DNA from: Pseudomonadota bacterium
GTDB lineage: Bacteria > Pseudomonadota > Gammaproteobacteria > Acidiferrobacterales > UBA6901
Assembly (NCBI GenBank): GCA_021778035.1
Contig: JAJYCY010000002.1
Location: 12,580-76,579 of the forward strand
Length of the DNA stretch: 64,000 nucleotides
Direction of reading: 5' to 3'
Of this stretch, positions 1 to 64,000 are shown piece by piece; the stretch's first letter is position 1, and each line of letters opens with the position of its first letter. A program made the position numbers and the translations under genes. The notes under the pieces were generated by a model that had not been told where the DNA came from, made no database searches, and was given only the letters and a program-made list of their open reading frames with translations.

Positions 1-236
1 GCTCCCGGCACTGATCACGCTACTGTAACCCTTGCGGGGATTGTCGCGCCGCTCGGCGATGAGGTACTCGCCGCATGCGCGAGCGAGCTGCACGCCCGCC
101 TGCAGGGAGGCATCGGTACCGATCGTGTCTGCCACCTGTCCGTAGCCGGAAAGAAGGGCCACGGCCGCGATCGCGAGCACCACGATCACCATGATCAGCT
201 CGATGAGGGTGAAGCCATGCATGCCGCTTCGGGTCA
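1..236 (-). CDS. MSHA-type minor pilin (MshD-like slot), C-terminus cut by window edge
   Basis: The reverse translation starts MTRSGMHG|FTLIELIMVIVVLAIA, a prepilin class III leader plus hydrophobic helix. The ATG at 236-234 overlaps the upstream gene's stop (ATGA). It is the fourth pilin-like gene after mshE/G. Confidence 0.55.
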
Positions 237-752
237 TGGCATGGCCACCGTCACGAATCCGGTGATCGGTGCAACACTCACCGACCAGGTCGCACTGCCG
301 GCGGTGAGGGTATAGACCGTGGGCGCGGTGAGCAGCACCCCGGCTCCCGATACCGGCCTTCCCACGCTGTCGAGGCCGAGCACGGCTCCGGAAAGCGTGA
401 CCCCGTAGGCCAGCGCTACGGTAAAGGGTGATCCGGTGGCAGGGTCAGTCACCGGCGCCCCGCCACCACCGTTGCAGGGAGCGGCAGTGCCGGTGGCACA
501 GGAGACGCTGTAGCCGCTGGCTGAGGGGGTGAGTGCCAGAGTCTGCCCCCAGGTCATGGCGAGCATCTGCGCATGCCGGATGCTGCGGGCCAGCAGCTCG
601 CCCTGGTAGGGCGCGGTCGCACCGGTCGCATTCCAGCGGCTCGCCACCACTGCCGCGAGCACCCCGGCGATCACCAGTATGACGACTAGCTCAACAAAGG
701 TAACACCACGCTGCCGCACCGGGACCGGGGTGATGGCGATCTGGTCGGACAT
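234..752 (-). CDS. MSHA-type minor pilin (MshC-like slot)
   Basis: 172 aa. The N-terminus (RQRG|VTFVELVVILVIAGVLAAV) is prepilin-like. It sits directly after the major pilin gene. Confidence 0.6.
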   Translation of the reverse strand: MSDQIAITPVPVRQRGVTFVELVVILVIAGVLAAVVASRWNATGATAPYQGELLARSIRHAQMLAMTWGQTLALTPSASGYSVSCATGTAAPCNGGGGAPVTDPATGSPFTVALAYGVTLSGAVLGLDSVGRPVSGAGVLLTAPTVYTLTAGSATWSVSVAPITGFVTVAMP

Positions 753-787
753 GGCATCCTCCTCAAATCAGGATCGCGTGGCGTCGG

Positions 788-821
788 AAAAAAAGCGGGG
801 TGCTTAGCACCAGCACCCCGC
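788..821 (-). terminator. Rho-independent terminator/attenuator after the major pilin gene
   Basis: On the minus strand: GCGGGGTGCT-GGTGCTA-AGCACCCCGC (10-bp perfect stem) followed by TTTTTTT. It lies 53 nt after the stop of the 874..1320 pilin gene. Confidence 0.7.
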
Positions 822-873
822 CGGGGACTGCTTGATGCTGGCCGCTGCGCGGGGCGCAGCAGCCAGACAGGTA

Positions 874-1320
874 TCAGCAGTTGCTGTCCGTCAGCCCGTA
901 GGTGGGGTCGAGCCCCGCACCGGTCGATGCGGCATAGGTCGCTTCGCAGCTGGCCGGCACCGAGGCGTTGGCCATCTCGACCGCGGCGGGCGGACCGGCC
1001 GTGATGGTGAAATCCGATGCCGGCTGGAGCGTCATGGCATTGGTGAGGTCGGTGAGCGACGCAGCAAAGCCATAAGCCGTATTGACAACCACGCCATTGA
1101 TGGTGACCGAGCCAGTCGCGCCCATCTGTCCAGAGGTGGCGGCGAGCGCGTAGATCTGCGCATTGGCGGCACGCATGCTGCCCGCGACACCCTCGATGAC
1201 CGAGGTCCGGGCGGAGCCGCCGAGATTCACGAACTTCGGCAGCGCGACCGCGGCCAGGATCCCGAGGATCACGATCACCATCACCAGCTCAATCAGGGTA
1301 AAACCACTCTGCTTCTTCAT
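874..1320 (-). CDS. mshA: Type IV (MSHA-type) major pilin
   Basis: 148 aa. Starts MKKQSG|FTLIELVMVIVILGILAAVALPKF. It occupies the operon slot after mshB and is followed by a strong terminator, as is typical of major pilin genes. Confidence 0.7.
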   Translation of the reverse strand: MKKQSGFTLIELVMVIVILGILAAVALPKFVNLGGSARTSVIEGVAGSMRAANAQIYALAATSGQMGATGSVTINGVVVNTAYGFAASLTDLTNAMTLQPASDFTITAGPPAAVEMANASVPASCEATYAASTGAGLDPTYGLTDSNC

Positions 1321-1380
1321 GACATCACTCCCGTTTCGTCGAATTGAATATCGTCTGCCGGATTGCAGTCCGGCGGTTAT

Positions 1381-1845
1381 CTAACAGCCCGTCGTCGTCA
1401 CTGCAACCACCCCGATGATGTTCGCCCCGGGATTCTCGGTATAGGTCACGTAGCAGTTCGTGCGCAGCGTGAAGGTCGCAATATTGGTCCCGTACGTGGT
1501 GACATAGCCGGAAATCGGTGCCGCATTGCTCGCCGCCTGCAGGGCATTGCCGATGCCGAGCGCCGTGGCCAGCGGGATACCTCCATCGTTGGTACCGGTA
1601 TTCACGGCAACGGTCGTGCCGTCGAGCATCGTCACGGGTGAAGTCGTCATGTTGTTGGCGATGTACTCCGACTGCACCACGGCCACCGCCGAGCGCAGTC
1701 CGCCGGCCACGCCATTGACGCTCGCGATGCGCGCCGACGTGCCGAGATTCACGTAGCGCGGCAGGGCGATTGCCGCCAGCACACCGAGAATGATGATCAC
1801 GATCACCAGTTCGATCAGGGTAAAACCCGTCTGCCGAGTTCTCAT
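1381..1845 (-). CDS. Type IV (MSHA-type) pilin MshB-like
   Basis: Starts MRTRQTG|FTLIELVIVIIILGVLAAIALPRY. The ATG at 1845 overlaps the upstream stop (TGATG). It is a paralogue of the neighbouring pilin. Confidence 0.7.
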   Translation of the reverse strand: MRTRQTGFTLIELVIVIIILGVLAAIALPRYVNLGTSARIASVNGVAGGLRSAVAVVQSEYIANNMTTSPVTMLDGTTVAVNTGTNDGGIPLATALGIGNALQAASNAAPISGYVTTYGTNIATFTLRTNCYVTYTENPGANIIGVVAVTTTGC

Positions 1846-2510
1846 CACTGTCTCCAATTCAGCGTATCCATCAATTTGTTCGTCAATCCGGCCAGGCCGG
1901 CAAATGGCGACATAGTGCGCCTCGCTCCCCAGCGGTAAGGCGCCACCGCCACCAGCACCGCGCCGGTCGCATCGTCAGGTGCGTGCCGGGCCTGCGTCAC
2001 CCGGATCACGAATCCCGCCCGGGCGGGCGGTCCCAGCCCGCCGCGGAAAAAATCCTGGTTCCGTACCTGGTAAACCAGCATCCGGCTGGCCCGGTCGAAG
2101 TACCAGTGACCCCCGGCGATCCGTGCCGGATCCGCTTCATCGAAGACCCCGAGGTAGTTCTTCGGGGTCTCCGCCAACACCCGCATCGGATTGCTGCCCG
2201 CCAGGCGGTTCAGGTCCGCGGTGTCGTCGTGCACTAGATCCGATGCAACTGTCATGCCAAGTGCGCTGCGCAGCGATCCCAGCACCTGCGCCATGGCGGT
2301 CGCTTCGGCCTCTTCCTGGAGGATCCACAGCCGGTCCACCGCCACCGCCAGCAGCACGGCAATGACCGTGAGAATGATCACGAATTCCAGCTGCGTGAAC
2401 CCGCGCCCGCGCAGTGGTTTGCCGCAAGCCCGCTCCCTGGGCACGGTGCCCGGCGTCCGCGGAACGCCTCGGCTACGCAACATCATTAAAACCGTAGCCA
2501 TATAAAGCAC
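1845..2510 (-). CDS. MshF-like pilus biogenesis protein with pseudo-prepilin N-terminus
   Basis: Contains RGRG|FTQLEFVIILTVIAVLLAV. It lies between the platform protein gene and the pilin genes, as mshF does in the MSHA operon. The start codon is uncertain. Confidence 0.45.
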   Translation of the reverse strand: MLYMATVLMMLRSRGVPRTPGTVPRERACGKPLRGRGFTQLEFVIILTVIAVLLAVAVDRLWILQEEAEATAMAQVLGSLRSALGMTVASDLVHDDTADLNRLAGSNPMRVLAETPKNYLGVFDEADPARIAGGHWYFDRASRMLVYQVRNQDFFRGGLGPPARAGFVIRVTQARHAPDDATGAVLVAVAPYRWGARRTMSPFAGLAGLTNKLMDTLNWRQ

Positions 2511-2575
2511 TTCTAAAACTGTAGATTACGGCTGAAAGCTTATCCAGTAGTTGATGGTCACTGTAACGCATCGCG

Positions 2576-3811
2576 TCAGTGTCCCATGGCAGCGCGCGCC
2601 AGATCCCACATGGGCAGAAAGACCCCGAGCGCGAGGACCAGCACGATCACGCCGATGATGGCGATCAGGATCGGCTCGATCGCCGTATTCAGGCTGCGCA
2701 GGTCGTAGTCGACCTCGCGCTCGTAGTAGTCGGCCACCTCGGTGAGCAGTGAGTCGAGCGCTCCCGATTCCTCGCCGACCGCGATCATCTGCACCACCAG
2801 GGGCGGGAACAGGCCGGTAGCCGTGGCACAACGGGTAATGCTTTCGCCACGCTCGACGCCGTCGCGCATCTGCCCGATACGCTCGCCCACAAAGTCGTTA
2901 TCCACTGCGCGGCTGACGACCGACATGCCCTGGACAAGCGGCACGCCGGCCTTGAGGGTGGCTGCCAGGGAACGCGAAAATCGTCCCAGGGTGGCGGAAT
3001 AGAGGATCCGGCCAATCACTGGAGTCCGCAGTTTCATCCTGTCCCAGCGGTAGTGTCCATCCGGCGTGCGCAGATAACCGCGCACTGCAAGCGCCACGCA
3101 AGCCGCCGCGACCAGCAGCACCACCCAGCTGTGCACCATGAAATGCGAGGTCGCGATGAGCAGTCGCGTCGCCCACGGCAGTCGGGCGTGAAAACCGGCA
3201 TAAACCCGCGCAAACGAAGGAATCACGAAGATGTTGATGATGAACAGCGCCACGGTGATGGCGAACACCACGATCGACGGGTAGCGTACAGCCTGCTTGA
3301 TGCGGGCACGCGTATCCTTCTCCCGGTCGAGATAGGCGGCCAGCTGCTGGAACGCCTCGGGAAGATTGCCGGTGGTTTCGCCTACCTGGACCATGCTCAC
3401 GAACAGGCTGGAGAAGATCTGCGGGTGCCGCCGGACCGCGCCGGTGAGATCCATACCCGCATCGAGGCTCTCGCTGATCTTTCCGATCACCTCGGCCAGC
3501 GCCGGATTGCGGGTCGAATCGCGCAGCCCCCGCAGACTCTGCATGATCGGAACGCCGGCCCTGAGCAGGGTATACATCTGCCGGCAGAAGAAGATGAGGT
3601 CGGTGATCGCGACCCGGCCCGCATTGAGGCGTCCGGCCAGACCTTTAAGCCCGCCGAACACGTCGGCGACCGCCGCTGCCGGCCGGATGTCGATCGGCGT
3701 GATACCGTTACTGAACAGCTGGTTGGCAACTGCCTCGTCCGAAGCTGCCTCGATACGGCCATGCACCGCCTCGCCACGGCGGTTGCGTCCGGAGTAATGG
3801 AAATGGGCCAT
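2576..3811 (-). CDS. mshG: Type IV pilus/T2SS inner-membrane platform protein (GspF/PilC family, MshG-like)
   Basis: 411 aa with the duplicated GspF-domain architecture and three hydrophobic segments. It immediately follows the ATPase gene. Confidence 0.85.
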   Translation of the reverse strand: MAHFHYSGRNRRGEAVHGRIEAASDEAVANQLFSNGITPIDIRPAAAVADVFGGLKGLAGRLNAGRVAITDLIFFCRQMYTLLRAGVPIMQSLRGLRDSTRNPALAEVIGKISESLDAGMDLTGAVRRHPQIFSSLFVSMVQVGETTGNLPEAFQQLAAYLDREKDTRARIKQAVRYPSIVVFAITVALFIINIFVIPSFARVYAGFHARLPWATRLLIATSHFMVHSWVVLLVAAACVALAVRGYLRTPDGHYRWDRMKLRTPVIGRILYSATLGRFSRSLAATLKAGVPLVQGMSVVSRAVDNDFVGERIGQMRDGVERGESITRCATATGLFPPLVVQMIAVGEESGALDSLLTEVADYYEREVDYDLRSLNTAIEPILIAIIGVIVLVLALGVFLPMWDLARAAMGH

Positions 3812-3825
3812 GATGGCTGCGCCCC

Positions 3826-5541
3826 TTACTCCTCCAGGCCGAAGGTCGCACGCAACACCTGGTCCATGGTGGTCAACCCGCGTGCGGCAAGATCGATCGC
3901 GCTGCGCCTGAGGCTGAGGAATCCGGGCTGCGCCCGGGCGGCCACGGCGAATGCCAGTGGATCGGCGCGGTGCAACGCCGCGAGCAGGCTGTCATCCATC
4001 TCCAGCAGCTCGTAAATGCCGATGCGCCCGCGATAACCGGAATGATTGCAGTACGTGCAGCCGCGGCCACGGCGGAACTCCAGCCCGTCGGCCGACCGGC
4101 CGAGTTCCTGCTCAACCAGCACACGCAGCCCAGGTTCCAGGGCGGACGGCTCGGAACAGCTCTCGCAGATGCGCCGCAGCAGGCGTTGCGCCAGGATCCC
4201 GCGCAGACTGGCGGCAATCAGGAACGGTGCCGCGCCCATGTCGAGCAGGCGCGCGGGCGTGGACACGGCATCGTTGGTGTGCACCGTCGACAGGACCAGG
4301 TGGCCGGTCATGGCAGCGCGTAGTCCGATTTCGGCGGTTTCCTGGTCGCGCATCTCGCCGACCAGCACGATATCCGGGTCCTGACGCAGCACCGAGCGCA
4401 GCACGCGGGCGAAGGTCAGGTCGATGCGGCTGTTCACCTGTACCTGGTTGATGCCCGGAAGCCGGTACTCGATCGGATCCTCGACTGTGATGACCTTCAG
4501 GGCCGGCTTGTTCAGTTCGCGCAGCGCGCCATACAGAGTAGTGGTTTTGCCGCTACCGGTGGGTCCGGTGACGAGCACCATGCCATGCGGGCTGTGGATC
4601 ATCCTGCGGAAACGGGCAAGCTGCGCCTCGGGCATGCCGAGCTGGCTGAGATCGAGCACGCCCGTAGTCTGGTTGAGCAGCCTCATCACCGCCGATTCGC
4701 CGTACTGCACCGGCAGGGTCGACAGACGCACATCCACGCTCTTGTCACGCACCCGCACGTTGAACCGTCCATCCTGGGGCAGACGCTTTTCCGAGATGTC
4801 GAGGCCGGCCATGAGTTTCAGGCGTGACAGCAGTGCGCTGGCGATGCGGCGTTCGGCAGTGGTCTGCACACGCAGCACACCGTCGAGGCGGAAGCGGATC
4901 CGCAGATCGTGTTCATCGGGTTCGATATGGATGTCCGAGGCATTGACCTGGACTGCATCCTCGAACATGGTCTGGAGCAGCCGGACCACCGGCGCATCGG
5001 TCAGGCTCGCGGATCCGCCAAGCTGGCCCAGATCCACGTCGTAAGCTGACATCTCCTGGTCCAGTTCCTGGGCAAGGCCGCTGATCTCCTCGGTATGGCG
5101 ATACATGAGGTCGATGGCTTTCAGCAGACTCGATTCGCGCACCACCGCCAGCTGCAGCGGCCGGCGCAGCACCCGCGCAAGCTCGTCGTACGCGAAAATA
5201 TCGGTCGGATCGGCCATGCCGACCAGCAGGCTTTCACGGCCTTCCTCGAGCGCCAGAGCCCGGAAACGGCGTGCATGGGTCTCCGGAATGAGGCGCACAA
5301 TCTCGGGATTGAGGTGGTAGCGCATGAGGTCGATGTATGGAATGTTGAGCTGCCGCCCGAGAAAATCCAGCAGCTGGTCTTCGGTCAGATACCCGTTTTC
5401 GATCAGCACGCGTCCAAGCTTGCGCCCGCTCTTTTTCTGCTCCGCGAGAGCGGTGTCGAGCTGTTCGCGCGAGATGATCCGGTGCTCGATGAGCAGATCC
5501 CCGATCCGGATCTTCTTCGGCCTGGCGGTAACCGCTGACAT
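3826..5541 (-). CDS. mshE: Type IV pilus assembly ATPase MshE (GspE family) with N-terminal c-di-GMP-binding MshEN domain
   Basis: Walker A GPTGSGKTTT. A C-terminal tetracysteine (CESC...CTYCNHSG). The N-terminus has two tandem 24-residue motifs, RIGDLLIEHRIISREQLDTALAEQ and KLGRVLIENGYLTEDQLLDFLGRQ. I chose the start at the internal ATG (MSAVTARPKK) rather than the ORF-track start at 5619. Confidence 0.9.
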   Translation of the reverse strand: MSAVTARPKKIRIGDLLIEHRIISREQLDTALAEQKKSGRKLGRVLIENGYLTEDQLLDFLGRQLNIPYIDLMRYHLNPEIVRLIPETHARRFRALALEEGRESLLVGMADPTDIFAYDELARVLRRPLQLAVVRESSLLKAIDLMYRHTEEISGLAQELDQEMSAYDVDLGQLGGSASLTDAPVVRLLQTMFEDAVQVNASDIHIEPDEHDLRIRFRLDGVLRVQTTAERRIASALLSRLKLMAGLDISEKRLPQDGRFNVRVRDKSVDVRLSTLPVQYGESAVMRLLNQTTGVLDLSQLGMPEAQLARFRRMIHSPHGMVLVTGPTGSGKTTTLYGALRELNKPALKVITVEDPIEYRLPGINQVQVNSRIDLTFARVLRSVLRQDPDIVLVGEMRDQETAEIGLRAAMTGHLVLSTVHTNDAVSTPARLLDMGAAPFLIAASLRGILAQRLLRRICESCSEPSALEPGLRVLVEQELGRSADGLEFRRGRGCTYCNHSGYRGRIGIYELLEMDDSLLAALHRADPLAFAVAARAQPGFLSLRRSAIDLAARGLTTMDQVLRATFGLEE

Positions 5542-5643
5542 GGGTTCGACCTCGCCGGCAACAGCCGGCCCGTTACAGACTTGATGGCATCTGTAGCTAA
5601 ATGTAGTTAAGGTTGGCACAAAAGCTACCCAGGCATCTGCAAA

Positions 5644-6132
5644 ATGTGCGCCAATTCAGACAGCCAGGCGTCAGCGCTGCTGCACGTTGTGCTGTACCAC
5701 CCTGAAATCCCGCCGAATACCGGCAACATCATCCGGCTATGTGCCAACACCGGCGCCGAACTGCATCTTATTGAGCCGCTGGGATTCGAGCTGGATGACC
5801 GGCGCCTGCGGCGGGCCGGTCTGGACTATCATGAATGGGTCAGGGTGCGCCGCTATCCGGGCCTCGAGGAATTCCTCGCGGAAATCCGGCCACCACGGCT
5901 CTATGCGTTCTCGACGCGCGGGCAACGGTCCTATGCGGACGTCGGTTACAGCCGCGGCGACGCCCTCCTGTTCGGCCCCGAAACGCGCGGACTGCCAGCT
6001 GATTTGCTCGGGACCTTCCCTGAGGAACACCGCCTGGTTCTTCCCATGCGGCCTGGCGTCCGCAGTCTGAATCTGTCGAATACCGTGGCGATAGCAGTCT
6101 ACGAGGCCTGGCGGCAGATGGGATTCGGGTAG
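5644..6132 (+). CDS. trmL: tRNA (cytidine/uridine-2'-O)-methyltransferase TrmL (SpoU/TrmH family)
   Basis: The stretch LHVVLYHPEIPPNTGNIIRLCANTGAELHLIEPLGF closely matches the E. coli TrmL/YibK N-terminus. 162 aa. Confidence 0.9.
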   Translation: MCANSDSQASALLHVVLYHPEIPPNTGNIIRLCANTGAELHLIEPLGFELDDRRLRRAGLDYHEWVRVRRYPGLEEFLAEIRPPRLYAFSTRGQRSYADVGYSRGDALLFGPETRGLPADLLGTFPEEHRLVLPMRPGVRSLNLSNTVAIAVYEAWRQMGFG

Positions 6133-6151
6133 GACCAGCCAAAGCCGAGGA

Positions 6152-7168
6152 TCAGGTTTTTTCTTCTTTCGGTTCGCGCCGCAGCAGCGCCGCCACCGCA
6201 TCCTGTGGCGCGACCCCTTCGAACAGCACCCTGCAGACCTGCTCGGTAATCGGCATGTCCACACCCAGGCGTCCGGCCAGGGACCGCACCTCGCGCGCGG
6301 TGCCCACGCCTTCTGCCACCTGCCCCAGGGCGGCAAGCGTCGCACCCAGCGCATCTCCCCGTCCGAGCGCAAGCCCGACCCGGCGATTGCGGGACTGGTC
6401 GTCCGTACACGTGAGGACCAGATCGCCCATCCCGGCCAGACCCATGAAAGTCTCGGGACTGGCACCCATCGCCTTACCCAGCCGGCCGATCTCGGCAAGT
6501 CCCCGGGTGATCAGTGCCGCGCGGGCGTTGGCGCCAAGCCCAAGCCCGTCGCTGATGCCGGTGGCAATGGCCATCACGTTCTTGACAGCTCCACCCAGCT
6601 GCACACCTACGAGGTCGTGGCTCGTATAGACACGCAGATGGTCGTTGCGCAGCCACGTAGCGATGGTCTCGGCAGTCTGCAGATCCGCGGATGCCACGGT
6701 CATCGCAGCCGGCAGGCCGCGCCCGACCTCGCGTGCAAAGGTCGGACCCGATATCACTCCCGTGTGCCGCCGGACCCCGAGCATCCTGCCGCAGACTTCA
6801 CTCAGCAGCCTGCCCGATCCGGGTTCCAGACCCTTGGTGGCAGTCGCCACGATCGCGTCCGGGCGCGCGTGGGCCGCCACAACCTCGACTGTCGCGCGGA
6901 ATGCCTCGCTCGGAACGGCAATCAGGAAGCGGCTGCATTCCCGCGCCAGCTCGGGGAGATCTTCGCGCAGAAACAGCTTTTCGGGGAAAGATATGCCGGG
7001 AAGGAAACGGTCATTGCTGCGGTCGTGGGCGATGCGAGCCATGCGTGCCGCATCATGCCCCCACAGAAAACTGCGATAGCCGTTGCGCGCCAGCACCACC
7101 GCGAGCGCTGTGCCCCAGGAGCCGGCGCCCAAGACCGCAATACCGCAATCGGTCGTCGATTGGCCCAT
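6152..7168 (-). CDS. gpsA: NAD(P)H-dependent glycerol-3-phosphate dehydrogenase
   Basis: Has the IAVLGAGSWGTALA Rossmann motif, is 338 aa, and sits in the conserved secB-gpsA arrangement. Confidence 0.95.
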   Translation of the reverse strand: MGQSTTDCGIAVLGAGSWGTALAVVLARNGYRSFLWGHDAARMARIAHDRSNDRFLPGISFPEKLFLREDLPELARECSRFLIAVPSEAFRATVEVVAAHARPDAIVATATKGLEPGSGRLLSEVCGRMLGVRRHTGVISGPTFAREVGRGLPAAMTVASADLQTAETIATWLRNDHLRVYTSHDLVGVQLGGAVKNVMAIATGISDGLGLGANARAALITRGLAEIGRLGKAMGASPETFMGLAGMGDLVLTCTDDQSRNRRVGLALGRGDALGATLAALGQVAEGVGTAREVRSLAGRLGVDMPITEQVCRVLFEGVAPQDAVAALLRREPKEEKT

Positions 7169-7208
7169 ACGTGAATCCGGTACCGGCAGCGGCGCACGCC
7201 GCCGCGGC

Positions 7209-7670
7209 TCAGTGGCTTACAGGCTGGCCGTTGGCTGCGAGTTTCTGCTGGTACAGCAGCTCGAAATTCACCGGGTTGATCAGCAGCTGCGGGAAGCCCC
7301 CCTTGCCGACCAGGTCGTTGATGACTTCACGGGCAAACGGCAGCAGGATGTTGGGGCAGCCGATCTCGATCACCATGGGCATCTCGTCGCTGGCGATCCC
7401 GGCAATGCGGAACAGTCCGCCCTGCTGGACCTCCGCAAGAAACAGGGTCCGGTCCTGCAGTTTTGCCGTAACCGTCACACTCAGGACGACTTCATGCAGC
7501 CCTTCTTCGGTGGAAAGCTGGCTGTGCGCGATCTGGAGCTGGATCCCGACCTCCGGCACCTTCTGCTCGAGAAACGCTTGCGGCACGCTGGGCGCCTCGT
7601 ACGAGATGTCCTTGACGTAGATCTTCTCCACGTTCAGGGACGGACCCTGGGTCTGGTTTGAGTCTGCCAT
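7209..7670 (-). CDS. secB: Protein-export chaperone SecB
   Basis: 153 aa. Contains LNVEKIYVKDISYEAPSVPQAF and an acidic tail. It follows grxC and precedes gpsA, as in E. coli. Confidence 0.95.
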   Translation of the reverse strand: MADSNQTQGPSLNVEKIYVKDISYEAPSVPQAFLEQKVPEVGIQLQIAHSQLSTEEGLHEVVLSVTVTAKLQDRTLFLAEVQQGGLFRIAGIASDEMPMVIEIGCPNILLPFAREVINDLVGKGGFPQLLINPVNFELLYQQKLAANGQPVSH

Positions 7671-7780
7671 GGCAGTTCCTGTCTGGTAAGGTGAAATCGG
7701 TGCGGAACGTCAGTCCGCCGTCATGTGGTGTCCCGGCCCGGCGCAGGATGCACGTCCGCCGAAACCGCGCCGGCTGCCGT

Positions 7781-8050
7781 TCAGGACCGCGATCCGAGCA
7801 GCGCGTCGAGCTTGCCGCTGCGATCAAGCTCCGCCAGATCCGTAAACCCGCCGACATGCGTCTGGCCGATGAAGATCTGCGGCACCGTGGTTCGGCCCGT
7901 TATCCGCACCATTTCCACGCGCTGTTCCGGCAATTCGTCCACATGGATCTTCTCGGCCTTGACGCCTTTGCGCTCGAGCAGCTGGTCGGCCATCGTGCAG
8001 TATGGGCAGATACGCGTGCAGTACATCAGGACTCTGGCTGTTTCACCCAT
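7781..8050 (-). CDS. grxC: Glutaredoxin 3
   Basis: 89 aa from the internal ATG at 8050. CPYC active site (MYCTRICPYCTMA), plus TVPQIFI and GGFTDL motifs. Confidence 0.9.
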   Translation of the reverse strand: MGETARVLMYCTRICPYCTMADQLLERKGVKAEKIHVDELPEQRVEMVRITGRTTVPQIFIGQTHVGGFTDLAELDRSGKLDALLGSRS

Positions 8051-8057
8051 GTGGACC

Positions 8058-8477
8058 TCACTTCTCGGTAGGCAGATTTTCGTTCTGCCAGGCAAGGATC
8101 CCGCCGGCCAGGATGTGCACCGACCGGAAATCGTGTCTGCGCAGTGCCATGGCAGCCTTGGCGGAACGCTGGCTGGTGCGGCAGCTGATGACCAGCGGCC
8201 GGTCCCGGAACTTCTCGATCTCGCCCATCCGCGAGCGCAGGCTGCCCAGCGGAATGTTGATCGCGTTGGGTATGTGTCCGCTCCGGAATTCATCCGGCTC
8301 CCGGACATCGATGATCAGCGCCGAGTCATGGTTGACCATGCGCACGGCCTGGCTGACCGGTACCGATCTGACTCCATGGATGGCCTGGTTGAGCGGAGCA
8401 GCAACCAGCAGGAAGAGCACGACCACCAGCGCAACGAAAAGATACCAGTTGTGGATGACGAACTGCGTTAACGGCAT
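8058..8477 (-). CDS. Membrane-anchored rhodanese-domain sulfurtransferase (YibN-like)
   Basis: N-terminal TM helix (WYLFVALVVVLFLLVAA). The rhodanese fold has the active-site loop ISCRTSQRS. Its position upstream of grxC-secB-gpsA equals the E. coli yibN slot. Confidence 0.85.
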   Translation of the reverse strand: MPLTQFVIHNWYLFVALVVVLFLLVAAPLNQAIHGVRSVPVSQAVRMVNHDSALIIDVREPDEFRSGHIPNAINIPLGSLRSRMGEIEKFRDRPLVISCRTSQRSAKAAMALRRHDFRSVHILAGGILAWQNENLPTEK

Positions 8478-8578
8478 TGAAGATTCCCGATGGATGCTGC
8501 TGAAGTCCTGTGGATCCGATAACGTCCCGCAGAACGGTTCACATCACGCGCCACGCGTACCGGCAGCAGGCAGCGACA

Positions 8579-8911
8579 TCACTCCCCGTCAAACCTGCTG
8601 CAGAATGCGGCACGCATCGCACCGATGAGATTAATGATTTCCGGTTCGGCGATCCGGTAGTATACCTTGTTGGCGTCCTTGCGCGACACCAGGATGCCTT
8701 TGTCCCTCAGGATCGAGAGATGTTGGGAAATGTTGCTCTGTGACGTACCCACGTGCTCGACGATTTCCTGCACGCTTACCTCGTTCAGGGCGCCCAGCAT
8801 GCACAGGATCTTCAGGCGCAACGGGTGGGCCATCGCTTTGAGCGAATTCGAGGCGTTGTAGATATCTTCCTCATTGGTGATCAGTCCCGCATGTTCGGCA
8901 GTAACGCTCAT
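8579..8911 (-). CDS. ArsR/SmtB-family transcriptional regulator, two-Cys SqrR/BigR/YgaV-like
   Basis: Winged HTH: HPLRLKILCML...VSVQEIVEHVGTSQSNISQHLSILRDKG. Cys37 and Cys104 are spaced 67 residues apart, close to the persulfide-sensing pair of SqrR/BigR. Start at ATG 8911, preceded by GAGGTGAGGTGAGG. Confidence 0.8.
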   Translation of the reverse strand: MSVTAEHAGLITNEEDIYNASNSLKAMAHPLRLKILCMLGALNEVSVQEIVEHVGTSQSNISQHLSILRDKGILVSRKDANKVYYRIAEPEIINLIGAMRAAFCSRFDGE

Positions 8912-9081
8912 AATCCTCACCTCACCTCGGTCGGAATTTGCCGTGGATACCCCACTGATCCCCCGTCCACCGCCATTGGCGACAAAAGAAACCGCTACAT
9001 GGCTGTCATTGTGTTGGAAACATTATACAATATTAGTTACTTTTAAAAGACTATAGATCCGTCCGGGTTAAACAAAAGGCG

Positions 9082-10632
9082 ATGCAGTCGACCCCGAAAC
9101 CGCTTGTTCTGGTTATCATGGATGGCTGGGGCTACCGCGAAAACACCGAACACAACGCTATTACCGGCGCGCGCAAACCGGTCTGGGACCGGTTGTGGGC
9201 GGACTATCCCCATACCCTGATCCGTGCGTCGGAAGCGGCTGTCGGCCTGCCTTCCAACCAGATGGGAAATTCCGAGGTCGGACACCTTAACCTAGGGGCA
9301 GGGCGCGTCGTCTATCAAGAGTACACGCGCATCAACCGCGCCATCAGCTCGGGTTCGTTTTTCACCAACAAGACCTTCATCGACGCGGTGGATCTTGCCA
9401 TCAACAGCGGAAGATCCATTCACCTTCTCGGCCTGCTGTCCCCCGGCGGCGTTCACAGCCACGAGGAACATATCCACGCAATGGCAGAGCTCGCGGTGCG
9501 GCGGGGTGCCAGCAAGGTGTACCTGCATGCATTCCTCGATGGCCGCGATACGCCACCGCAGAGCGCGCGCGCCTCGATCGACGCAATGGACCAGAAATTC
9601 CGCAGCCTCGGGCAGGGGCGGATTGCTTCGCTGATCGGCCGCTATTACGCCATGGACCGCGATCACCGCTGGCCACGGATCCAGGCCGCCTACGACCTCA
9701 TCACACTGGGCAAGGCGGAATACCAGGCCGCCACCGCCGCCGAAGGACTCGAGGCCGCCTATGCACGCGGCGAAACTGATGAATTCGTGAAGGCCACGAT
9801 CATCGCACCGCCCGGCACGGCTCCGGTCCGGATCAGCGATGGCGACGTGGTGCTGTTCATGAACTTCCGTTCCGACCGCGCGCGCCAGATCACGAGGCCG
9901 TTCATCGAGGATGACTTCGACGGGTTCGTGCGTAGCGCACATCCGCGGCTCGGCCGCTTCGTCAGCCTGACCGAATACCAGTCAGAATTCCACATTCCCG
10001 TGGCGTTCCCCCCCGAGCGCCTGCGCAACGTGCTGGGCGCGTACCTTTCCAGTCTCGGCAAACGGCAGCTGCGGATCGCCGAGACCGAAAAATACGCGCA
10101 CGTGACCTTTTTCTTCAACGGCGGTGTCGAGACTCCGTTCGACGGCGAAGACCGCATTCTGGTGCCCTCGCCCACCGATGTCGCGACCTACAATCTCAAG
10201 CCGCAGATGAGCGCCTCGCAGGTGGCCGAGCGGGTGGTCGATGCCATACGAGGCGGTATCTACGACGTAATCGTCTGCAATTTCGCCAATGCCGATATGG
10301 TCGGGCACACGGGGGATTTCCCGGCGACTGTGCGCGCGATCGAGACGCTCGATGCATGCCTCGGACGCATTACTCCGCAGGTGCTGGAGGCCGGTGGCGA
10401 GATGCTGGTCACCGCCGACCATGGCAATGCCGAACAGATGTTCGATCCCGACACCGGACAGCCACAGACCGCGCATACCACCAATCCGGTCCCGCTGCTT
10501 TACATCGGCCGGCCGGCCCGACTCTCCGCAGGAGGGTCACTCGAGGATGTCGCCCCGACCATGCTTTGCCTGATGGGGCTGCGCATCCCGGCGGAGATGA
10601 CTGGACGTTCCCTGGTTGAACTGGAAGCCTGA
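9082..10632 (+). CDS. gpmI: 2,3-bisphosphoglycerate-independent phosphoglycerate mutase
   Basis: 516 aa. Contains [11 protein letters not shown], the [12 protein letters not shown] catalytic Ser region, and ADHGNAE. Confidence 0.95.
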
Positions 10633-11893
10633 CGGAAATTCTTGCACCACGGGCAGGCATGCCCGCTTCTTCTGTCCGCGACGGGGCCAATCCGGCGGTC
10701 CGGACCCTTCCCCGGCGCCGTCTCCGCGTACCCGCCCTGCCCTGGCACTGCTATGCACGGCCGCTCTGGTACTGGCCGGCTGGGCGGCGGCCAGCATGGC
10801 ATCCACCGGCGGTGCTTCGGCAGCCTGGAGACTTTCGCGGCTGCGCCATCGGCTCGAATCGCTCGAACGCAGCCTGGAACATGTCCGCGGACAGCGCGAC
10901 TCCCAGCGCGAGGCACTGCGCGTCACTGAGGAACACATCGGAGAGACGGTACGCGCCCTGCGACAGCTCGGCATCGAACGCCGGGAGCAGAGCCGCCGGC
11001 TTGCGTATCTGCGCACCGAGCAGGAGCAGGAACATGTCCGGATCAAAGGACAGATGGACGCGCTCGCGCGCGAGGCGCGCGCGACCTATGCGCTTGGACG
11101 CCAGGAATACCTCAAGCTGCTCCTGAGCCAGGAGGATCCGGCGACCATCAGCCGGGTGCTTACCTATTACCAGTACCTCCAGAAGGCCCGCGCCGCACGC
11201 ATCGCGGCGGCGCGCTCGACGCTTGCGCATCTGGCGCTTCTGTCGGCGCAGATCAGGACACGGCAGCAGGCACTGACACGGCTGAGGTCGGAGCAGGCCA
11301 ATCGGCGCCAGACGCTGTTGCGGTCCGAAGCCCATCGCCGGATACTGCTTGCCGCGCTCAACCACAGGGTGGTGAGCCAGTCCCGGGAAGTCAGGCGTCT
11401 GCAGACCGATGAACGCCGGCTCGCCCACCTGGTCCAAGGTATCGGGCATGAGGTGGTAGGCAGGTCACCGGTTCCGCTTCCCGGCCCCGATAGCCGCTTC
11501 GCGCAGTTCCGCGGTAGACTTCCACTGCCTGTAGCGGGCAGAATTATCGACCGGTTCGGCCAGCCCGAAGGTATCGGAAACCTCACGTGGCAGGGCGTAT
11601 TTCTGGCGGCACCCCAAGGAAGCAGGGTAATTTCGGTATTCGGCGGGCGGGTAGCCTATGCCAGCTGGCTGCGTGGGTTCGGCCTGCTCATGATCGTTGA
11701 CCATGGCGACGGGTACATGTCGCTTTATGCTCACAACCAGAGCCTGTATGAGCGCACCGGCGACTGGGTCAGCGCGGGACAGACCATCGCCACTGTCGGC
11801 GACACGGGCGGAGCTCCGCAACCCGGCCTGTATTTCGAGGTTCTGCATGACGAGCGGCCCGTAAACCCCCTCGATTGGTGCAAAATACGCTAG
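10616..11893 (+). CDS. envC: Murein hydrolase activator EnvC-like (coiled coil + M23/LytM domain)
   Basis: A long coiled-coil N-terminal half and a C-terminal LytM domain ([19 protein letters not shown]...GDTGG). It follows gpmI as in E. coli. The start codon is uncertain (no in-frame ATG before the signal-like segment). Confidence 0.8.
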
Positions 11894-12048
11894 ACTTGAC
11901 CAGAACGGAAGGAACCCAGGCACAAACCCTGCCGCAGCGAGCCTGTACAGGCGGCAGTGCAACCACCGTGTAATCCGGAGAAAACCAAATGAATCTATTC
12001 CCCCGCTCCCCCCACGAGGCGCACCGACGCCCGAAGGGAGGCCACTTC

Positions 12049-13380
12049 ATGCGTTATGCCCTGATTCTGTTTCTGGGCGTGTTTATCGGGGCGGGAATCA
12101 CCCTCGAACGCGACGTACAGGCCGACCGCAGCGCCCCGAACACGCAATCCCTTACGCAGCAGGCGGCCGAACCACTGCCCATACAGCAGCTGCGCACATT
12201 TACGGATGTGTTTGCGCGCATCAAATCCGATTACGTCGAGCCGGAAAGCGATACCAAGCTGATCGACAATGCCATCCAGGGCATGGTGTCCTCGCTGGAT
12301 CCGCATTCAGCCTTTCTTGACCGTAAGGCGTTCCGCGAGATGCGCATCAGTACCGAAGGCGACTTCGGCGGACTCGGCCTGCAGGTGACCATGATAGACG
12401 GGGTCGTTAAGGTCATATCACCGATTGATGGCACACCGGCTGCGACCGCCGGAATCAAGCCGGGCGACCTGATCATCCAGATCGACCAGAAGGCGGTCCA
12501 GGGTATGTCCCTCGAGCAGGCTGTGGACATGATGCGCGGCAAGCCGGGAAGCCCCATCACCCTGACCATCCTGCGAAAGGGCGTGAACAAACCACTTAAA
12601 TTCACGCTCAAGCGTGCGGTCATCAAGATTGAAAGCGTCAAGGCACGCCTGCTCGAGCCGGGGTACGGCTATGTGCGGATCGCGCAGTTCCAGGCGAACA
12701 CCGAGGACAGCCTCATGAACGCGCTCCGGACGCTCCGTAGACAGAACAAGGGCCGTCTGAAGGGCCTGGTCCTCGACCTGCGGAACAATCCGGGCGGAGT
12801 CCTGAATGCGGCTGTTGCCGTGAGCAACACATTCCTCAACAAGGGTCTTATCGTGTATACGAAGGGGCGCGTTCCGGACTCCAACATGAAATTTGCCGCA
12901 ACCCCCGGAGGCGACGTCCTGCACGGAGCGCCGATGGTGGTCCTCGTCAACGGCGGTTCGGCGTCGGCGTCGGAAATCGTTGCCGGTGCACTGCAGGACA
13001 ACAAGCGCGCGATCATCATGGGCACGAAGACCTTCGGAAAAGGTTCGGTGCAGACGATCATCCCGCTGAGCGACGGCTCGGCCCTGCGGCTTACCACGGC
13101 GCGCTACTACACGCCGGACGGAAATTCGATCCAGGACCGCGGCATTACGCCCAACGTGGTCGTCGACGAGATGAAGATCCCGAAAATCGAGAAGGCGAAC
13201 GATGGCATGCTGAAGGAAGTTGACCTCGAAGGCCACCTGAAGAACACCGGACCGGCGGCGGCGAACGCGCCGGCGGCAGCCGCGGTGCCACCTGACACGG
13301 TCGGTTCGGACTATCAGCTGTGGGAAGCCCTCAACCTGCTCAGGGGTATCTCGGTTTACCGGCACGAAGCCGGCGAGTGA
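12049..13380 (+). CDS. ctpA: Carboxy-terminal processing protease (S41 family, PDZ domain)
   Basis: Signal/TM MRYALILFLGVFIGAG. PDZ (GLGLQVTMIDGVVKVISPIDGTPAATAGIKPGDLI). S41 catalytic region (VLVNGGSASASEIVAGALQD...GTKTFGKGSVQ). Confidence 0.9.
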   Translation: MRYALILFLGVFIGAGITLERDVQADRSAPNTQSLTQQAAEPLPIQQLRTFTDVFARIKSDYVEPESDTKLIDNAIQGMVSSLDPHSAFLDRKAFREMRISTEGDFGGLGLQVTMIDGVVKVISPIDGTPAATAGIKPGDLIIQIDQKAVQGMSLEQAVDMMRGKPGSPITLTILRKGVNKPLKFTLKRAVIKIESVKARLLEPGYGYVRIAQFQANTEDSLMNALRTLRRQNKGRLKGLVLDLRNNPGGVLNAAVAVSNTFLNKGLIVYTKGRVPDSNMKFAATPGGDVLHGAPMVVLVNGGSASASEIVAGALQDNKRAIIMGTKTFGKGSVQTIIPLSDGSALRLTTARYYTPDGNSIQDRGITPNVVVDEMKIPKIEKANDGMLKEVDLEGHLKNTGPAAANAPAAAAVPPDTVGSDYQLWEALNLLRGISVYRHEAGE

Positions 13381-14330
13381 GCGGCAGCCGGGTTGGTGCC
13401 ACCGGACTGCTGAGGCAGTCACCGGCGGCATCACCGGCGGCATTCGAACGGCCGGCGGCACGCCGGCCGTTTTCAACGGGTGTACAGGCCGCATTGCTGC
13501 TCCTTGCGCTGTTCGCAGCCGGCTGCGCCGGAGCTTCGGCCGCGCTGGCTCCACCTTCCGCCTACATCGGCATCATCATCGATGACCTGGGAAACAGCCG
13601 GCATGGCGGTGAACTCGCCGTGCGGCTGCCGGGACCGGTAGCCTGCGCCATCCTTCCAGGCACTCCCTATGCGGCGCTGCTCGCCCGGATGGCCCGCCGT
13701 CACGGAAAGGAAGTGCTGCTGCACCTGCCCATGGAACCGGTGGCCGGACTGAACCCGGGGCCCGGCGCGCTGGACACGGCGATGTCGCGGACCCTGTTCA
13801 CGCTCACGCTCGATGCCGACCTAGACAGCATCCCCGGTGTGGCAGGAGTCAACAATCACATGGGCAGCCTCCTGACTTCGCGCACAATACCCATGGAGTG
13901 GCTGATGCGGACCCTGTCGCAGCGTGGCGGGCTTTTCTTTGTCGACTCCCGCACGATCGCCGCCAGCGTCGCGGCCAGGACTGCGGCGGCATACCGGGTA
14001 CCGGCTCTTTCGCGGGATGTCTTTCTTGATGACGTGCCGACAGCCGGGGCCGTGGAACGGCAGCTGGCACTGCTTCTGCGCATCGCGCACAGACGCGGCT
14101 ACGCACTGGCGATCGGCCATCCGCATTCTGCAACCCTGGACGTGCTGCGGCAATGGCTGCCGCTGCTGGCGTTGCGCCGCGTCCGGCTGGTTCCGCTCTC
14201 CACGCTGCTGGCGCTCAGATCAGGCCGCGCGCTGCCCTGGGCGCCGGGACCCGCCCGCCCGCCCGGAGCCGTCGGCCAGGCGCTGCCGCGGCTGCCGGAC
14301 CAGGACGACCCTTCACTCGCCTGGCCGTGA
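13377..14330 (+). CDS. Divergent polysaccharide deacetylase family protein (YibQ-like)
   Basis: Contains IGIIIDDLGN...LLHLPMEP...NNHMGS...AIGHPH. A GTG at 13377 overlaps the ctp stop (GTGA). It occupies the E. coli yibQ slot after envC/ctp. Confidence 0.75.
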   Translation: MSGSRVGATGLLRQSPAASPAAFERPAARRPFSTGVQAALLLLALFAAGCAGASAALAPPSAYIGIIIDDLGNSRHGGELAVRLPGPVACAILPGTPYAALLARMARRHGKEVLLHLPMEPVAGLNPGPGALDTAMSRTLFTLTLDADLDSIPGVAGVNNHMGSLLTSRTIPMEWLMRTLSQRGGLFFVDSRTIAASVAARTAAAYRVPALSRDVFLDDVPTAGAVERQLALLLRIAHRRGYALAIGHPHSATLDVLRQWLPLLALRRVRLVPLSTLLALRSGRALPWAPGPARPPGAVGQALPRLPDQDDPSLAWP

Positions 14331-14350
14331 CCGCTCGGCCACGCCCGGAC

Positions 14351-16000
14351 TCAGACCGGGCGGAACAGCATCCACGCAGCAAGAATCAGTCCTGCGCCAG
14401 CACATCCGAGCAGCCATCCGGCAGCCGGCAGACCGGCCCACCGTGTTGCCGGCAGGCTTACCGCATAGACCACAGCCGCTGCCAGCACCAGACCGCCGCC
14501 ACATAACGCCAGCGCCATGCGTCGCTGGCTGCGCGTCATCTCCTGGCGCAGCCGGTCCAGGTCCTGCCCGCCGCCGTCCCGCATCCGCGCGGTGCGCTGC
14601 AACGATTCATGGAACAGCGCTGGCAGCTCCGGCAGGACACCTGACCACTTCGGCAGCTCTCTCGCCAGATTCCGCAAGAATGCGCGGGGTCCGACCTGGT
14701 CACGCATCCAGCGCTCGAGAAAGGGCTTTGCGGTCTCCCACAGATCAAGATCCGGATACAGCCTGCGCCCCAGGCCCTCGATATTGAAAAGCGTTTTCTG
14801 CAGAAGCACCAGCTGGGGCTGCACCTCCATGTTGAAACGGCGGGCGGTCTCGAACAGCCGCAGCAGCAGCCGTCCGAAGGAAATATCCTTGAGCGGGCGC
14901 GCGAAAATCGGCTCGCAGACGGCACGGATGGCTGCTTCGAACTCGTCGAGGCGCGTATCGCCCGCGACCCAGCCGGCGCGCACGTGGGATTCGGCAATGG
15001 CGCGGTAGTCACGCCGGAAGAATCCGAGGAAATTCTCGGCGAGATAGCGCTTGTCGCGATCGGTCAGGGTTCCCATGATGCCGAAATCCATGGCGAGATA
15101 CTGTCCGGACTCCGAAACGAGAATGTTGCCCGGATGCATGTCTGCGTGGAAAAAACCATGGCGGAAAGCCTGGGTGAAAAAGACCTCGACACCGTTGTGC
15201 GCCAGGCGCCGCAGGTCGATACCAGCAGCTTTCAACGCCGGAACGTCGCTTACCGGTATCCCGCTCAGGCGTTCCATCACCATCACTTCGGTGCGGGTGA
15301 GGTCCCAGTAGATCCTCGGCACATGCAGCATCACCGAACCCGCGAAATTGGCGCGAAGCTGGCTGCCGTTGGAAGCCTCGCGCATCAGGTCGAGTTCGGC
15401 CCGGATCGTCCTGCTGTATTCGTCGACCACGTCGATGGGCCGCAGGCGGCGTCCATCCGGCCAGTAGCGCTGAGCCAGGCCGGCCAGCGTGTAGAGCAGC
15501 GCCAGGTCACGCTCGATAACCGGGCCGATTCCGGGACGCAGCACCTTGACGGCGACCGGGGTTCCATCCGGCAGCTCGGCAAAATGCACCTGGGCCACCG
15601 ACGCCGAGGCCGCGGGCTTCGGGTCAAACGCGCGCAGATGGTCGCTGAGCTTCCCACCCCAGGCGTGCTCGATCACGGCCACTGCCTGTTCTCCCGGAAA
15701 CGGCGGCACCTGGTCCTGCAGGCGGCTAAGCTCTTCGGCGATATCATCCGGAAGCAGGTCGGGACGGGTGGACAGCAGCTGGCCGAACTTCACGAAGACC
15801 GGACCCAGCTCCTCGAGCGCCTCGCGCAGGCGGCGGGCGCGCGGCACAGAGGTGGCACGGAACCAGCGCCACGGCATCAGCCGCAGCAGAACCCGGTAGG
15901 GACGGAACAGGTGCAGGGCGTGCACGAATTCGTCCAGATCGTGCCGCACGAATACCTGCGTGATCCGCAGCAGACGCCCGACCTGTGCCGTGCGCCTCAC
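14351..16000 (-). CDS. ubiB: Ubiquinone biosynthesis regulatory kinase-like protein UbiB (ABC1/ADCK family)
   Basis: 549 aa. Contains FVKFGQLLSTRPDLLP, ASVAQVH, HADMHPGNI, and C-terminal TM helices. Confidence 0.95.
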   Translation of the reverse strand: MRRTAQVGRLLRITQVFVRHDLDEFVHALHLFRPYRVLLRLMPWRWFRATSVPRARRLREALEELGPVFVKFGQLLSTRPDLLPDDIAEELSRLQDQVPPFPGEQAVAVIEHAWGGKLSDHLRAFDPKPAASASVAQVHFAELPDGTPVAVKVLRPGIGPVIERDLALLYTLAGLAQRYWPDGRRLRPIDVVDEYSRTIRAELDLMREASNGSQLRANFAGSVMLHVPRIYWDLTRTEVMVMERLSGIPVSDVPALKAAGIDLRRLAHNGVEVFFTQAFRHGFFHADMHPGNILVSESGQYLAMDFGIMGTLTDRDKRYLAENFLGFFRRDYRAIAESHVRAGWVAGDTRLDEFEAAIRAVCEPIFARPLKDISFGRLLLRLFETARRFNMEVQPQLVLLQKTLFNIEGLGRRLYPDLDLWETAKPFLERWMRDQVGPRAFLRNLARELPKWSGVLPELPALFHESLQRTARMRDGGGQDLDRLRQEMTRSQRRMALALCGGGLVLAAAVVYAVSLPATRWAGLPAAGWLLGCAGAGLILAAWMLFRPV

Positions 16001-16590
16001 CCGGCACTCCCGCGCAGACGCGCAACGCGCTGCGCCAGACGATCGACGTCTGCCCGCAGCACGTCGACGGCATCAGCAAAGGCGTCAACATCATGACGCG
16101 AGGGCAGCACTCGGCGCTCACGCTGCAGATACTCCGCGACATCCTGCATGATCACTGAGACGGCCGCGCGCAGGGTGGACGTGGTCGCGCGCACCGCGTT
16201 GCCCAGCTGGTGCGCCAGCGGATCCCCCACAACCCGCGCCGCGATTTCCTCCCAGTCGATGTCCATCTGCTGCAATATCTTCTGAAACTGCTGGCCCAGT
16301 TCGACATCGCCCCTGATGTCAACCGCGCCGGCGCGGAAAGCCTGCGTCTGCCGCCCGCGCACCAGGTCGATTAAGCCGTAAATGCTGCCGCAGACTGTCA
16401 CATCGGGGGCACTGTCACCGCGGGCGCGCAGACGGATTCCGGACTGCGCGGGAGCCACGTCGAACGTAATCCCGGTTCCGCGCAGCTCGATCCGGATGAT
16501 ACGTCCGGACAGCGCGCCAAGCGCGCGCATGGTTTCGCCATCAAGGCGCAGCAGCCGGTTCGCCGCTTCCTCACACGCCCCGATCAGCAC
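15997..16590 (-). CDS. ubiJ: Ubiquinone biosynthesis accessory factor UbiJ (SCP2 domain)
   Basis: 197 aa. It lies between ubiE and ubiB with a 4-nt overlap onto ubiB. The N-terminal half is SCP2-like (GRIIRIELRGTGITFDV...GDVELGQ). Confidence 0.8.
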   Translation of the reverse strand: MLIGACEEAANRLLRLDGETMRALGALSGRIIRIELRGTGITFDVAPAQSGIRLRARGDSAPDVTVCGSIYGLIDLVRGRQTQAFRAGAVDIRGDVELGQQFQKILQQMDIDWEEIAARVVGDPLAHQLGNAVRATTSTLRAAVSVIMQDVAEYLQRERRVLPSRHDVDAFADAVDVLRADVDRLAQRVARLRGSAG

Positions 16591-16632
16591 CCGCAGCCCT
16601 TCGACATGGATTACGCCATGATCCGCCAGGGA

Positions 16633-17403
16633 TCAGAACTTGTAGCCCCGGTGCAGGGCGACGATACCACCGCTCAGATTGAAGTAATGCGTCCGCTCGA
16701 ACCCCGCAGTCTCCATCATGGACTTGAGGGTTTCCTGGTCCGGATGCCGGCGTATCGACTCCACCAGGTAACGGTAGCTGTCTTCATCGTTGGCGATGTA
16801 CTTCCCCATCAGCGGCAGCAACGTAAAGGAATACAGGTCATACAGGCTTCCCAGGCCCGGCAGCACCGGGTGCGAGAATTCCAGCACCAGCAGCCTCCCG
16901 CCCGGCTTCAGCACACGATAAATCGAGGCCAGCGCCGCGTCCTTGTTTGTGACGTTGCGCAGACCGAACGCGATGCTGACGCAGTCAAATTCGCCGTCGC
17001 CGAACGGCAGGCACTCGGCGTTGGCCTGGACGAATGTGATGTTGCCCGCGATGCCACGGTCGGCAAGCCGCTGGCGTCCAATGTCCAGCATGGAGGCATT
17101 GATGTCGGCGATGACCACGCTTCCGCCGGCACCGACCCGGCGGGCGAATCTGGCCGCCAGGTCTCCCGTGCCTCCGGCCACGTCCAGGACATGCTGTCCG
17201 GTGTGCACCCCGCTCTGGCCCACGGCAAACTGCTTCCACAGCCGGTGGATGCCGAACGACATGGCATCGTTCATGAGATCGTACCGCGACGCCACGGAGT
17301 CGAACACCCGCGCCACGAGTCCGGCCTTTTCCTCCACCGGCACTTCGCGAAAACCGAAATGTGTCAGGTTCTCATCCGAACCGGGCTGACCGTGCCGTCC
17401 CAT
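16633..17403 (-). CDS. ubiE: Demethylmenaquinone/2-methoxy-6-polyprenyl-1,4-benzoquinol C-methyltransferase
   Basis: From internal ATG 17403: [33 protein letters not shown], the SAM motif [10 protein letters not shown], and [15 protein letters not shown]. Confidence 0.95.
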
Positions 17404-17407
17404 GCCC

Positions 17408-17791
17408 TTACACCCCGCCGGCCGGCTGCGGATTGCGCCTGTGGCCGGCCTGTTCGAGGCGCTCGATATACTGGTTCCACAGCTGCTCCTGGTTGACGCC
17501 GAGAGTATGCAGCAGGTCCCAGGAGTAGATTCCGGTGTTGTGCCCGTCGTCAAAGTACAGGCATACGGCGTAGGTCCCGACAGGTTCGATGCTGGTGATG
17601 TTCACATTCTCCTTTCCAATCTGCAGCACTTCCTGCCCGGGACCATGGCCGCGGACTTCCGCGGACGGGGAATAGACGCGCAGGTACTCGCACGGGTAGC
17701 GGAAATGGCTGCCATCGTCGAACGTGATCTCCAGCGCGCGCGATTTCTGGTGCAGCTTGATATCGGTCGGTCTTACGGCATTCTTGCGCAT
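17408..17791 (-). CDS. DUF971 / gamma-butyrobetaine hydroxylase-like N-terminal domain protein
   Basis: Contains [26 protein letters not shown]...[21 protein letters not shown], typical of DUF971. Start taken at the internal ATG (MRKNAV). Confidence 0.7.
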
Positions 17792-17929
17792 GTCTGCCTT
17801 TCGGGCCCCTGTGTCGGGCTGGTTGAACGCGGTTGGGGCTGGCTGGCCCGCCCGCATCCGCGGGACACCCCTGCCGGAAATGCCGGGATTATACCGGCTC
17901 TGCCCGGAGATGTGCGCCTGGTAACCAAA

Positions 17930-17947
17930 CTGTCATACTTATGTTAT
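17930..17947 (+). promoter_or_regulatory. Candidate Pho box upstream of phoB
   Basis: CTGTCAT-actt-ATGTTAT is two 7-mers on an 11-bp register resembling CTGTCAT-N4-CTGTCAT. It lies 58 bp upstream of the phoB ATG. Confidence 0.5.
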
Positions 17948-18004
17948 GAAATATGCGCCCAAAAAACGAGCAGTTCCGTTCCCTGCGGGATGTAAAATCG
18001 AGCC

Positions 18005-18694
18005 ATGCCGGCAAGAATACTGGTAGTTGAAGACGAACAGGCAATCCGTGAAATGGTCTGCGTTGCACTGCGCCAGGCAGGATTTGACTGCCTGGAGGCG
18101 GCCGACGCACCCCAGGCCCAGGCGCGGATCCTCGCCACCATGCCCGACCTGGTACTGCTCGACTGGATGCTGCCGGGCATCAGCGGCGTCGATTATGCCC
18201 GGCGCCTGCGGCAGGAAAAGCTCACCCGTCACCTGCCGATCATCATGCTGACGGCCCGCACCCAGGAAGAGGACAAGCTCAAAGGCCTTGAAACCGGAGC
18301 CGACGACTACGTCACCAAGCCGTTTTCCACCCGCGAACTGATGGCCCGCATCCGGTCGCTGCTGCGCCGCAGCGCGCCGCAGACAGTGGACAACGCGGTG
18401 GAAATCAGCGGCCTGCACCTCGACCCGGCCACCCACCGGGTACAGGCCAACGGCGCGAGCCTCGTGCTCGGGCCGATGGAATTCAGGCTGCTGCACTTCT
18501 TCATGACCCATCCGGAACGCGTGCACAGCCGCGAGCGTATACTGGACAGCGTGTGGGGCGGGAACGTATACGTCGAGGAACGCACGGTGGATGTCCACAT
18601 ACGGCGCCTGCGCAAAGTGCTTGAAGCGAGCGGCCACGACGCGCTGATCCAGACGGTGCGCGGCTCGGGCTATCGCATGTCGGTGCAGGGCTGA
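18005..18694 (+). CDS. phoB: Phosphate regulon response regulator PhoB (OmpR family)
   Basis: Starts [18 protein letters not shown], has [14 protein letters not shown] and a winged-helix C-terminus ([14 protein letters not shown]...[10 protein letters not shown]). It is followed by phoR. Confidence 0.95.
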
Positions 18695-18699
18695 CGAGG

Positions 18700-20046
18700 G
18701 TGCGCGAGAGCTGGGCACGTGAAATCTGGGTGCTGATCGGCATCCTGGTGGTCTTCTCCGGTCTGGGCCTGGCGGCGGGCCATCCTTTCGACGCGCTGCT
18801 GCTTGGCCTCGCAGTCTACCTGGCACTGACCCTGCGGCACCTGTTCCTGCTGCACCGGTGGCTGCAAAGCCGCCGCCGGGACGACATTCCTGAGGCTGCC
18901 GGACTGTGGGGCGATGTGTTTGACAGCATCCGCCTGCTGATGAAGGAGACGGAGCGCCGGGAAGACCAGCTCACCCAGACGCTGACACGTTTCCAGGGGA
19001 CCAGTGCGGCAACACCGGACGCAATGGTCGTCATGGCGCACAACAACGTCATCGAATGGGCGAATCCGGCCGCCGAACGCCTGCTGGGCGTGACGTCTGC
19101 ACGCGACCACGGCCTGCGCATCACCAACCTTCTGCGCGATCCGGATTTTGCGGGCTATCTCGAGAGCGGCGATTTCACTGACGCCATCACCATTCCTTCG
19201 CCGGAACGCCCTGAAAAGACCCTGTCGATCCAGATCATCCCGTTCGGCAGCAGCCAGAAGCTGCTGATCGGACGCGACATCACGCACCTCGAACGGCTGG
19301 AGGCAATGCGACGCGACTTCGTCGCCAACATCTCCCACGAACTGCGCACGCCGCTTACCGTCATTTCCGGGTTCCTTGAAACCCTGCAGGACATGGAAAA
19401 ACCGGACTTCGACGAGATCCGGCAGTATCTGGCCATGATGCATGAACAGGCCATACGCATGCAGCATCTGGTAAACGATCTGCTGACGCTCTCCAGGCTG
19501 GAGACCGAGCCGCCGCTGCTGCACCAGTCGACCGTCGATGTCCCGGCCATGCTGGCCGGTCTCAGCCAGACGGCCCGGATGCTGAGCGGGCCGCGGCATC
19601 ACGACATCGTACTGGACGTGGAGCCGGACCTGCGTCTCGAAGGCAACGAGGATGAGCTGCGCAGCGCGTTCTCGAACCTGATCAACAACGCCGTGCGGTA
19701 CACACCGGCAGACCGATCCGTCATCCTGAAGTGGGCTGATTCGGCGGAAGGAGCCAGATTCTCGGTCATTGACACTGGTGACGGCATCGCACCGCAGCAT
19801 CTGCCGCATCTGACCGAACGGTTTTACCGGGTGGACAGTGCGCGTTCGCGCGCCACAGGCGGCACCGGGCTCGGGCTGTCCATCGTCAAGCACGTGCTGC
19901 TGCGTCATGACGCCAGGCTCGGCATAGAAAGCGTGCTCGGACAGGGCAGCACCTTCGTATGCCAGTTCCCGCGGTTGCGCACCCGGCGCATCGTGGACAC
20001 GGACAGCGCGCAACTTCCGCATCATCTTCCGGACACACGGCCGTAA
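18700..20046 (+). CDS. phoR: Phosphate regulon sensor histidine kinase PhoR
   Basis: GTG start. Has an N-terminal TM pair, a PAS region, the H-box FVANISHELRTPLT, the N-box NLINNAVRYT and the G-box DTGDGI...GTGLGLSIV. Confidence 0.9.
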   Translation: MRESWAREIWVLIGILVVFSGLGLAAGHPFDALLLGLAVYLALTLRHLFLLHRWLQSRRRDDIPEAAGLWGDVFDSIRLLMKETERREDQLTQTLTRFQGTSAATPDAMVVMAHNNVIEWANPAAERLLGVTSARDHGLRITNLLRDPDFAGYLESGDFTDAITIPSPERPEKTLSIQIIPFGSSQKLLIGRDITHLERLEAMRRDFVANISHELRTPLTVISGFLETLQDMEKPDFDEIRQYLAMMHEQAIRMQHLVNDLLTLSRLETEPPLLHQSTVDVPAMLAGLSQTARMLSGPRHHDIVLDVEPDLRLEGNEDELRSAFSNLINNAVRYTPADRSVILKWADSAEGARFSVIDTGDGIAPQHLPHLTERFYRVDSARSRATGGTGLGLSIVKHVLLRHDARLGIESVLGQGSTFVCQFPRLRTRRIVDTDSAQLPHHLPDTRP

Positions 20047-20560
20047 CCCGCAACTGCCACGATTGCCGGGTGCCGGTACCCGCAGGGACGGCGCGCAGCG
20101 GAAACGCCGGCTGCCGCAGGGCAGCTTCAGACTGCAGGCGGACCCCGCAGCCCAGGGAAGCTTCGATTTCCGTGTGCCGGAGTCACACGTACAGGGATGT
20201 TGTGCCGGGTCTTGCAACCCGGAAACTCCGCCGGAATCGGCGGCCACGATCACACCCGGAATCCGGGACGCCGGAACCGCACCGGGTGACCGTGGCCACA
20301 GGTCAATGATTGACCGATCCCCCCTTTGCGCCTATATTTTTCCCATGTTTATCAATGCAGTGGGGCGGGGCGGTATTGCTGCCCGGGGGTTCGGTCATGC
20401 CGTGGGGTAGGAACATGACACCGGCCGGTGACCGGAGGAGGGACAACCCGGCTCCGGAGCACCGGCTTCAGTGCCACCGGTCCCAGGCACGTTGCACTAC
20501 TCCCGTGCTGACCACACACATTCGCGTTGCCGGCAGGCATGTGCAGCAACCTGTCCTCTT

Positions 20561-21880
20561 ATGACCACTCCCGGATCCGGTCTGCCTGAGGACAGGAGCG
20601 AGGAGCTTGCGCGGCAGCTCAACCGTGAATGCCACTGCATCAGCATCGACGCCGATGCCCTGCGGCGCGAGCTTGAGCGGGATCCCGAGAACCACGACCT
20701 CTATCACTCGATCATCGAGACCCGGCCGTACCTGTTCAGCGCCTCGGCGGTGTTCGTATCGCGCACAGACGTCGAGCGCATGGCGGCGGTGATCCGGTCG
20801 ATCGAAGAGGTCGTTGCACTGCCCGGCTACCGTGAAACCGTCCTCGGCTGGGCACCGGCCATTGCCCGGATCGATCATGGGCCGCGCGGCGTGTTCCTTA
20901 GTTATGACTTTCACATCGGTCCCGACGGACCGCGCCTGATCGAAATCAACACCAATGCGGGCGGCGCCCTGCTCAACACTGCGCTGGCGCGCGCGCAGCG
21001 CGAATGCTGCGACCCGGTCCGGCAGATGGCGACGGGTCCGATGGATCTAAAGCTCGCGGAGCAGGTCTTTTTCGACATGTTCGTTTCCGAGTGGAAACTT
21101 CAGCGCGGCGATGACCGGCTGGCCGTGGCGGCCATCGTGGATGACCAGCCGCGGCAGCAGTATCTTTACCCGGAGTTCGTGCTTTTCAGGGAGATGTTCA
21201 TCCGCCACGGACTGAAATGCGTCATCGCCGACCCTTCGGAACTCGAATACCGGGGTGGCCGGCTTCTGCACGCGGGACAGCACATCGATCTGGTATACAA
21301 CCGCCTCACGGATTTCGCACTCGAACTTCCGGCGCGGGATGCGCTGCGCACCGCCTATGCAGACGGCGCAGTGGTACTGACGCCGCATCCGCGGGCGCAT
21401 GCGCTTTACGCGGACAAACGCAACCTCTCCGTGCTTACCGACGCCACCCGCCTGGCTGCATGGGGTGTCCCCGAAGCCACCCGCCACATCCTGACATCCG
21501 GGATTCCCCAGACCACGCTGATCGGTCCGGAGCAGCACGACGACCTGTGGACCGGTCGTCGCCGGCTTTTTTTCAAGCCGGTTTCCGGCTACGGAGGCAA
21601 GGCAGCATACCGCGGTGACAAACTTACCCGGCGCGCCTGGTCCGAGATCGTCGCGGGCCAGTTCGTGGCCCAGGAGACCGTGCCGCCCAGCGAACGGCGG
21701 TTGCGCGTGGGCGGCGAGGAAGTCAGCCTCAAACTTGACCTGCGCAACTACGTCTACAACGGCTCGGTGCAGCTGCTTTCGGCCCGGCTATACCGGGGAC
21801 AGACTACCAATTTCCGGACCCCTGGCGGAGGCTTCGCTCCGGTGTTCATTCCGGATTTCTCGGCTGACACAGACCGCTGA
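20561..21880 (+). CDS. Hypothetical protein, ATP-grasp-like (circularly permuted / glutathionylspermidine-synthase-like) fold suspected
   Basis: 439 aa from ATG 20561. Contains FLSYDFHIGPDGPRLIEINTNAGG, FFKPVSGYGGKAAY and RNYVYNGSVQLLSARLY, which resemble ATP-grasp nucleotide-binding segments. The family call is from memory only. Confidence 0.45.
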   Translation: MTTPGSGLPEDRSEELARQLNRECHCISIDADALRRELERDPENHDLYHSIIETRPYLFSASAVFVSRTDVERMAAVIRSIEEVVALPGYRETVLGWAPAIARIDHGPRGVFLSYDFHIGPDGPRLIEINTNAGGALLNTALARAQRECCDPVRQMATGPMDLKLAEQVFFDMFVSEWKLQRGDDRLAVAAIVDDQPRQQYLYPEFVLFREMFIRHGLKCVIADPSELEYRGGRLLHAGQHIDLVYNRLTDFALELPARDALRTAYADGAVVLTPHPRAHALYADKRNLSVLTDATRLAAWGVPEATRHILTSGIPQTTLIGPEQHDDLWTGRRRLFFKPVSGYGGKAAYRGDKLTRRAWSEIVAGQFVAQETVPPSERRLRVGGEEVSLKLDLRNYVYNGSVQLLSARLYRGQTTNFRTPGGGFAPVFIPDFSADTDR

Positions 21881-21943
21881 GGCCGCGCGGACCGGCAGCA
21901 GACGTTCCTGCCGGGCATCGCCGGCGGCGTCCGGAACAAGGGC

Positions 21944-22387
21944 ATGTACAAGCGCAGCGCACGGATTCTCTTTGTCGGTCTCGGTCCCCGCGGACGCTCA
22001 CGCATGGCCCAGGGCTGGGCCGCTCACCTGGGCACCGGCCGGCTGCAGGCACGCGCTGCGGACATTGCACCCCAGACACTGCATCCGGGGGCGGTTACGG
22101 TCATGCGCGAAGCCGGTGTCGACATTGCACACCTGCCTGCCGTGACCCTGACGCCTGGCCTGCTCGCATGGGCAGATCTGGTGGTGACGGTCTGCCGGGA
22201 TGCGGACGAATCCTGTCCGGCGATCCCCGATGGGGTGCAAAAGAGGCTCTGGGCGCTGGAAGACCCCGTGGCCGGTCAAGGCGGGGCAACGCTGTCCGGC
22301 TGGCGCACGGTGCGTGACGACCTCCGTTACCGCATCGCAGGCATGATCGGCGGCATGAAGATGCTGGAACGCATGGATCCGCGGTGA
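21944..22387 (+). CDS. LMW-PTP/ArsC (thioredoxin-coupled type)-like protein lacking the P-loop nucleophile
   Basis: Aligns by eye to B. subtilis ArsC. ILFVGLGPRGRSRMAQGW sits where ArsC has ILFLCTGNSCRSQMAEGW. TVCRDADESCP keeps the Cys82/Cys89 equivalents, and EDP is retained. Confidence 0.65.
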   Translation: MYKRSARILFVGLGPRGRSRMAQGWAAHLGTGRLQARAADIAPQTLHPGAVTVMREAGVDIAHLPAVTLTPGLLAWADLVVTVCRDADESCPAIPDGVQKRLWALEDPVAGQGGATLSGWRTVRDDLRYRIAGMIGGMKMLERMDPR

Positions 22388-22438
22388 ATGCCGCCGGAAC
22401 GCAGTGTCCAGCCGGCCATTTTCGCGCCATATGCCAAT

Positions 22439-22488
22439 CGTTCATATTTCTGCAACATACATTCATCAAACTGTCATATAACCGTCGG
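22439..22488 (+). promoter_or_regulatory. Candidate tandem Pho boxes upstream of pstS
   Basis: CGTTCAT...CATTCAT-caaa-CTGTCAT-ataa-CCGTCGG. The last three 7-mers are on an 11-bp register; the first lies 21 bp further upstream. The region is A/T-rich and ends about 45 bp upstream of the pstS ATG. Confidence 0.55.
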
Positions 22489-22533
22489 ATGATACGGGCC
22501 GTCGCAAACCAATCCAAATTCGTGGAGAGCAAC

Positions 22534-23580
22534 ATGTCACAATCCTTGCAACTGAAAGGGCGTCTTCCAGCCGGCAAACTGGCGATGGTCGCCGGGGTTG
22601 CCGCCCTGGCATTCGGCCTGGCCACTGCGCATGCCGACGAAATCACTGGTGCCGGCAGCACCTGGGTATACCCGCTCGTGGTGAAGTGGGCTGCCGCCTA
22701 CCAGCAGAAAACCGGAATCCAGGTCAACTACCAGGGCATCGGCTCCGGCGGCGGCATTGCCCAGATCGACGCCGGCACGGTCGCGTTCGGCGCAAGCGAC
22801 ATGCCGCTTACCCCGAAGTACCTGCACAAGCACGGCCTTATCCAGTTCCCGACCGCCATCGCCGGCGAAGATCTGGTCATGAATATTCCCGGAATCAGGC
22901 CGGGCGAGATGATCCTGAGCGGACCGGTCGTGGCCAAGATCTACCTTCATGAAATCACGAAGTGGAACGATCCGCGCATCCAGGCCCTGAATCCGGGGTT
23001 GAAGCTGCCCAATCTGGACATCGCCGTTGTGCACCGTTCGGACGGCTCGGGCACCACCTTCACGTTTACCAATTATCTTTCCAAGGTAAGCCCCCAGTGG
23101 AAGCACAAGATCGGCGCCAACACGGTTGTGGCCTGGCCGACTGGTCTCGGCGGCAAAGGCAACCAGGGAGTCGCGGCCTACGTGCAGCGGATCCGCGGCG
23201 CAATCGGCTACGTTGAATATGCCTACATCCTGGAAAACCACATGACCTACGCCCGGATGTACAACCGGGAACACCGTCTGGTCAGTCCCAGCCTGGCGGG
23301 ATTCCAGGCGGCCGCCTCACACGTGGACTTCACCAAGGCGCATGACTTCTATGTGATCCTGACTGACCAGCCCGGACCGACCACCTGGCCGATTTCGGGC
23401 TGCACCTGGCAGATCCTGCGCACCAACGCGCCGAAGGCCTCGAACGAAAAGGTGGTCAAATTCTTCCGCTGGGGCTTCGAACACGGCCAGAGCATGGCGC
23501 GGTCCATTGCCTTCGGTCCGCTGCCACCCCCCACGGTCAATGCAATCAAGGCCTACTGGAAGAAGAATCTGGGTATTTAG
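22534..23580 (+). CDS. pstS: Phosphate ABC transporter substrate-binding protein PstS
   Basis: Internal ATG 22534 preceded by GGAGAG. Signal peptide (AMVAGVAALAFGLATAHA). Contains ITGAGSTWVYPL...YQGIGSGGGI...HRSDGSGTT. Confidence 0.95.
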   Translation: MSQSLQLKGRLPAGKLAMVAGVAALAFGLATAHADEITGAGSTWVYPLVVKWAAAYQQKTGIQVNYQGIGSGGGIAQIDAGTVAFGASDMPLTPKYLHKHGLIQFPTAIAGEDLVMNIPGIRPGEMILSGPVVAKIYLHEITKWNDPRIQALNPGLKLPNLDIAVVHRSDGSGTTFTFTNYLSKVSPQWKHKIGANTVVAWPTGLGGKGNQGVAAYVQRIRGAIGYVEYAYILENHMTYARMYNREHRLVSPSLAGFQAAASHVDFTKAHDFYVILTDQPGPTTWPISGCTWQILRTNAPKASNEKVVKFFRWGFEHGQSMARSIAFGPLPPPTVNAIKAYWKKNLGI

Positions 23581-23613
23581 TCCGGGCCTAAATGTGGCCG
23601 GATTCATTGTGCG

Positions 23614-23644
23614 ACGGGGCCGGTTTCGGCCCCGTTCTTTTCTT
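23614..23644 (+). terminator. Rho-independent terminator/attenuator after pstS
   Basis: ACGGGGCCG-gttt-CGGCCCCGT followed by TCTTTTCTT, 34 nt after the pstS stop. Confidence 0.65.
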
Positions 23645-23686
23645 GCTCCGCCCGCTTTGATATAACCTGCCCCGAACATTGATCTT

Positions 23687-24667
23687 TTGCCAAGACCCCT
23701 CCCGGGAGATTCCGTGGAAAAACCGCAATTGCTGTCGAGGTTGGCCCGTCTGTGGGATCCCCTGTTTAAAGGCACGACCGCCGTACTGGCCTACCTGGTG
23801 CTGGCGCTGCTTGTGGCAATCTGTGTTGCACTGCTGCATGAGGGCTCGCAGGCGTTCCGGACCTTCGGCTGGCATTTTCTCGTCAGCAAGGCCTGGGATC
23901 CGGCCAACAACCGCTTCGGCGCCCTGATACCGATATACGGCACCCTGATCAGCTCGCTGATCGCCATCGTCATCGCCGTGCCGGTCAGCTTCGGCATAGC
24001 GCTGTTTATCACTGAACTCGCGCCGCGCTGGCTGCGCCAGCCGGTTTCCGCCGCGATCGAGCTGCTGGCCGCCATCCCCAGCATCATTTTCGGGATGTGG
24101 GGCCTGTTCACCTTTGCCCCGTGGTTTTCAAACTACGAGCCGTGGATCAGCGATCACCTGGGATCGATTCCCGGAATCGGCGCGCTGTTCCGCGGACCGC
24201 CGTTCGGAATCGGCATGATGACGGCCGGAATCATCCTGGCCATAATGATCATTCCGTTCATCGCATCGATCATGCGCGAAGTGTTTCTGCTCACGCCGCC
24301 GATGCTCAGGGAATCGGCTTATGGTGTCGGCGCCACCACATGGGAAGTGGTCCGCAACGTCGTTCTGCCCTATACGCGGACGGCCGTGGCGGGCGGCATC
24401 TTTCTCGGCCTGGGCCGCGCGCTGGGCGAAACGATGGCTGTGACCTTCGTCATCGGCAACGCCCACAGCGTCAGCGCATCATTGCTCAATCCGGGCTATT
24501 CGATCGCCGCAGCGCTCGCCAACGAGTTCACCGAGGCCTTTTCGCCTCTCTATAAGTCATCGCTGATCGCCCTTGGATTCATCCTGTTCATCATAACCTT
24601 CGTGATCCTGGTGCTGGCCAAGCTGCTGCTGCTGCGGCTGGAGCGCGCGCAGGGCGAATCCACATAG
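23687..24667 (+). CDS. pstC: Phosphate ABC transporter permease PstC
   Basis: Multi-TM. Contains FGALIPIYGTLISS and the EAA-type loop (SAYGVGATTWEVVRNVVLP). The track start is a TTG, and a GTG at 23714 is an alternative. Confidence 0.9.
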   Translation: MPRPLPGDSVEKPQLLSRLARLWDPLFKGTTAVLAYLVLALLVAICVALLHEGSQAFRTFGWHFLVSKAWDPANNRFGALIPIYGTLISSLIAIVIAVPVSFGIALFITELAPRWLRQPVSAAIELLAAIPSIIFGMWGLFTFAPWFSNYEPWISDHLGSIPGIGALFRGPPFGIGMMTAGIILAIMIIPFIASIMREVFLLTPPMLRESAYGVGATTWEVVRNVVLPYTRTAVAGGIFLGLGRALGETMAVTFVIGNAHSVSASLLNPGYSIAAALANEFTEAFSPLYKSSLIALGFILFIITFVILVLAKLLLLRLERAQGEST

Positions 24668-24681
24668 GAGACGCGCGCACC

Positions 24682-25521
24682 GTGGACCTGCGCTACCTCA
24701 GACGTCGCGTTACGAACGTGTTCAACCTGGGCATGGCGGTCATGACCACCCTGCTCGGGCTGTTCTGGCTGTTCTGGATCCTGTACACCACAGCGCGCTT
24801 CGGCTATCACAGCCTCAATCTGCGCCTGTTCACCCAGGACACTCCTCCGCCGGGGGCCCCGGGCGGCCTGCGGAATGCGTTTGTCGGAAGCCTGATCATG
24901 ATCGGTGTCGGCATCGCAGTCGGCACTCCGGTGGGTGTTCTGGCAGGGACCTACCTCGCTGAATTTGCCGGGCGCAAGCGTATCGGTGAAATCGTGCGAT
25001 TTTTCAATGATATCCTGCTGAGCGCGCCCTCGATTGTCATCGGACTGTTCGTCTATTCGGTCACGGTTACTACAATGGGGGGCTTTTCCGGGCTTGCCGG
25101 AGGACTGGCCCTCGCCATTGTGCTGCTGCCAGTGGTAGTACGTACCACGGACGAGATGCTGCGCCTGGTACCCTCCACGATGCGGGAGGCGGCCATGGCG
25201 CTCGGGTCGCCGTACTGGCGCGTGGTGGTCCAGATCACCTACCGTGCGGCGCGCTCCGGGATACTTACCGGCGTACTGCTCGGCGTCGCACGCATCAGCG
25301 GCGAGACGGCGCCGCTTCTGTTCACGGCCCTCAACAACCAGTTCTGGAGCACAAATATCGCCAGACCCATGGCCAACGTGCCCGTCACGATCTTCCAGTT
25401 TGCCATGAGCCCCTACAGCGGATGGCAGCACCTGGCCTGGGCAGGAGCGCTCGTTGCGACATTCGCGGTGCTCGGGTTAAGCATTTTTGCGCGTTTCCTC
25501 ATCCGGCAAAGGAACAACTAA
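24682..25521 (+). CDS. pstA: Phosphate ABC transporter permease PstA
   Basis: 279 aa, multi-TM. Contains REAAMALGSPYWRVVVQITYRAARSGILTG. It lies between pstC and pstB. Confidence 0.9.
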   Translation: MDLRYLRRRVTNVFNLGMAVMTTLLGLFWLFWILYTTARFGYHSLNLRLFTQDTPPPGAPGGLRNAFVGSLIMIGVGIAVGTPVGVLAGTYLAEFAGRKRIGEIVRFFNDILLSAPSIVIGLFVYSVTVTTMGGFSGLAGGLALAIVLLPVVVRTTDEMLRLVPSTMREAAMALGSPYWRVVVQITYRAARSGILTGVLLGVARISGETAPLLFTALNNQFWSTNIARPMANVPVTIFQFAMSPYSGWQHLAWAGALVATFAVLGLSIFARFLIRQRNN

Positions 25522-26292
25522 ATGAGTGCGGTCTCGCCCGTTCCGAAGATCAGCGTACGCAACCTGGATTTCCACTATGGCAAGTTCCATGCGCTGAAGG
25601 ACATCAATCTCGACGTGGCACCCCGCGAGGTCACGGCTTTCATCGGCCCGTCCGGCTGCGGCAAATCGACGCTGCTGCGCGTGTTCAACCGCATGTACGC
25701 CCTGTACCCGAACCAGGTAGCCACGGGCGAGGTCCTGCTCGACCAGCAGAACATTCTGGACCGGCGCCAGGACCTGCACCATCTCCGGTCGCGCGTCGGC
25801 ATGGTGTTCCAGAAACCTACACCCTTTCCGATGTCCATCTACGAGAACATCGCTTTCGGCGTGCGCCTGCATGAACGCATCAAAAAGGGGGCGCTGGATG
25901 ACCGCATCGAGGCAGCGCTGAGGCAGGCGGCGCTGTGGGACGAGGTGAAGGACAAGCTCAGGCAGAGCGGCATGCGGCTGTCCGGTGGACAGCAGCAGAG
26001 ACTGTGCATCGCGCGGGCGATTGCGGTCAAACCCGACGTTCTGCTGCTGGACGAGCCGGCATCCGCCCTGGACCCGATCTCGACGCTCAAAATTGAAGAA
26101 CTGATCTATGAACTCAGGCAGAATTACACGATAGTTATAGTGACCCACAACATGCAGCAGGCCGCGCGCGTATCGGATTACACGGCTTTCATGTATCTGG
26201 GGGAACTGGTGGAGTTCGGCATCACGAACAAGATTTTCACCAACCCGAGCCAGAAGCAGACTGAAGACTACATTACCGGCCGTTACGGCTGA
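25522..26292 (+). CDS. pstB: Phosphate ABC transporter ATP-binding protein PstB
   Basis: Walker [10 protein letters not shown], signature LSGGQQQRL, Walker [13 protein letters not shown]-terminus YITGRYG. Confidence 0.95.
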
Positions 26293-26311
26293 ATCCGGAG
26301 GAGCACAGGCC

Positions 26312-27031
26312 ATGGAACCGATTCACACCCACATCTCCCGCCAGTTCAACGCCGAACTCGAGGATATCCGTACCCGCGTTCTACAGATGGGGGGTATGGT
26401 CGAACGGCAGATCGAACGCGCCATCGAATCGCTGGTGAAAGGTGATGTGAACCTCGGCGAGGCGGTGATCATGGACGACACCAAGGTGAACGCGATGGAG
26501 GTGTCAATCGACGAGGAGTGCAACCAGATCATCGCCAAGCGCCAGCCGGCGGCAAGCGACCTGCGGCTGGTGGTGGCGGTGATCAAGACCATCACTGATC
26601 TCGAGCGTATCGGTGACGAGGCGGAGAAGATAGCCCGCATGGCCGTCCGGCTGGCGCAGGAAGAGCGGCCGAAGAACAACTACCTGGAGATCCAGGCGCT
26701 GGGAAACCGGGTGCAGCAGATGCTGCGGGATGCACTCAATGCCTTCGCGCGCCTGGATGCCACTGCCGCGGTCCATTCCGCCCAGGAAGACATCAAGGTG
26801 GACCAGGACTACGACGGCGTCATGCGCCAGATGATCACCTTCATGATGGAGGACCCGCGCACCATATCACGCATGCTGAACGTGATCTGGGCTGCGCGCG
26901 CGCTCGAGCGGATCGGCGACCATGCCAGCAACATCTGCGAGTACGTCATCTACCTGGTCAAGGGCAAGGACGTACGGCACATCAGTCTCGAGCAGATCGA
27001 GAAGGAAGTGCTCGGCGGGAAGAGCAGCTAG
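26312..27031 (+). CDS. phoU: Phosphate signalling complex protein PhoU
   Basis: 239 aa with duplicated PhoU repeats carrying E/DxxxD motifs (LERIGDEAEKIA and LERIGDHASNIC). Confidence 0.95.
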   Translation: MEPIHTHISRQFNAELEDIRTRVLQMGGMVERQIERAIESLVKGDVNLGEAVIMDDTKVNAMEVSIDEECNQIIAKRQPAASDLRLVVAVIKTITDLERIGDEAEKIARMAVRLAQEERPKNNYLEIQALGNRVQQMLRDALNAFARLDATAAVHSAQEDIKVDQDYDGVMRQMITFMMEDPRTISRMLNVIWAARALERIGDHASNICEYVIYLVKGKDVRHISLEQIEKEVLGGKSS

Positions 27032-27062
27032 CGGCGGTGGTCTGTCCGGGTGCGGCCGTGAT

Positions 27063-27293
27063 TCAGACGCGATGAACCGCGAGACCTTCGCTGCGGAGTG
27101 TATCCATGATGCGGCGCCGGATCAGCACCGGCAGATACTCCACGATTTTTGCCCCTGCCCTGAGTCTTGCCAGCTCTGATTCATAAAGCTGCGTCACCTT
27201 CCCCTCTGGCACGCCGCTTTCGCGGGAAATCTCCCGGATCAGTTCCTGATGGACAGTGCGATCCCTGTTACTCCCAATAAGGCCGGTCGACAT
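27063..27293 (-). CDS. Small conserved hypothetical protein (76 aa)
   Basis: Intact ORF with GC-rich third positions, convergent with phoU. The stretch ELIREISRESGVPEGKVTQLYESELARL...YLPVLIRRRIMDTL vaguely recalls DUF3562. Function unknown. Confidence 0.45.
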   Translation of the reverse strand: MSTGLIGSNRDRTVHQELIREISRESGVPEGKVTQLYESELARLRAGAKIVEYLPVLIRRRIMDTLRSEGLAVHRV

Positions 27294-27650
27294 GGCGCCT
27301 CCATGGTTGTTGATGTCCTGTTATCAGCCGGAAACGATTGCGGCGACATTCTACTCCGATCCCGCGGCGCCGGCGCGTCTCCGGCGGGACAGGAGGATCA
27401 GACTGAATTACCGTTTGTGAACAGCAAGAAAGGGTGTCATCATCATGCATTACTGCATGATTGGCTCCCAACTTCATGAGATTGCATACATAGCAGTGAA
27501 CTGGAATGATAATCGTGGCGGAGCAACCCGGTATCGGAGTGGCGACTTTCTGCAGGCAGGGTCATGACGAATCCCGAAATACCACGGTCATATTGACAGG
27601 ATATAATCGCTCGAGCGGCGTAGACTGTGTCCCGGAAAAGGCTGTAACCC

Positions 27651-29792
27651 ATGAGCATCGCAGAATCCGCAGTGGAGCCCGCCCAGCAATCCTCCCTCCT
27701 GTTCAACCGGGAACTCAGCCTGCTCGCATTCAATGGCCGGGTCCTCGACCAGTCCCTCGACCAGAGCACCCCGCTGCTCGAACGGCTGCACTTTCTGTGC
27801 ATCTCCAGCACCAACCTGGACGAGTTTTTCGAGATACGCAAGGCGCGCCTGCAGGAACAGGTCGCCTCGGGATCGGTGGATGCCGGGCCCGACAACCGCA
27901 ATCCGCAGGAACTGCTGCGGCAGATCAGCGACTATGCCCACCGGCTGGTGAACGAGCAGTACCGCATCCTGAACGATGTGCTCATTCCCGCACTGGAGCG
28001 TGACAACATACGCTTCCTGCGGCGCACCGAATGGGGTCCGGAAGCGACCGAATGGGTCAAGCACCACTTCGAAAACGAGCTGCTGCCCATGCTCACCCCC
28101 ATGGGCCTCGATCCGGCGCATCCGTTTCCGCGCATCCTGAACAAAAGCCTGAACTTTCTCATTACCCTCCAGGGCAACGACGCTTTCGGCCGGCACGGCG
28201 GCATAGCGATCGTGCAGGCGCCGCGCGCGCTCCCGCGAGTCATCAGGCTGCCCAAGGAGTGTGCCAGCGGACCCCATGCGTTTGTCTTCCTCACATCCAT
28301 CATCCATGCCCATGTGAATGACCTGTTTCCGGGGATGGACGTCACGGGCTGCTACCAGTTCCGGGTCACGCGCAACTCGGAGCTTTTCGTCGACGAGGAA
28401 GAGGTGCAGGACCTGCTGCGCGCCCTCGAAGGTGAACTTGCCTCACGCCGCTACGGCGACTCCGTAAGGCTCGAGGTCGCCGACAACTGCCCGTCCGACA
28501 TGACCGGCTATCTGCTGCGCCAGTTCGGGCTCGAGCCACAGGACCTCTATCAGGTAAACGGCCCGGTAAACCTCAACCGGCTCATGGCGGTCGCCGAAAT
28601 GGTGGACCGCCCGGACCTGAAGTACCCCTCGTTCACGCCCCGCATTCCGCGCCGCCTGACCCGCGCCAAGAACATGTTCGATGCCATACGCCAGGACGAC
28701 ATCCTGCTTCACCACCCCTTTGACTCATTTGCTCCGGTAATTGACTTCGTGCGCCAGGCGGCAGCGGACCCGCGTGTCCTGGCCATCAGACAGACGCTCT
28801 ATCGCACCGGACCCGAGTCTGCGCTGGTCGATGCGCTGGTGACGGCGGCACGCGGTGGCAAGGAAGTCACCGTGGTCATAGAACTGCGCGCACGCTTCGA
28901 TGAAGAGGCAAATATCGGCCTTGCCACCGTTCTCCAGGAAGCCGGGGCGCACGTCGTCTACGGCGTCGTCGGCTACAAGACCCACGCCAAGATGATCCTG
29001 GTCGTCCGGCGCGAGCGCGGCCGCCTGAGACACTATGTCCATCTCGGAACCGGCAACTACCATGACCGCACGGCGCGGCTGTACACCGACTTCGGTCTGC
29101 TGACCTGCGCGGACGCCGTCGGCGACGATGTGGACAAGCTGTTCCGCCAGCTGACCGGCCTCGGGCGCGTACCGAAACTCTCCACGCTGCTGCAGTCGCC
29201 CTTCGTGCTGCACCTGGAATTGCTGCACCGCATCGGCCGGGAAGCCGAGCTTGCCCGGAAAGGCCTTCCGGCACGGATTGTGGCCAAGCTCAACGCACTC
29301 ACCGAACCAAGGATCATACAGGCGCTTTACGACGCATCATCGGCCGGCGTGCGCATCGACCTAATCGTGCGTGGAATCTGCTGCCTGCGCCCGGGCCTGC
29401 CAGGGGTGTCGGAGCGGATCCGGGTATACTCGGTGGTCGGGCGCTTCCTTGAGCATACGCGCGTGTACTGGTTTCTGAACGCCGGCCGGGGACCGGTCGG
29501 CAACGCCGCAGCGGCCGATACCGAAATCGCACCCGCCAGCGGTGAGGTCTTGTGCGCCAGCGCCGACTGGATGGACCGCAATTTTTTCCGGCGCGTGGAA
29601 GTGGCGTTCCCGGTCGAGAACCAGAAACTGCATGAGCGCGTGGTGCGCGAAGCACTCAACTATTATCTGCGCGACAATACTCACACCTGGGAGCTGGGCG
29701 CCGATGGCAGCTATCGCCGCCTGAGCCCGGGGGACAGCGAGCCCTGGTCAGCCCAGACCCAGCTGATCCAGGAACTGTGCGAATCACGCTAG
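27651..29792 (+). CDS. ppk: Polyphosphate kinase 1
   Basis: 713 aa. Contains FNRELSLLAFNGRVLDQ, LERLHFLCISSTNLDEFFEIR, KTHAKMILVVRRE (the autophosphorylated His region) and tandem PLD-like C domains. Confidence 0.95.
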   Translation: MSIAESAVEPAQQSSLLFNRELSLLAFNGRVLDQSLDQSTPLLERLHFLCISSTNLDEFFEIRKARLQEQVASGSVDAGPDNRNPQELLRQISDYAHRLVNEQYRILNDVLIPALERDNIRFLRRTEWGPEATEWVKHHFENELLPMLTPMGLDPAHPFPRILNKSLNFLITLQGNDAFGRHGGIAIVQAPRALPRVIRLPKECASGPHAFVFLTSIIHAHVNDLFPGMDVTGCYQFRVTRNSELFVDEEEVQDLLRALEGELASRRYGDSVRLEVADNCPSDMTGYLLRQFGLEPQDLYQVNGPVNLNRLMAVAEMVDRPDLKYPSFTPRIPRRLTRAKNMFDAIRQDDILLHHPFDSFAPVIDFVRQAAADPRVLAIRQTLYRTGPESALVDALVTAARGGKEVTVVIELRARFDEEANIGLATVLQEAGAHVVYGVVGYKTHAKMILVVRRERGRLRHYVHLGTGNYHDRTARLYTDFGLLTCADAVGDDVDKLFRQLTGLGRVPKLSTLLQSPFVLHLELLHRIGREAELARKGLPARIVAKLNALTEPRIIQALYDASSAGVRIDLIVRGICCLRPGLPGVSERIRVYSVVGRFLEHTRVYWFLNAGRGPVGNAAAADTEIAPASGEVLCASADWMDRNFFRRVEVAFPVENQKLHERVVREALNYYLRDNTHTWELGADGSYRRLSPGDSEPWSAQTQLIQELCESR

Positions 29793-29805
29793 CCGCGCGG
29801 CGCCC

Positions 29806-31356
29806 CTAGCCGAACTCCAGATTGATCCCGGCAGCCCTGAGCCACGCAGATTCCTGCTCCAGGTCAGCAGCGGTCAGCGGATGCTGCCGTAGCCAGCCAC
29901 GCGCGAACTTTACCTGCAGGGAACGCTTTTCGGCGCGCAGCTTGAGGCCCTTCGGAACGTTCCCGGTGCGCGGGCGGTGCAGCAGGACCGCAAGCCGCAG
30001 CAGGACGCAGAGATAACTGGCCGCGGAGCGGTTCTGCGCGGGAAGCGCGTCGAACACGTCCACCGGAAATTTCCTGCGATGTCCACGGATGATGGCGGCC
30101 AGCTGCTGCTGCGTCTGCCAGGAAAATCCGGGGAGATCCGATTTTTCCGCCAGATAGGCGCCGTGCTTGTGATACTGGCTGTGTGCAACGGCCAGGCCGA
30201 TTTCGTGCAGCCGCGCCGCCCAGCTGAGCAGCCGCTCGTCGTCGCCGGACAGACCCCAGGTGTGCGCGACCTGGGCGAACTCCTCGCCGGCGGTACGTCC
30301 AACCCGCGCGGCCTGGTCAGCGTCGACATGGAACCGGCGGGCAAGCATTGCGACCGTGCGTTCGCGCACATCCTCATGCCGCAGCCTCCCGGCGAGCTCA
30401 TAGAGAAGCCCTTCCCGCAGCGCACCCTCAGCAACCTGCATGCGCCGTATGCCAAGCGACTCATGCACCGCAGTCAGTATTGCGACACCTCCGGCAAACA
30501 CGGGTGCCCGGTCGGCACCAAGCCCGGGAAGCCTGAGACGGTCCACGTGCCGTGCAGCGATGAGCGCTGCACGCAGGCGGCGCAGCGCGGCCGGCGTGAT
30601 CGTGCCGTCCGTCCAGCCATGGGCCCGAAGCACCGAGCGCACCGAGCGGATGGTGCCGGATGTCCCGATCGCGGTTTCCCAGCCCCTGCGGAACTGCGAC
30701 TGTACCGGATTCAGTTCCAGGCGCGCGGCGGTTTCCGCGCGGCTCATGGTCCGTTCGGTTATCACACCGTCACCGAGATACGCGTCGGTCATGCTGACGC
30801 AGCCCATGTACAGGCTTTCCATGGTGATGGCGTCGAAGCCCTGGCCGATGATGATTTCCGTGCTCCCGCCGCCAACGTCGACGACCAGCCTGGGATTTCC
30901 ATCGTCCGGCCAGCTGTGCGCCATGCCCTGGTAGATCAGGCGCGCTTCCTCGCGCCCGGCGATGATTTCGATCGGATGCCCGAGCGCACGCTCCGCGGCA
31001 GCAAGAAAAACCCCGGATCGATGCATGCGCCGGAGGGTGTTGGTTCCGACAGCACGCACGCTGCCATGCCCGAATCCGCGCAGGCGCTGGCCAAAGCGGG
31101 CAAGACAGGCAAGCGCCCGGGCGCGGGCCGCGGAACCGAGACGGCCGTGCGCATCAAGCCCGCCGCCCAACCGGACCATTTCCTGGAGCCGGTCGAGCAC
31201 ATGCAGGCGTCCGTCCATCATCTGCGCGACAATCATGTGAAAACTGTTCGACCCGAGATCCAGGGCCGCGACAACTCCTGACGTCCCGGCGCCGGCGCGC
31301 GCTTCCCGTGACGTCTTGCCGCGCCGGGTTCCCGGAGAACGGTTTCTCCGCTTCAT
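29806..31356 (-). CDS. ppx: Exopolyphosphatase (Ppx/GppA family)
   Basis: AALDLGSNSFHMIV, VGTNTLR and DVGGGSTE are ASKHA-fold motifs. A C-terminal HD-like domain is present. Its ATG directly abuts the upstream stop (TGAATG). Confidence 0.9.
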   Translation of the reverse strand: MKRRNRSPGTRRGKTSREARAGAGTSGVVAALDLGSNSFHMIVAQMMDGRLHVLDRLQEMVRLGGGLDAHGRLGSAARARALACLARFGQRLRGFGHGSVRAVGTNTLRRMHRSGVFLAAAERALGHPIEIIAGREEARLIYQGMAHSWPDDGNPRLVVDVGGGSTEIIIGQGFDAITMESLYMGCVSMTDAYLGDGVITERTMSRAETAARLELNPVQSQFRRGWETAIGTSGTIRSVRSVLRAHGWTDGTITPAALRRLRAALIAARHVDRLRLPGLGADRAPVFAGGVAILTAVHESLGIRRMQVAEGALREGLLYELAGRLRHEDVRERTVAMLARRFHVDADQAARVGRTAGEEFAQVAHTWGLSGDDERLLSWAARLHEIGLAVAHSQYHKHGAYLAEKSDLPGFSWQTQQQLAAIIRGHRRKFPVDVFDALPAQNRSAASYLCVLLRLAVLLHRPRTGNVPKGLKLRAEKRSLQVKFARGWLRQHPLTAADLEQESAWLRAAGINLEFG

Positions 31357-32334
31357 TCAGTGTTTTTCCATGCGGATTGGCGTGAACCCGGCCGTGAGCC
31401 GGCGCACGAACTCCCGCTGCGACCGCAGGAGCGTACGCGCAGACTGATCAAGATACCGGCGCCTGATTTTTTCGTGAAGCATGGCGGCTTCCTCCCGGTT
31501 CCTTAATGCCAGCCAGCGCAGACCGGGCATCAGATCGCCGTCGGGTTCCTTGCGGGCACCGGATTTCCGCAGGCGGGCCAAGGTCCGCGCCATCACCTGG
31601 CGGTCGTGCAGCTTCCCGAGGCTGTCCTGCAGTTCCCTGAGCGGCCCGATCACGGCGTCTGCCTCCTTCCCGCGCACCAGCGGCTCGATCAGGTAGCGCA
31701 GCCGCTTGGCGGTGATGCGTGCCGCATGGGCACCGGCCATGTCCCGAACGGAGCCGATGCGGCCAAGCTGGCCTGCAAGGACCGCGAGGTGCCGGCGCAC
31801 ATGCGGCGCGGCCGCGCCCGCAAATCCGGCCCGGGCTGCGGACCCTTTTCCGCAGGAAGCCAGCGCCTTCTGCCCAAGCCGGTGCCGTATCCTGCGGTCC
31901 AGCTGCCTGAACTCCGGAAGCGCCGCCTGGCGGACCCGACGCACCGCTGTCCTGCGCCGGGCCGCAAGCTGCGCGCGCACCCAGCGCCTGCCCGGCCGTT
32001 GCGCCACTCCCGCGCCGGGCCGCAGGGAATCAATCCATTCGAGCTGGACCTCGGCATCGCGCACATCGCCGGTTGCGTGCGAGACGGCACGCAGACGCCT
32101 GCGCAGTTTGTGGGGCACGCCGGCGGCCACAAACGGTGCATAGGCCCGCAGCGCCACACGCAGCCGCCGCAGCGACACCCGGAGTTCATGCATGGCGGCA
32201 CCGTCCCGGCCATGCTCGATCCGCCGGCACGCGATGCCTGCCGCGTCCAGATTCGCCTGCACCAACCGGCGCACGGCCTTGTCCGCAGCAGTTTCAGGAG
32301 CGATGCGCGCCACGACCACACCTCCCGATCGCAC
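31357..32334 (-). CDS. CHAD domain-containing protein
   Basis: 325 aa, helical. It has repeated conserved-His/Arg motifs (MHELRVSLRRLRVALRAY; AHAARITAKRLRYLIE; HDRQV) characteristic of CHAD. Confidence 0.8.
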   Translation of the reverse strand: MRSGGVVVARIAPETAADKAVRRLVQANLDAAGIACRRIEHGRDGAAMHELRVSLRRLRVALRAYAPFVAAGVPHKLRRRLRAVSHATGDVRDAEVQLEWIDSLRPGAGVAQRPGRRWVRAQLAARRRTAVRRVRQAALPEFRQLDRRIRHRLGQKALASCGKGSAARAGFAGAAAPHVRRHLAVLAGQLGRIGSVRDMAGAHAARITAKRLRYLIEPLVRGKEADAVIGPLRELQDSLGKLHDRQVMARTLARLRKSGARKEPDGDLMPGLRWLALRNREEAAMLHEKIRRRYLDQSARTLLRSQREFVRRLTAGFTPIRMEKH

Positions 32335-32812
32335 CCAGTGCCGCCGACGTCATCAGCCAGCCCAGCACACCGGTTCCGGGAGCCGGATTTCCGGCGAACT
32401 CGATCAGGCACGCAGCGCCCTTGCCGAACGGCGTGAACGATTCCAGACGCTTCGCGAGCAGCCAGCCGGCCAGGACACCCAGGTCCGGCTCGTGGCCCAC
32501 GGCACCCACGGCCGCATCGGGTGGCTGCTGGCGCAGCCAGGCCAGAAAATTCCTGGGGCTGTTTCCGGGGGCAAGTGCCGGCAGAACCGCCACATCCCCG
32601 ATCCCATACTGGCCAGCCAGAATCCGCGCGGTCTCTTCTGCCCGCAGCAGCGGGCTGGCCGTGATCAGGGTGATCCCGGGCAGCAGGATTTCCAGTCCTT
32701 TTGCCGCAGCACGCATGCGGCGGCGCCCGTGGGACGTGAGGCGCCGGTCGCGATCACGCTGGCCTGATGCACGCTCTTGCGCACGTGCGTGTCGAACCAG
32801 AACAAGCTTCAT
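32294..32812 (-). CDS. sixA: Phosphohistidine phosphatase SixA-type (histidine phosphatase superfamily)
   Basis: From the internal ATG: MKLVLVRHARA (RHG-type motif), SPLLRAEETA and VGHEPDLG. About 172 aa. Its 3' end overlaps the CHAD gene start. Confidence 0.7.
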   Translation of the reverse strand: MKLVLVRHARAQERASGQRDRDRRLTSHGRRRMRAAAKGLEILLPGITLITASPLLRAEETARILAGQYGIGDVAVLPALAPGNSPRNFLAWLRQQPPDAAVGAVGHEPDLGVLAGWLLAKRLESFTPFGKGAACLIEFAGNPAPGTGVLGWLMTSAALGAIGRCGRGAHRS

Positions 32813-32910
32813 CGTCGTGAGTATATCGGAAGCAGATCCGCGCCGGCGAGGACACAGGGCGCGGGTCTCGTCCGGGATTTCCGCGGCCACCGGCCCGCGG
32901 TGGCGGACTA

Positions 32911-34017
<1,107 letters not shown>

Positions 34018-34042
34018 TCATTAATTACCGCATCCCGCTTGT

Positions 34043-34972
34043 CTATTTCTTCTTCTTTGCAGCCTTCTTCGGCGCCGCCTTCTTCACCGCTTTCTTGGGC
34101 GCCGCCTTTTTCTTTGCAGCCTTCTTCGGCGCCGCCTTCTTCACCGCTTTCTTGGGCGCCGCCTTTTTCTTTGCAGCCTTCTTCGGCGCCGCCTTCTTCT
34201 TCACCGCTTTCTTGGGCGCCGCCTTCCCGGCTGCTTCCTTGGCAACCGGTCTGGCCGCGACAGCCCTGGCGGTCGCGGGCTTCGCCCCGCTGCCCGTCCC
34301 GACGCCTACTGCCGCCAGCGGGCGCATCTGCGCTTCGATGATGTCGCTGATCGACTTGAAGATGTCGCTGATGCTGCCGACTCCGCGGGCTGTGCGCAGC
34401 TTGCCCTGCGCCTTGTAATAGGAGACGAGTGGCGCCGTCTGTTCCTCATAGACCTTCAGGCGGTTGCGGACCGTGTTTTCATTGTCATCCGAACGGTGCT
34501 GCAGCATTCCGCCGCACTTGTCGCACTTCCCGGGGACCTTGGGGGGGGTGTAATAGACGTTGTAGATTGCCCCGCAGGTACCACAGGTGCGCCGGCCGGT
34601 CAGGCGCTTCATCAGGACTTCGATGTCCACATCCACCAGCAGCGCAAGCTGCAGCGGCTGACCGACACGGGCCAGCATGGCATCCAGCGACTGCGCCTGG
34701 GGAATATTCCGCGGAAACCCGTCCAGGATGAATCCGCCCTTGGCATCGGGTGTCGCCAGCCGCTCCTGGATCATGCCCAGAACCACGTCATCGGCCACCA
34801 GCTGCCCCGCATCCATAGCCGCTTTGGCCTTTCTTCCGAGCTCAGTGCCTGCTGAAACCGCGGCCCGAAGAAGATCACCGGTGGAAAACTGGGGAATTTT
34901 ATACTTTTCAACCAGTAACTTAGACTGCGTTCCCTTGCCGGATCCCGGCGCTCCCAGTAGCACTATTCGCAT
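34043..34972 (-). CDS. adk: Adenylate kinase with Zn-type LID and a ~90-aa C-terminal Lys/Ala/Pro-rich repeat extension
   Basis: MRIVLLGAPGSGKGTQ P-loop. LID has CGTCG...CDKCGG (4 Cys). A canonical Adk would end near ...SDIIEAQ (about aa 218). It is followed by ...AAPKKAVKKKAAPKKAAKKKAAPKKAVKKAAPKKAAKKKAAPKKAVKKAAPKKAAKKKK. Confidence 0.9.
   Translation of the reverse strand: MRIVLLGAPGSGKGTQSKLLVEKYKIPQFSTGDLLRAAVSAGTELGRKAKAAMDAGQLVADDVVLGMIQERLATPDAKGGFILDGFPRNIPQAQSLDAMLARVGQPLQLALLVDVDIEVLMKRLTGRRTCGTCGAIYNVYYTPPKVPGKCDKCGGMLQHRSDDNENTVRNRLKVYEEQTAPLVSYYKAQGKLRTARGVGSISDIFKSISDIIEAQMRPLAAVGVGTGSGAKPATARAVAARPVAKEAAGKAAPKKAVKKKAAPKKAAKKKAAPKKAVKKAAPKKAAKKKAAPKKAVKKAAPKKAAKKKK
34055..34226. 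repeat. 57-bp tandem repeat x3 (coding, adk tail)
   Basis: Copies 34055-34111 and 34112-34168 are identical. The third copy (from 34169) carries a 3-bp ttc insertion and then diverges. Each unit encodes 19 aa of the KKAAPKKA-type tail. Confidence 0.9.
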
Positions 34973-35260
34973 GGTTTATTCTCGCTTTAGGTTCTTTAGG
35001 AATGCGAACCCACAACTGAAACTAGTTAATGAGCCTCCCCCTGTCGGGGTCCAGTGCCCCGGTAAACTACCTTCTGGTTCCGCTGTCGTCAATGCTTTTG
35101 CAGTCATGCTTTTGCAGTCATAAACGGCTCCTATCCATAGATTCAATCTTTGCAGTGGTCCGGCCGGTGATTTCGGTTAATCTAGCGGGCGCGTTTCCTG
35201 CCGGACGGGGCCCCGCAGGCGCCGGTCCGGCAGACCCGCGGACACAAATCTCAGGCGGAC

Positions 35261-35629
35261 ATGAACCAGATACCGGATTTCAGCGAAACCGAGCTGTGGG
35301 TGATCCGCTCGGCCGTGAACCAGCGCTACGGCAGACACGTCGAGCTGCAGATGGCCGACACCGAGCTGAGGCTTGAGCCCTCCGTGACAGAACTCATTAC
35401 CTGTCCGGCCGTATTCTGGGCCGAACGTGGCGCGAACTTCGTGGTCTGCAAGATCGGCGAAGGCCGCTACCGCAGCCAGTTCTTTTACAGCATCCGCGAG
35501 CAGTATGGCACGGGTCGCGAGACCTACGATGACCTCGCCGAATGCGTAACGATTCTCCTCCAGGTCCAGTCAGACCATGAGCGCGACAAGGGGCTCCAGG
35601 CCGGGGACCACCCCGCCGATTCCGGCTAG
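35261..35629 (+). CDS. Conserved hypothetical protein (122 aa)
   Basis: Intact ORF with ATG start and GC3-rich codons. No motif recognised. Confidence 0.5.
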   Translation: MNQIPDFSETELWVIRSAVNQRYGRHVELQMADTELRLEPSVTELITCPAVFWAERGANFVVCKIGEGRYRSQFFYSIREQYGTGRETYDDLAECVTILLQVQSDHERDKGLQAGDHPADSG

Positions 35630-35666
35630 GCTACAGAGCAGGACAACACTACGGGAGCGATACGTC

Positions 35667-36938
35667 ATGGCAAAAAATCCGCCAAAAAATGCCTTTTACG
35701 CCCAGTCCGGCGGAGTCACGGCTGTCATCAATGCATCGGCATGCGGCGTCATAGAGACCGCACGCAAGCACCGCGGCAAGATCGGAAAGGTCTATGCGGG
35801 CCGCAACGGCATCATCGGCGCGCTGACCGAAGATCTCATCGACACCAGCAGGGAATCGGTCACTGCCATACGCGCGCTGCGCCACACCCCGTCCGGCGCG
35901 TTCGGATCCTGCCGTTACAAGCTCAAAAGCCTCGAACAGAACCGGCGCGAGTACGAGCGCCTGATCGAGGTGTTCAAGACCCACAACATCGGCTACTTTT
36001 TCTACAACGGCGGGGGGGATTCAGCCGACACCTGCCTGAAGATCTCGCAGCTATCCGAAACCATGGCTTACCCGATAACCGCGGTGCATGTCCCCAAAAC
36101 CGTCGACAATGACCTGCCGATCACGGATAACTGTCCCGGTTTCGGTTCGGTCGCCAAGTACATCGCGGTGTCGACTCGCGAGGCGAGTTTTGACGTTGCG
36201 TCCATGGCAAAGACCTCGACCAAGGTCTTCATCCTGGAGGTCATGGGCCGGCATGCAGGCTGGATCGCAGCCGCTGGCGGGCTGGCGTCCACCCGCGACA
36301 CGGAAATCCCGATCGTAATCCTGTTTCCGGAAATCACATTTGACCGGGACCGGTTCCTGGCCAAGGTGGATGCCAACGTCAGGAAATTCGGTTATTGCAC
36401 TGTGGTGGTATCGGAGGGCGTCAAGAGCGCGGATGGCAAGTTTCTCGCCGACCAGGGCCTGCGCGACGCGTTTGGTCATGCCCAGCTGGGCGGGGTTGCC
36501 CCGGTCGTGGCGTCGATCATAAAAGACGGGATTGGACTCAAGTACCACTGGGGGGTAGCGGACTACCTGCAGAGGGCAGCCCGGCATATTGCCTCGAAAA
36601 GCGACGTGGAACAGGCTTATGCCGTGGGGAAGGCTGCCGTGGAACTGGCGATTCGTGGCAACAATTCCGTGATGCCGACCATCGTGCGCAAATCAAGCAG
36701 GCCCTACAAGTGGTCGGTGGGGGTTGCGCCGCTCAGCAAGGTGGCAAACGTGGAAAAAATGATGCCGGCCGATTTCATCACAAAGGACGGTTTCGGCATC
36801 ACGGCCAAGTGCCGGACCTACCTCGAACCCCTTATCAAGGGCGAAGATTACCCCCCGTACCGCGACGGCATGCCGCAGTATGTGCGCCTGAAAAACGTGC
36901 CGGTGAAAAAAAGGCTCAAGGGGCAATTCAAGGTCTGA
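35667..36938 (+). CDS. pfp: 6-phosphofructokinase, probably pyrophosphate-dependent (Pfp)
   Basis: The ATG at 35667 follows GGGAG. Contains YAQSGGVTAVINAS, NGGGDSADT, PKTVDNDLPITDNCPGFGS and MGRHAGW, which are PFK family A motifs. About 423 aa, linked to an H+-PPase gene as in some methanotrophs. PPi specificity is inferred, not shown. Confidence 0.8.
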   Translation: MAKNPPKNAFYAQSGGVTAVINASACGVIETARKHRGKIGKVYAGRNGIIGALTEDLIDTSRESVTAIRALRHTPSGAFGSCRYKLKSLEQNRREYERLIEVFKTHNIGYFFYNGGGDSADTCLKISQLSETMAYPITAVHVPKTVDNDLPITDNCPGFGSVAKYIAVSTREASFDVASMAKTSTKVFILEVMGRHAGWIAAAGGLASTRDTEIPIVILFPEITFDRDRFLAKVDANVRKFGYCTVVVSEGVKSADGKFLADQGLRDAFGHAQLGGVAPVVASIIKDGIGLKYHWGVADYLQRAARHIASKSDVEQAYAVGKAAVELAIRGNNSVMPTIVRKSSRPYKWSVGVAPLSKVANVEKMMPADFITKDGFGITAKCRTYLEPLIKGEDYPPYRDGMPQYVRLKNVPVKKRLKGQFKV

Positions 36939-36978
36939 GTGCGACCGGACCGCGGATGCGGTACCGGACGGAGGCAGG

Positions 36979-37206
36979 GTGCCCATGACGCTCGACAAGG
37001 CAAGAGAACTGCTGCAGGTCCAGGCCGATTTCGGCGGATTTTACAATGGCAATTCGGCCAAACTGATCCTGTCCGAGGTCAGCCGCGAACACGGTCAGGA
37101 GGCTGTCGACCGTCTGATCCGCGAGGTGCATCTTGACCAGGTTTTCGGATTTGTGCCAGGCACGCATTTCGAGGGCGGACTTGCCGTCAAGGACAAGCAC
37201 TCCTGA
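36979..37206 (+). CDS. Small hypothetical protein (75 aa)
   Basis: ORF between pfp and hppA on the same strand. No motif recognised. Coding status is uncertain. Confidence 0.4.
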   Translation: MPMTLDKARELLQVQADFGGFYNGNSAKLILSEVSREHGQEAVDRLIREVHLDQVFGFVPGTHFEGGLAVKDKHS

Positions 37207-37224
37207 AGTGCACCGCGTCCGGCA

Positions 37225-37238
37225 TTGACCGGCGTCAA
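37225..37238 (+). promoter_or_regulatory. FNR/CRP-family-type palindrome upstream of hppA
   Basis: TTGAC-cggc-GTCAA (flanked form CATTGACcggcGTCAATG, a perfect 7-4-7). It is centred about 111 bp upstream of the hppA ATG. The -10 candidate is weak (CATTTT). Confidence 0.4.
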
Positions 37239-37342
37239 TGTCACGGCGCCTGAAGCATGTCATTTTTGGAGACTTTGTGGCTTAACCTTGAGCTGCAATC
37301 CAAGCTGACGGCGATTGGGTTTTTTCAACTGGGAGGATCGAT

Positions 37343-39361
37343 ATGTCTGACAGTTTAGTCTTCGCGTTTGTTTGCGCGGCGGCGGCCCTCGTGTACGGGG
37401 TCATTTCCATCTCTTGGATCCTGAAGAAGTCGGCAGGCGACGAGCGCATGCGCGAGATCGCGGCGGCGATCCAGCAGGGCGCCTCGGCCTACCTGAAGCG
37501 CCAGTACAGCACCATTGCGGTAGTCGGCGTTATCCTTTTTGCGGTCATCTTTTTCTTCCTGAACCGGATGACTGCCTATGGCTTCGCCATCGGCGCAGTA
37601 TGTTCCGGCCTGGCAGGAATCCTCGGCATGAACATCTCGGTGCGGGCGAACGTGCGCACCGCCGAGGCTGCCAAAGACGGTCTCAACGCGGCACTGAAAC
37701 TTGCTTTCCGGGGCGGCGCCACCACCGGCATGCTGGTAGTCGGTCTGGGACTGCTTGGCGTCTCGGGCTACTACGCGGTACTGAGCCATCTTACCCCGGC
37801 CGGCCAGAGCGTCGACCTTTCGCCGCTGGTCGGTGTGGCGTTTGGCTCGTCGCTCATCTCCATCTTCGCCCGTCTTGGTGGCGGCATCTTCACCAAGGGC
37901 GCGGATGTCGGCGCTGACCTGGTCGGAAAGGTCGAGGCTGGCATACCGGAGGACGACCCGCGCAACCCGGCGGTCATTGCGGACAATGTGGGCGACAACG
38001 TCGGCGACTGCGCCGGTATGGCTGCGGACCTTTTCGAGACCTACGCGGTGACGATCGTTGCCAGCATGCTGCTCGGCAGTCTCGTGATCAGGGGATTCAA
38101 CAACGCCGTGCTCTTCCCGCTCGTCCTGGGCGGCGTATCCATCCTCGCATCGATCGTCGGCACGTTCTTCGTCAAGGCGCGTGACGGTGGAAAGATCATG
38201 AACGCCCTGTACCGGGGCCTGATCGTGGCAGGAATCCTGTCAGCCGTGGCATTCTATTTTGTCACCCGGAAGCTCATGGCCGGCAACGGCATATACGACT
38301 GGCACGCACTCTACTACTGCGCGCTGATCGGCCTGGTCGTGACTGCGGCGCTGGTGGTGATCACTGAATACTACACAGCCACCGAGTACAAGCCGGTACG
38401 CTACATCGCCGAGGCTTCCACCACGGGACACGGCACGAACGTCATCGCCGGACTTGCGGTGTCGATGAAGGCAACGGCCGCCCCGGTGCTGGTGATCTGC
38501 GCCGGAATCTGGGGTGCGTATGCGTTTGCCCATCTCTATGGCATCGCCATCGCGGCCACCTCCATGCTGTCAATGGCCGGAATCATCGTGGCCCTCGACG
38601 CCTACGGCCCCATCACCGACAATGCCGGGGGTATCGCGGAAATGGCCAATCTGCCGTCGCAGATCCGCGACATCACCGATCCTCTGGACGCAGTCGGCAA
38701 CACCACCAAAGCGGTGACCAAGGGATACGCGATCGGCTCGGCCGGACTGGCCGCGCTGGTGCTGTTTGCCGACTTCACCCATGACCTGGCCGCCCACGGC
38801 AAGGTGGTGCAGTTCGATCTTTCCAATCATCTCGTCATCATAGGGCTGTTCATCGGCGGCCTGGTTCCCTACCTGTTCGGCGCCATGGCGATGGAAGCGG
38901 TCGGCCGTGCCGCCGGCTCCGTCGTGGTCGAGGTACGCCGGCAGTTCAAGGAAATCCCGGGAATCATGGAAGGCAAGGCCAAGCCGGACTATTCACGGGC
39001 CGTTGACATGCTTACCCGCGCCGCGATCAAGGAAATGATCATTCCGTCCCTGCTTCCGATTTTTGTGCCGCTCGTCGTCGGCCTGACGCTTGGACCACAG
39101 GCCTTGGGTGGCGTGCTGGTCGGATCGATTGTCACCGGACTTTTCGTCGCGATCTCGATGACCACCGGCGGCGGAGCCTGGGATAACGCCAAGAAGTACA
39201 TCGAATCCGGCCAGTTCGGAGGCAAGGGTTCGGACGCCCACAAGGCAGCAGTCACCGGCGACACCGTAGGCGACCCCTACAAGGACACCGCCGGACCTGC
39301 GGTGAACCCGCTCATCAAGATCATCAACATCGTTGCGCTGCTCATGGTGGTACTGCTGTAA
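37343..39361 (+). CDS. hppA: Membrane-bound H+-translocating pyrophosphatase, K+-independent type
   Basis: 672 aa, multi-TM. Signature [38 protein letters not shown] has Lys at the position that is Ala in K+-dependent enzymes. Confidence 0.95.
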
Positions 39362-39367
39362 CTGCCG

Positions 39368-39397
39368 GTCCCGTGCCCGGAATCCCGGGCACGGGAC
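39368..39397 (+). terminator. Strong hairpin downstream of hppA (terminator-like, weak U-tract)
   Basis: GTCCCGTGCCCGG-aatc-CCGGGCACGGGAC is a 13-bp perfect stem starting 7 nt after the stop. It is followed by GAAATTCT. Confidence 0.5.
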
Positions 39398-39685
39398 GAA
39401 ATTCTGGCGGTATCGCAGGGGCCGGCACACACCGGCCCCTGTCTTTTTCGTGTACAATGCACGCGGTACGCAGCACCGGCCAAGGCTGGAAACCCGGCGT
39501 GAACCGCGATGGCAACACGCCGCGCCCGCGCTCCAGACGGGGTTCCGGCAACTTCCGCCGGCCGCATGCCGGGACGCAGTACCTGTCCGGCAGGCCGTCT
39601 GCGGCCGGAACCCGCCGCAACCACGGCCTTCCGGGATGGAAACGTTACTGATGGCAGCCGGCGAGCTGCCTCCTGCGAGCTGCTC

Positions 39686-40240
39686 ATGAAGATCTGCGTC
39701 GTATCCGACAGCCATGACAACCGCCAGCGGCTGGCCGCGGCGGTCCGCGAAGCCAGGCACTACGGGGCCCAGGCAGTCCTGCACTGCGGTGATATCGTGG
39801 CACCCAGCACCCTGCACGCGATTATGCCATTCGGCCTGCCGACACACGTTATCCACGGCAACAACGCCGGCGATACCTACCACATGAGCCGTTTGGCGCA
39901 CGACCCGGGCAGCCACATCCACTACCACGGTCAGGACGCAAGCATTACGCTGGATGGCCGCCGCATTTTTCTCGTGCACTTTCCGCATTATGCGCGCGCC
40001 CTTGCGTTGACCGGAGACTACGACCTCGTATGCAGCGGCCACGAGCACCGTGCGCACATCGAGCGTGTCCGGACGCTGTCCGGGACTGAAGCGGTCTGGA
40101 TCAACCCCGGAACGGTCGGTGGCATCGGGGCCCCGGCGACCTACATCATCGGAGACCTGGCTACCATGGAGTTTGATATCCGCCAGGTACCCGAAGACAG
40201 AACAGTGATCAGTGTCCCCAAAGCTGCCTCCGGCACGTAA
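39686..40240 (+). CDS. YfcE/MJ0936-family metallophosphoesterase
   Basis: From the internal ATG: MKICVVSDSHDN, HCGD, HGNNAGD and SGHEH, the calcineurin-like phosphoesterase motif series. Confidence 0.8.
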   Translation: MKICVVSDSHDNRQRLAAAVREARHYGAQAVLHCGDIVAPSTLHAIMPFGLPTHVIHGNNAGDTYHMSRLAHDPGSHIHYHGQDASITLDGRRIFLVHFPHYARALALTGDYDLVCSGHEHRAHIERVRTLSGTEAVWINPGTVGGIGAPATYIIGDLATMEFDIRQVPEDRTVISVPKAASGT

Positions 40241-40302
40241 CCGCCTTGCCAGACCACAACCTTACCGCAACCGGTTGCAACCGGCCGCCATCGGCTGATT
40301 CC

Positions 40303-42000
40303 ATGAGCAGCGGCAAACCGGACAGACCTGCATCCTGGATCAAGGACCTGCTGATACTGGGCTTTGTCATCGGCCTGCTTTTCAGTTTCATGCTTGGCAG
40401 CCGCGCCTTCTGGGAGCCGGACGAGGGCCGTTACGTCGAGATACCGCGGGAGATGGTTGCCACCGGCAATTACGTCACGCCGCGCCTCGATGGCGTCATC
40501 TACCTGGAAAAACCGGCTCTGTTCTACTGGCTCGAAAGCGCATCAATCAAGCTTTTCGGACTCAACCAGTGGAGCATGCGCCTGTGGCCGGCCCTGCTCG
40601 GACTGTTCGGCTGTCTTGCCGTCTACATTGCGGGGCGCCGCCTGTACGGACGGCCAGCGGGCCTGATCGCGGCAATCGTGCTGGCGACGGATGTCCTTTA
40701 CTACGCGCTCGCACGCATCATCACGATCGACATGCCGATCACGGCACTGCTCAGCATATCGATGCTGGCATTCCTGCTTGGCACCCGGGAACCGCCCGGT
40801 CTGCGGCGTCGCGGGCTCATGTGGGCATTCTACGCGTTTGCCGCCCTGGCATTGCTGGCGAAAGGCCTGATTGGCATCGTATTTCCCGGAATGGTGATCG
40901 GCGCCTGGATCCTGGTGCGCAACGACTGGAAGCTGCTGCGCTCGATATACCTTCCGAGCGGCCTCGTGCTGCTGCTGGCCATCGCCGCCCCCTGGCATAT
41001 CCTGGTCGCGCGTGCCAATCCCACGTTTCTGCACTACTACTTCATCCGCCAGCATTTCGAGCGCTATCTCACGACCGTGGCCCACCGCTACGAACCGGTA
41101 TGGTTTTTCGTGCCGATCACCCTGGCGGGGCTGTACCCGTGGACGGCGTTCCTGTTCCAGGCACTGCGGCGCAGCTGGCCGGCGTCGTGGGCAGATCGTG
41201 AACAGGAACGCGATGCGCTGTATCTGGTGCTGTGGGCCGGTCTGATCCTCATCTTTTTCTCGTTGTCGGACTCGAAGCTCATCCCCTATATCCTTCCGAT
41301 CTTCCCCCCGCTGGCCATCCTCATCGGACGCTATCTGGCGCCAGCCTGGAACGGTTCTGAAGTACCAGGAATGCGGGCGGGACTGTGGGTGCTGCTCGCC
41401 GCCAGCATTGCGCTCGCGGTGCTGATGGTTGCAGCGCCTGCGCTGACTGCTGCCAATCCCAACATCGGCATCTACGTGGCCATGCTGAGCCGCTACCTCT
41501 ACGCCATGGCGGCAACACTGGCCGCGGGTAGCGTTGTGGCGCTCGTCTTCGCCTACCGCCGGCGTCCGCTGGCAGCACTCGTGACTACCGCCATCATGGG
41601 CGGTCTTTTCCTGAGCATACTGTCGTCGGGCCTGCCCCTCATGAACAGCAGGAACTCCGTAAAGGCCCTCGCCATGGACCTCAAACCGCTGCTCGGACCG
41701 CACACCGAGGTCATGAACTACCATGCCTACTACCAGGATCTGCCGGCATATATTGGCCGCACGGTGACGATCGTGGGATTCAAGGGCGAGCTTGCCTACG
41801 GGACGACCCTCGAAAACGACAGCGCCTGGATCATCAATGACCGCACCTTCTGGAAGCGCTGGCAAAGTCACCGGACCATCTATATGCTTACCACCCGCAC
41901 GCTCTACAGACAGCTCCGCGCCGGCCGGAAAGGCCGGTTCCGCCTGCTGGCGACGAGTGGCGACAACGTACTGCTTACCAACACCGGAAACCGAGGATGA
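40303..42000 (+). CDS. arnT: Undecaprenyl-phosphate-L-Ara4N:lipid A transferase-like glycosyltransferase (GT39/ArnT family)
   Basis: Multi-TM. Contains FWEPDEGRYVEIPREM, YLEKPALFYW and a C-terminal periplasmic domain. It heads an arn cluster. The start is taken at ATG 40303. Confidence 0.8.
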   Translation: MSSGKPDRPASWIKDLLILGFVIGLLFSFMLGSRAFWEPDEGRYVEIPREMVATGNYVTPRLDGVIYLEKPALFYWLESASIKLFGLNQWSMRLWPALLGLFGCLAVYIAGRRLYGRPAGLIAAIVLATDVLYYALARIITIDMPITALLSISMLAFLLGTREPPGLRRRGLMWAFYAFAALALLAKGLIGIVFPGMVIGAWILVRNDWKLLRSIYLPSGLVLLLAIAAPWHILVARANPTFLHYYFIRQHFERYLTTVAHRYEPVWFFVPITLAGLYPWTAFLFQALRRSWPASWADREQERDALYLVLWAGLILIFFSLSDSKLIPYILPIFPPLAILIGRYLAPAWNGSEVPGMRAGLWVLLAASIALAVLMVAAPALTAANPNIGIYVAMLSRYLYAMAATLAAGSVVALVFAYRRRPLAALVTTAIMGGLFLSILSSGLPLMNSRNSVKALAMDLKPLLGPHTEVMNYHAYYQDLPAYIGRTVTIVGFKGELAYGTTLENDSAWIINDRTFWKRWQSHRTIYMLTTRTLYRQLRAGRKGRFRLLATSGDNVLLTNTGNRG

Positions 42001-42362
42001 CCTATCTTCCGCTGATACTGCTGGGAGTGCTGCTGAATGCGGCAGCCCAGCTCCTGCTGAAGGAGGGCATGCGCCGCATCGGGCACTTTGCGTTCGCGTG
42101 GTCAAACGTGATCCCGGTAGGGATGCAGATCGCCTTCAGTCCTTTCGTGCTGGCCGGCCTGTTCAGCTATGTCGTGAGCGTCGTGGTCTGGATCCTGGTG
42201 CTCTCGCGCGTCCAGGTGAGCTTTGCCTATCCGATGCTCAGCGTCGGATACATCGTGACTGCCGTGGCCGGCTATTACCTGTTCCACGAGAGCCTTTCGC
42301 CTGCACGCATGGCGGGAATCCTGCTCATTGTCGGCGGCGTATTCCTCGTCACCCGCAGCTGA
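41997..42362 (+). CDS. ArnE/ArnF-like small EamA/SMR-type membrane protein (Ara4N-undecaprenyl phosphate flippase subunit)
   Basis: 121 aa, 4 TM. An ATGA overlap with arnT. It sits inside the arn cluster. Confidence 0.6.
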   Translation: MTYLPLILLGVLLNAAAQLLLKEGMRRIGHFAFAWSNVIPVGMQIAFSPFVLAGLFSYVVSVVVWILVLSRVQVSFAYPMLSVGYIVTAVAGYYLFHESLSPARMAGILLIVGGVFLVTRS

Positions 42363-42373
42363 GGTCGCGCTCA

Positions 42374-43531
42374 ATGACCGATGAGTTTCTGCCGTTTTCC
42401 CGCCCCTCCATCAGCCGCGAGGCCATTGACGAGGTGGTCGCCTGCCTGCAGTCCGGATGGATCACTACCGGACCGCGCGTAAAGAAATTTGAAGAGGCAC
42501 TCGCGGCATATCTCGGCGCGCCACGCGTCCTCGCCCTGTCGTCCGCCACCGCTGGACTGCACCTGGCACTGGCGGCGCTCGACCTCGAGCCCGGCGACGA
42601 GGTGATCACGACACCCATGACCTTCGCGGCAACGCTGAACACCATCGTGCTGGCCGGCGGGAAACCGGTGCTTGTTGATGTGGAGCCAGGCACGTACAAC
42701 ATGGATGTGCGCCAGCTGTCCGGCGCCGTCACCAGCCGTACGCGCGCCATCATGCCCGTGCACTTCGCCGGCATGCCGGTCGACATGGACCCCCTGTACG
42801 CGGTTGCCGCCAGCCATAGACTGCACGTAATCGAGGATGCGGCCCACGCAATCGGAACGGAGTACCGCGGGCGGCGCATCGGCGGCTTCGGCGATACCCA
42901 GGTTTTCAGTTTCCATCCGAACAAGAACATAACAACCGGCGAGGGTGGTGCGGTCACTACCCGCAATCCGGAACTGGCGGACCGCATTGCCCTGCTGCGC
43001 TTCCACGGCATGGACCGGGAGGCCTGGAACCGCTTCGGCAAGACCGGGAACCAGCATTACGAGATCGTGACGCCCGGATACAAATACAACATGATGGACA
43101 TGCAGGCGGCGCTCGGCCTGCACCAGCTTCCGGCGCTTGAATCGTTCATCCACCGCCGTACCGAGATTGCCCGGCGTTACCAGGAACAGCTCGCGGACTG
43201 GCCACAGTGGACGCTGCCGGCCACGCCTGACTACCCGCATCGCCACGCCTGGCACCTCTACACGCCGCTCATCAACCCGCAGGCAGCCGGGATGGACCGC
43301 GATGCCTTCATGCAGAAAATGAAGGAACGGAACATCGGTACCGGCCTCCACTACCGCGCGGTGCACCTCTATCCGTACTATCGCGACCGCTTCGGTTTCA
43401 GGCGCGGCGACTTCCCGAATGCCGAAAGCATTTCCGACAGGATCGTCAGTCTGCCGCTGTTTCCGGCGATGACCGATAGCGACCAGGAACGGGTGCTGGC
43501 GGCGATGTCAGGCCTGTTTCAGGGAACATAG
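42374..43531 (+). CDS. arnB: UDP-4-amino-4-deoxy-L-arabinose--oxoglutarate aminotransferase (DegT/DnrJ/EryC1 family)
   Basis: Starts MTDEFLPFSRPSISREAIDEVV, has SATAGLHLAL and FHPNKNITTGEGG (PLP Lys). The long upstream extension in the ORF track is discounted. Confidence 0.9.
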   Translation: MTDEFLPFSRPSISREAIDEVVACLQSGWITTGPRVKKFEEALAAYLGAPRVLALSSATAGLHLALAALDLEPGDEVITTPMTFAATLNTIVLAGGKPVLVDVEPGTYNMDVRQLSGAVTSRTRAIMPVHFAGMPVDMDPLYAVAASHRLHVIEDAAHAIGTEYRGRRIGGFGDTQVFSFHPNKNITTGEGGAVTTRNPELADRIALLRFHGMDREAWNRFGKTGNQHYEIVTPGYKYNMMDMQAALGLHQLPALESFIHRRTEIARRYQEQLADWPQWTLPATPDYPHRHAWHLYTPLINPQAAGMDRDAFMQKMKERNIGTGLHYRAVHLYPYYRDRFGFRRGDFPNAESISDRIVSLPLFPAMTDSDQERVLAAMSGLFQGT

Positions 43532-44509
43532 ATGATGACGCGCCCCTATCTGAGCGTGGTAGTGCCCGTGTATAACGAGGAAGCCAACCTCGAGGCCCTG
43601 TTTTTGCGCCTGACCACCGCGCTGGAACAGATCGGCAAGCCGTATGAGATGGTATTCACCAACGATGGCAGCCGTGACAGCTCGGGAATGCTGCTGGAAC
43701 AGTTCCACCGCCAGCGGCCCGACCAGGTGAGCGTCATCGATTTCAACGGAAATTTCGGCCAGCACATGGCGATCATGGCGGCATTTGAACGGGTGCGCGG
43801 AGACGTGGTCGTGACTCTCGACGCGGACCTGCAGAATCCGCCCGAGGAGATCCCCAAGCTGCTTGCGGCAATCGAGGCCGGCCATGATGTGGTGGGCGGG
43901 TACCGCAAGGACCGTCGCGACACGCTGTTCCGGCGTTTTGCCTCGCGGCTCATCAATTCGCTGCGGGCACGCATCACCCATATCCGCATGCGCGACCAGG
44001 GCTGCATGCTGCGTGCCTACCGGCGCGGGATCGTGGAAAACATCAATGCGAGCAACGAAACGTCGACGTTCATTCCGGCACTGGCATACAGTTTCGCGGC
44101 CAATCCCACTGAAGTCGAAGTGGAGCACCGCGCCCGCGCTGCCGGGAAATCCAAATACCGGCTGTATGACCTGGTGCGCCTGAACTTCGATCTGATGACC
44201 GGATTTTCCATGGTGCCGCTGCAGATGTTTACGATGTTCGGGATACTCATCTCCATCATGAGCGCACTGTTCGTGGTCTATCTGTTCATCCGGCGCATCG
44301 TAATCGGACCGGAAGTACAGGGCGTATTCACGCTGTTTGCCATCCTTTATTTCCTGGTGGGTGTCGGCATCATGGGTCTTGGCATCATCGGTGAGTACGT
44401 GGGGCGCATATACCAGGAAGTGCGGCGCAGGCCGCGTTTTGTCATCAGGCGGATCCTGTCTTCCGGATCCGGGCCGGAACTGGCGCAGGAGGCCAGCGGC
44501 AGTGACTAG
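43532..44509 (+). CDS. arnC: Undecaprenyl-phosphate 4-deoxy-4-formamido-L-arabinose transferase (GT2)
   Basis: Contains LSVVVPVYNEEANL, DADLQNPPEEIP and two C-terminal TM helices. Confidence 0.9.
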   Translation: MMTRPYLSVVVPVYNEEANLEALFLRLTTALEQIGKPYEMVFTNDGSRDSSGMLLEQFHRQRPDQVSVIDFNGNFGQHMAIMAAFERVRGDVVVTLDADLQNPPEEIPKLLAAIEAGHDVVGGYRKDRRDTLFRRFASRLINSLRARITHIRMRDQGCMLRAYRRGIVENINASNETSTFIPALAYSFAANPTEVEVEHRARAAGKSKYRLYDLVRLNFDLMTGFSMVPLQMFTMFGILISIMSALFVVYLFIRRIVIGPEVQGVFTLFAILYFLVGVGIMGLGIIGEYVGRIYQEVRRRPRFVIRRILSSGSGPELAQEASGSD

Positions 44510-45470
44510 GCCAGCGACGGTGGTTTTTGCCTACCATGACGTCGGCTACGAATGTCTTCAGGCACTGATCGGGAACGGGTCGAATGTTGTGGCGGTGTTC
44601 ACCCACGATGACGATCCCGCGGAAAAAATCTGGTTCAAGTCGGTATCAGCCCTGGCGCGCGAACATGGCATACCCGTGCATGCTCCTGCTTCGGTCAACA
44701 CGCCCGGCTGGATCAACCGCATTCGCGAGCTGCGGCCGCAGATCCTGTTTTCGTTCTACTACCGGAACCTGATCTGCCAGGAAATCCTCGATATTCCCGC
44801 GCTCGGGGCCTTCAATATGCATGGGTCCCTGCTTCCGCGCTACCGCGGGCGCGTGCCGGTTAACTGGGCCGTGCTGAACGGCGAAACGCACACCGGGGCC
44901 ACCTTGCACGTCATGGTGAAGCGCCCCGATGCCGGCGATATCGTGGACCAGGAAGAGGTGCTGATCGGACCTGCCGACACGGCCCTCCAGGTGTTCGGCA
45001 GGGTCACAGCCGCGGCGCGACAAGTCCTTGTGCGGCAGATCGACGCAATCGAGGCGGGCAGACCGCCCCGTCGCGTCCAGGACGAGGCGATGGCGAGCTA
45101 TTTCGGCGGGCGCCGTCCGGAGGATGGTCGCATCGACTGGACGCAGCCCGCACAGCGCATTTACAACCTGATCCGCGCGGTTACCCATCCTTATCCGGGG
45201 GCTTTCACCGAACTGGATGGCCGCCGCCTCTATCTCTGGCGGGCTGTGCCGCGGCTGGAGGGAACCGGTATTCCTGGTGAGGTGCTTTCGACCGAGCCAC
45301 TGATTGTGGCTACGGGCAGCGGATGTCTGGACGTCATCACGCTGCAGTGGCAGAACGGGGCGGAACAGGCGGCAGCGGACGGCCAGCACGGCCTGCGCCG
45401 GGGTTTGCGGCTTGGCGTGGCATTGGCTGCGCCCGGCCAGAGTGTTCAGATATTTTCAACGGAGACATGA
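44502..45470 (+). CDS. arnA: UDP-L-Ara4N formyltransferase (stand-alone ArnA N-terminal domain)
   Basis: GTG at 44502 overlaps the arnC stop. Contains [34 protein letters not shown] and HPYPGAF. Confidence 0.85.
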
Positions 45471-45471
45471 C

Positions 45472-46512
45472 ATGAGTCTTAAGGTTCTCATTCTCGGCGT
45501 CAACGGTTTCATCGGCAACAGCCTCACCCAGCATATTCTCGAAAAGAAGGACTGGGAGGTCTACGGAATGGACATGAGCGCCGACAAGCTCGGCGAATGC
45601 CTCGGAGACAAGCGTTTCCATTTTGTCGAAGGCGATATCACCATCAACCGCGAATGGATCGAGTATCACGTCAAGAAATGCGACGTGGTGCTACCCCTGG
45701 TTGCCATCGCAACCCCCGCCACATACGTGATCGATCCGCTGCGCGTATTCGAACTCGATTTCGAGGCCAATCTTCATATCGTGCGCATGTGCGTGCGCTA
45801 TGGCAAGCGCGTGCTGTTTCCGTCGACCTCGGAAGTCTATGGAATGAGTTCTGATACGGAATTCGACGAAGAAAACACCAACCTTGTGCTCGGACCCATC
45901 CACAAGCAGCGCTGGATCTATTCGTGTTCGAAGCAGCTCATGGACCGCGTGATTTTCGCCTACGGCGCCAAGGAAGGATTGCGGTTCACCTTATTCCGGC
46001 CGTTCAACTGGATCGGACCGAAACTCGATAATATTTTCGAACCCAAGGAAGGAAGCTCCCGGGTGCTGACGCAGTTCATCGGGAATATCCTGCGCGGCAA
46101 GGATATCCGGCTGGTCGATGGTGGCGAGCAGCGGCGCAGCTTCACCTATATCGATGACGGCGTTGATGCACTGCTGCGCATCATCGAGAACCGTGACGGA
46201 TGCGCCGACGGCCGTATCTTCAACATCGGTAACCCGGCAAACGACATGTCGATCCGCCAGCTGGCGGAAACGCTTGTGGCGCTCATCAAGACCTACCCGA
46301 AGTACGCCAAGCTCGCCGACGATGTCAAGCTGGTTGTTACGAGCTCGGGCGAGTACTACGGGAAGGGATACCAGGACATTCTCACGCGCGTACCATCGAT
46401 CCGGAATGCACAGAAACATCTCGGCTGGAGTCCGGTCACGGATCTGAAAACCGCGCTGCGCAAAACACTCGACTACCATCTCGGTCGTCCGACTCAGGAG
46501 CTTGAAAACTGA
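45472..46512 (+). CDS. arnA: UDP-glucuronate oxidative decarboxylase (stand-alone ArnA C-terminal domain, SDR)
   Basis: Contains [22 protein letters not shown] and [11 protein letters not shown] (YxxxK). Its ATG is 1 nt after the formyltransferase stop. Confidence 0.85.
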
Positions 46513-46523
46513 CAGACCTGCCC

Positions 46524-47432
46524 ATGTCTGCCGGCGTGCTTTCGATAAAGGTCGACGTCGACACCGACCGTGGAACGCGGATCGGGGTACCGGCACTGCT
46601 TGCGGTATTCCAGCAGCTGGGAATCAGCGCAACCTTCCTTTTTTCTCTCGGCCCCGACAACACGGGGCGTGCGATCAGGCGCGTGTTCCGTCCCGGCTTT
46701 TTCACGAAGGCCGCGCGCACCAATGTTGTAGCGATGTATGGAATCCGCACCCTGCTCAATGGCGTTCTGCTTCCGGGGCCTCATATCGGGCGGCGCAACG
46801 AGGCGGTCATGCGCAGTACGCGCGCACATGGCCACGAAGTCGGGATTCACTGCTACGACCACATCCGCTGGCAGGACGGGCTTGCCACGATGGAAGCGAC
46901 CGAGGTGGCAGAAGAACTCGGCAAGGCGCGTCATGAATTTTTCCGTATTTTCGGCGAACCCGCCGCCACCGCCGGGGCAGCAGGCTGGCAGGCCAACGCG
47001 CACAGCCTTGAGGCCTACGACAGTGCCGGCCTGCGTTACGCGAGCGACGCCCGCGGAACACATCCGTTTCTGCCGCGCGTGGGGCAGAAGGTCTTCAATA
47101 CGCTGCAGATTCCAACCACGCTGCCGACCCTGGACGAGCTGCTCGGCCGCCGGGGTTACTCCGAACTGCAGATCCTGGATCTGTACCTCGGGAAGCTGCG
47201 CACCGGCGGTCTGCATGTACTGACGGTGCATGCGGAGATCGAGGGAATGAGCAAGCTGCCCCTGTTCCGGGAGTTCCTGGCCCGCGCACTGGCCCTTCCT
47301 GTCCGCATACAGAGACTGTGCGATATCGCCGAGGAGCGGCTGCGCACACCCCAGGATATTCCAGTATGTGATCTGACGCAGGGTGAGGTGGACGGCCGCT
47401 CGGGCACGCTGGCGGTCCAGCGCTGCGCCTGA
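46524..47432 (+). CDS. arnD: 4-deoxy-4-formamido-L-arabinose-phosphoundecaprenol deformylase (polysaccharide deacetylase family)
   Basis: Contains LSIKVDVDTDRGT, FSLGPDN and HEVGIHCYDH (NodB-type). It is the last gene of the arn cluster. Confidence 0.85.
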   Translation: MSAGVLSIKVDVDTDRGTRIGVPALLAVFQQLGISATFLFSLGPDNTGRAIRRVFRPGFFTKAARTNVVAMYGIRTLLNGVLLPGPHIGRRNEAVMRSTRAHGHEVGIHCYDHIRWQDGLATMEATEVAEELGKARHEFFRIFGEPAATAGAAGWQANAHSLEAYDSAGLRYASDARGTHPFLPRVGQKVFNTLQIPTTLPTLDELLGRRGYSELQILDLYLGKLRTGGLHVLTVHAEIEGMSKLPLFREFLARALALPVRIQRLCDIAEERLRTPQDIPVCDLTQGEVDGRSGTLAVQRCA

Positions 47433-47462
47433 GCAGACGGCCTGCGCGTGCCAGGCCGGCGG

Positions 47463-48467
47463 TCAGGTTCCGGTCTGGACGGGATCCACGGCTGCCCCGG
47501 TATCCGCTGGCATGGGCCGCAGCCCGAGCTTGTCAAACAGGGCCATATCCTCATCGGTCTGCGGATTGGGCGTGGTAAGCAGGCGGTCGCCGTAGAAAAC
47601 GGAATTGGCGCCGGCGAAAAAGCACAATGCCTGCAGCTCCTCAGGCATGCCGCGGCGTCCGGCGGACAGCCGGATTAAGCTGCGAGGCAGAGCAACCCGC
47701 GCCGCCGCGACCGTGCGCACGAACTCGATGGGATCGAGTGCTGGCGAATCTCCGAGCGGGGTCCCCGGGATCCGCACCAGCAGATTGATCGGCACGCTTT
47801 CCGGCTGTGGATCCATGGCCGCGAGCTGGGCGATGAGCCCGGCGCGGTCCGCACGCCGTTCGCCCATGCCGACGATGCCACCGCTACAGACCTTGATGCC
47901 TGCCCCACGCACAAGCTTCAGCGTATCAATGCGGTCCTGCCATCCGTGCGTATGGACCACCGTGTCATAGTATTCCGGCGCGGTATCGATATTGTGGTTA
48001 TAGTAATCGAGCCCGGCTTGTGCGAGCTGCTGCGCCTGATCACCGTGCAGCATCCCGAGGGTGGCGCAGGTCTCAAGCCCCATGGCATGCACGGCTCGGA
48101 CCATGTCGAGCACCGGATCGAGGTCCCGCTGCTTCGGACCACGCCATGCTGCCCCCATGCAGAAGCGGGTCGCGCCACGTTCCTTTGCAGCGCGTGCGGC
48201 TCCGACTACTTCATCGAGTGGCATGAGCGACTGGTTCCCGACCCCGGTATGGTAACGGGCCGACTGCGAACAGTAGCCGCAGTCTTCTGAACAGCCCCCG
48301 GTTTTGATGGACAGGAGCGTACTCACCTGCACTGCGTTGGGGTCAAAATGCTGCCGGTGCACAACCTGCGCACGATAGAGCAGGTCATTGAATGGCAAGT
48401 CAAACAGGGCGCTGACCTGTTCTGCGGTCATGGTGGACATGGGTTTACTCGCAGCCTGGTGAAGCAC
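47463..48467 (-). CDS. bioB: Biotin synthase
   Basis: Radical SAM motif [11 protein letters not shown], plus YNHNIDT and the GIVGMGE region. 334 aa. Confidence 0.95.
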
Positions 48468-48493
48468 GCGAAACTAGGCGAAGCAGCCGCGAT

Positions 48494-48524
48494 TGTCAAC
48501 TCTCCCGGGCCCATTCGGTTGACA
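48494..48524. promoter_or_regulatory. Candidate BirA operator upstream of bioB
   Basis: TGTCAAC-N17-GTTGACA is a perfect 7-bp inverted repeat, 27-57 bp upstream of the bioB ATG. It resembles the TGT(A/T)AAC...GTT(A/T)ACA BirA site class. Confidence 0.5.
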
Positions 48525-48531
48525 GCCGCTC

Positions 48532-49275
48532 CTAGCCGAGACGACGCTGGATCAACGCAAGGCTGGTGAGATGCACGTACTTGCCACGGACCGTAAGCAG
48601 GCCTTCTTCCTGGAAACGCGAAAACAGGCGGCTGACGGTCTCCAGAGCCAAACCCAGATAATCGCCGAGGTCCTGGCGGGACATGTGGAGCCTGATATCG
48701 GTGGCTGACAGACCGAGCTGCGCCTGGCGCTGGGAAAAATTGTACAGACAGGCCAACATGCGCTCGTCGGCGCTCATCTTGCCGATCATCAGCAGAAGCT
48801 GGCTTTCACGACCGATCTCGCCGCTCATCATGCGCAGCAGCTGGTGCTGCAGCCCGCTGATCTGTCGCGCGAGCTCCTCCAGCCTGCGCCAGGGGATCTC
48901 GCAGACCTCCGAGGTCTCGAGCGCTTCGGCATTACAACGGTGCCGGTTGCTATCGATTGCGTCGATCCCCAGAATCTCGCCGGGCAACTGGAACCCGGTG
49001 ATCTGGACGCGCCCGTCTCCTAGCAGCTCCGAGGTTTTCATTGCGCCGGAGCGTACTGCGTAGAGCGCCTGGAACGGTTCGCCCATGCGGTACAGGTGTC
49101 CTCCCTTGCGCACAGTACGTCGCCGTTTGACGATCTGATCGAGCGCCGCAAGATCCGGTTCGTCCAGCCCGAGCGGCAGGCATAGCTCCCGCAGCGAGCA
49201 ATCCCGGCAGGCTGTCTTGATGTCGGCAATGCTGATGACGGCGCCGCTCAGGGCGCGGATGGTGGCGTCAGACAC
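48532..49275 (-). CDS. fnr: FNR/ANR-type oxygen-sensing transcriptional regulator (CRP/FNR family)
   Basis: N-terminal Cys cluster ACRDCSLRELC plus an internal Cys (HRCNAEA). A cNMP-like barrel. HTH with the E--SR recognition motif (LALETVSRLF). GTG start at 49275, 7 nt after AAGGAG. It lies next to hemN, as anr does in pseudomonads. Confidence 0.9.
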   Translation of the reverse strand: MSDATIRALSGAVISIADIKTACRDCSLRELCLPLGLDEPDLAALDQIVKRRRTVRKGGHLYRMGEPFQALYAVRSGAMKTSELLGDGRVQITGFQLPGEILGIDAIDSNRHRCNAEALETSEVCEIPWRRLEELARQISGLQHQLLRMMSGEIGRESQLLLMIGKMSADERMLACLYNFSQRQAQLGLSATDIRLHMSRQDLGDYLGLALETVSRLFSRFQEEGLLTVRGKYVHLTSLALIQRRLG

Positions 49276-49459
49276 AGTCCAGTCTCCTTCTGGCAGGACC
49301 GGACCTCTCGGGCAGCACCGTGCCTCTGCATGCCTGGCCGGTTCCGGTACGCGATGACTGCGTACATCCGCACTTTCCCGGTGCGGGGCGGGCATGCCTA
49401 TTTTTGTATGACCCGAATACCGATTGCAACCGGCCTGCGCCGGGAAAGGACCCGGTAAC

Positions 49460-50857
49460 TCAGATCACCTTCGAAAACCGCTGCTGTTTCTGGGCCCGCA
49501 GATACCGGTCAAAGACCATGCATATGTTGCGGATAAGCAGCTTGCCGGCCGGCAGCACCCGGATGACGTGCTGATCAACTGCGAGCAGGCCATCGTTTTC
49601 CATGGAACGCAGTTCCTGCAGTTCGTGCGCAAAGTAATCCGCGAAATCAACCGAATACTGCCTGCCGATCGCATCCATCTCGAGCTCGAAGTGACAGATC
49701 ATCCGGGTAATGACCTCGCGCCGCAGCAGATCGTCGTGACTGAGCTCCACGCCACGCATCACCGGCAGCCGGTCCTGGTCGATCAGGGCGTGATAGTCCT
49801 CCTGCCCGCGTACATTCTGGCTGTAGCTTGCGCCGACTTTTCCGATCGCGGAGATCCCGAGCCCCACCAGATCGCAGTCGGCGTGCGTGGAATAGCCCTG
49901 GAAATTGCGATAAAGGGTTCCGCTGCGCTGGGCAACCGCAAGTTCGTCATCCGGACGCGCGAAATGATCCATCCCTATGTACACATATCCGGCGGCACCC
50001 AGTCTGTCCATGGTGAGCTGCAGGATGTCGAGTTTCTCTGCCGGAGTCGGCAGGTCTGCGGCTTCGATGCGGCGCTGTGGCTTGAACAGCTCCGGAAGAT
50101 GCGCGTAATTGAACACCGACAGCCGTTCGGGAGCTGCGGCAATAATGCGGTCAAGCGTGCGGCCAAAGCTCTCTCTGGACTGGTGAGGAAGCCCGTAGAT
50201 CAGGTCGATGTTGGCGGAGCGGAATCCATGCTTCCTGGCAGCATCCAGCACCGCCACGGTCTCCTGCTCAGTCTGCACGCGATTGACCGCCTTCTGCACC
50301 TGCGGATCGAAATCCTGGACACCCAGACTGACGCGGTTGAATCCGAGCTCGCGCAGCAGGCGCATTTCCGGCTCACCGGCCGTGCGCGGGTCAATCTCGA
50401 TGGAATATTCACCGCCGTCATCGCTGCGCAGGCTAAAGTGCGCCCGCAGCGTGTCCATGAGCGCACGCATCTCCTCCGGCGAGATAAACGTCGGGGTCCC
50501 GCCACCCCAGTGAAGCTGATTGACCGGACGCGAACGGTCGAACAGGGACCCCTGCAGCGCGATTTCCCGGAACAGCCGCTGCAGGTACGGAGCGGCACGC
50601 GAATGGTCCTTGGTGACGATCTTGTTGCAAGCGCAGTAGTAGCACACCGTGTCACAGAACGGCAGGTGCACATACAGCGAGAGCGGAGGTGCCGGATCGC
50701 CGGCATTGCTGCGCGCGGCCCAGCTCCGGTACTGTTCCTCGCCAAAACCCTCATGGAACTGTACTGCGGTCGGATACGAAGTGTAGCGCGGCCCGGCCTT
50801 GTCGTATCGGCGCAGCAGCTCCGGCTCGAATTTGATTGTGTGGTTCATGATTGGCAT
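49460..50857 (-). CDS. hemN: Oxygen-independent coproporphyrinogen III oxidase (radical SAM)
   Basis: Contains GPRYTSYPTA, YVHLPFCDTVCYYCACN (CxxxCxxC) and GGGTPT. 465 aa. Confidence 0.95.
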   Translation of the reverse strand: MPIMNHTIKFEPELLRRYDKAGPRYTSYPTAVQFHEGFGEEQYRSWAARSNAGDPAPPLSLYVHLPFCDTVCYYCACNKIVTKDHSRAAPYLQRLFREIALQGSLFDRSRPVNQLHWGGGTPTFISPEEMRALMDTLRAHFSLRSDDGGEYSIEIDPRTAGEPEMRLLRELGFNRVSLGVQDFDPQVQKAVNRVQTEQETVAVLDAARKHGFRSANIDLIYGLPHQSRESFGRTLDRIIAAAPERLSVFNYAHLPELFKPQRRIEAADLPTPAEKLDILQLTMDRLGAAGYVYIGMDHFARPDDELAVAQRSGTLYRNFQGYSTHADCDLVGLGISAIGKVGASYSQNVRGQEDYHALIDQDRLPVMRGVELSHDDLLRREVITRMICHFELEMDAIGRQYSVDFADYFAHELQELRSMENDGLLAVDQHVIRVLPAGKLLIRNICMVFDRYLRAQKQQRFSKVI

Positions 50858-51132
50858 TAACCAAGTACGACCCGATCAGCTGTGGCGGGCAGCCAGAAAC
50901 CAGCCTGTGTCCGGACCCGAAGATGGACCTCGCAGACGGAAACCAGCCCCACGCCTGCCTGCCTTTAAGGGTACCTCACTCCGCAGGCAGGACGCCATCC
51001 GTGCGTTCCCGGACCTCTCCAAGGGGTGTGGCGGCCCGCCGTCACGGCCCCTGCAGGGCCTCCCCGAAAGGTCCTTCTGGATCTGTTCCAGGCGCTTCCA
51101 GCCCCTGCCGGCAGGGACGGTCCGCCAGTTGG

Positions 51133-51146
51133 TTGACGCGGATCAA
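51133..51146 (+). promoter_or_regulatory. FNR box of a class II-type promoter for ubiT
   Basis: TTGAC-gcgg-ATCAA matches TTGAT-N4-ATCAA at 9/10. TATCAT lies 23 nt downstream (51170-51175). The predicted TSS is about 51181, 28 nt before the ubiT ATG. Confidence 0.65.
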
Positions 51147-51208
51147 TCGCGCCCCCTGCCGCACTGCGGTATCATGGATTTGAACCAGCCGGCAACCCCC
51201 GGCAGAGT

Positions 51209-51715
51209 ATGCTCATGCGCCTCCCTGTCCAACCCCTGCTGTTCGGCCTGCGTGTGGTACCCGACGCCATGCATGCCCAGGCCCTTGCAGGCGTGCTCAA
51301 CCACCTGCTGCGCGGGCAGGCGATCGAGGGACGTCTTTCCGAGCTCGAAGGCAAGCGCGTCGATATCGAGATCGTCGACGCCCCCTGCACCCTGCGGCTG
51401 CGCATCATCGGAGCACGCATCCAGGCCTGCTCACGCGCAACCTCGAGCGACGTGCGCATCCGCGGAACACTCGCGGATTACTGGAAGCTCGCCACCCGCT
51501 CCGAGGATCCGGACACGCTGTTTTTCGCCCGCCGCCTGAGCATCGAGGGGGACACGGAAACCGGTCTGCACATCAAGAACCTGCTGGATTCCCTGGAATT
51601 CGACTGGCAGGCTCACGCCGTATCGGTGCTCGGTCCGCGGGCCGGTGCTGCCGTTGGCAGCCTGCTGCACAATCTGGCAACGCGGGGTCCGCGCCCGGCA
51701 CGGTGGGCCAGATAG
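51209..51715 (+). CDS. ubiT: O2-independent ubiquinone biosynthesis accessory factor UbiT (SCP2 domain, YhbT-like)
   Basis: The stretch EDPDTLFFARRLSIEGDTETGLHIKNLLDSLE aligns with E. coli YhbT QDPDTLFFQRRLVIEGDTELGLYVKNLMDAIE. 168 aa. Confidence 0.8.
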   Translation: MLMRLPVQPLLFGLRVVPDAMHAQALAGVLNHLLRGQAIEGRLSELEGKRVDIEIVDAPCTLRLRIIGARIQACSRATSSDVRIRGTLADYWKLATRSEDPDTLFFARRLSIEGDTETGLHIKNLLDSLEFDWQAHAVSVLGPRAGAAVGSLLHNLATRGPRPARWAR

Positions 51716-51740
51716 CGGCCGGAGATCCGCACCGTTTCCA

Positions 51741-51764
51741 GCTGCTGCGCCGTCCCGCAGCAGC
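51741..51764. terminator. Hairpin between convergent ubiT and the LplA-like::DUF116 gene
   Basis: GCTGCTGCG-ccgtcc-CGCAGCAGC (9-bp stem). There is no clear U-tract on either strand. Confidence 0.35.
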
Positions 51765-51776
51765 CTCCCCGGACGG

Positions 51777-53330
51777 TCAGGATTTTCCGGTCCGGGTCGC
51801 TGGAATCAGCGCCGTGACCTTGCGCACCAGTTCGATATTCAGTCGCGACTGGGCCTGGAAGGTTCCGGAATAGGCCAGATCCTCCTGCCGCAGTTCATAG
51901 CAGTTCGACCCACCGATATCCATGAGGACGGCAGGAATGCCCGCCTCGTTGAACGCCACGTGCCGCTTGAGGTAAAAATTCTCGCAGCACATGCCCACGT
52001 AGGCGGCGGTACCCATGCCCCGCAGATCCGCGAGCGTCTGGCGCAGGTGCTCATAATTGTTGATCGATACCACCCGCATTCCACGTTCGCGCGCAAGCCG
52101 GTAGGCCTCGCCGACCTCGCACAGGCCGCACTCGGTGCAGCCGTCGCGATTGCGCCACTTGCACCACAGCGGCTTGGCGCAATAGGGAACCAGCATGACC
52201 GTGGCCTGTGCAAGGATATCGCCGAGCCCCTCGTCATGCCCGGGGCTGTGGATCATGAGCATGTTTGCCGCGGCGGTTTCAACGCCGAGCTCCGCCTGCT
52301 CGCGCCGGCGGTTGGCTGCCAGTGCGATTACATAGCCCAGATCCGCCTCGGTCGCCCCCACCATCGCCCAGCCGGTCTCCCGCAGGCACAGCGCCAGCTG
52401 CTCCTCGAGGTCTTCGACTGGCCGGCCGGCCAGCGCGCGTCCGATCCGGCGAAAAAGGTCCGGAGGAGCGAGCTGGATGCTGCCGGAGAGATACACGTCC
52501 GCAAAACGCGCGCCGTCGCCCTCCAGTGCCACGGCAGCATGGAGAACACCTCCGGGGGTGCGGTGAAATGCGCGGAACCGTTCGCCTGCCGCGGTGGCCG
52601 GCATGACGGCCGCGCAGGCGGCGGAATCCCGCTGCTCCGGCGGCGCCATCCCGGTGGCATGCCGGATATCGACGCCCAGCGCCGCGCCGAGCGCGCCGGC
52701 GATGCGTGCTCCGATCTCCTGCGCATCCGGCACCTGCTCCAGATGTTCGCGCATGCTGGTAAAGCGCCCACGCGCGGTACGCATGCCCTCGGCGGACAGC
52801 TTTTCCGTCGGCACGCGCAGCGCCCTGAGCATGGTCTCGACATCGACATCGATCAGCAGACTGCCCTGAAACAGGGTACGCTGCCCATCATCTGACACGA
52901 AGCCGCAGGCAATCTTGCGGCCATCGACTTCGATGTCATTGAACGCCTGGAATGACGCCGGCACGCCGAGATCGCGCACCGCTGCGGCGATCGCCTGGCA
53001 AAACCGCTCCAGCACCGCCGGCAACGTCTGTCCGGCAGCACGCGCTTCTGCAGAGGGCATTGCCAGAGTCCAGCACAACTGCTGCTCATCAAGATAGAGC
53101 GCACCGCCCCCCGTCAGTCTGCGTGCGATATCGATTCCGTGCTGATAGCAGTAGTCGAGGCGCGCGACATGCGCACAGTCCTCGTGCGCACCGACAATCA
53201 CGCTCGGCCGGAAGCGGTAAAAACGCAGGCTCGCACAGTCCACGCTCCCGGCCCAGGCCAGGCTGTCCAGATGGCAGTTGGCGGCACCCGGCCGGGTGCC
53301 GCTGTCCCACCAGGTCCAGCGCACGGCCAT
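51777..53330 (-). CDS. Fusion protein: lipoate/biotin protein ligase-like catalytic domain (LplA/LipB/BirA superfamily) + Cys-rich DUF116-like domain
   Basis: N-terminal half: RFYRFRPSVIVGAHED, ARRLTGGGALYLDEQQLCWTL and DIEVDGRKIACGF (a conserved Lys motif). C-terminal half: LVPYCAKPLWCKWRNRDGCTECGLCEVG...YVGMCCENFY...GGSNCYE. The ATG at 53330 overlaps the ubiV stop (TGATG). Confidence 0.7.
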   Translation of the reverse strand: MAVRWTWWDSGTRPGAANCHLDSLAWAGSVDCASLRFYRFRPSVIVGAHEDCAHVARLDYCYQHGIDIARRLTGGGALYLDEQQLCWTLAMPSAEARAAGQTLPAVLERFCQAIAAAVRDLGVPASFQAFNDIEVDGRKIACGFVSDDGQRTLFQGSLLIDVDVETMLRALRVPTEKLSAEGMRTARGRFTSMREHLEQVPDAQEIGARIAGALGAALGVDIRHATGMAPPEQRDSAACAAVMPATAAGERFRAFHRTPGGVLHAAVALEGDGARFADVYLSGSIQLAPPDLFRRIGRALAGRPVEDLEEQLALCLRETGWAMVGATEADLGYVIALAANRRREQAELGVETAAANMLMIHSPGHDEGLGDILAQATVMLVPYCAKPLWCKWRNRDGCTECGLCEVGEAYRLARERGMRVVSINNYEHLRQTLADLRGMGTAAYVGMCCENFYLKRHVAFNEAGIPAVLMDIGGSNCYELRQEDLAYSGTFQAQSRLNIELVRKVTALIPATRTGKS

Positions 53331-54229
53331 CACACGCCCGTATCGGTCAGCCAATCCATTCCCGATACTCCATGCCAGAAACCGTTACACGGATTAGCCG
53401 CCACGGACCCGGACAGCGCGCGGGCGGCATCCGCCGGATCCGCGCGTCCGTCAATCACCTGCCGGAACCAGCCGATTACCGCTTCCGTGCCCTGTGACTG
53501 CGGTGAAATGCGCAGCACATCCACTCCCAGTGCATGCAATGCCGGAAATTCCCCCAGCAGGTTCACCGTCCGGCCGGACTGGACCTGTATCCCGTTCAGC
53601 ACCAGAAACTGCTCGCCCTCGCGTGTTTCGAGTTCCATGCCGTCCGGATAATCGGCACAGCGGAACTCGCAGCTGTCCTTCGGGATGCCGTGGGCGCGGG
53701 CCGTGAAACAGCGCGCCGAGAAAGCCAGCGGCAGACGGCCAAATGCGAAAATTTCCGTCTCCATGCCATCCGGGCGTCCGGCCTGCAGCGCCGCCACTGC
53801 TTGGTGACCGAGCTCGAGCGGCGGCACCCAGCGACAGGCTCCGAGATCGGAAAAAAGACGCAGCGTCTCGCTGTTGTAGATATTGATATGCGGTCCGGCG
53901 ACAAAGCGCCCATGCCCGCCAAGCATGTTCACCGCGGCCAGATCATTGGCTTCAACCAGGTAGCGGCCATTTTCCGCGAAGTGCCGCATACGGCTGATTT
54001 CAGATGCCGCCTCGACCAGCACAAGCGTGGACAGCACCACCTCCTTGCCGGCAGCTGCCAGCCGGCCCGCAATAGCGAGCCAGTCCGCGGTGTTGAGGGC
54101 GCGGCGTTTGGCGCACACGGTCTCGCCGAGGTAGACGATATCCACCGGCTGTTCGGCGACGTGCGCGTAGAATTGCATGACCGAGTCCCGGTCCCAGAAA
54201 TACAGGATGGGTCCGAGTGAAAGTTTCAT
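53330..54229 (-). CDS. ubiV: O2-independent ubiquinone hydroxylation factor UbiV (peptidase U32 family, YhbV-like)
   Basis: MKLSLGPILYFWDRDSVMQFY...IVYLGETVCAKRR...LPLAFSARCFTARAH...FLVLNGIQ aligns along its length with E. coli YhbV. Confidence 0.85.
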   Translation of the reverse strand: MKLSLGPILYFWDRDSVMQFYAHVAEQPVDIVYLGETVCAKRRALNTADWLAIAGRLAAAGKEVVLSTLVLVEAASEISRMRHFAENGRYLVEANDLAAVNMLGGHGRFVAGPHINIYNSETLRLFSDLGACRWVPPLELGHQAVAALQAGRPDGMETEIFAFGRLPLAFSARCFTARAHGIPKDSCEFRCADYPDGMELETREGEQFLVLNGIQVQSGRTVNLLGEFPALHALGVDVLRISPQSQGTEAVIGWFRQVIDGRADPADAARALSGSVAANPCNGFWHGVSGMDWLTDTGV

Positions 54230-54288
54230 GGGCTGCCTGCGCCGGAGCGGTTACCGAGGTCAAAAGGAACAGAGGTCATGGTCGCCAG

Positions 54289-55308
54289 TTACTGCCACGC
54301 ACGGTCGATTGCGCCGAGCGTGTGCTGCCGTCCTTCTGCCAGACGTTCGAGCTCCGCGATCCATTCGGGCCTGGGCACATAGGTTGCGGGATCGCGCACG
54401 CAGGCATCGAGTGCCGCACGCAGCACCCGCGTGACCTGACCGACATAGGCGGGACTGCGCTGACGCCCCTCCACCTTGATGGCGGCGACGCCGGCCTGGA
54501 CGAGCTCCGGAAGGATGCCAAGGACGTTGAGACTGGTGGGCTCCTCGAGAGCATAGACAGGTGACTCATCCGGACCGCCGCGGACCACGAACCGGCCTTT
54601 GCAGAGCGTCGGATAGCCCGCACTTTCGTTCTGCGCATACACGTCGATCAGCACACCATTAAGACGGGACCGGCGTCCGGATCCGGATTCCTCCCAGCGT
54701 ACTGCCTTCGCGGGGGAACAGACGCCGCAGGTGTTCGGAGACTCTCCGGTCACATAGGAAGAGAGCGCGCACCGCCCCTCAACCATGACGCACAGGCTGC
54801 CGAATCCGAAGACCTCGATTTCGATCGGCACACTGTCAATCACGTAGCGGACCTGGCTGAGCGACAGCACTCGCGGCAGCACCACCCGCTGTACACCGAA
54901 CTGGCGGGCGTAGAACGCGATCGACTCCGGATTGGTGGCCGACCCCTGCACTGACAGATGCAGCCGCAGGGACGGATGGCGCTCCGTGCAGTAGCGCATC
55001 AGGCCCGGATCGGCGAGGATGATCGCATCCACCCCGAGATCCGCTGCCACATCGGCTGCGCGCGTCCACTCATTCCACTGGCCGGCACGCGCATAGGTAT
55101 TGAGCGCGAGAAAAACGCGCGCCCCCCGGTCGTGCGCATACTGGATACCCCGACGCATCTCGCTATCGTCGAAATTCAGCCCCGGGAAATTGCGCGCATT
55201 GGTGGCGTTGCGGAATCCGAGATACACAGCGTCCGCACCATGGTCGATGGCCACCTTCAGTGCCGGCAGGCTTCCGGCCGGACAGATCAGCTCTGGCCTG
55301 CCGCTCAT
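54289..55308 (-). CDS. ubiU: O2-independent ubiquinone hydroxylation factor UbiU (peptidase U32 family, YhbU-like)
   Basis: From internal ATG 55308: ELICPAGSLPALKVAIDHGADAVYLGF...FGFGSLCVMVEGRCALSSYVTGESPNTCGVCSP...GYPTLCKGRF...KVEGRQRSPAYV. This is near-colinear with E. coli YhbU, including the Fe-S Cys ligands. Confidence 0.85.
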   Translation of the reverse strand: MSGRPELICPAGSLPALKVAIDHGADAVYLGFRNATNARNFPGLNFDDSEMRRGIQYAHDRGARVFLALNTYARAGQWNEWTRAADVAADLGVDAIILADPGLMRYCTERHPSLRLHLSVQGSATNPESIAFYARQFGVQRVVLPRVLSLSQVRYVIDSVPIEIEVFGFGSLCVMVEGRCALSSYVTGESPNTCGVCSPAKAVRWEESGSGRRSRLNGVLIDVYAQNESAGYPTLCKGRFVVRGGPDESPVYALEEPTSLNVLGILPELVQAGVAAIKVEGRQRSPAYVGQVTRVLRAALDACVRDPATYVPRPEWIAELERLAEGRQHTLGAIDRAWQ

Positions 55309-56264
55309 AGGACCGCGCCTCCCGCACCCACTCCGTGGACTGCTGCCCGATGTGCCGCACAACCCTGGGTGGCGTCCCGGCGCCGCAGCTCGTTTTCTAT
55401 TCCGTTCAGCACGCTCCATTTGTGCGCACACCACAACGGCGCAAGCAGGATACTGGATGCGGCGGTTCCAGTGACGCGGTGATAGACCACGTCCGCCGGT
55501 GTCATTTCGATAAGGTCGGCGGCAAGATTCACATATTCCTCCTCGGCCATCGGCCGGTAGGCGCCGCGGCGCCATTCATTGGCAAGCTGGGTACCTTTGA
55601 CAACATGAAGCGGGTGCAGCTTCAGGCCATCCACCCCCAGATCAAGGACACGGGCGAGCGTGGTGTGCGCGTGGCTGGCATTCTCTTCCGGCAGCCCCAG
55701 GATCAGGTGCGTACAGAGCGGCAAGCCGCGACTGCGCGCCGCGCGGACCGCCCTGCAATATTCGGAAAAACCATGGCCGCGATTCACACGGCACAGGGTC
55801 GCATCGAAACTCGACTGCAACCCGAGCTCGAGCCAGACTTCGTGACCGGCATCGCGATATTCCAGAAGCAGGTCCAGCACTTCATCCGGCACGCAGTCTG
55901 GCCGTGTTCCAATCGACATGCCGATGACCCCGGGCTGGGCCAGCGCCTCGTCGTAGATTGCCCGCAGCCGGCCGGTGTCATCATAGGTGTTGGTATACGC
56001 CTGGAAATAGGCGATCACATACCGGGCTCCGGTGCGGCGCGCCACAACGGCGCGCCCGGCGGCTATCTGCCCGGCAACCGAAGGCGGATTCCGGCCGTTG
56101 GGGCTGAAGGATGCGTTGTTGCAGAATGTACATCCGCCACGGCCCTTGCTGTCATCGCGGTTGGGGCAGGTAAAGCCGGCATCGATCGCGATCTTGTGGA
56201 CCCGCTCTCCGTAGCGACGCAGCATGACCTGGCCAAAGGTCGTAATGAAGTCCGACAGCGCCAT
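55305..56264 (-). CDS. Radical SAM protein, YhcC/TIGR01212-like family
   Basis: Contains IAIDAGFTCPNRDDSKGRGGCTFCNN, the family-typical cluster motif. About 319 aa. Its stop overlaps the ubiU start (ATGA). Confidence 0.8.
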   Translation of the reverse strand: MALSDFITTFGQVMLRRYGERVHKIAIDAGFTCPNRDDSKGRGGCTFCNNASFSPNGRNPPSVAGQIAAGRAVVARRTGARYVIAYFQAYTNTYDDTGRLRAIYDEALAQPGVIGMSIGTRPDCVPDEVLDLLLEYRDAGHEVWLELGLQSSFDATLCRVNRGHGFSEYCRAVRAARSRGLPLCTHLILGLPEENASHAHTTLARVLDLGVDGLKLHPLHVVKGTQLANEWRRGAYRPMAEEEYVNLAADLIEMTPADVVYHRVTGTAASSILLAPLWCAHKWSVLNGIENELRRRDATQGCAAHRAAVHGVGAGGAVL

Positions 56265-56275
56265 CCGTCGCGGTT

Positions 56276-56908
56276 CTAGCCGACCTGGTCGAGAACGCGA
56301 CGGCGGAACTTGGCTCCGATTCCCGCCGCAACGCTGGCACAGGCATCGATGTCGACTCCCGGCAGCCCATCGATGGCCGTAAGCGTGACATCTGGTACAA
56401 AGTCGGTCGCGCGGCGCGCAAACTCGAGCAGTGACCGGTAGGCCCCGGCAAGCTTCGGCCGGCAATAGCGGTTGTACAGGATCTCGTTCTGCGCATTGAG
56501 GGAAATCGAGAGCTCGTCGACGTTGTCCTCAAGATCCGGGGTCACGTCCCGCCCGTAGACCAGATTTGCCAGACCGTCGGTATTGAAGCGCACATGCGCG
56601 CCCCGCGCGCGCAGGCGCGATGCGATCTCGAGCGACGTGTACAGGCGCAGGGTCGGCTCTCCGAGCCCGCAGAACACGATTTGCCGGTACTGCCCCGGAT
56701 CGCCCACCGAATCAAGTATCTCGTCGGCAGTCGGTTCCCGGCGCAGACGCAGCGCAGAGCCCTGGACGTTCCAGGTGCCATTGAATTTGGGACAGAAACT
56801 GCACCGCAGCGTGCAGCGGTTGGTAATGTTCAGGTAGCAGTTGCCGTGAAGCGCATAGGAAATCGCGCCCCCTGTTGCCTCGAGGCAGGACGAAAGCTGA
56901 TTGCTCAT
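56276..56908 (-). CDS. Small radical SAM protein (resembles TatD-associated rSAM family, TIGR04038-like)
   Basis: Contains YLNITNRCTLRCSFCPK (CxxxCxxC) and FCGLGEPTLR. 210 aa. It is the first gene of the operon. Confidence 0.75.
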   Translation of the reverse strand: MSNQLSSCLEATGGAISYALHGNCYLNITNRCTLRCSFCPKFNGTWNVQGSALRLRREPTADEILDSVGDPGQYRQIVFCGLGEPTLRLYTSLEIASRLRARGAHVRFNTDGLANLVYGRDVTPDLEDNVDELSISLNAQNEILYNRYCRPKLAGAYRSLLEFARRATDFVPDVTLTAIDGLPGVDIDACASVAAGIGAKFRRRVLDQVG

Positions 56909-56942
56909 GGTGAAATCTAAAGGCAAACGGCGGGTGCTGGCC

Positions 56943-56956
56943 TTGACATAAATCAA
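56943..56956 (-). promoter_or_regulatory. FNR box of a class II-type promoter for the rSAM-rSAM-ubiUV-LplA::DUF116 operon
   Basis: TTGAC-ataa-ATCAA (9/10 to consensus). On the minus strand 34 nt separate the box from the ATG. TAGATT lies at the -11..-6 equivalent, and no Shine-Dalgarno sequence is present. Confidence 0.65.
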
Positions 56957-57256
56957 CGAAAGACGTCGGCTGAAAAACCCCGATCCGCCCGGCGTTCCGG
57001 GCCAGGGGTGTAATATGCGCCTAAAGGTACCATGGCGGTTCCGGACCGCCACGCGGCAACCGCTTCCGAACCATCGGAGCGGCCACACCCGGACAATCGG
57101 GGCCGGACCAGTCCGTCAGCGGTTAGAGACCGTGTTCTGTCCTGAAGTCCACGGACACGATGCCCGTCCGTGCGTTGCTGCCCGCAGTCTCGCCTCCGGC
57201 CGGCAGACACCTGACAGCATAGGGGGCCTGCCGGGCCGGAGGGACATCCCCCTCAC

Positions 57257-57595
57257 CTAGCCGGTACTCCATGCGCGCGGCCGGCGCATGCCTGCCACCT
57301 TGCAGGCCTGCTGCATGTACCCATAGGGGAAAAGCCGGTACAGGTGGTCACGGCCGGATCCTCTGCCATATTTGTCATTGAGGAATTTGATGACAAACCG
57401 TGCATCGGCCGCAATGTGATGCTGGACGAAGTAATCCCGCATGAAATTGAGCACTTCCCAGTGCTCCGGCTCGAGGGTAATGTTTTCCCTCCTTGCCAGC
57501 TCTTCGGCAACAACGTTATTCCAGTCCTCGGGATCCACCAGAAAACCTTCGTTATCTGTGACAAGACTGCTTGGCTGTAACTGCATGGCGGTCAT
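57257..57595 (-). CDS. DsrC/TusE-family protein lacking the penultimate (CysA) cysteine
   Basis: 112 aa. Contains TDNEGFLVDPEDW, EHWEVLNFMRDYF and LYRLFPYGYMQQACKVAGMRRPRAWSTG. Only the CysB-equivalent is present. Confidence 0.85.
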   Translation of the reverse strand: MTAMQLQPSSLVTDNEGFLVDPEDWNNVVAEELARRENITLEPEHWEVLNFMRDYFVQHHIAADARFVIKFLNDKYGRGSGRDHLYRLFPYGYMQQACKVAGMRRPRAWSTG

Positions 57596-57768
57596 ATCTC
57601 CTCATTGATGGGGATGCGTCTGGCCGTTGTTCCGAGGCGGCTTGTACCGAAACCACGCCGGAAGTAACCCAAAAAAACCCTTTCCTACCGTGTATCGGCA
57701 CATGGATAAAAGATATATCTCATGTACATTTTTCATATAACATCTGGTAGTATCATAATCAATATCCC

Positions 57769-57778
57769 AGATGCATCT
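57769..57778. promoter_or_regulatory. Palindrome AGATGCATCT, candidate NsrR (Rrf2) operator element
   Basis: It lies 31 bp upstream of the nsrR ATG, in the AT-rich divergent intergenic region. It contains the GATGCAT core of reported NsrR half-sites. The full 11-1-11 site is not matched. Confidence 0.35.
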
Positions 57779-57808
57779 TTAACCTATCTCGGATGTATCG
57801 GTACGCCT

Positions 57809-58273
57809 ATGCGCCTGACCGTCTTTTCCGACTATAGCCTGCGGGTTCTGCTATATCTGGGGACCCACCGTGAAAATATATCTACGATCAATGAGATAGC
57901 GGAGACCTACGGCATCTCCCGGAATCATCTGATGAAGGTGGTTCATGCCCTGGGGCGACGCGGAATCATAGAAACGCTGCGCGGAAAGGGCGGGGGCATC
58001 CGCCTGCGGCTCGATCCCCACACAGTTAACCTGGGAACCGTGGTGCGCGCCACTGAGGCCGACACCGCGCTGGTCGAATGCTTCGACCCCGAGCACACCA
58101 GCTGTCCCATTGTGCCCGCATGCGCGCTGCGCGGAGTCCTTGCCGAGGCACGCGAGGCATTCTTCCGTACGCTTGACCGGACCACTCTGGCTGACCTGCT
58201 CGGCAACGAGCAGCACCTGCTTGCGCTGATGGTTACCCCGCCAACTTCCCGGATTTCCCGGAAATCAGCCTGA
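57809..58273 (+). CDS. nsrR: Rrf2-family transcriptional regulator, NsrR-like
   Basis: Starts MRLTVFSDYSLRVLLYLG, has the HTH ISRNHLMKVVHALGRRG and a three-Cys cluster ligand pattern (LVECFDPEHTSCPIVPACALR). Confidence 0.85.
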   Translation: MRLTVFSDYSLRVLLYLGTHRENISTINEIAETYGISRNHLMKVVHALGRRGIIETLRGKGGGIRLRLDPHTVNLGTVVRATEADTALVECFDPEHTSCPIVPACALRGVLAEAREAFFRTLDRTTLADLLGNEQHLLALMVTPPTSRISRKSA

Positions 58274-58307
58274 CACCGGCTCTCCCTGTACCGGGCTACC
58301 CGTCTGC

Positions 58308-58544
58308 TCAGCGGACGGCCGGCCCCTTCCTGCGGACAATCTGACTGGCTCTGAACACAGAGCCGAACGGAATGCTCCCGATGTGAACAAGACGGGTAAA
58401 CGGAAAAATCAGGAATACGGTCATCCCGAAAAACAGGTGTATCTTGAATAGGGTGCCAACCCCGGCAATCGCTTCAGAGTCGGGCTGGAAAGTCACGATG
58501 CTGCGCGCCCAGGATGCGAGCGCCCGCGTCACCTTCGGATCCCC
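58308..58544 (-). pseudogene. narI: 3' remnant of respiratory nitrate reductase gamma subunit narI (last ~75 codons)
   Basis: [64 protein letters not shown] aligns with the E. coli NarI C-terminus (GWAQSVVTF...[42 protein letters not shown]), including both distal heme His residues. No NarI-like sequence lies upstream. Confidence 0.75.
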
Positions 58545-58547
58545 GGC

Positions 58548-58676
58548 GCGCGCGAGCTGGCAATCAGCGAAGGCACGGTGAAAGTCCACGTCAAGCATCT
58601 GCTGAAGAAACTCGGCCTGCGTTCACGCGTTGAGGCGGCGGTCTGGGCCGCGGTACGGACACCCGGCCAGACCTGA
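58548..58676 (+). pseudogene. narL: 3' remnant of a NarL/LuxR-type response regulator (last ~42 codons of the HTH domain)
   Basis: [36 protein letters not shown]... matches the NarL C-terminus ([28 protein letters not shown]). No receiver domain or start codon lies upstream. It abuts the narI remnant. Confidence 0.7.
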
Positions 58677-58686
58677 AACCGCGGGG

Positions 58687-59151
58687 TCAGCGGTCGCCAG
58701 GCTCCGTCTTGCGGTCGGAGAGCACCCGGTCGATCGCTGAACCCATTTCCCAGAGCCAGCCCCGCGCCTGATGCCAGAGCACATTGGGTGAATGGCCGCC
58801 GCGGGTGGCGCGCGTACCGGGCACGGCAGTGGCTACGACCGCAATCAGGCCCTTCTGAAAAGCGGGATGATCCGGCTTGAACCCTTCTTCTATCCGGGCA
58901 TTGAAGCCGATATCGAGCAGAAATACGGACTCGATCTTGCTGAGCAGAAGCCGCTGCCAGGTGACACCGTCACCTGCCGGATTTCCGGGACCCCGGGTCT
59001 GGAAACAGCCTACGACCACGGAGCCCTCCGCGTCCGTATAGATCACATGTGGCTCAACCACACGTATGTGCTGCTGACTGTCATAACGCAGCACAGCACA
59101 GCGTCTGTCCTTGATGGACAGCCTGAGGCGTTTCAGGATATCGGGAGTCAT
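58687..59151 (-). CDS. Hypothetical protein, WYL-domain-like
   Basis: 154 aa from the internal ATG. RCAVLRYDSQQHIRVVEPHVIYTDAEGSVVVGCFQ...WQRLLLSKIESVFLLDIGF resembles the WYL beta-barrel pattern. Weak call. Confidence 0.4.
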   Translation of the reverse strand: MTPDILKRLRLSIKDRRCAVLRYDSQQHIRVVEPHVIYTDAEGSVVVGCFQTRGPGNPAGDGVTWQRLLLSKIESVFLLDIGFNARIEEGFKPDHPAFQKGLIAVVATAVPGTRATRGGHSPNVLWHQARGWLWEMGSAIDRVLSDRKTEPGDR

Positions 59152-59591
59152 GGTGCGTTTACCCGGGAGGGATCCCTGTTCGAGAACATGACTGAGTATA
59201 GGTGCCGGACGCCCGCGGCAGATCCGGCCAGCCTGGGGGCGCGACATTCGTCCGGAAAATCCAGACAAGCGGACAGGCCTGGCGGGGCAACCCGGCAGCC
59301 AGCAATGCCACTTCTGGCATGGAGATTGCGTGACAGGCCGGGCACCCCTTCCGGGCACGGTTTCGCTGGCCTGTGACGCATGCTGTCTGGAAACCGGTTT
59401 GTGCCGCAGACCCGTCGGCGCTATATCCGATTACGATGCATCGACCTGATCTGCCTATCCCTTTTGGGTAGTAATTGGACATACCGGAATCCCTGTACCC
59501 TGAAAAAAATTTCAGGGTTGGCCGGGCCCGTCGGGAGGTGGTCCGCCGGCGGGTCCGGCCAGCCCGCGGACTCATGACGCAAGGTGCCCGA

Positions 59592-59933
59592 ATGACACTT
59601 GAGGTAAACGGGAAGATTCTGGAAACTGACGAAGAGGGGTTTTTGCTCGATCCCTCTGTCTGGGACCGCGTGATTGCCGAGCACATTGCGCGCGGCGAGG
59701 CGCTTGAGATGACTGGTCAGCGATGGGAGGTTGTCGATTTTGTTCGCGGCTACTACGAACAGCACCATGCCGTACCTGAAGCCAGGGTACTGCTGAAGGC
59801 GCTGGGCGAAAAAATGGGCAAGGACAAGGCAACCCGCAAGTACCTGTACCAGCTTTTTCCCTATGGTTACGGACAGCAGGCATGCAAGATCGCCGGCATG
59901 ACCAAGCCCAGGAAGCTGATGCTCGATGTATGA
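59592..59933 (+). CDS. DsrC/TusE-family protein lacking the penultimate (CysA) cysteine (second paralogue)
   Basis: The ATG follows AAGGTG. Contains TDEEGFLLDPSVW, QRWEVVDFVRGYY and LYQLFPYGYGQQACKIAGMTKPRKLMLDV. 113 aa. Confidence 0.85.
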   Translation: MTLEVNGKILETDEEGFLLDPSVWDRVIAEHIARGEALEMTGQRWEVVDFVRGYYEQHHAVPEARVLLKALGEKMGKDKATRKYLYQLFPYGYGQQACKIAGMTKPRKLMLDV

Positions 59934-60082
59934 CGACCGGGCCGTCCGAAACGATTTGGCCCAGGTGACAGCACGGCAGGTCCGATGCCGGATGCGGCGC
60001 CGGACAGGGCTGCGGCCCTGACGCGCGCCATGCATGCACCAGTGTGGCGTTGCATGCCGGAAGTACTGCTCTGGCGTCAGCC

Positions 60083-60604
60083 ATGAGCACGCTTGAAAGA
60101 TCTGTCTGGACCGCCCTCGATTCGCACCGTGGAGCCATGTATGCCGGCGCAATCGCCGTCTATCTGGTTCTGTTTGTCCTGCTGCGCCCGAAGGCGGCGC
60201 TGTTTTCCCTTGTGGTGTTGCCTGGAACTCTCCTGCACGAGCTGTCGCACTGGGTGGCGGGCATCGTGCTGGGCGGCCGGCCCGGCGGACTGCGGCTGGT
60301 CCCGGCAAGGCACGGCAACCAGCTGATGCTGGGAAGCGTCGAGTTCGCCAACCTGCGCTGGTATAACGGCGTATTCATCGGACTGGCCCCGCTGTCTCTG
60401 CTGCCGGCCGCCCTGGCGCTGGTCGCCTGGAGGATTGGACATGGAACCACCTTTGGTGTGGCCGGGGCCGGATGGGCCTACGTTGCAGCCAATCTTGTCT
60501 ATGCTGCAGGCCCTTCACGACAGGACCTGCGTATCGTGGCAATATCCCGCTGGATGCTGGTCAGCGCCGCGCTCCTCGCAGCAGGCTGGATGACATATTT
60601 CTGA
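60083..60604 (+). CDS. Membrane protein with HExxH motif (M50B-like putative zinc metallopeptidase)
   Basis: About 173 aa, 4-5 TM. LLHELSHWVAGIVLGG sits at a TM end. Confidence 0.5.
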   Translation: MSTLERSVWTALDSHRGAMYAGAIAVYLVLFVLLRPKAALFSLVVLPGTLLHELSHWVAGIVLGGRPGGLRLVPARHGNQLMLGSVEFANLRWYNGVFIGLAPLSLLPAALALVAWRIGHGTTFGVAGAGWAYVAANLVYAAGPSRQDLRIVAISRWMLVSAALLAAGWMTYF

Positions 60605-60636
60605 CGGACCTGCCGGAATAGTTGCGGAACCACACG

Positions 60637-61392
60637 ATGCGAATCTGGCGACCGGTACGTGCCCGGCCTGATGTCTGGGGCCCCTGGATCACACTCGCTA
60701 TCGGTGCGGGAATCGCGGCGGTGTTCGTGCTGGTCCAGCTGGTCATCGTCTATGCCGGCGTGCTGTACAGGACAAGGCACGGACAGCCGGTGTCCATGCC
60801 TGCAGTGGCCGCCAGCATGGGTGACAACGGGCTGGCCTTTTCCATCGTCACCCTCGCGAGCAGCATTACCTGCTGCATGCTGACCTGGTGGGCAGCGAAA
60901 CTGCGCAAAAGCGCCACCGCGGCGGATTATCTCGGTATGCGTGCTGTGCGCGCCGGCCGGCTGCTCGCGTGGACCGGGGTTGCTGCCGGACTTATGGCCG
61001 TATCGGACCTGGCCGAGCCCTTGCTCAAAAATCCCCAGGGGCCTGATTTTACGCTTTCCCTATATCGCTCCGCGGATTTCATACCACTGCTCTGGGTTGC
61101 CGCCGTAATCGCCGCTCCGGCTTTCGAGGAGCTTTTTTTTCGCGGATTTCTGCTGCAGGGACTGAGATATTCCCGGATCGGGCCGGTCGGGGCGGTCGTA
61201 CTTACGTCGCTCGTCTGGGCTGCCAGCCACGGACAGTACAGCCACGGCGAGATCGTTGAAATATTCGTATTCGGGCTTTTTCTCGGCATTGCGCGCATCC
61301 GGACCGGATCCATTTACACTTCCTTCGCGATGCACGCCTTCGTCAATATGGCCACGCTTGTCCAGGCCGCATGGATGTCCGGCAGCCATTGA
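60637..61392 (+). CDS. CPBP-family intramembrane glutamic endopeptidase (CAAX protease/Abi)
   Basis: Multi-TM. Motif 1 is APAFEELFFRGFLL, motif 2 is SLVWAASH and motif 3 is FAMHAFVN. Confidence 0.8.
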   Translation: MRIWRPVRARPDVWGPWITLAIGAGIAAVFVLVQLVIVYAGVLYRTRHGQPVSMPAVAASMGDNGLAFSIVTLASSITCCMLTWWAAKLRKSATAADYLGMRAVRAGRLLAWTGVAAGLMAVSDLAEPLLKNPQGPDFTLSLYRSADFIPLLWVAAVIAAPAFEELFFRGFLLQGLRYSRIGPVGAVVLTSLVWAASHGQYSHGEIVEIFVFGLFLGIARIRTGSIYTSFAMHAFVNMATLVQAAWMSGSH

Positions 61393-61531
61393 CTGCACGC
61401 CGTTCATGGCCCTGTCTCTGCGGAAGTCAGTCCAGCGGCTGGCTGGTAGCGGGGTATCGCTGCTCGTACCGTGCCTTCCTACCGACTGCGTGCTAGTGTT
61501 CACATGACGCGGCACACGCACCACCCCGTAG

Positions 61532-62596
<1,065 letters not shown>

Positions 62597-63131
62597 CGAC
62601 ATTCCCGGGGGGATCAGGCTCCGGCGACATGATCCCTCCGCGGACTTTGCTGCAGCCATCTCCGATTCCGGCCGGGTCGGATCCTGGCAGGCCGGTGCAA
62701 CAGCCGCTGCTCGCGCCCGGCGCTTCCTCATCCCGTTTTTCGGGGTTGCCGCGATGCGGAGTCATGAACACCCGGAGTCCACGTGGTTCGGCGCCCGCGA
62801 CCGGCTGTCTCTCATCGCGGTCGGCTGTATCGGATAGTTCCTGAAGTCTGCGCTGGATTATTACGGCCTGGAGGACCTATCCGCTGCACGCTACCGTCTG
62901 GTGCTCTTCACCTGCCCTGTCCTGGCACTGATCCGCGCAGCCATGCTGCTTGGCCATCCGGTACGGCACCCGGTGGCAACCGCGCTGCAGCGCCAAAACT
63001 GATTCCAGGGCGCCCCGCCGCGTGCTGGTACGCACACAACTGAGCGGACGCTGAAACCGGGGATACCTGCTTTGCGTCATCCTTTCCGAATTGCTATTGT
63101 TGAATACTGTCCCGCCCGGAACCGACTACCG

Positions 63132-63542
63132 ATGACAGACTCGACCATTCAGCTTCATGGCAAGTCAGTACTGATCGAACTGAGCGCCGCCGCCGAGCGT
63201 GCCCTGGCGAAGCGCAGTCTTCCCTTGTACGTGGAGGTACAGCTGGTTTTCGGCTGCATGATCGCCAAGCGCGTGCGATTCCACGACGATGCCAACGCAC
63301 AGGCAGTCCCCGTGAGCGAAAAGCTTCACGTCTGGTTCCGGCCTGCTCGCTACGACAAGGCATGCAGCTTCGACGATATCGATTCTGGCGCCATCGCCAG
63401 CGACTACCCGATGGTCGCGCAGCGCAGGGGATTCGTGCCGGACAAGGTGAGCATCGATTACCGGTCCGGAAAATGGACCGGAGATTTCACGTACTCGACT
63501 GAGCTCTTCCGCGCCCAAAACGCCGGCCTCGGCCCTGCCTAG
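63132..63542 (+). CDS. Hypothetical protein (136 aa)
   Basis: Intact ORF from the internal ATG with GC3-rich codons. No motif recognised. Confidence 0.45.
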   Translation: MTDSTIQLHGKSVLIELSAAAERALAKRSLPLYVEVQLVFGCMIAKRVRFHDDANAQAVPVSEKLHVWFRPARYDKACSFDDIDSGAIASDYPMVAQRRGFVPDKVSIDYRSGKWTGDFTYSTELFRAQNAGLGPA

Positions 63543-63639
63543 ACTCCGGCAGCAAGGGCGGTGGTCCCGGGCGCGCCAGACCGGGGCACAACGGAATCCG
63601 GCAATGCATGGGGGCAGACCAGACGCCGGGAAAAAGTCC

Positions 63640-64000
63640 ATGGCCAAATACGCCGAAAATCTGGTCAGTGCGCAATCGGTGCTGATTTCGGCCGCCACCG
63701 GCATCGGCACGATGGCCGTCGCCAATCTGCTCCGGCTGATGTACGGACTGCCGCCGCGCTGGGTGGCGCTGGCCATCAGCTTCCTGCTGGGGCTCGCGGT
63801 GCTGACAAAGGTGCGGCGGTCCCAGACACAGCAGATCCTCTGCTACCTCTGCAGCTCCTCGATCATCTTCCTGGTCGCAGTCGCCAGCAACCGGGCCGGT
63901 ATGGCCCTGGCTGGACTGGCCGGACCCGCGCCCATCCACGGTGGCCCCATCCGCGCCGCCGCAGCGCCAGATGCCCGTAACGGCGTCCTGCAACACCTGG
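63640..64000 (+). CDS. Hypothetical membrane protein, 3'-truncated by window edge
   Basis: Not in the ORF track because it has no stop within the window. The ATG at 63640 opens MAKYAENLVSAQSVLISAATGIGTMAVANLL...ALAISFLLGLAVL...SSIIFLVAVA. It has strong GC3 bias and 2-3 hydrophobic helices. Confidence 0.45.
   Translation, partial: MAKYAENLVSAQSVLISAATGIGTMAVANLLRLMYGLPPRWVALAISFLLGLAVLTKVRRSQTQQILCYLCSSSIIFLVAVASNRAGMALAGLAGPAPIHGGPIRAAAAPDARNGVLQHL

Follow-up and report, generated by a model that had tools for sequence, protein, structure and literature searches.

The window, that is, the whole stretch of 64,000 nt analysed here (contig JAJYCY010000002.1 of GCA_021778035.1, positions 12,580 to 76,579, forward strand), contains an adenylate kinase gene (adk) whose 309-residue product ends in a lysine-rich tail. 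On its left lies a set of genes running from PhoU to HemB, and on its right are genes divergent from it, among them those of two PPi enzymes. The features are as follows, in window coordinates and with the means of identification in brackets.

26312-27031, plus strand: PhoU (Pfam, NCBIfam)
27651-29792, plus strand: Ppk1 (Pfam, NCBIfam)
29806-31356, minus strand: Ppx (Pfam, NCBIfam)
31357-32334, minus strand: CHAD protein (Pfam, NCBIfam)
32294-32890, minus strand: SixA-like His phosphatase (Pfam, NCBIfam)
32911-33933, minus strand: HemB (Pfam, NCBIfam)
33991-34009, minus strand: GC-rich hairpin GGCCCGG-cgagt-CCGGGCC, then TTTCTGTC (read from the sequence)
34043-34972, minus strand: adk, 309 aa plus stop (ORF list; Pfam ADK, ADK_lid, AAA_17; NCBIfam NF001380)
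34331-34972, minus strand: catalytic core of Adk, aa 1-214 (profile coverage, invariant columns, AF2, PDB alignment)
34313-34336, minus strand: conserved junction E213-A220, EAQMRPLA (invariant columns, AF2 helix)
34226-34312, minus strand: A/G/V/P/T spacer, aa 221-249, near-neutral with net charge +3 (sequence and charge count)
34046-34225, minus strand: polycationic block with six AAPKKA sub-units, aa 250-309, ending KKKK (composition, charge count, sub-unit coordinates)
34049-34225, no strand assigned: 57-bp tandem repeat array, 3.1 copies (TRF, exact-match test, pattern search against shuffles)
35261-35629, plus strand: orf122, divergent from adk (Pfam, NCBIfam)
35667-36938, plus strand: PPi-dependent PFK, divergent from adk (NF010675, 655 bits)
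37343-39361, plus strand: H+-PPase, divergent from adk (Pfam, NCBIfam)

An earlier, sequence-only reading had placed ppk, ppx, a CHAD protein gene and the PPi enzymes near adk, which was correct, and the coordinates were confirmed by Pfam and NCBIfam. Within the left-side set, hemB alone keeps its adjacency to adk through the clade. Only in the six closest relatives (L001-L006) are ppk, ppx and CHAD no more than 10 kb away from adk; these genes were not found within 10 kb of adk in the tailed loci L007, L017 and L018, in the 8.5 kb downstream flank of the tailed locus L015, or near adk in any Steroidobacteraceae-type tailed locus. Because this linkage is confined to L001-L006, the neighbourhood was rejected as general evidence of a polyphosphate (polyP) link. 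The PPi-PFK/H+-PPase arrangement adjoins adk in the majority of 80 related loci, whether the tail is present or absent, and so does not explain the tail either. The GC-rich hairpin, which is situated 34 nt past the adk stop and before hemB, may be a weak terminator-like element, only a candidate since it failed the T-run rule of a consensus terminator scan.

Anatomy of the adenylate kinase and its repeat-encoded tail

Going by its profile matches and motifs, residues 1-214 of the protein are an ordinary and complete Zn-lid adenylate kinase. Pfam ADK spans residues 5-190 and ADK_lid residues 127-162 (PF00406 scores 186.8 against a cut-off of 26.8, PF05191 58.8 against 26.6), TIGR01351 reaches 248 bits (cut-off 168), and NF001380, the NCBIfam adenylate kinase equivalog, reaches 296 bits (cut-off 251) over residues 1-214 only. 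Because the coverage of NF001380 stops there, about 95 residues are extra, and the extension beyond residue ~215 that had been noticed earlier is real and in frame. The P-loop (GAPGSGKGT) occupies residues 7-15 and the long lid has the four Cys of a zinc knuckle (C130, C133, C150 and C153), all of which are among the invariant columns in 30 diverse tailed homologues. The core is modelled by AlphaFold2 (AF2) with a pLDDT of 70-94. In the PDB, Zn-lid Adks match best (E 1e-67 to 1e-74), Adk chains align to residues 1-214, and over these residues fold and motifs are shared with E. coli 1AKE (214 aa) and the Bacillus Zn-lid enzyme 1ZIN (217 aa); no solved Adk chain has a comparable extension, the longest being <=245 aa. 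For long forms of Adk, NCBIfam already has a curated adenylate kinase model, NF010381 (PRK13808, 335 positions). This was nevertheless rejected as an existing family for the tailed Adks because the window protein (197.7 bits) and those of tailed loci L007, L024 and L068 (215-216 bits) score about half its cut-off of 426 bits, the best stretch in all four covering its N-terminal positions (1 to 125/127) only.

Beyond the core, the protein can be divided into a junction, a spacer and a polycationic block. At the junction the last helix continues past the canonical end of Adk (residues 201-225 in the AF2 model, with a pLDDT of about 71 for 211-220), and Q215, R217, P218 and L219 of this QxRPL motif are invariant in the 30 diverse tailed homologues. 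The spacer has a pLDDT below 50 and no secondary structure predicted by AF2; relatives have an equivalent A/P/G-rich spacer that is not alignable to it. The block (residues 250-309) consists of 49% K, 34% A and 10% P, has no D or E and carries a net charge of +30, the tail running ...GKAAPKKAV KKKAAPKKAA KKKAAPKKAV KKAAPKKAA KKKAAPKKAV KKAAPKKAA KKKK. Residues 222-309 as a whole are predicted to be disordered (pLDDT <50, no secondary structure predicted by AlphaFold2). The window Adk thus has the composition and the predicted disorder of H1-like/AlgP-PhaF K/A/P tails, a class that is not homology-based, in agreement with the earlier description of an H1/AlgP-like tail.

The block is encoded by the 57-bp array, for which Tandem Repeats Finder reported a period of 57, 3.1 copies, 96% matches and a score of 320 over 34049-34225. 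An exact match of 90 bp at an offset of 57 makes 34053-34199 (147 bp) 57-periodic without error, and the 57-mer has two ungapped occurrences, one exact and one with 1 mismatch, whereas 100 shuffles gave an expectation of 0. Each repeat is built of sub-units of 27/30 bp, and the third has 3 bp more, that is, one additional Lys codon. That two of the units are identical, as had been stated, holds in one register (34053-34109 = 34110-34166), while in the register from 34049 they are 1 nt apart. Near-identical assemblies, with flanks 99.6-99.9% identical, encode Adks of 271, 290 and 309 aa, differing by whole-unit steps; this bears out the suggested length variation, and the repeats are recently homogenised. 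The closest assemblies all consist of short-read MEGAHIT k141 contigs, and for this reason the copy number may be under-counted: at k = 141 any array with four or more units would collapse, which makes 3 copies a minimum. Units differ between close lineages (57, 45, 63, 33/66, 39 or 54 bp, each in frame), and 58/58 tandem-repeat periods reported are multiples of 3. Two plus-strand ORFs over the repeat (34039-34341 and 34095-34418), which are its mirror translations (poly-F/A/G and S/P/L), were dismissed because the differing units of relatives always keep the adk frame.

Tailed adenylate kinases in related bacteria

In the sequence-only reading the tail had been taken as special to this one gene, whereas it proved to be widespread. 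A protein identical to the window Adk (P0001) is present in public assemblies, and the best 120 homologues are all tailed, with 45-173 aa after the conserved RPL (median 91) and net charges of +12 to +91. Homologues with retrieved source names come from MAGs alone, with no cultured organism among them, and the public copies so named are annotated just 'adenylate kinase' or 'nucleoside monophosphate kinase'. A cationic tail is found in all 24 species-level relatives with >=70% core identity (Acidiferrobacterales-type), where it measures 78-136 aa with a net charge of +21 to +62, and it is held in every one of them though the cores have diverged to 70-80% identity. More widely, 37 of the 79 nearest species analysed are tailed, and a neighbour-joining (NJ) tree of these with Fitch parsimony yields at least five gains or losses of the tail. 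Among the best 150 representatives of 50%-identity clusters, which are possibly biased to long members, there are 51 single-domain Adks that continue at the C-terminus for a further 53-334 aa, and in 49 of them this extension has a net charge of +19 to +132; the tailed clusters include Chromatiales and Candidatus Thiodiazotropha. On this comparative evidence, polycationic tails are a common and recurrent feature of Adk in several bacterial lineages. Many related bacteria do well with an Adk of 213-220 aa, so the tail is dispensable in principle. A full-text literature search found no description of lysine-rich tails on Adk.

The composition of the tail stands apart from that of its surroundings. 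K:R is 816:18 in the tails of the clade against 370:349 in the cores, and 615:2485 in the long ORFs of the genome; this extreme bias, opposed to the composition of the genome, counts against a neutral or artefactual origin. In a six-frame search of the 64-kb window for other lysine-dense stretches (>=8 K per 30 aa), none was found besides the Adk tail, and the K-dense stretches present in 1.23 Mb of related loci are, with few exceptions, Adk tails, so that cationic tails are not supported, within these sequences, as a proteome-wide trait of the lineage. The lineage-specific units, the periods in multiples of 3 and the K:R bias suggest that selection acts on the charge and length of the tail and not on its sequence.

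Likeness to other lysine-rich tails

The closest parallels are with AlgP (AlgR3) and PhaF of Pseudomonas, which like the tailed Adk have a long C-terminal K/A/P low-complexity domain, predicted to be disordered and encoded by short tandem repeats that differ in number from strain to strain and from species to species. AlgP is found on polyP granules, the spacing of which depends on its KPAA tail, and this tail also binds DNA (PMC9239181). The KPAA tail of PhaF uses its lysines to bind RNA (PMC12818456). There are also clear differences. The Adk unit, KKAAPKKA(A/V), has twice the lysine density of the AlgP/PhaF repeat, the KPAA tetrapeptide that is the signature of the latter is absent from the Adk tail, which has AAPKK six times instead, and the tail is shorter (60-95 aa vs 154-195 aa) and attached to a metabolic enzyme rather than to a helical or phasin domain. 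No homology of the Adk tail to AlgP, PhaF or H1 is detectable, and none can be claimed.

The C-terminal domain of eukaryotic histone H1, bacterial Hc1/Hc2 and the tails of HU (HupB) resemble the Adk tail in having ~40-50% K together with A/P, no acidic residues and disorder. The composition given for H1 is in part general knowledge. For the rest it is drawn from PMC9239181. These tails bind polyanions independently of sequence, a property that is putative for the Adk tail; H1, Hc1/Hc2 and HU are dedicated chromatin proteins, whereas the Adk tail sits on an enzyme of adenylate metabolism. Pfam PF07382 (HC2) gave no match to the window Adk at E up to 0.1, while six other carriers of the KKAAPKKAAKK motif do match it. 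Low-complexity regions rich in lysine are characteristic of proteins that bind DNA non-specifically (PMC6821194). Housekeeping enzymes with a polylysine-type low-complexity tail include, besides Adk, topoisomerase I of Streptomyces/Mycobacterium and the ValRS family NF011492, which has a K/A/P tail and whose profile aligns by its C-terminal 146 positions to Adk residues 164-308 with E = 3.4e-8. The tail of topoisomerase I stabilises the enzyme-DNA complex, according to the passage of PMC6821194 in which this work is cited. In topoisomerase I and ValRS the polyanion (DNA or tRNA) is the substrate, whereas the substrates of Adk are small nucleotides, and for this reason a tether on Adk would serve localisation and not substrate binding.

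A protein search with the tail alone returned a single weak match, HMMER compensating for biased composition. KKAAPKKAAKK was therefore sought elsewhere by scanning metagenome contigs with a degenerate DNA pattern and taking a Pfam census. Among the matches listed, in an arbitrary sample of 120 contigs that is not lineage-matched and in which many ORFs have no Pfam domain, the motif outside Adk is carried mostly by nucleic-acid (DNA or RNA) binding proteins: SWIB (10), L21 (9), HC2 (6) and HU (4), and further topoisomerase I, phasin, L22, RecA and sigma-70. Known polyP-binding signatures did not turn up in the window Adk, where the PASK motif (at least 75% D/E/S/K in 20 aa; PMC12345225) is missing, the maximum being 10/20 D/E/S/K against the 15 required, and where Pfam finds no CHAD domain, CHAD being a separate gene.

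Possible roles of the tail

Adenylate kinase is a textbook small enzyme that has been intensively studied and is usually regarded as freely diffusing. The composition of the tail and the analogy to other systems, from which the functional step is drawn, indicate that the tail probably attaches Adk to anionic polymers (DNA, RNA or polyphosphate), and we lean, without great confidence, towards a housekeeping Adk equipped with a histone-H1-like, non-specific polyanion tether acting as a 'leash and hook'. It consists of the short conserved helix extension QxRPL, the nearly neutral spacer of ~29 residues, which would leave the moving lid and NMP domains free, and the K/A/P block of ~60 residues, predicted to be disordered, which would bind cellular polyanions by multivalent, sequence-independent electrostatics. 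Adk could thereby be concentrated at the nucleoid and in RNA-rich and polyphosphate-rich regions, where ATP use would be heavy and ADP/AMP would need re-equilibration. The repeats may grow and shrink through slippage or unequal recombination, with selection acting on charge and length. The presence of tails in whole lineages and dozens of sequence clusters would then imply selection for placing adenylate equilibration on a polyanionic scaffold (nucleoid, RNA, polyphosphate). If confirmed, this would be a simple natural case in which a generic electrostatic tag localises an enzyme and a fast-evolving repeat tunes a housekeeping protein, and it would be relevant to the recruitment of client proteins by polyP granules and the nucleoid.

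A more specific proposal, made in part already in the sequence-only reading, is that Adk is docked on polyP granules with Ppk1, Ppx and the CHAD protein as neighbours, forming with Ppk1 a local polyP:AMP phosphotransferase/ATP-regenerating unit or clearing the ADP that inhibits polyP synthesis; we consider it unlikely. Ishige and Noguchi are said to have described, in 2000, a complex of PPK, ADK and polyP. Overproduction of Ppk1 in E. coli gives rise to a polyP:AMP phosphotransferase activity via adenylate kinase (reviewed in PMC3163519), which speaks for such a unit. The tether itself is physically plausible, since AlgP is a validated polyP-granule protein with a K/P/A tail required for granule spacing (PMC9239181) and since lysines are critical for polyP binding by E. 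coli YihI and Rnr, K-to-R changes abolishing the shift (PMC12345225), which fits the lysine bias of the Adk tails. Several tailed lineages (Acidiferrobacterales, Chromatiales, Thiodiazotropha) are moreover sulfur oxidisers. However, the proximity on which the proposal was founded, with Ppk1, Ppx and CHAD 1.7-6.4 kb from adk, is limited to the window and L001-L006 and is not conserved with the tail (L007, L015, L017, L018 and Steroidobacteraceae-type loci), neither CHAD nor any other domain known to target granules is present in Adk, and the motif is elsewhere borne mostly by DNA- or RNA-binding domains among the matches listed. A polylysine block of +30 would also be unable to tell polyP from the far commoner nucleic acids without further determinants. 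Quite unlikely, in our estimate, is an elaboration in which the tail would move Adk into polyP-/nucleoid-associated condensates, making with Ppk1 a polyP:AMP phosphotransferase metabolon that dispenses with a dedicated PAP or PPK2; tail length, tuned by slippage, would set partitioning, and with binding in the order polyP > ATP > ADP > AMP, location and condensation would follow energy charge. If true, the recurrent independent tails in sulfur-oxidising and other Gammaproteobacteria would represent a general and overlooked spatial organisation of adenylate metabolism.

It is improbable that the tail tunes stability, solubility or turnover without localising the enzyme, whether by acting as an entropic bristle/solubility tag, by autoinhibition or the sensing of ATP (for which polylysine has a higher affinity than for ADP or AMP) or by serving as a degron that Lon would recognise in complex with polyP in starvation. 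In E. coli, polyP-Lon reportedly degrades basic ribosomal proteins, a finding credited to Kuroda et al. in 2001. Complete predicted disorder and selection on charge and length only would suit a tuning role, as would the binding of ATP and polyphosphates to basic disordered regions, where they may drive phase separation, the effects growing with the number of phosphates (reviewed in PMC13415246). Such a role seems difficult to reconcile with the fact that few small enzymes match Adk in solubility and stability and that most relatives are tail-free, and a net charge of +30 to +130 far exceeds the needs of a solubility tag. Attachment of the polybasic block to anionic phospholipids, which would hold Adk beside the membrane H+-PPase and ATP synthase, is very improbable. 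Polybasic stretches can bind acidic lipids. An example is the binding of phosphoinositides by a polybasic region (PMC4941749), and adk is conserved beside the H+-PPase and PPi-PFK genes; but tail-less Adks show identical synteny, the tail lacks any hydrophobic or amphipathic anchor, and the other carriers of the motif are, among the matches listed, nucleic-acid and not membrane proteins. Extremely improbable is a neutral by-product or artefact, that is, a slippage-prone repeat that is read through, mis-assembled or followed by a mis-called stop. The k141 short-read MEGAHIT contigs do make the copy number uncertain, and in the L016 contig a perfect duplication of 300 nt, which looks like a mis-assembly, puts the tail on an unrelated ORF. 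This objection, like that of a frameshift, is effectively refuted as to the existence of the tail and concerns the exact copy number alone, since more than 100 homologues, from varied projects and assemblers, keep an in-frame cationic tail encoded by DNA units that differ but always have a length divisible by 3, the K-over-R bias runs contrary to genome composition, the QxRPL junction is invariant and the tail is kept throughout the 24 species of the clade.

Architecture of the adenylate kinase and its tail

The gene and the parts of its product are as follows.
34043-34972, minus strand: adk, an ORF encoding an adenylate kinase (Adk) of 309 aa
Junction, EAQMRPLA: lengthens the last helix of Adk (alignment and AlphaFold2)
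Residues 221-249: spacer rich in A, G, V, P and T, nearly neutral (net charge +3)
Residues 250-309: polycationic block of six AAPKKA sub-units, with KKKK at its end

The catalytic part is recognized by Pfam ADK (residues 5-190, 187 bits) and ADK_lid (residues 127-162, 59 bits), and by the NCBIfam equivalog NF001380, whose 216-position profile aligns to residues 1-214 with 296 bits (cut-off 251). An alignment of 30 diverse homologues shows no variation in the P-loop (GAPGSGKGT) or in C130, C133, C150 and C153, the four cysteines of the lid. The top PDB matches are zinc-lid Adks of 217-226 aa, all PDB matches stop at or before query residue 214, and the PDB search returned no solved Adk chain longer than 245 aa. 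Judged by sequence, residues 1-214 make up a complete adenylate kinase, and the protein, which has every feature tested, is a member of this family. Since profile and PDB coverage ends by residue 214, about 95 residues are extra, which bears out the extension noticed in an earlier, sequence-only reading of the gene.

This tail consists of three parts (junction, spacer and polycationic block). Junction residues Q215, R217, P218 and L219 are invariant in 30/30 aligned homologues, and the polycationic block is 49% K, 34% A and 10% P with a net charge of +30, a composition count finding neither acidic residues nor arginine in it. In an AlphaFold2 model computed from these 30 aligned sequences, residues 1-221 are modelled with confidence (block means 71-94), while residues 222-309 have a pLDDT below 50 and no predicted secondary structure; the polycationic block is thus predicted to be disordered.

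Distribution of the tail and evidence for selection

A search of 5.8 billion proteins retrieved one protein identical to the window Adk (P0001), and the best 120 matches, with core identities of 72-100% and lengths of 264-392 aa, all have K/A/P-rich tails extending 45-173 aa (median 91) past the conserved RPL, with net charges of +12 to +91. In a scan unbiased by the tail, the core only (aa 1-225) was searched against one genome per GTDB species, and each adk ORF in the resulting 80 loci was extended to its stop before tail scoring. All 24 loci with a core identity of at least 70% (Acidiferrobacterales, Sulfuricaulis, Sulfurifustaceae, 'Muproteobacteria' and unclassified MAGs) are tailed, by 78-136 aa with net charges of +21 to +62. 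Ordinary Adks of 213-220 aa occur in Ectothiorhodospira, Thiohalospira, Oceanococcus, Woeseiaceae, Lentisalinibacter and others, and R/K/A/S-rich tails of 58-191 aa in many genomes of the Steroidobacteraceae type as well as in a few more (L024, L028 and L036). Recurrent evolution is apparent from Fitch parsimony on a neighbour-joining core tree (n=79 sequences), which requires at least five gains or losses, a count that is indicative only since it comes from a single-gene tree. Finally, among the best 150 matches of an exhaustive phmmer search with the core alone against 1.84 billion 50%-identity cluster representatives, 51 are Adks of a single domain extended by 53-334 aa at the C-terminus, a figure that measures breadth rather than frequency since such representatives may favour long members; 49 of the 51 have net charges of +19 to +132, and those named include Chromatiales and Candidatus Thiodiazotropha MAGs. 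The comparison of related genomes proposed in the sequence-only reading has thus found tails in all close relatives, and on this recurrence across homologues the tail is neither an artefact nor unique to the window gene.

Four lines (retention, turnover, lysine choice and Adk specificity) are evidence for selection on the tail. Every clade member has kept it although the cores have diverged to 70-80% identity, and its sequence changes between lineages while its character stays. Lysine is specifically chosen, the K:R ratio being 816:18 in clade tails versus 370:349 in the cores of the same proteins, and 615:2485 in long ORFs of the window (63% G+C). The feature is also specific to Adk; across the six reading frames of the window nothing but its tail is lysine-dense, and almost all lysine-dense stretches in 1.23 Mb of related loci are Adk tails.

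Tail architectures are diverse. Eleven long Adks of a different set (P0158, P0160-P0162, P0173, P0190, P0201, P0206, P0208, P0219 and P0239) have in common a short conserved I/V-x-G-G-x-V motif just past the core, followed by a K/T/S/R-rich tail of 100-290 aa, except in P0208 where the extension is short and non-cationic, and the long Adks P0151 and P0179, among others, have an acidic D/E block preceding the cationic one. The top-scoring representatives (P0128-P0135 and others), which are unrelated to the tail, are 600-2700 aa long and contain 2-14 Adk-like stretches; they are probably multi-Adk proteins from eukaryotes.

Repeat array and length variation

Tandem Repeats Finder located the 57-bp repeats described in the sequence-only reading at 34049-34225 (3.1 copies, 96% matches), in agreement with the position given there; shorter periods of 30 and 15 bp are nested within them. 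A direct check at offset 57 gave a 90-bp exact match, so that 34053-34199 is perfectly periodic; the unit is found twice ungapped, where shuffles lead one to expect none, and the third unit has one additional AAG codon. Among the six closest loci, the units are 45 bp (L001 and L002), 63 bp (L003), 33/66 bp (L004), 39 bp (L005) and 54 bp (L006), and the repeats are 94-100% perfect except in L004 (81%). They are degenerate or absent in more distant relatives. All 58 periods detected are multiples of three.

Length variation by whole units, which the sequence-only reading had considered possible, is seen in five sibling contigs of the window lineage, where one, two or three 57-bp units correspond to 271, 290 and 309 aa and the flanks differ from the window at 3-9/2244 and 3-4/1500 positions; these are, however, MEGAHIT k141 short-read assemblies, and the variation could be genuine, an artefact or a mixture of the two. 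Four or more perfect units would contain identical 141-mers and the array could collapse on assembly, so three copies are a lower bound. Similar series occur in the 45-bp lineage (265, 280, 295 and 310 aa) and the 39-bp lineage (281 and 307 aa inside one 90% cluster).

In the related locus L016, a 300-nt direct repeat (3700-3999 and 8551-8850, 100% identical) puts a copy of the Adk tail-coding DNA plus 86 nt downstream at the end of an unrelated ORF of 428 aa, which encodes a signal peptide and matches nothing in Pfam. A chimeric join made during co-assembly is the probable cause; a genuine repeat would mean that the tail module has been transferred.

Gene neighbourhood, comparison systems and possible role

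The surroundings of adk as identified by Pfam and NCBIfam, which agree with the map of the sequence-only reading, are as follows.
26312-33933, up to adk: a phosphate/polyphosphate gene cluster (PhoU, Ppk1, Ppx, CHAD and SixA-like histidine phosphatase) and then HemB, in this order; ppx to adk all on the minus strand
34972-39361, divergent from adk: 122-aa ORF, PPi-dependent phosphofructokinase (PFK; NF010675, 655 bits) and H+-pyrophosphatase
35261-35629, plus strand: the 122-aa ORF, between adk and the PFK gene

The SixA-like protein scores 59.9 bits with TIGR00249, under the 74.5 cut-off, and its ORF as listed overlaps that of CHAD by 41 nt. For the 122-aa ORF, Pfam and NCBIfam gave no match; gene calls in sibling contigs include it, and it occupies the same position in 18/24 Acidiferrobacterales-type loci. 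The adk/PPi-PFK/H+-pyrophosphatase arrangement is found in most of the 80 gammaproteobacterial loci, whether Adk is tailed or not, which suggests a conserved adenylate/pyrophosphate energy module, and hemB adjoins adk throughout the Acidiferrobacterales-type clade.

By composition, the tail is of the H1-like K/A/P type. It has no KPAA motif and no HC2 match, and is not regarded as a homologue of AlgP, PhaF or HC2; the tail does not qualify as a PASK motif, and the protein is not a member of NF010381. The C-terminal region of the curated ValRS family NF011492 aligns to the tail region (E = 3.4e-8). In metagenome contigs scanned for DNA encoding KKAAPKKAAKK, with in-frame ORFs of at least 90 aa compared to Pfam, the 88 ORFs among the matches listed (an arbitrary sample) include SWIB (10), ribosomal L21 (9), histone H1-like HC2 (6), HU (4), topoisomerase I (2-3), phasin (2) and L22, RecA and sigma-70 (1 each), and the metabolic enzymes Adk, aldehyde dehydrogenase, glyoxalase and a MetE-like protein (1 each). 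Among these matches, the motif is overwhelmingly an appendage of nucleic-acid proteins. The tail is a polycationic appendage of a known type whose host, a core metabolic enzyme, is unexpected; a full-text literature search for adenylate kinases extended at the C-terminus by a lysine-rich or disordered segment found nothing relevant, and the tail, although widespread, is apparently undescribed.

The observation is solid and directly testable, and from it we infer, with moderate confidence, that the tail is a generic polyanion tether. The block would be a multivalent, sequence-independent polyanion binder by which a housekeeping Adk might be tethered to or partitioned onto the nucleoid, RNA and any polyphosphate (polyP) present, the spacer leaving the catalytic domain mobile. 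Lysine-rich low-complexity regions typify non-specific DNA binders, including topoisomerase I (PMC6821194). The KPAA-repeat, H1-like C-terminal domain of AlgP binds DNA, and AlgP is found on polyP granules, whose even spacing needs this domain (PMC9239181). The homologous disordered KPAA domain of PhaF, with a repeat number that varies widely between species, binds specific RNAs via its lysines (PMC12818456).

A polyP-granule metabolon, as proposed in the sequence-only reading, makes physical sense and agrees with the lysine bias as well as with the genes nearby. Escherichia coli YihI and Rnr bind polyP in lysine-rich disordered regions, and a K-to-R change abolishes this (PMC12345225). Lys- and Arg-rich peptides are alike in their binding of polyP, poly(A) being bound better by Arg (PMC13415246). 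Ppk1 overproduction leads to polyP:AMP phosphotransferase activity through Adk (PMC3163519). However, among the 80 loci, ppk, ppx and CHAD lie within 10 kb of adk only in the six closest (L001-L006); they are not near adk in the tailed L007, L015, L017 and L018, which have a full or nearly full downstream flank, or in any Steroidobacteraceae-type tailed locus. In general, then, a polyP-specific role finds no support in gene linkage, nor in the other carriers of the motif, and we regard this explanation as unlikely. A role in stability, turnover or ATP sensing appears less probable still; ATP and polyphosphates can condense basic peptides, with a strength that rises with phosphate number (PMC13415246). 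A membrane tether is very improbable, and a neutral by-product or artefact the least probable of all.

Two related loci have a PPi-PFK with a cationic N-terminal extension, L007 (7949-9319, minus strand; MPKARAKTKTRAKTKTKARTARPKAKPKN) and L024 (305-2215, minus strand; MAARKKTVRKKTARKP), elsewhere the PFK start lying about eight residues ahead of the conserved AFYAQSGG. The Adk tails of L007 and L024 are the most charged among complete ORFs (net +62 and +73), and these two cases hint that Adk and PPi-PFK may both be recruited to one scaffold. In the Steroidobacteraceae MAG locus L072, a small ABM-like protein (14108-14593, plus strand; weak Pfam match, E = 0.002) encoded about 3 kb downstream of the tailed adk has a K/A/P/S-rich C-terminal tail of its own.

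Follow-up and report, generated by a model that had tools for sequence, protein, structure and literature searches.

The 369-bp stretch at 58308-58676 of the window (the whole 64-kb stretch of DNA that was analysed) is very probably the scar of a deletion that took the core of a respiratory nitrate-reductase (nar) locus. It holds the 3' ends of narI and narL, placed back to back between two intact genes, as follows.

57809-58273, plus strand: nsrR, Rrf2-family NO-sensing repressor; intact left flank; a 34-bp spacer separates it from the convergent narI stump.
58308-58553, minus strand: narI 3' stump; NarI residues 151-231 and the native stop codon (58308-58310); pseudogene fragment.
58308-58598, minus strand: chimeric 96-aa ORF; its ATG is on the antisense strand of the narL stump, from where the ORF reads into the frame of the narI stump.
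58548-58554, no strand: deletion junction; single remaining copy of the 7-bp direct repeat GCGCGCG.
58548-58676, plus strand: narL 3' stump; NarL residues 177-218 (42 codons) and stop codon; pseudogene fragment.
58687-59151, minus strand: down154, conserved hypothetical protein of 154 aa; intact right flank; a 10-bp spacer separates it from the convergent narL stump.

Homology of the first stump to the NarI family was evident from two profiles and two individual proteins. The minus-strand translation of 58311-58598 matched PF02665 (Nitrate_red_gam) over positions 150-217 of 217 (E = 2.5e-21, 76.7 bits), and the stump matched positions 157-224 of 225 in TIGR00351 (narI) as well as residues 157-223 of E. 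coli NarI (E = 4.6e-15). Being partial, the match to TIGR00351 scored 72.2 bits, short of the cut-off of 105.55. When residues 151-231 of the intact NarI of a relative (L005) were aligned with the window from 58553 down to 58311, 69% of the positions were identical and no gaps, stops, or frameshifts were found. The stump spans the region of the last transmembrane helix and the C-terminal tail. A full-length NarI has approximately 225-231 aa, five transmembrane helices, and four haem-ligand histidines, and of these only residues 151-231 are present here; judged by what it encodes, the stump is a fragment and would not act as a functional member of the NarI family.

For the second stump, the plus-strand translation of 58500-58673 matched GerE over positions 24-57 of 57 (E = 4.7e-11). 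The top NCBIfam model was NarL (NF007935, positions 177-211 of 216, E = 4e-16), better by nine orders of magnitude than the runner-up models NarP (2.8e-7) and CsgD (3.9e-7), and the helix-turn-helix (HTH) is closest to that of NarL among response regulators. Residues 176-209 of E. coli NarL were matched directly, residues 177-210 of the intact 218-aa NarL of another relative (L177) are 91% identical to the stump, and its C-terminal end falls at the same point as in intact NarL. The recognition-helix end of the LuxR/GerE HTH is kept; the receiver domain with its phospho-acceptor Asp and the first helices of the four-helix HTH are gone, and the score reaches 58.8 bits against a cut-off of 250 for NF007935. 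This stump is therefore homologous to NarL but, as far as its domains can be read, would lack those that define a functional member.

A previous sequence-only reading had already described 3' remnants of both genes. Its assignment to narI on the minus strand agrees with the matches to PF02665, TIGR00351, and E. coli NarI, although the remnant comprises 81 codons from 58553 instead of the approximately 75 that were proposed. The approximately 42 codons of narL on the plus strand at 58548-58676 are borne out by the matches to GerE, NF007935, and E. coli NarL. The similarity of the two fragments to NarI and NarL is significant and restricted to C-terminal profile positions, and the 5' parts are missing from both as described; the two homologies do not simply meet within a few bases, as had been thought, but overlap in the 7-bp GCGCGCG.

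Both flanking genes are intact. The product of nsrR matched Rrf2 (E = 2.6e-36) with NsrR (NF008240, E = 5e-37) as its top model, and is 100% identical at the amino acid level in another assembly (L002). No Pfam or NCBIfam match was found for down154, whose homologues in a protein search came only from Acidiferrobacterales-type metagenome-assembled genomes (MAGs); it adjoins an intact narL in L177, L178, L179, and L180. Two DsrC/TusE-like paralogues (57257-57595, minus strand, and 59475-59933, plus strand) bracket the segment from nsrR through the scar to down154, an arrangement which is kept in relatives; an exact look-up of the upstream DsrC-like protein returned one 1.3-kb contig only.

Relatives were collected by a scan of genome collections with NsrR and by protein searches with down154 and the NarL of a relative, and the clade thus defined consists of acid-mine-type MAGs labelled Acidiferrobacterales at NCBI. 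L005, whose NsrR is 77-78% identical, has intact narI (231 aa), narJ (181 aa), and narH (514 aa) directly after nsrR, and then the C-terminal part of narG; all lie on the strand opposite nsrR, as had been predicted. L177, L178, and partly L180 carry narI-narJ-narH-narG (1258 aa)-narK (474 aa, MFS) on the minus strand, followed by narX (629 aa) and narL (218 aa) on the plus strand and then down154. Taken together, these genomes place an intact, collinear nar locus between the same two flanks, where the sequence-only reading had suggested that one should be sought, and the layout from which it had argued (narI-J-H-G-K in one direction and narX-L in the other) is seen at the very same site in L177. 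The divergent arrangement of narIJHGK and narXL is the only one in which a single deletion leaves two 3' ends back to back; elsewhere, narXL is found in divergent as well as in co-directional layouts, as revealed by a metagenome scan with the NarH of L005. That scan detected only relatives of at most 77% identity from other lineages, none of which had nsrR or down154 as a neighbour, and a protein search with a 73-aa query from the narI stump returned truncated copies and short fragments only, with no full-length close relative. A literature search on nar in Acidiferrobacterales gave nothing specific to this locus; this deletion event and the series of states in the clade were not found in the searchable literature, and mechanistically they are not new.

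Comparison with these relatives also places the breakpoints. In the window, narI homology extends to 58553 and narL homology opens at 58548, such that the bases GCGCGC are common to both and are followed by a G at 58554; the blastn homology between L177 and the window opens exactly at the junction (position 10529 of L177 corresponds to window position 58548). In the genes of the relatives, GCGCGCG corresponds to codons A151-R152 of narI (read from the opposite strand) and to codons A177-R178 of narL. The narI side in L005 reads CCGGCGCGCGCGtgcg and, across the breakpoint, GGATCTCCGGCGCGCGCG followed by TGCG; the narL side in L004, L177, and L180 reads cattGCGCGCGA, with CTCATT before the breakpoint and GCGCGCGA after it. 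One copy is left in the window and no filler DNA was found at the junction. In simulations with random breakpoints 10,763 bp apart in this window, microhomology of at least 7 bp arose by chance with P = 1.6e-4 and of at least 6 bp with P = 1.4e-3. Considering that GCGCGCG is present at both parental breakpoints in the relatives, we infer that the scar was probably made by microhomology-mediated illegitimate recombination in an ancestor that would have had the repeat at both sites, the parental sequences being those of relatives at only 69-91% identity and, on the narI side, of one genome (L005). The ancestral microhomology may have comprised 6, 7, or more bp. Deletion by an insertion sequence (IS) was ruled out by a repeat and IS search around the scar, which found no IS element or long repeat and gave short chance repeats only.

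The following course of events may be proposed. The ancestor would have had, in plus-strand order, nsrR (+), narI-narJ-narH-narG-narK (-), narX-narL (+), and the 154-aa gene (-). The GCGCGCG repeats in narI (codons 151-152) and narL (codons 177-178) would have been joined by illegitimate recombination, either through slippage or through end-joining after a break, whereby one repeat copy stayed and approximately 10.76 kb between the repeats dropped out. This lost segment, whose size of 10,763 bp was obtained by combining L005 with L177 (94.8% identity in their overlap) and not from one contig spanning nsrR to down154, contained narI codons 1-150, narJ, narH, narG, narK, narX, and narL codons 1-176. 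Only the 81 terminal codons of narI and the 42 terminal codons of narL would thereby have been left, without promoters and 5' parts, probably no longer functional and decaying neutrally.

The same site has been altered in several other members of the clade. In L004 (10690-12102; identical in L169, L170, and L171 from other assemblies), we found a nar scar different from that of the window, consisting of a 19-codon narI tail, narH codons 162-433 with one frameshift, and a back-to-back narL from approximately codon 23-50, which is 5'-truncated and frameshifted. Here an 8.3-kb deletion joins narH codon 162 to narL codon ~50 and a separate 1.4-kb deletion joins narH codon 433 to narI codon 213. 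L004 is a close sister of the intact L005 and L177 (NsrR 95%, radical-SAM protein 98%, 5% concatenated protein distance), and the window is much more distant from it than those two are. Narrowing the comparison to narI, codons 151-212 are kept in the window but missing in L004. Since L004 is sister to genomes with an intact locus and the window holds these extra narI codons, the window and L004 must have lost nar independently, and derivation of the window scar from an L004-type scar was rejected on the same grounds.

L006 (10605-11626) displays a third, heavily degraded pattern with narJ residues 12-99 (36% identity), narH residues 488-514, and narL residues 1-163 at 41-54% identity, which looks like an older loss. 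No recognisable nar remnants were detected between nsrR and down154 in L167 and L007, and in L173 and L174 nsrR and the DsrC-like gene are also absent. In L175 (10460-11610; JGI Ga0168317_1000010), all that stands between down154 and bioB is the C-terminal end of Fnr (residues 236-287, 75% identity), the whole anaerobic block of approximately 21 kb (nar, nsrR, the DsrC-like gene, the radical-SAM genes, ubiU/V/T, hemN, and most of fnr) having been deleted. L172 lies outside the main group in a rough neighbour-joining tree, yet its narL adjoins down154 at the contig end, implying that nar at this site is ancestral to the group. At least five or six lineages (the window, L004, L006, L167 and/or L007, L173, and L175) have different nar deletions, and the occurrence of different deletions in sister lineages indicates that nar loss is recurrent. 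At strain level, the MAGs L164 (10466-10596) and L165 (10466-10577) encode an identical down154 protein and diverge completely 8 bp past its stop codon, and the contig of L166 ends exactly at that point after down154, which suggests structural polymorphism among strains at the boundary where nar sits in relatives.

These patterns bear on whether the window scar arose in one step. It is possible, if not the likelier course, that the locus was eroded stepwise, i.e., that an earlier small deletion or frameshift was followed by the deletion at the GCGCGCG repeats, which swept out the leftovers, so that the junction is only the last step. An intermediate of this kind is seen in the sister lineage L004 (also L169-L171), with its two deletions and narH frameshift, L006 shows a third and more decayed pattern, and an earlier inactivating mutation or smaller deletion would be invisible today if it lay within the lost segment. 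However, nothing in the window needs more than one event, and the L004 deletions themselves were not a precursor, given the narI codons kept in the window and the grouping of L004 with L005 and L177. A single deletion event remains the most economical account of the window scar. As to the earlier claim of a single deletion, the deletion is upheld; that it was single is probable at most, as the junction records the last event only.

The scar is not confined to the window. We detected an identical junction in L002 (ERZ27236853; a contig of 35 kb that shares 14.3 kb with the window at 99.48% identity), in L003 (ERZ27233564), and in the P0001 cluster (three contigs), which are further assemblies from different samples. 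Comparison of these strains shows how the stumps have evolved. Of the 74 differences between L002 and the window, 12 fall within the 240 bp of the narI stump (Fisher p = 3e-9). L003 differs from the window by 6.2% in the narI stump and 4.1% in the narL stump, compared with 0.9% in the adjoining end of nsrR and 0% in the end of down154 (Fisher p = 8.5e-4). The stumps have therefore diverged 5-10 times as much as the flanking genes, and disabling changes have been tolerated: radical replacements (L>P, L>R, and R>C) are found in the narI stump of L002, and in L003 the narI stop codon is gone and the ORF is lengthened to 121 aa. The faster divergence together with the loss of the stop codon in one strain indicates that the stumps are decaying pseudogene fragments. 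The sequence-only reading had called the loss recent. No frameshift or stop has yet appeared in the 123 surviving codons of the window, and in this respect the description is apt; however, the stumps of strains sharing the scar differ by 4-6% and the scar is older than the split between the sampled strains, so that "recent" holds only as the absence of disabling indels so far.

The 96-aa ORF across the junction has been called as a protein with PF02665 in public catalogues (P0001 and P0003 at 96 aa; P0002 at 121 aa through stop loss). It is highly unlikely that this ORF encodes a new functional small membrane protein, in which the last NarI helix would stand behind a novel N-terminus. It is open in the window, L002, and P0001, and both conserved histidines (haem ligands) of the C-terminal NarI helix are retained, but its substitution rate of 5-10 times that of the flanking genes, the L>P, L>R, and R>C replacements in L002, the Gly that replaces the conserved Trp after the second His in the window, the lost stop codon in L003, and the lack of a promoter-like site upstream on the minus strand in a promoter scan all argue against a function. 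The junction ORF is accidental, which would make it a by-product of the reading frames brought together by the deletion. Because it carries a NarI Pfam match, marker-based metabolic profiling could wrongly score "narI present" in such genomes; the correct annotation is that nar is absent at this locus.

The same assemblies make it extremely improbable that the junction is an assembly artefact, with a contig collapsed or mis-joined over the nar locus. All of the closest matches to the window come from MAGs or metagenome contigs, and breaks in the contigs of relatives are frequent near the scar site, but the junction recurs in at least three other independent assemblies, each with point differences of its own, which excludes misassembly as its source, and a 7-bp repeat is too short to make an assembler collapse 10.8 kb. 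That nar was never complete here, owing to partial horizontal transfer or because the intact loci in relatives are later insertions, is scarcely conceivable, since, variable as the presence of the anaerobic gene block is in this clade, an insertion in relatives cannot account for 5'-truncated gene ends at an "empty" site, both stumps are collinear with the intact locus in the correct orientation, remnants with other breakpoints exist in L004, L006, and L172, and the intact state nests among decayed ones.

Accepting a deletion scar, we considered whether the recurrent loss of nar in this acid-mine Acidiferrobacterales clade was selected rather than a matter of random decay, a view that we regard as rather doubtful at present. 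Besides the different deletions described above, some lineages have further deleted the whole fnr-hemN-ubiTUV-nsrR anaerobic block. Selected loss could plausibly be driven by the harm that nitrate reduction would do at low pH when no downstream step removes nitrite, as nitrite is proposed to become nitrous acid and NO under such conditions; this toxicity would explain both the repeated independent deletions and the retention of the NO sensor gene nsrR. If it were true, the site could serve as a naturally replicated test of what nitrate respiration costs an acidophile.

The remainder of the window gives the physiological context. To the left of nsrR, UbiU, UbiV, UbiT, HemN, and Fnr all score above the NCBIfam curated cut-offs, and a DsrC-like gene and two radical-SAM genes stand between nsrR and ubiU. 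With NsrR as the best Rrf2 model for the repressor, the retention of nsrR, fnr, hemN, and the anaerobic ubiquinone genes next to the scar, as stated in the sequence-only reading, is confirmed. A promoter and terminator scan placed a promoter-like site upstream of nsrR and was otherwise uninformative. When proteins of relatives were used as tblastn queries, no second copy of NarG, NarH, NarJ, NarK, or NarX was found within the 64-kb window, and no match to nitrogen-oxide reductase families was found among the approximately 45 window ORFs scanned against Pfam and NCBIfam. The lineage has kept Fnr, HemN, UbiT/U/V, and NsrR and lost the adjoining nitrate reductase, and fewer anaerobic electron acceptors are to be expected. 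The earlier claim that respiratory nitrate reduction was lost goes further than these 64 kb allow for the organism as a whole, whose genome may have a second nar or a nap locus elsewhere. The remaining genes have housekeeping functions (secretion ATPase, gpsA, iPGM, ubiB/ubiE, pst, ppk/ppx, hemB, adk, pfk, H+-PPase, an arn cluster, and bioB).

Two further observations concern these neighbouring regions. Between ubiV and ubiT, a gene at 51777-53354 (minus strand) encodes a 525-aa protein with a lipoate-protein-ligase-like (LplA-like) catalytic domain and DUF116; it is kept in all relatives that retain the ubiUVT block and scores below every NCBIfam cut-off. At 40246-47429 (plus strand), a complete arn-type cluster for aminoarabinose modification of lipid A adjoins bioB, comprising genes for an ArnT-like protein, an ArnB-like aminotransferase, an ArnC-like GT2, an ArnA-like formyltransferase and epimerase, and an ArnD-like deacetylase; arn-type genes also border the deletion in L175.

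The nar scar is an ordinary, well-resolved gene loss in an acid-mine bacterium, and a deletion scar with pseudogene remnants is a well-known type of feature which will not surprise a specialist. At this one site, the states seen in the clade range from intact through half-eroded and scar only to clean; this well-resolved series arose through independent deletions and may be used for examining how and why communities in acid mines shed respiratory modules.

In the E. coli/Pseudomonas-type locus, narXL is divergent from narK-narGHJI, the operon of respiratory nitrate reductase A. L177 matches it in gene content and in divergent layout, whereas the window retains only 81 and 42 terminal codons, the catalytic subunit, chaperone, transporter, sensor, and receiver being gone; the site used in this clade, flanked by nsrR and a lineage-specific 154-aa gene and next to fnr-hemN-ubiTUV, is also different. 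Deletions between short direct repeats, of which lacI in E. coli is the classic case, arise by RecA-independent illegitimate recombination or replication slippage. The window resembles them in that one 7-bp copy is left, with no filler, no mobile element, and collinear flanks, but the spacing of its repeats, approximately 10.8 kb, would be large for slippage, the repeated bases form an alternating GC tract, and the parental state is inferred from relatives. The stumps are also similar to the pseudogenes of reductive evolution, being truncated, promoterless, evolving at an approximately intergenic rate, and without the stop codon in one strain; unlike in reductive evolution, no sign of genome-wide reduction was seen, and the loss is a local one, repeated at a single locus in several lineages.
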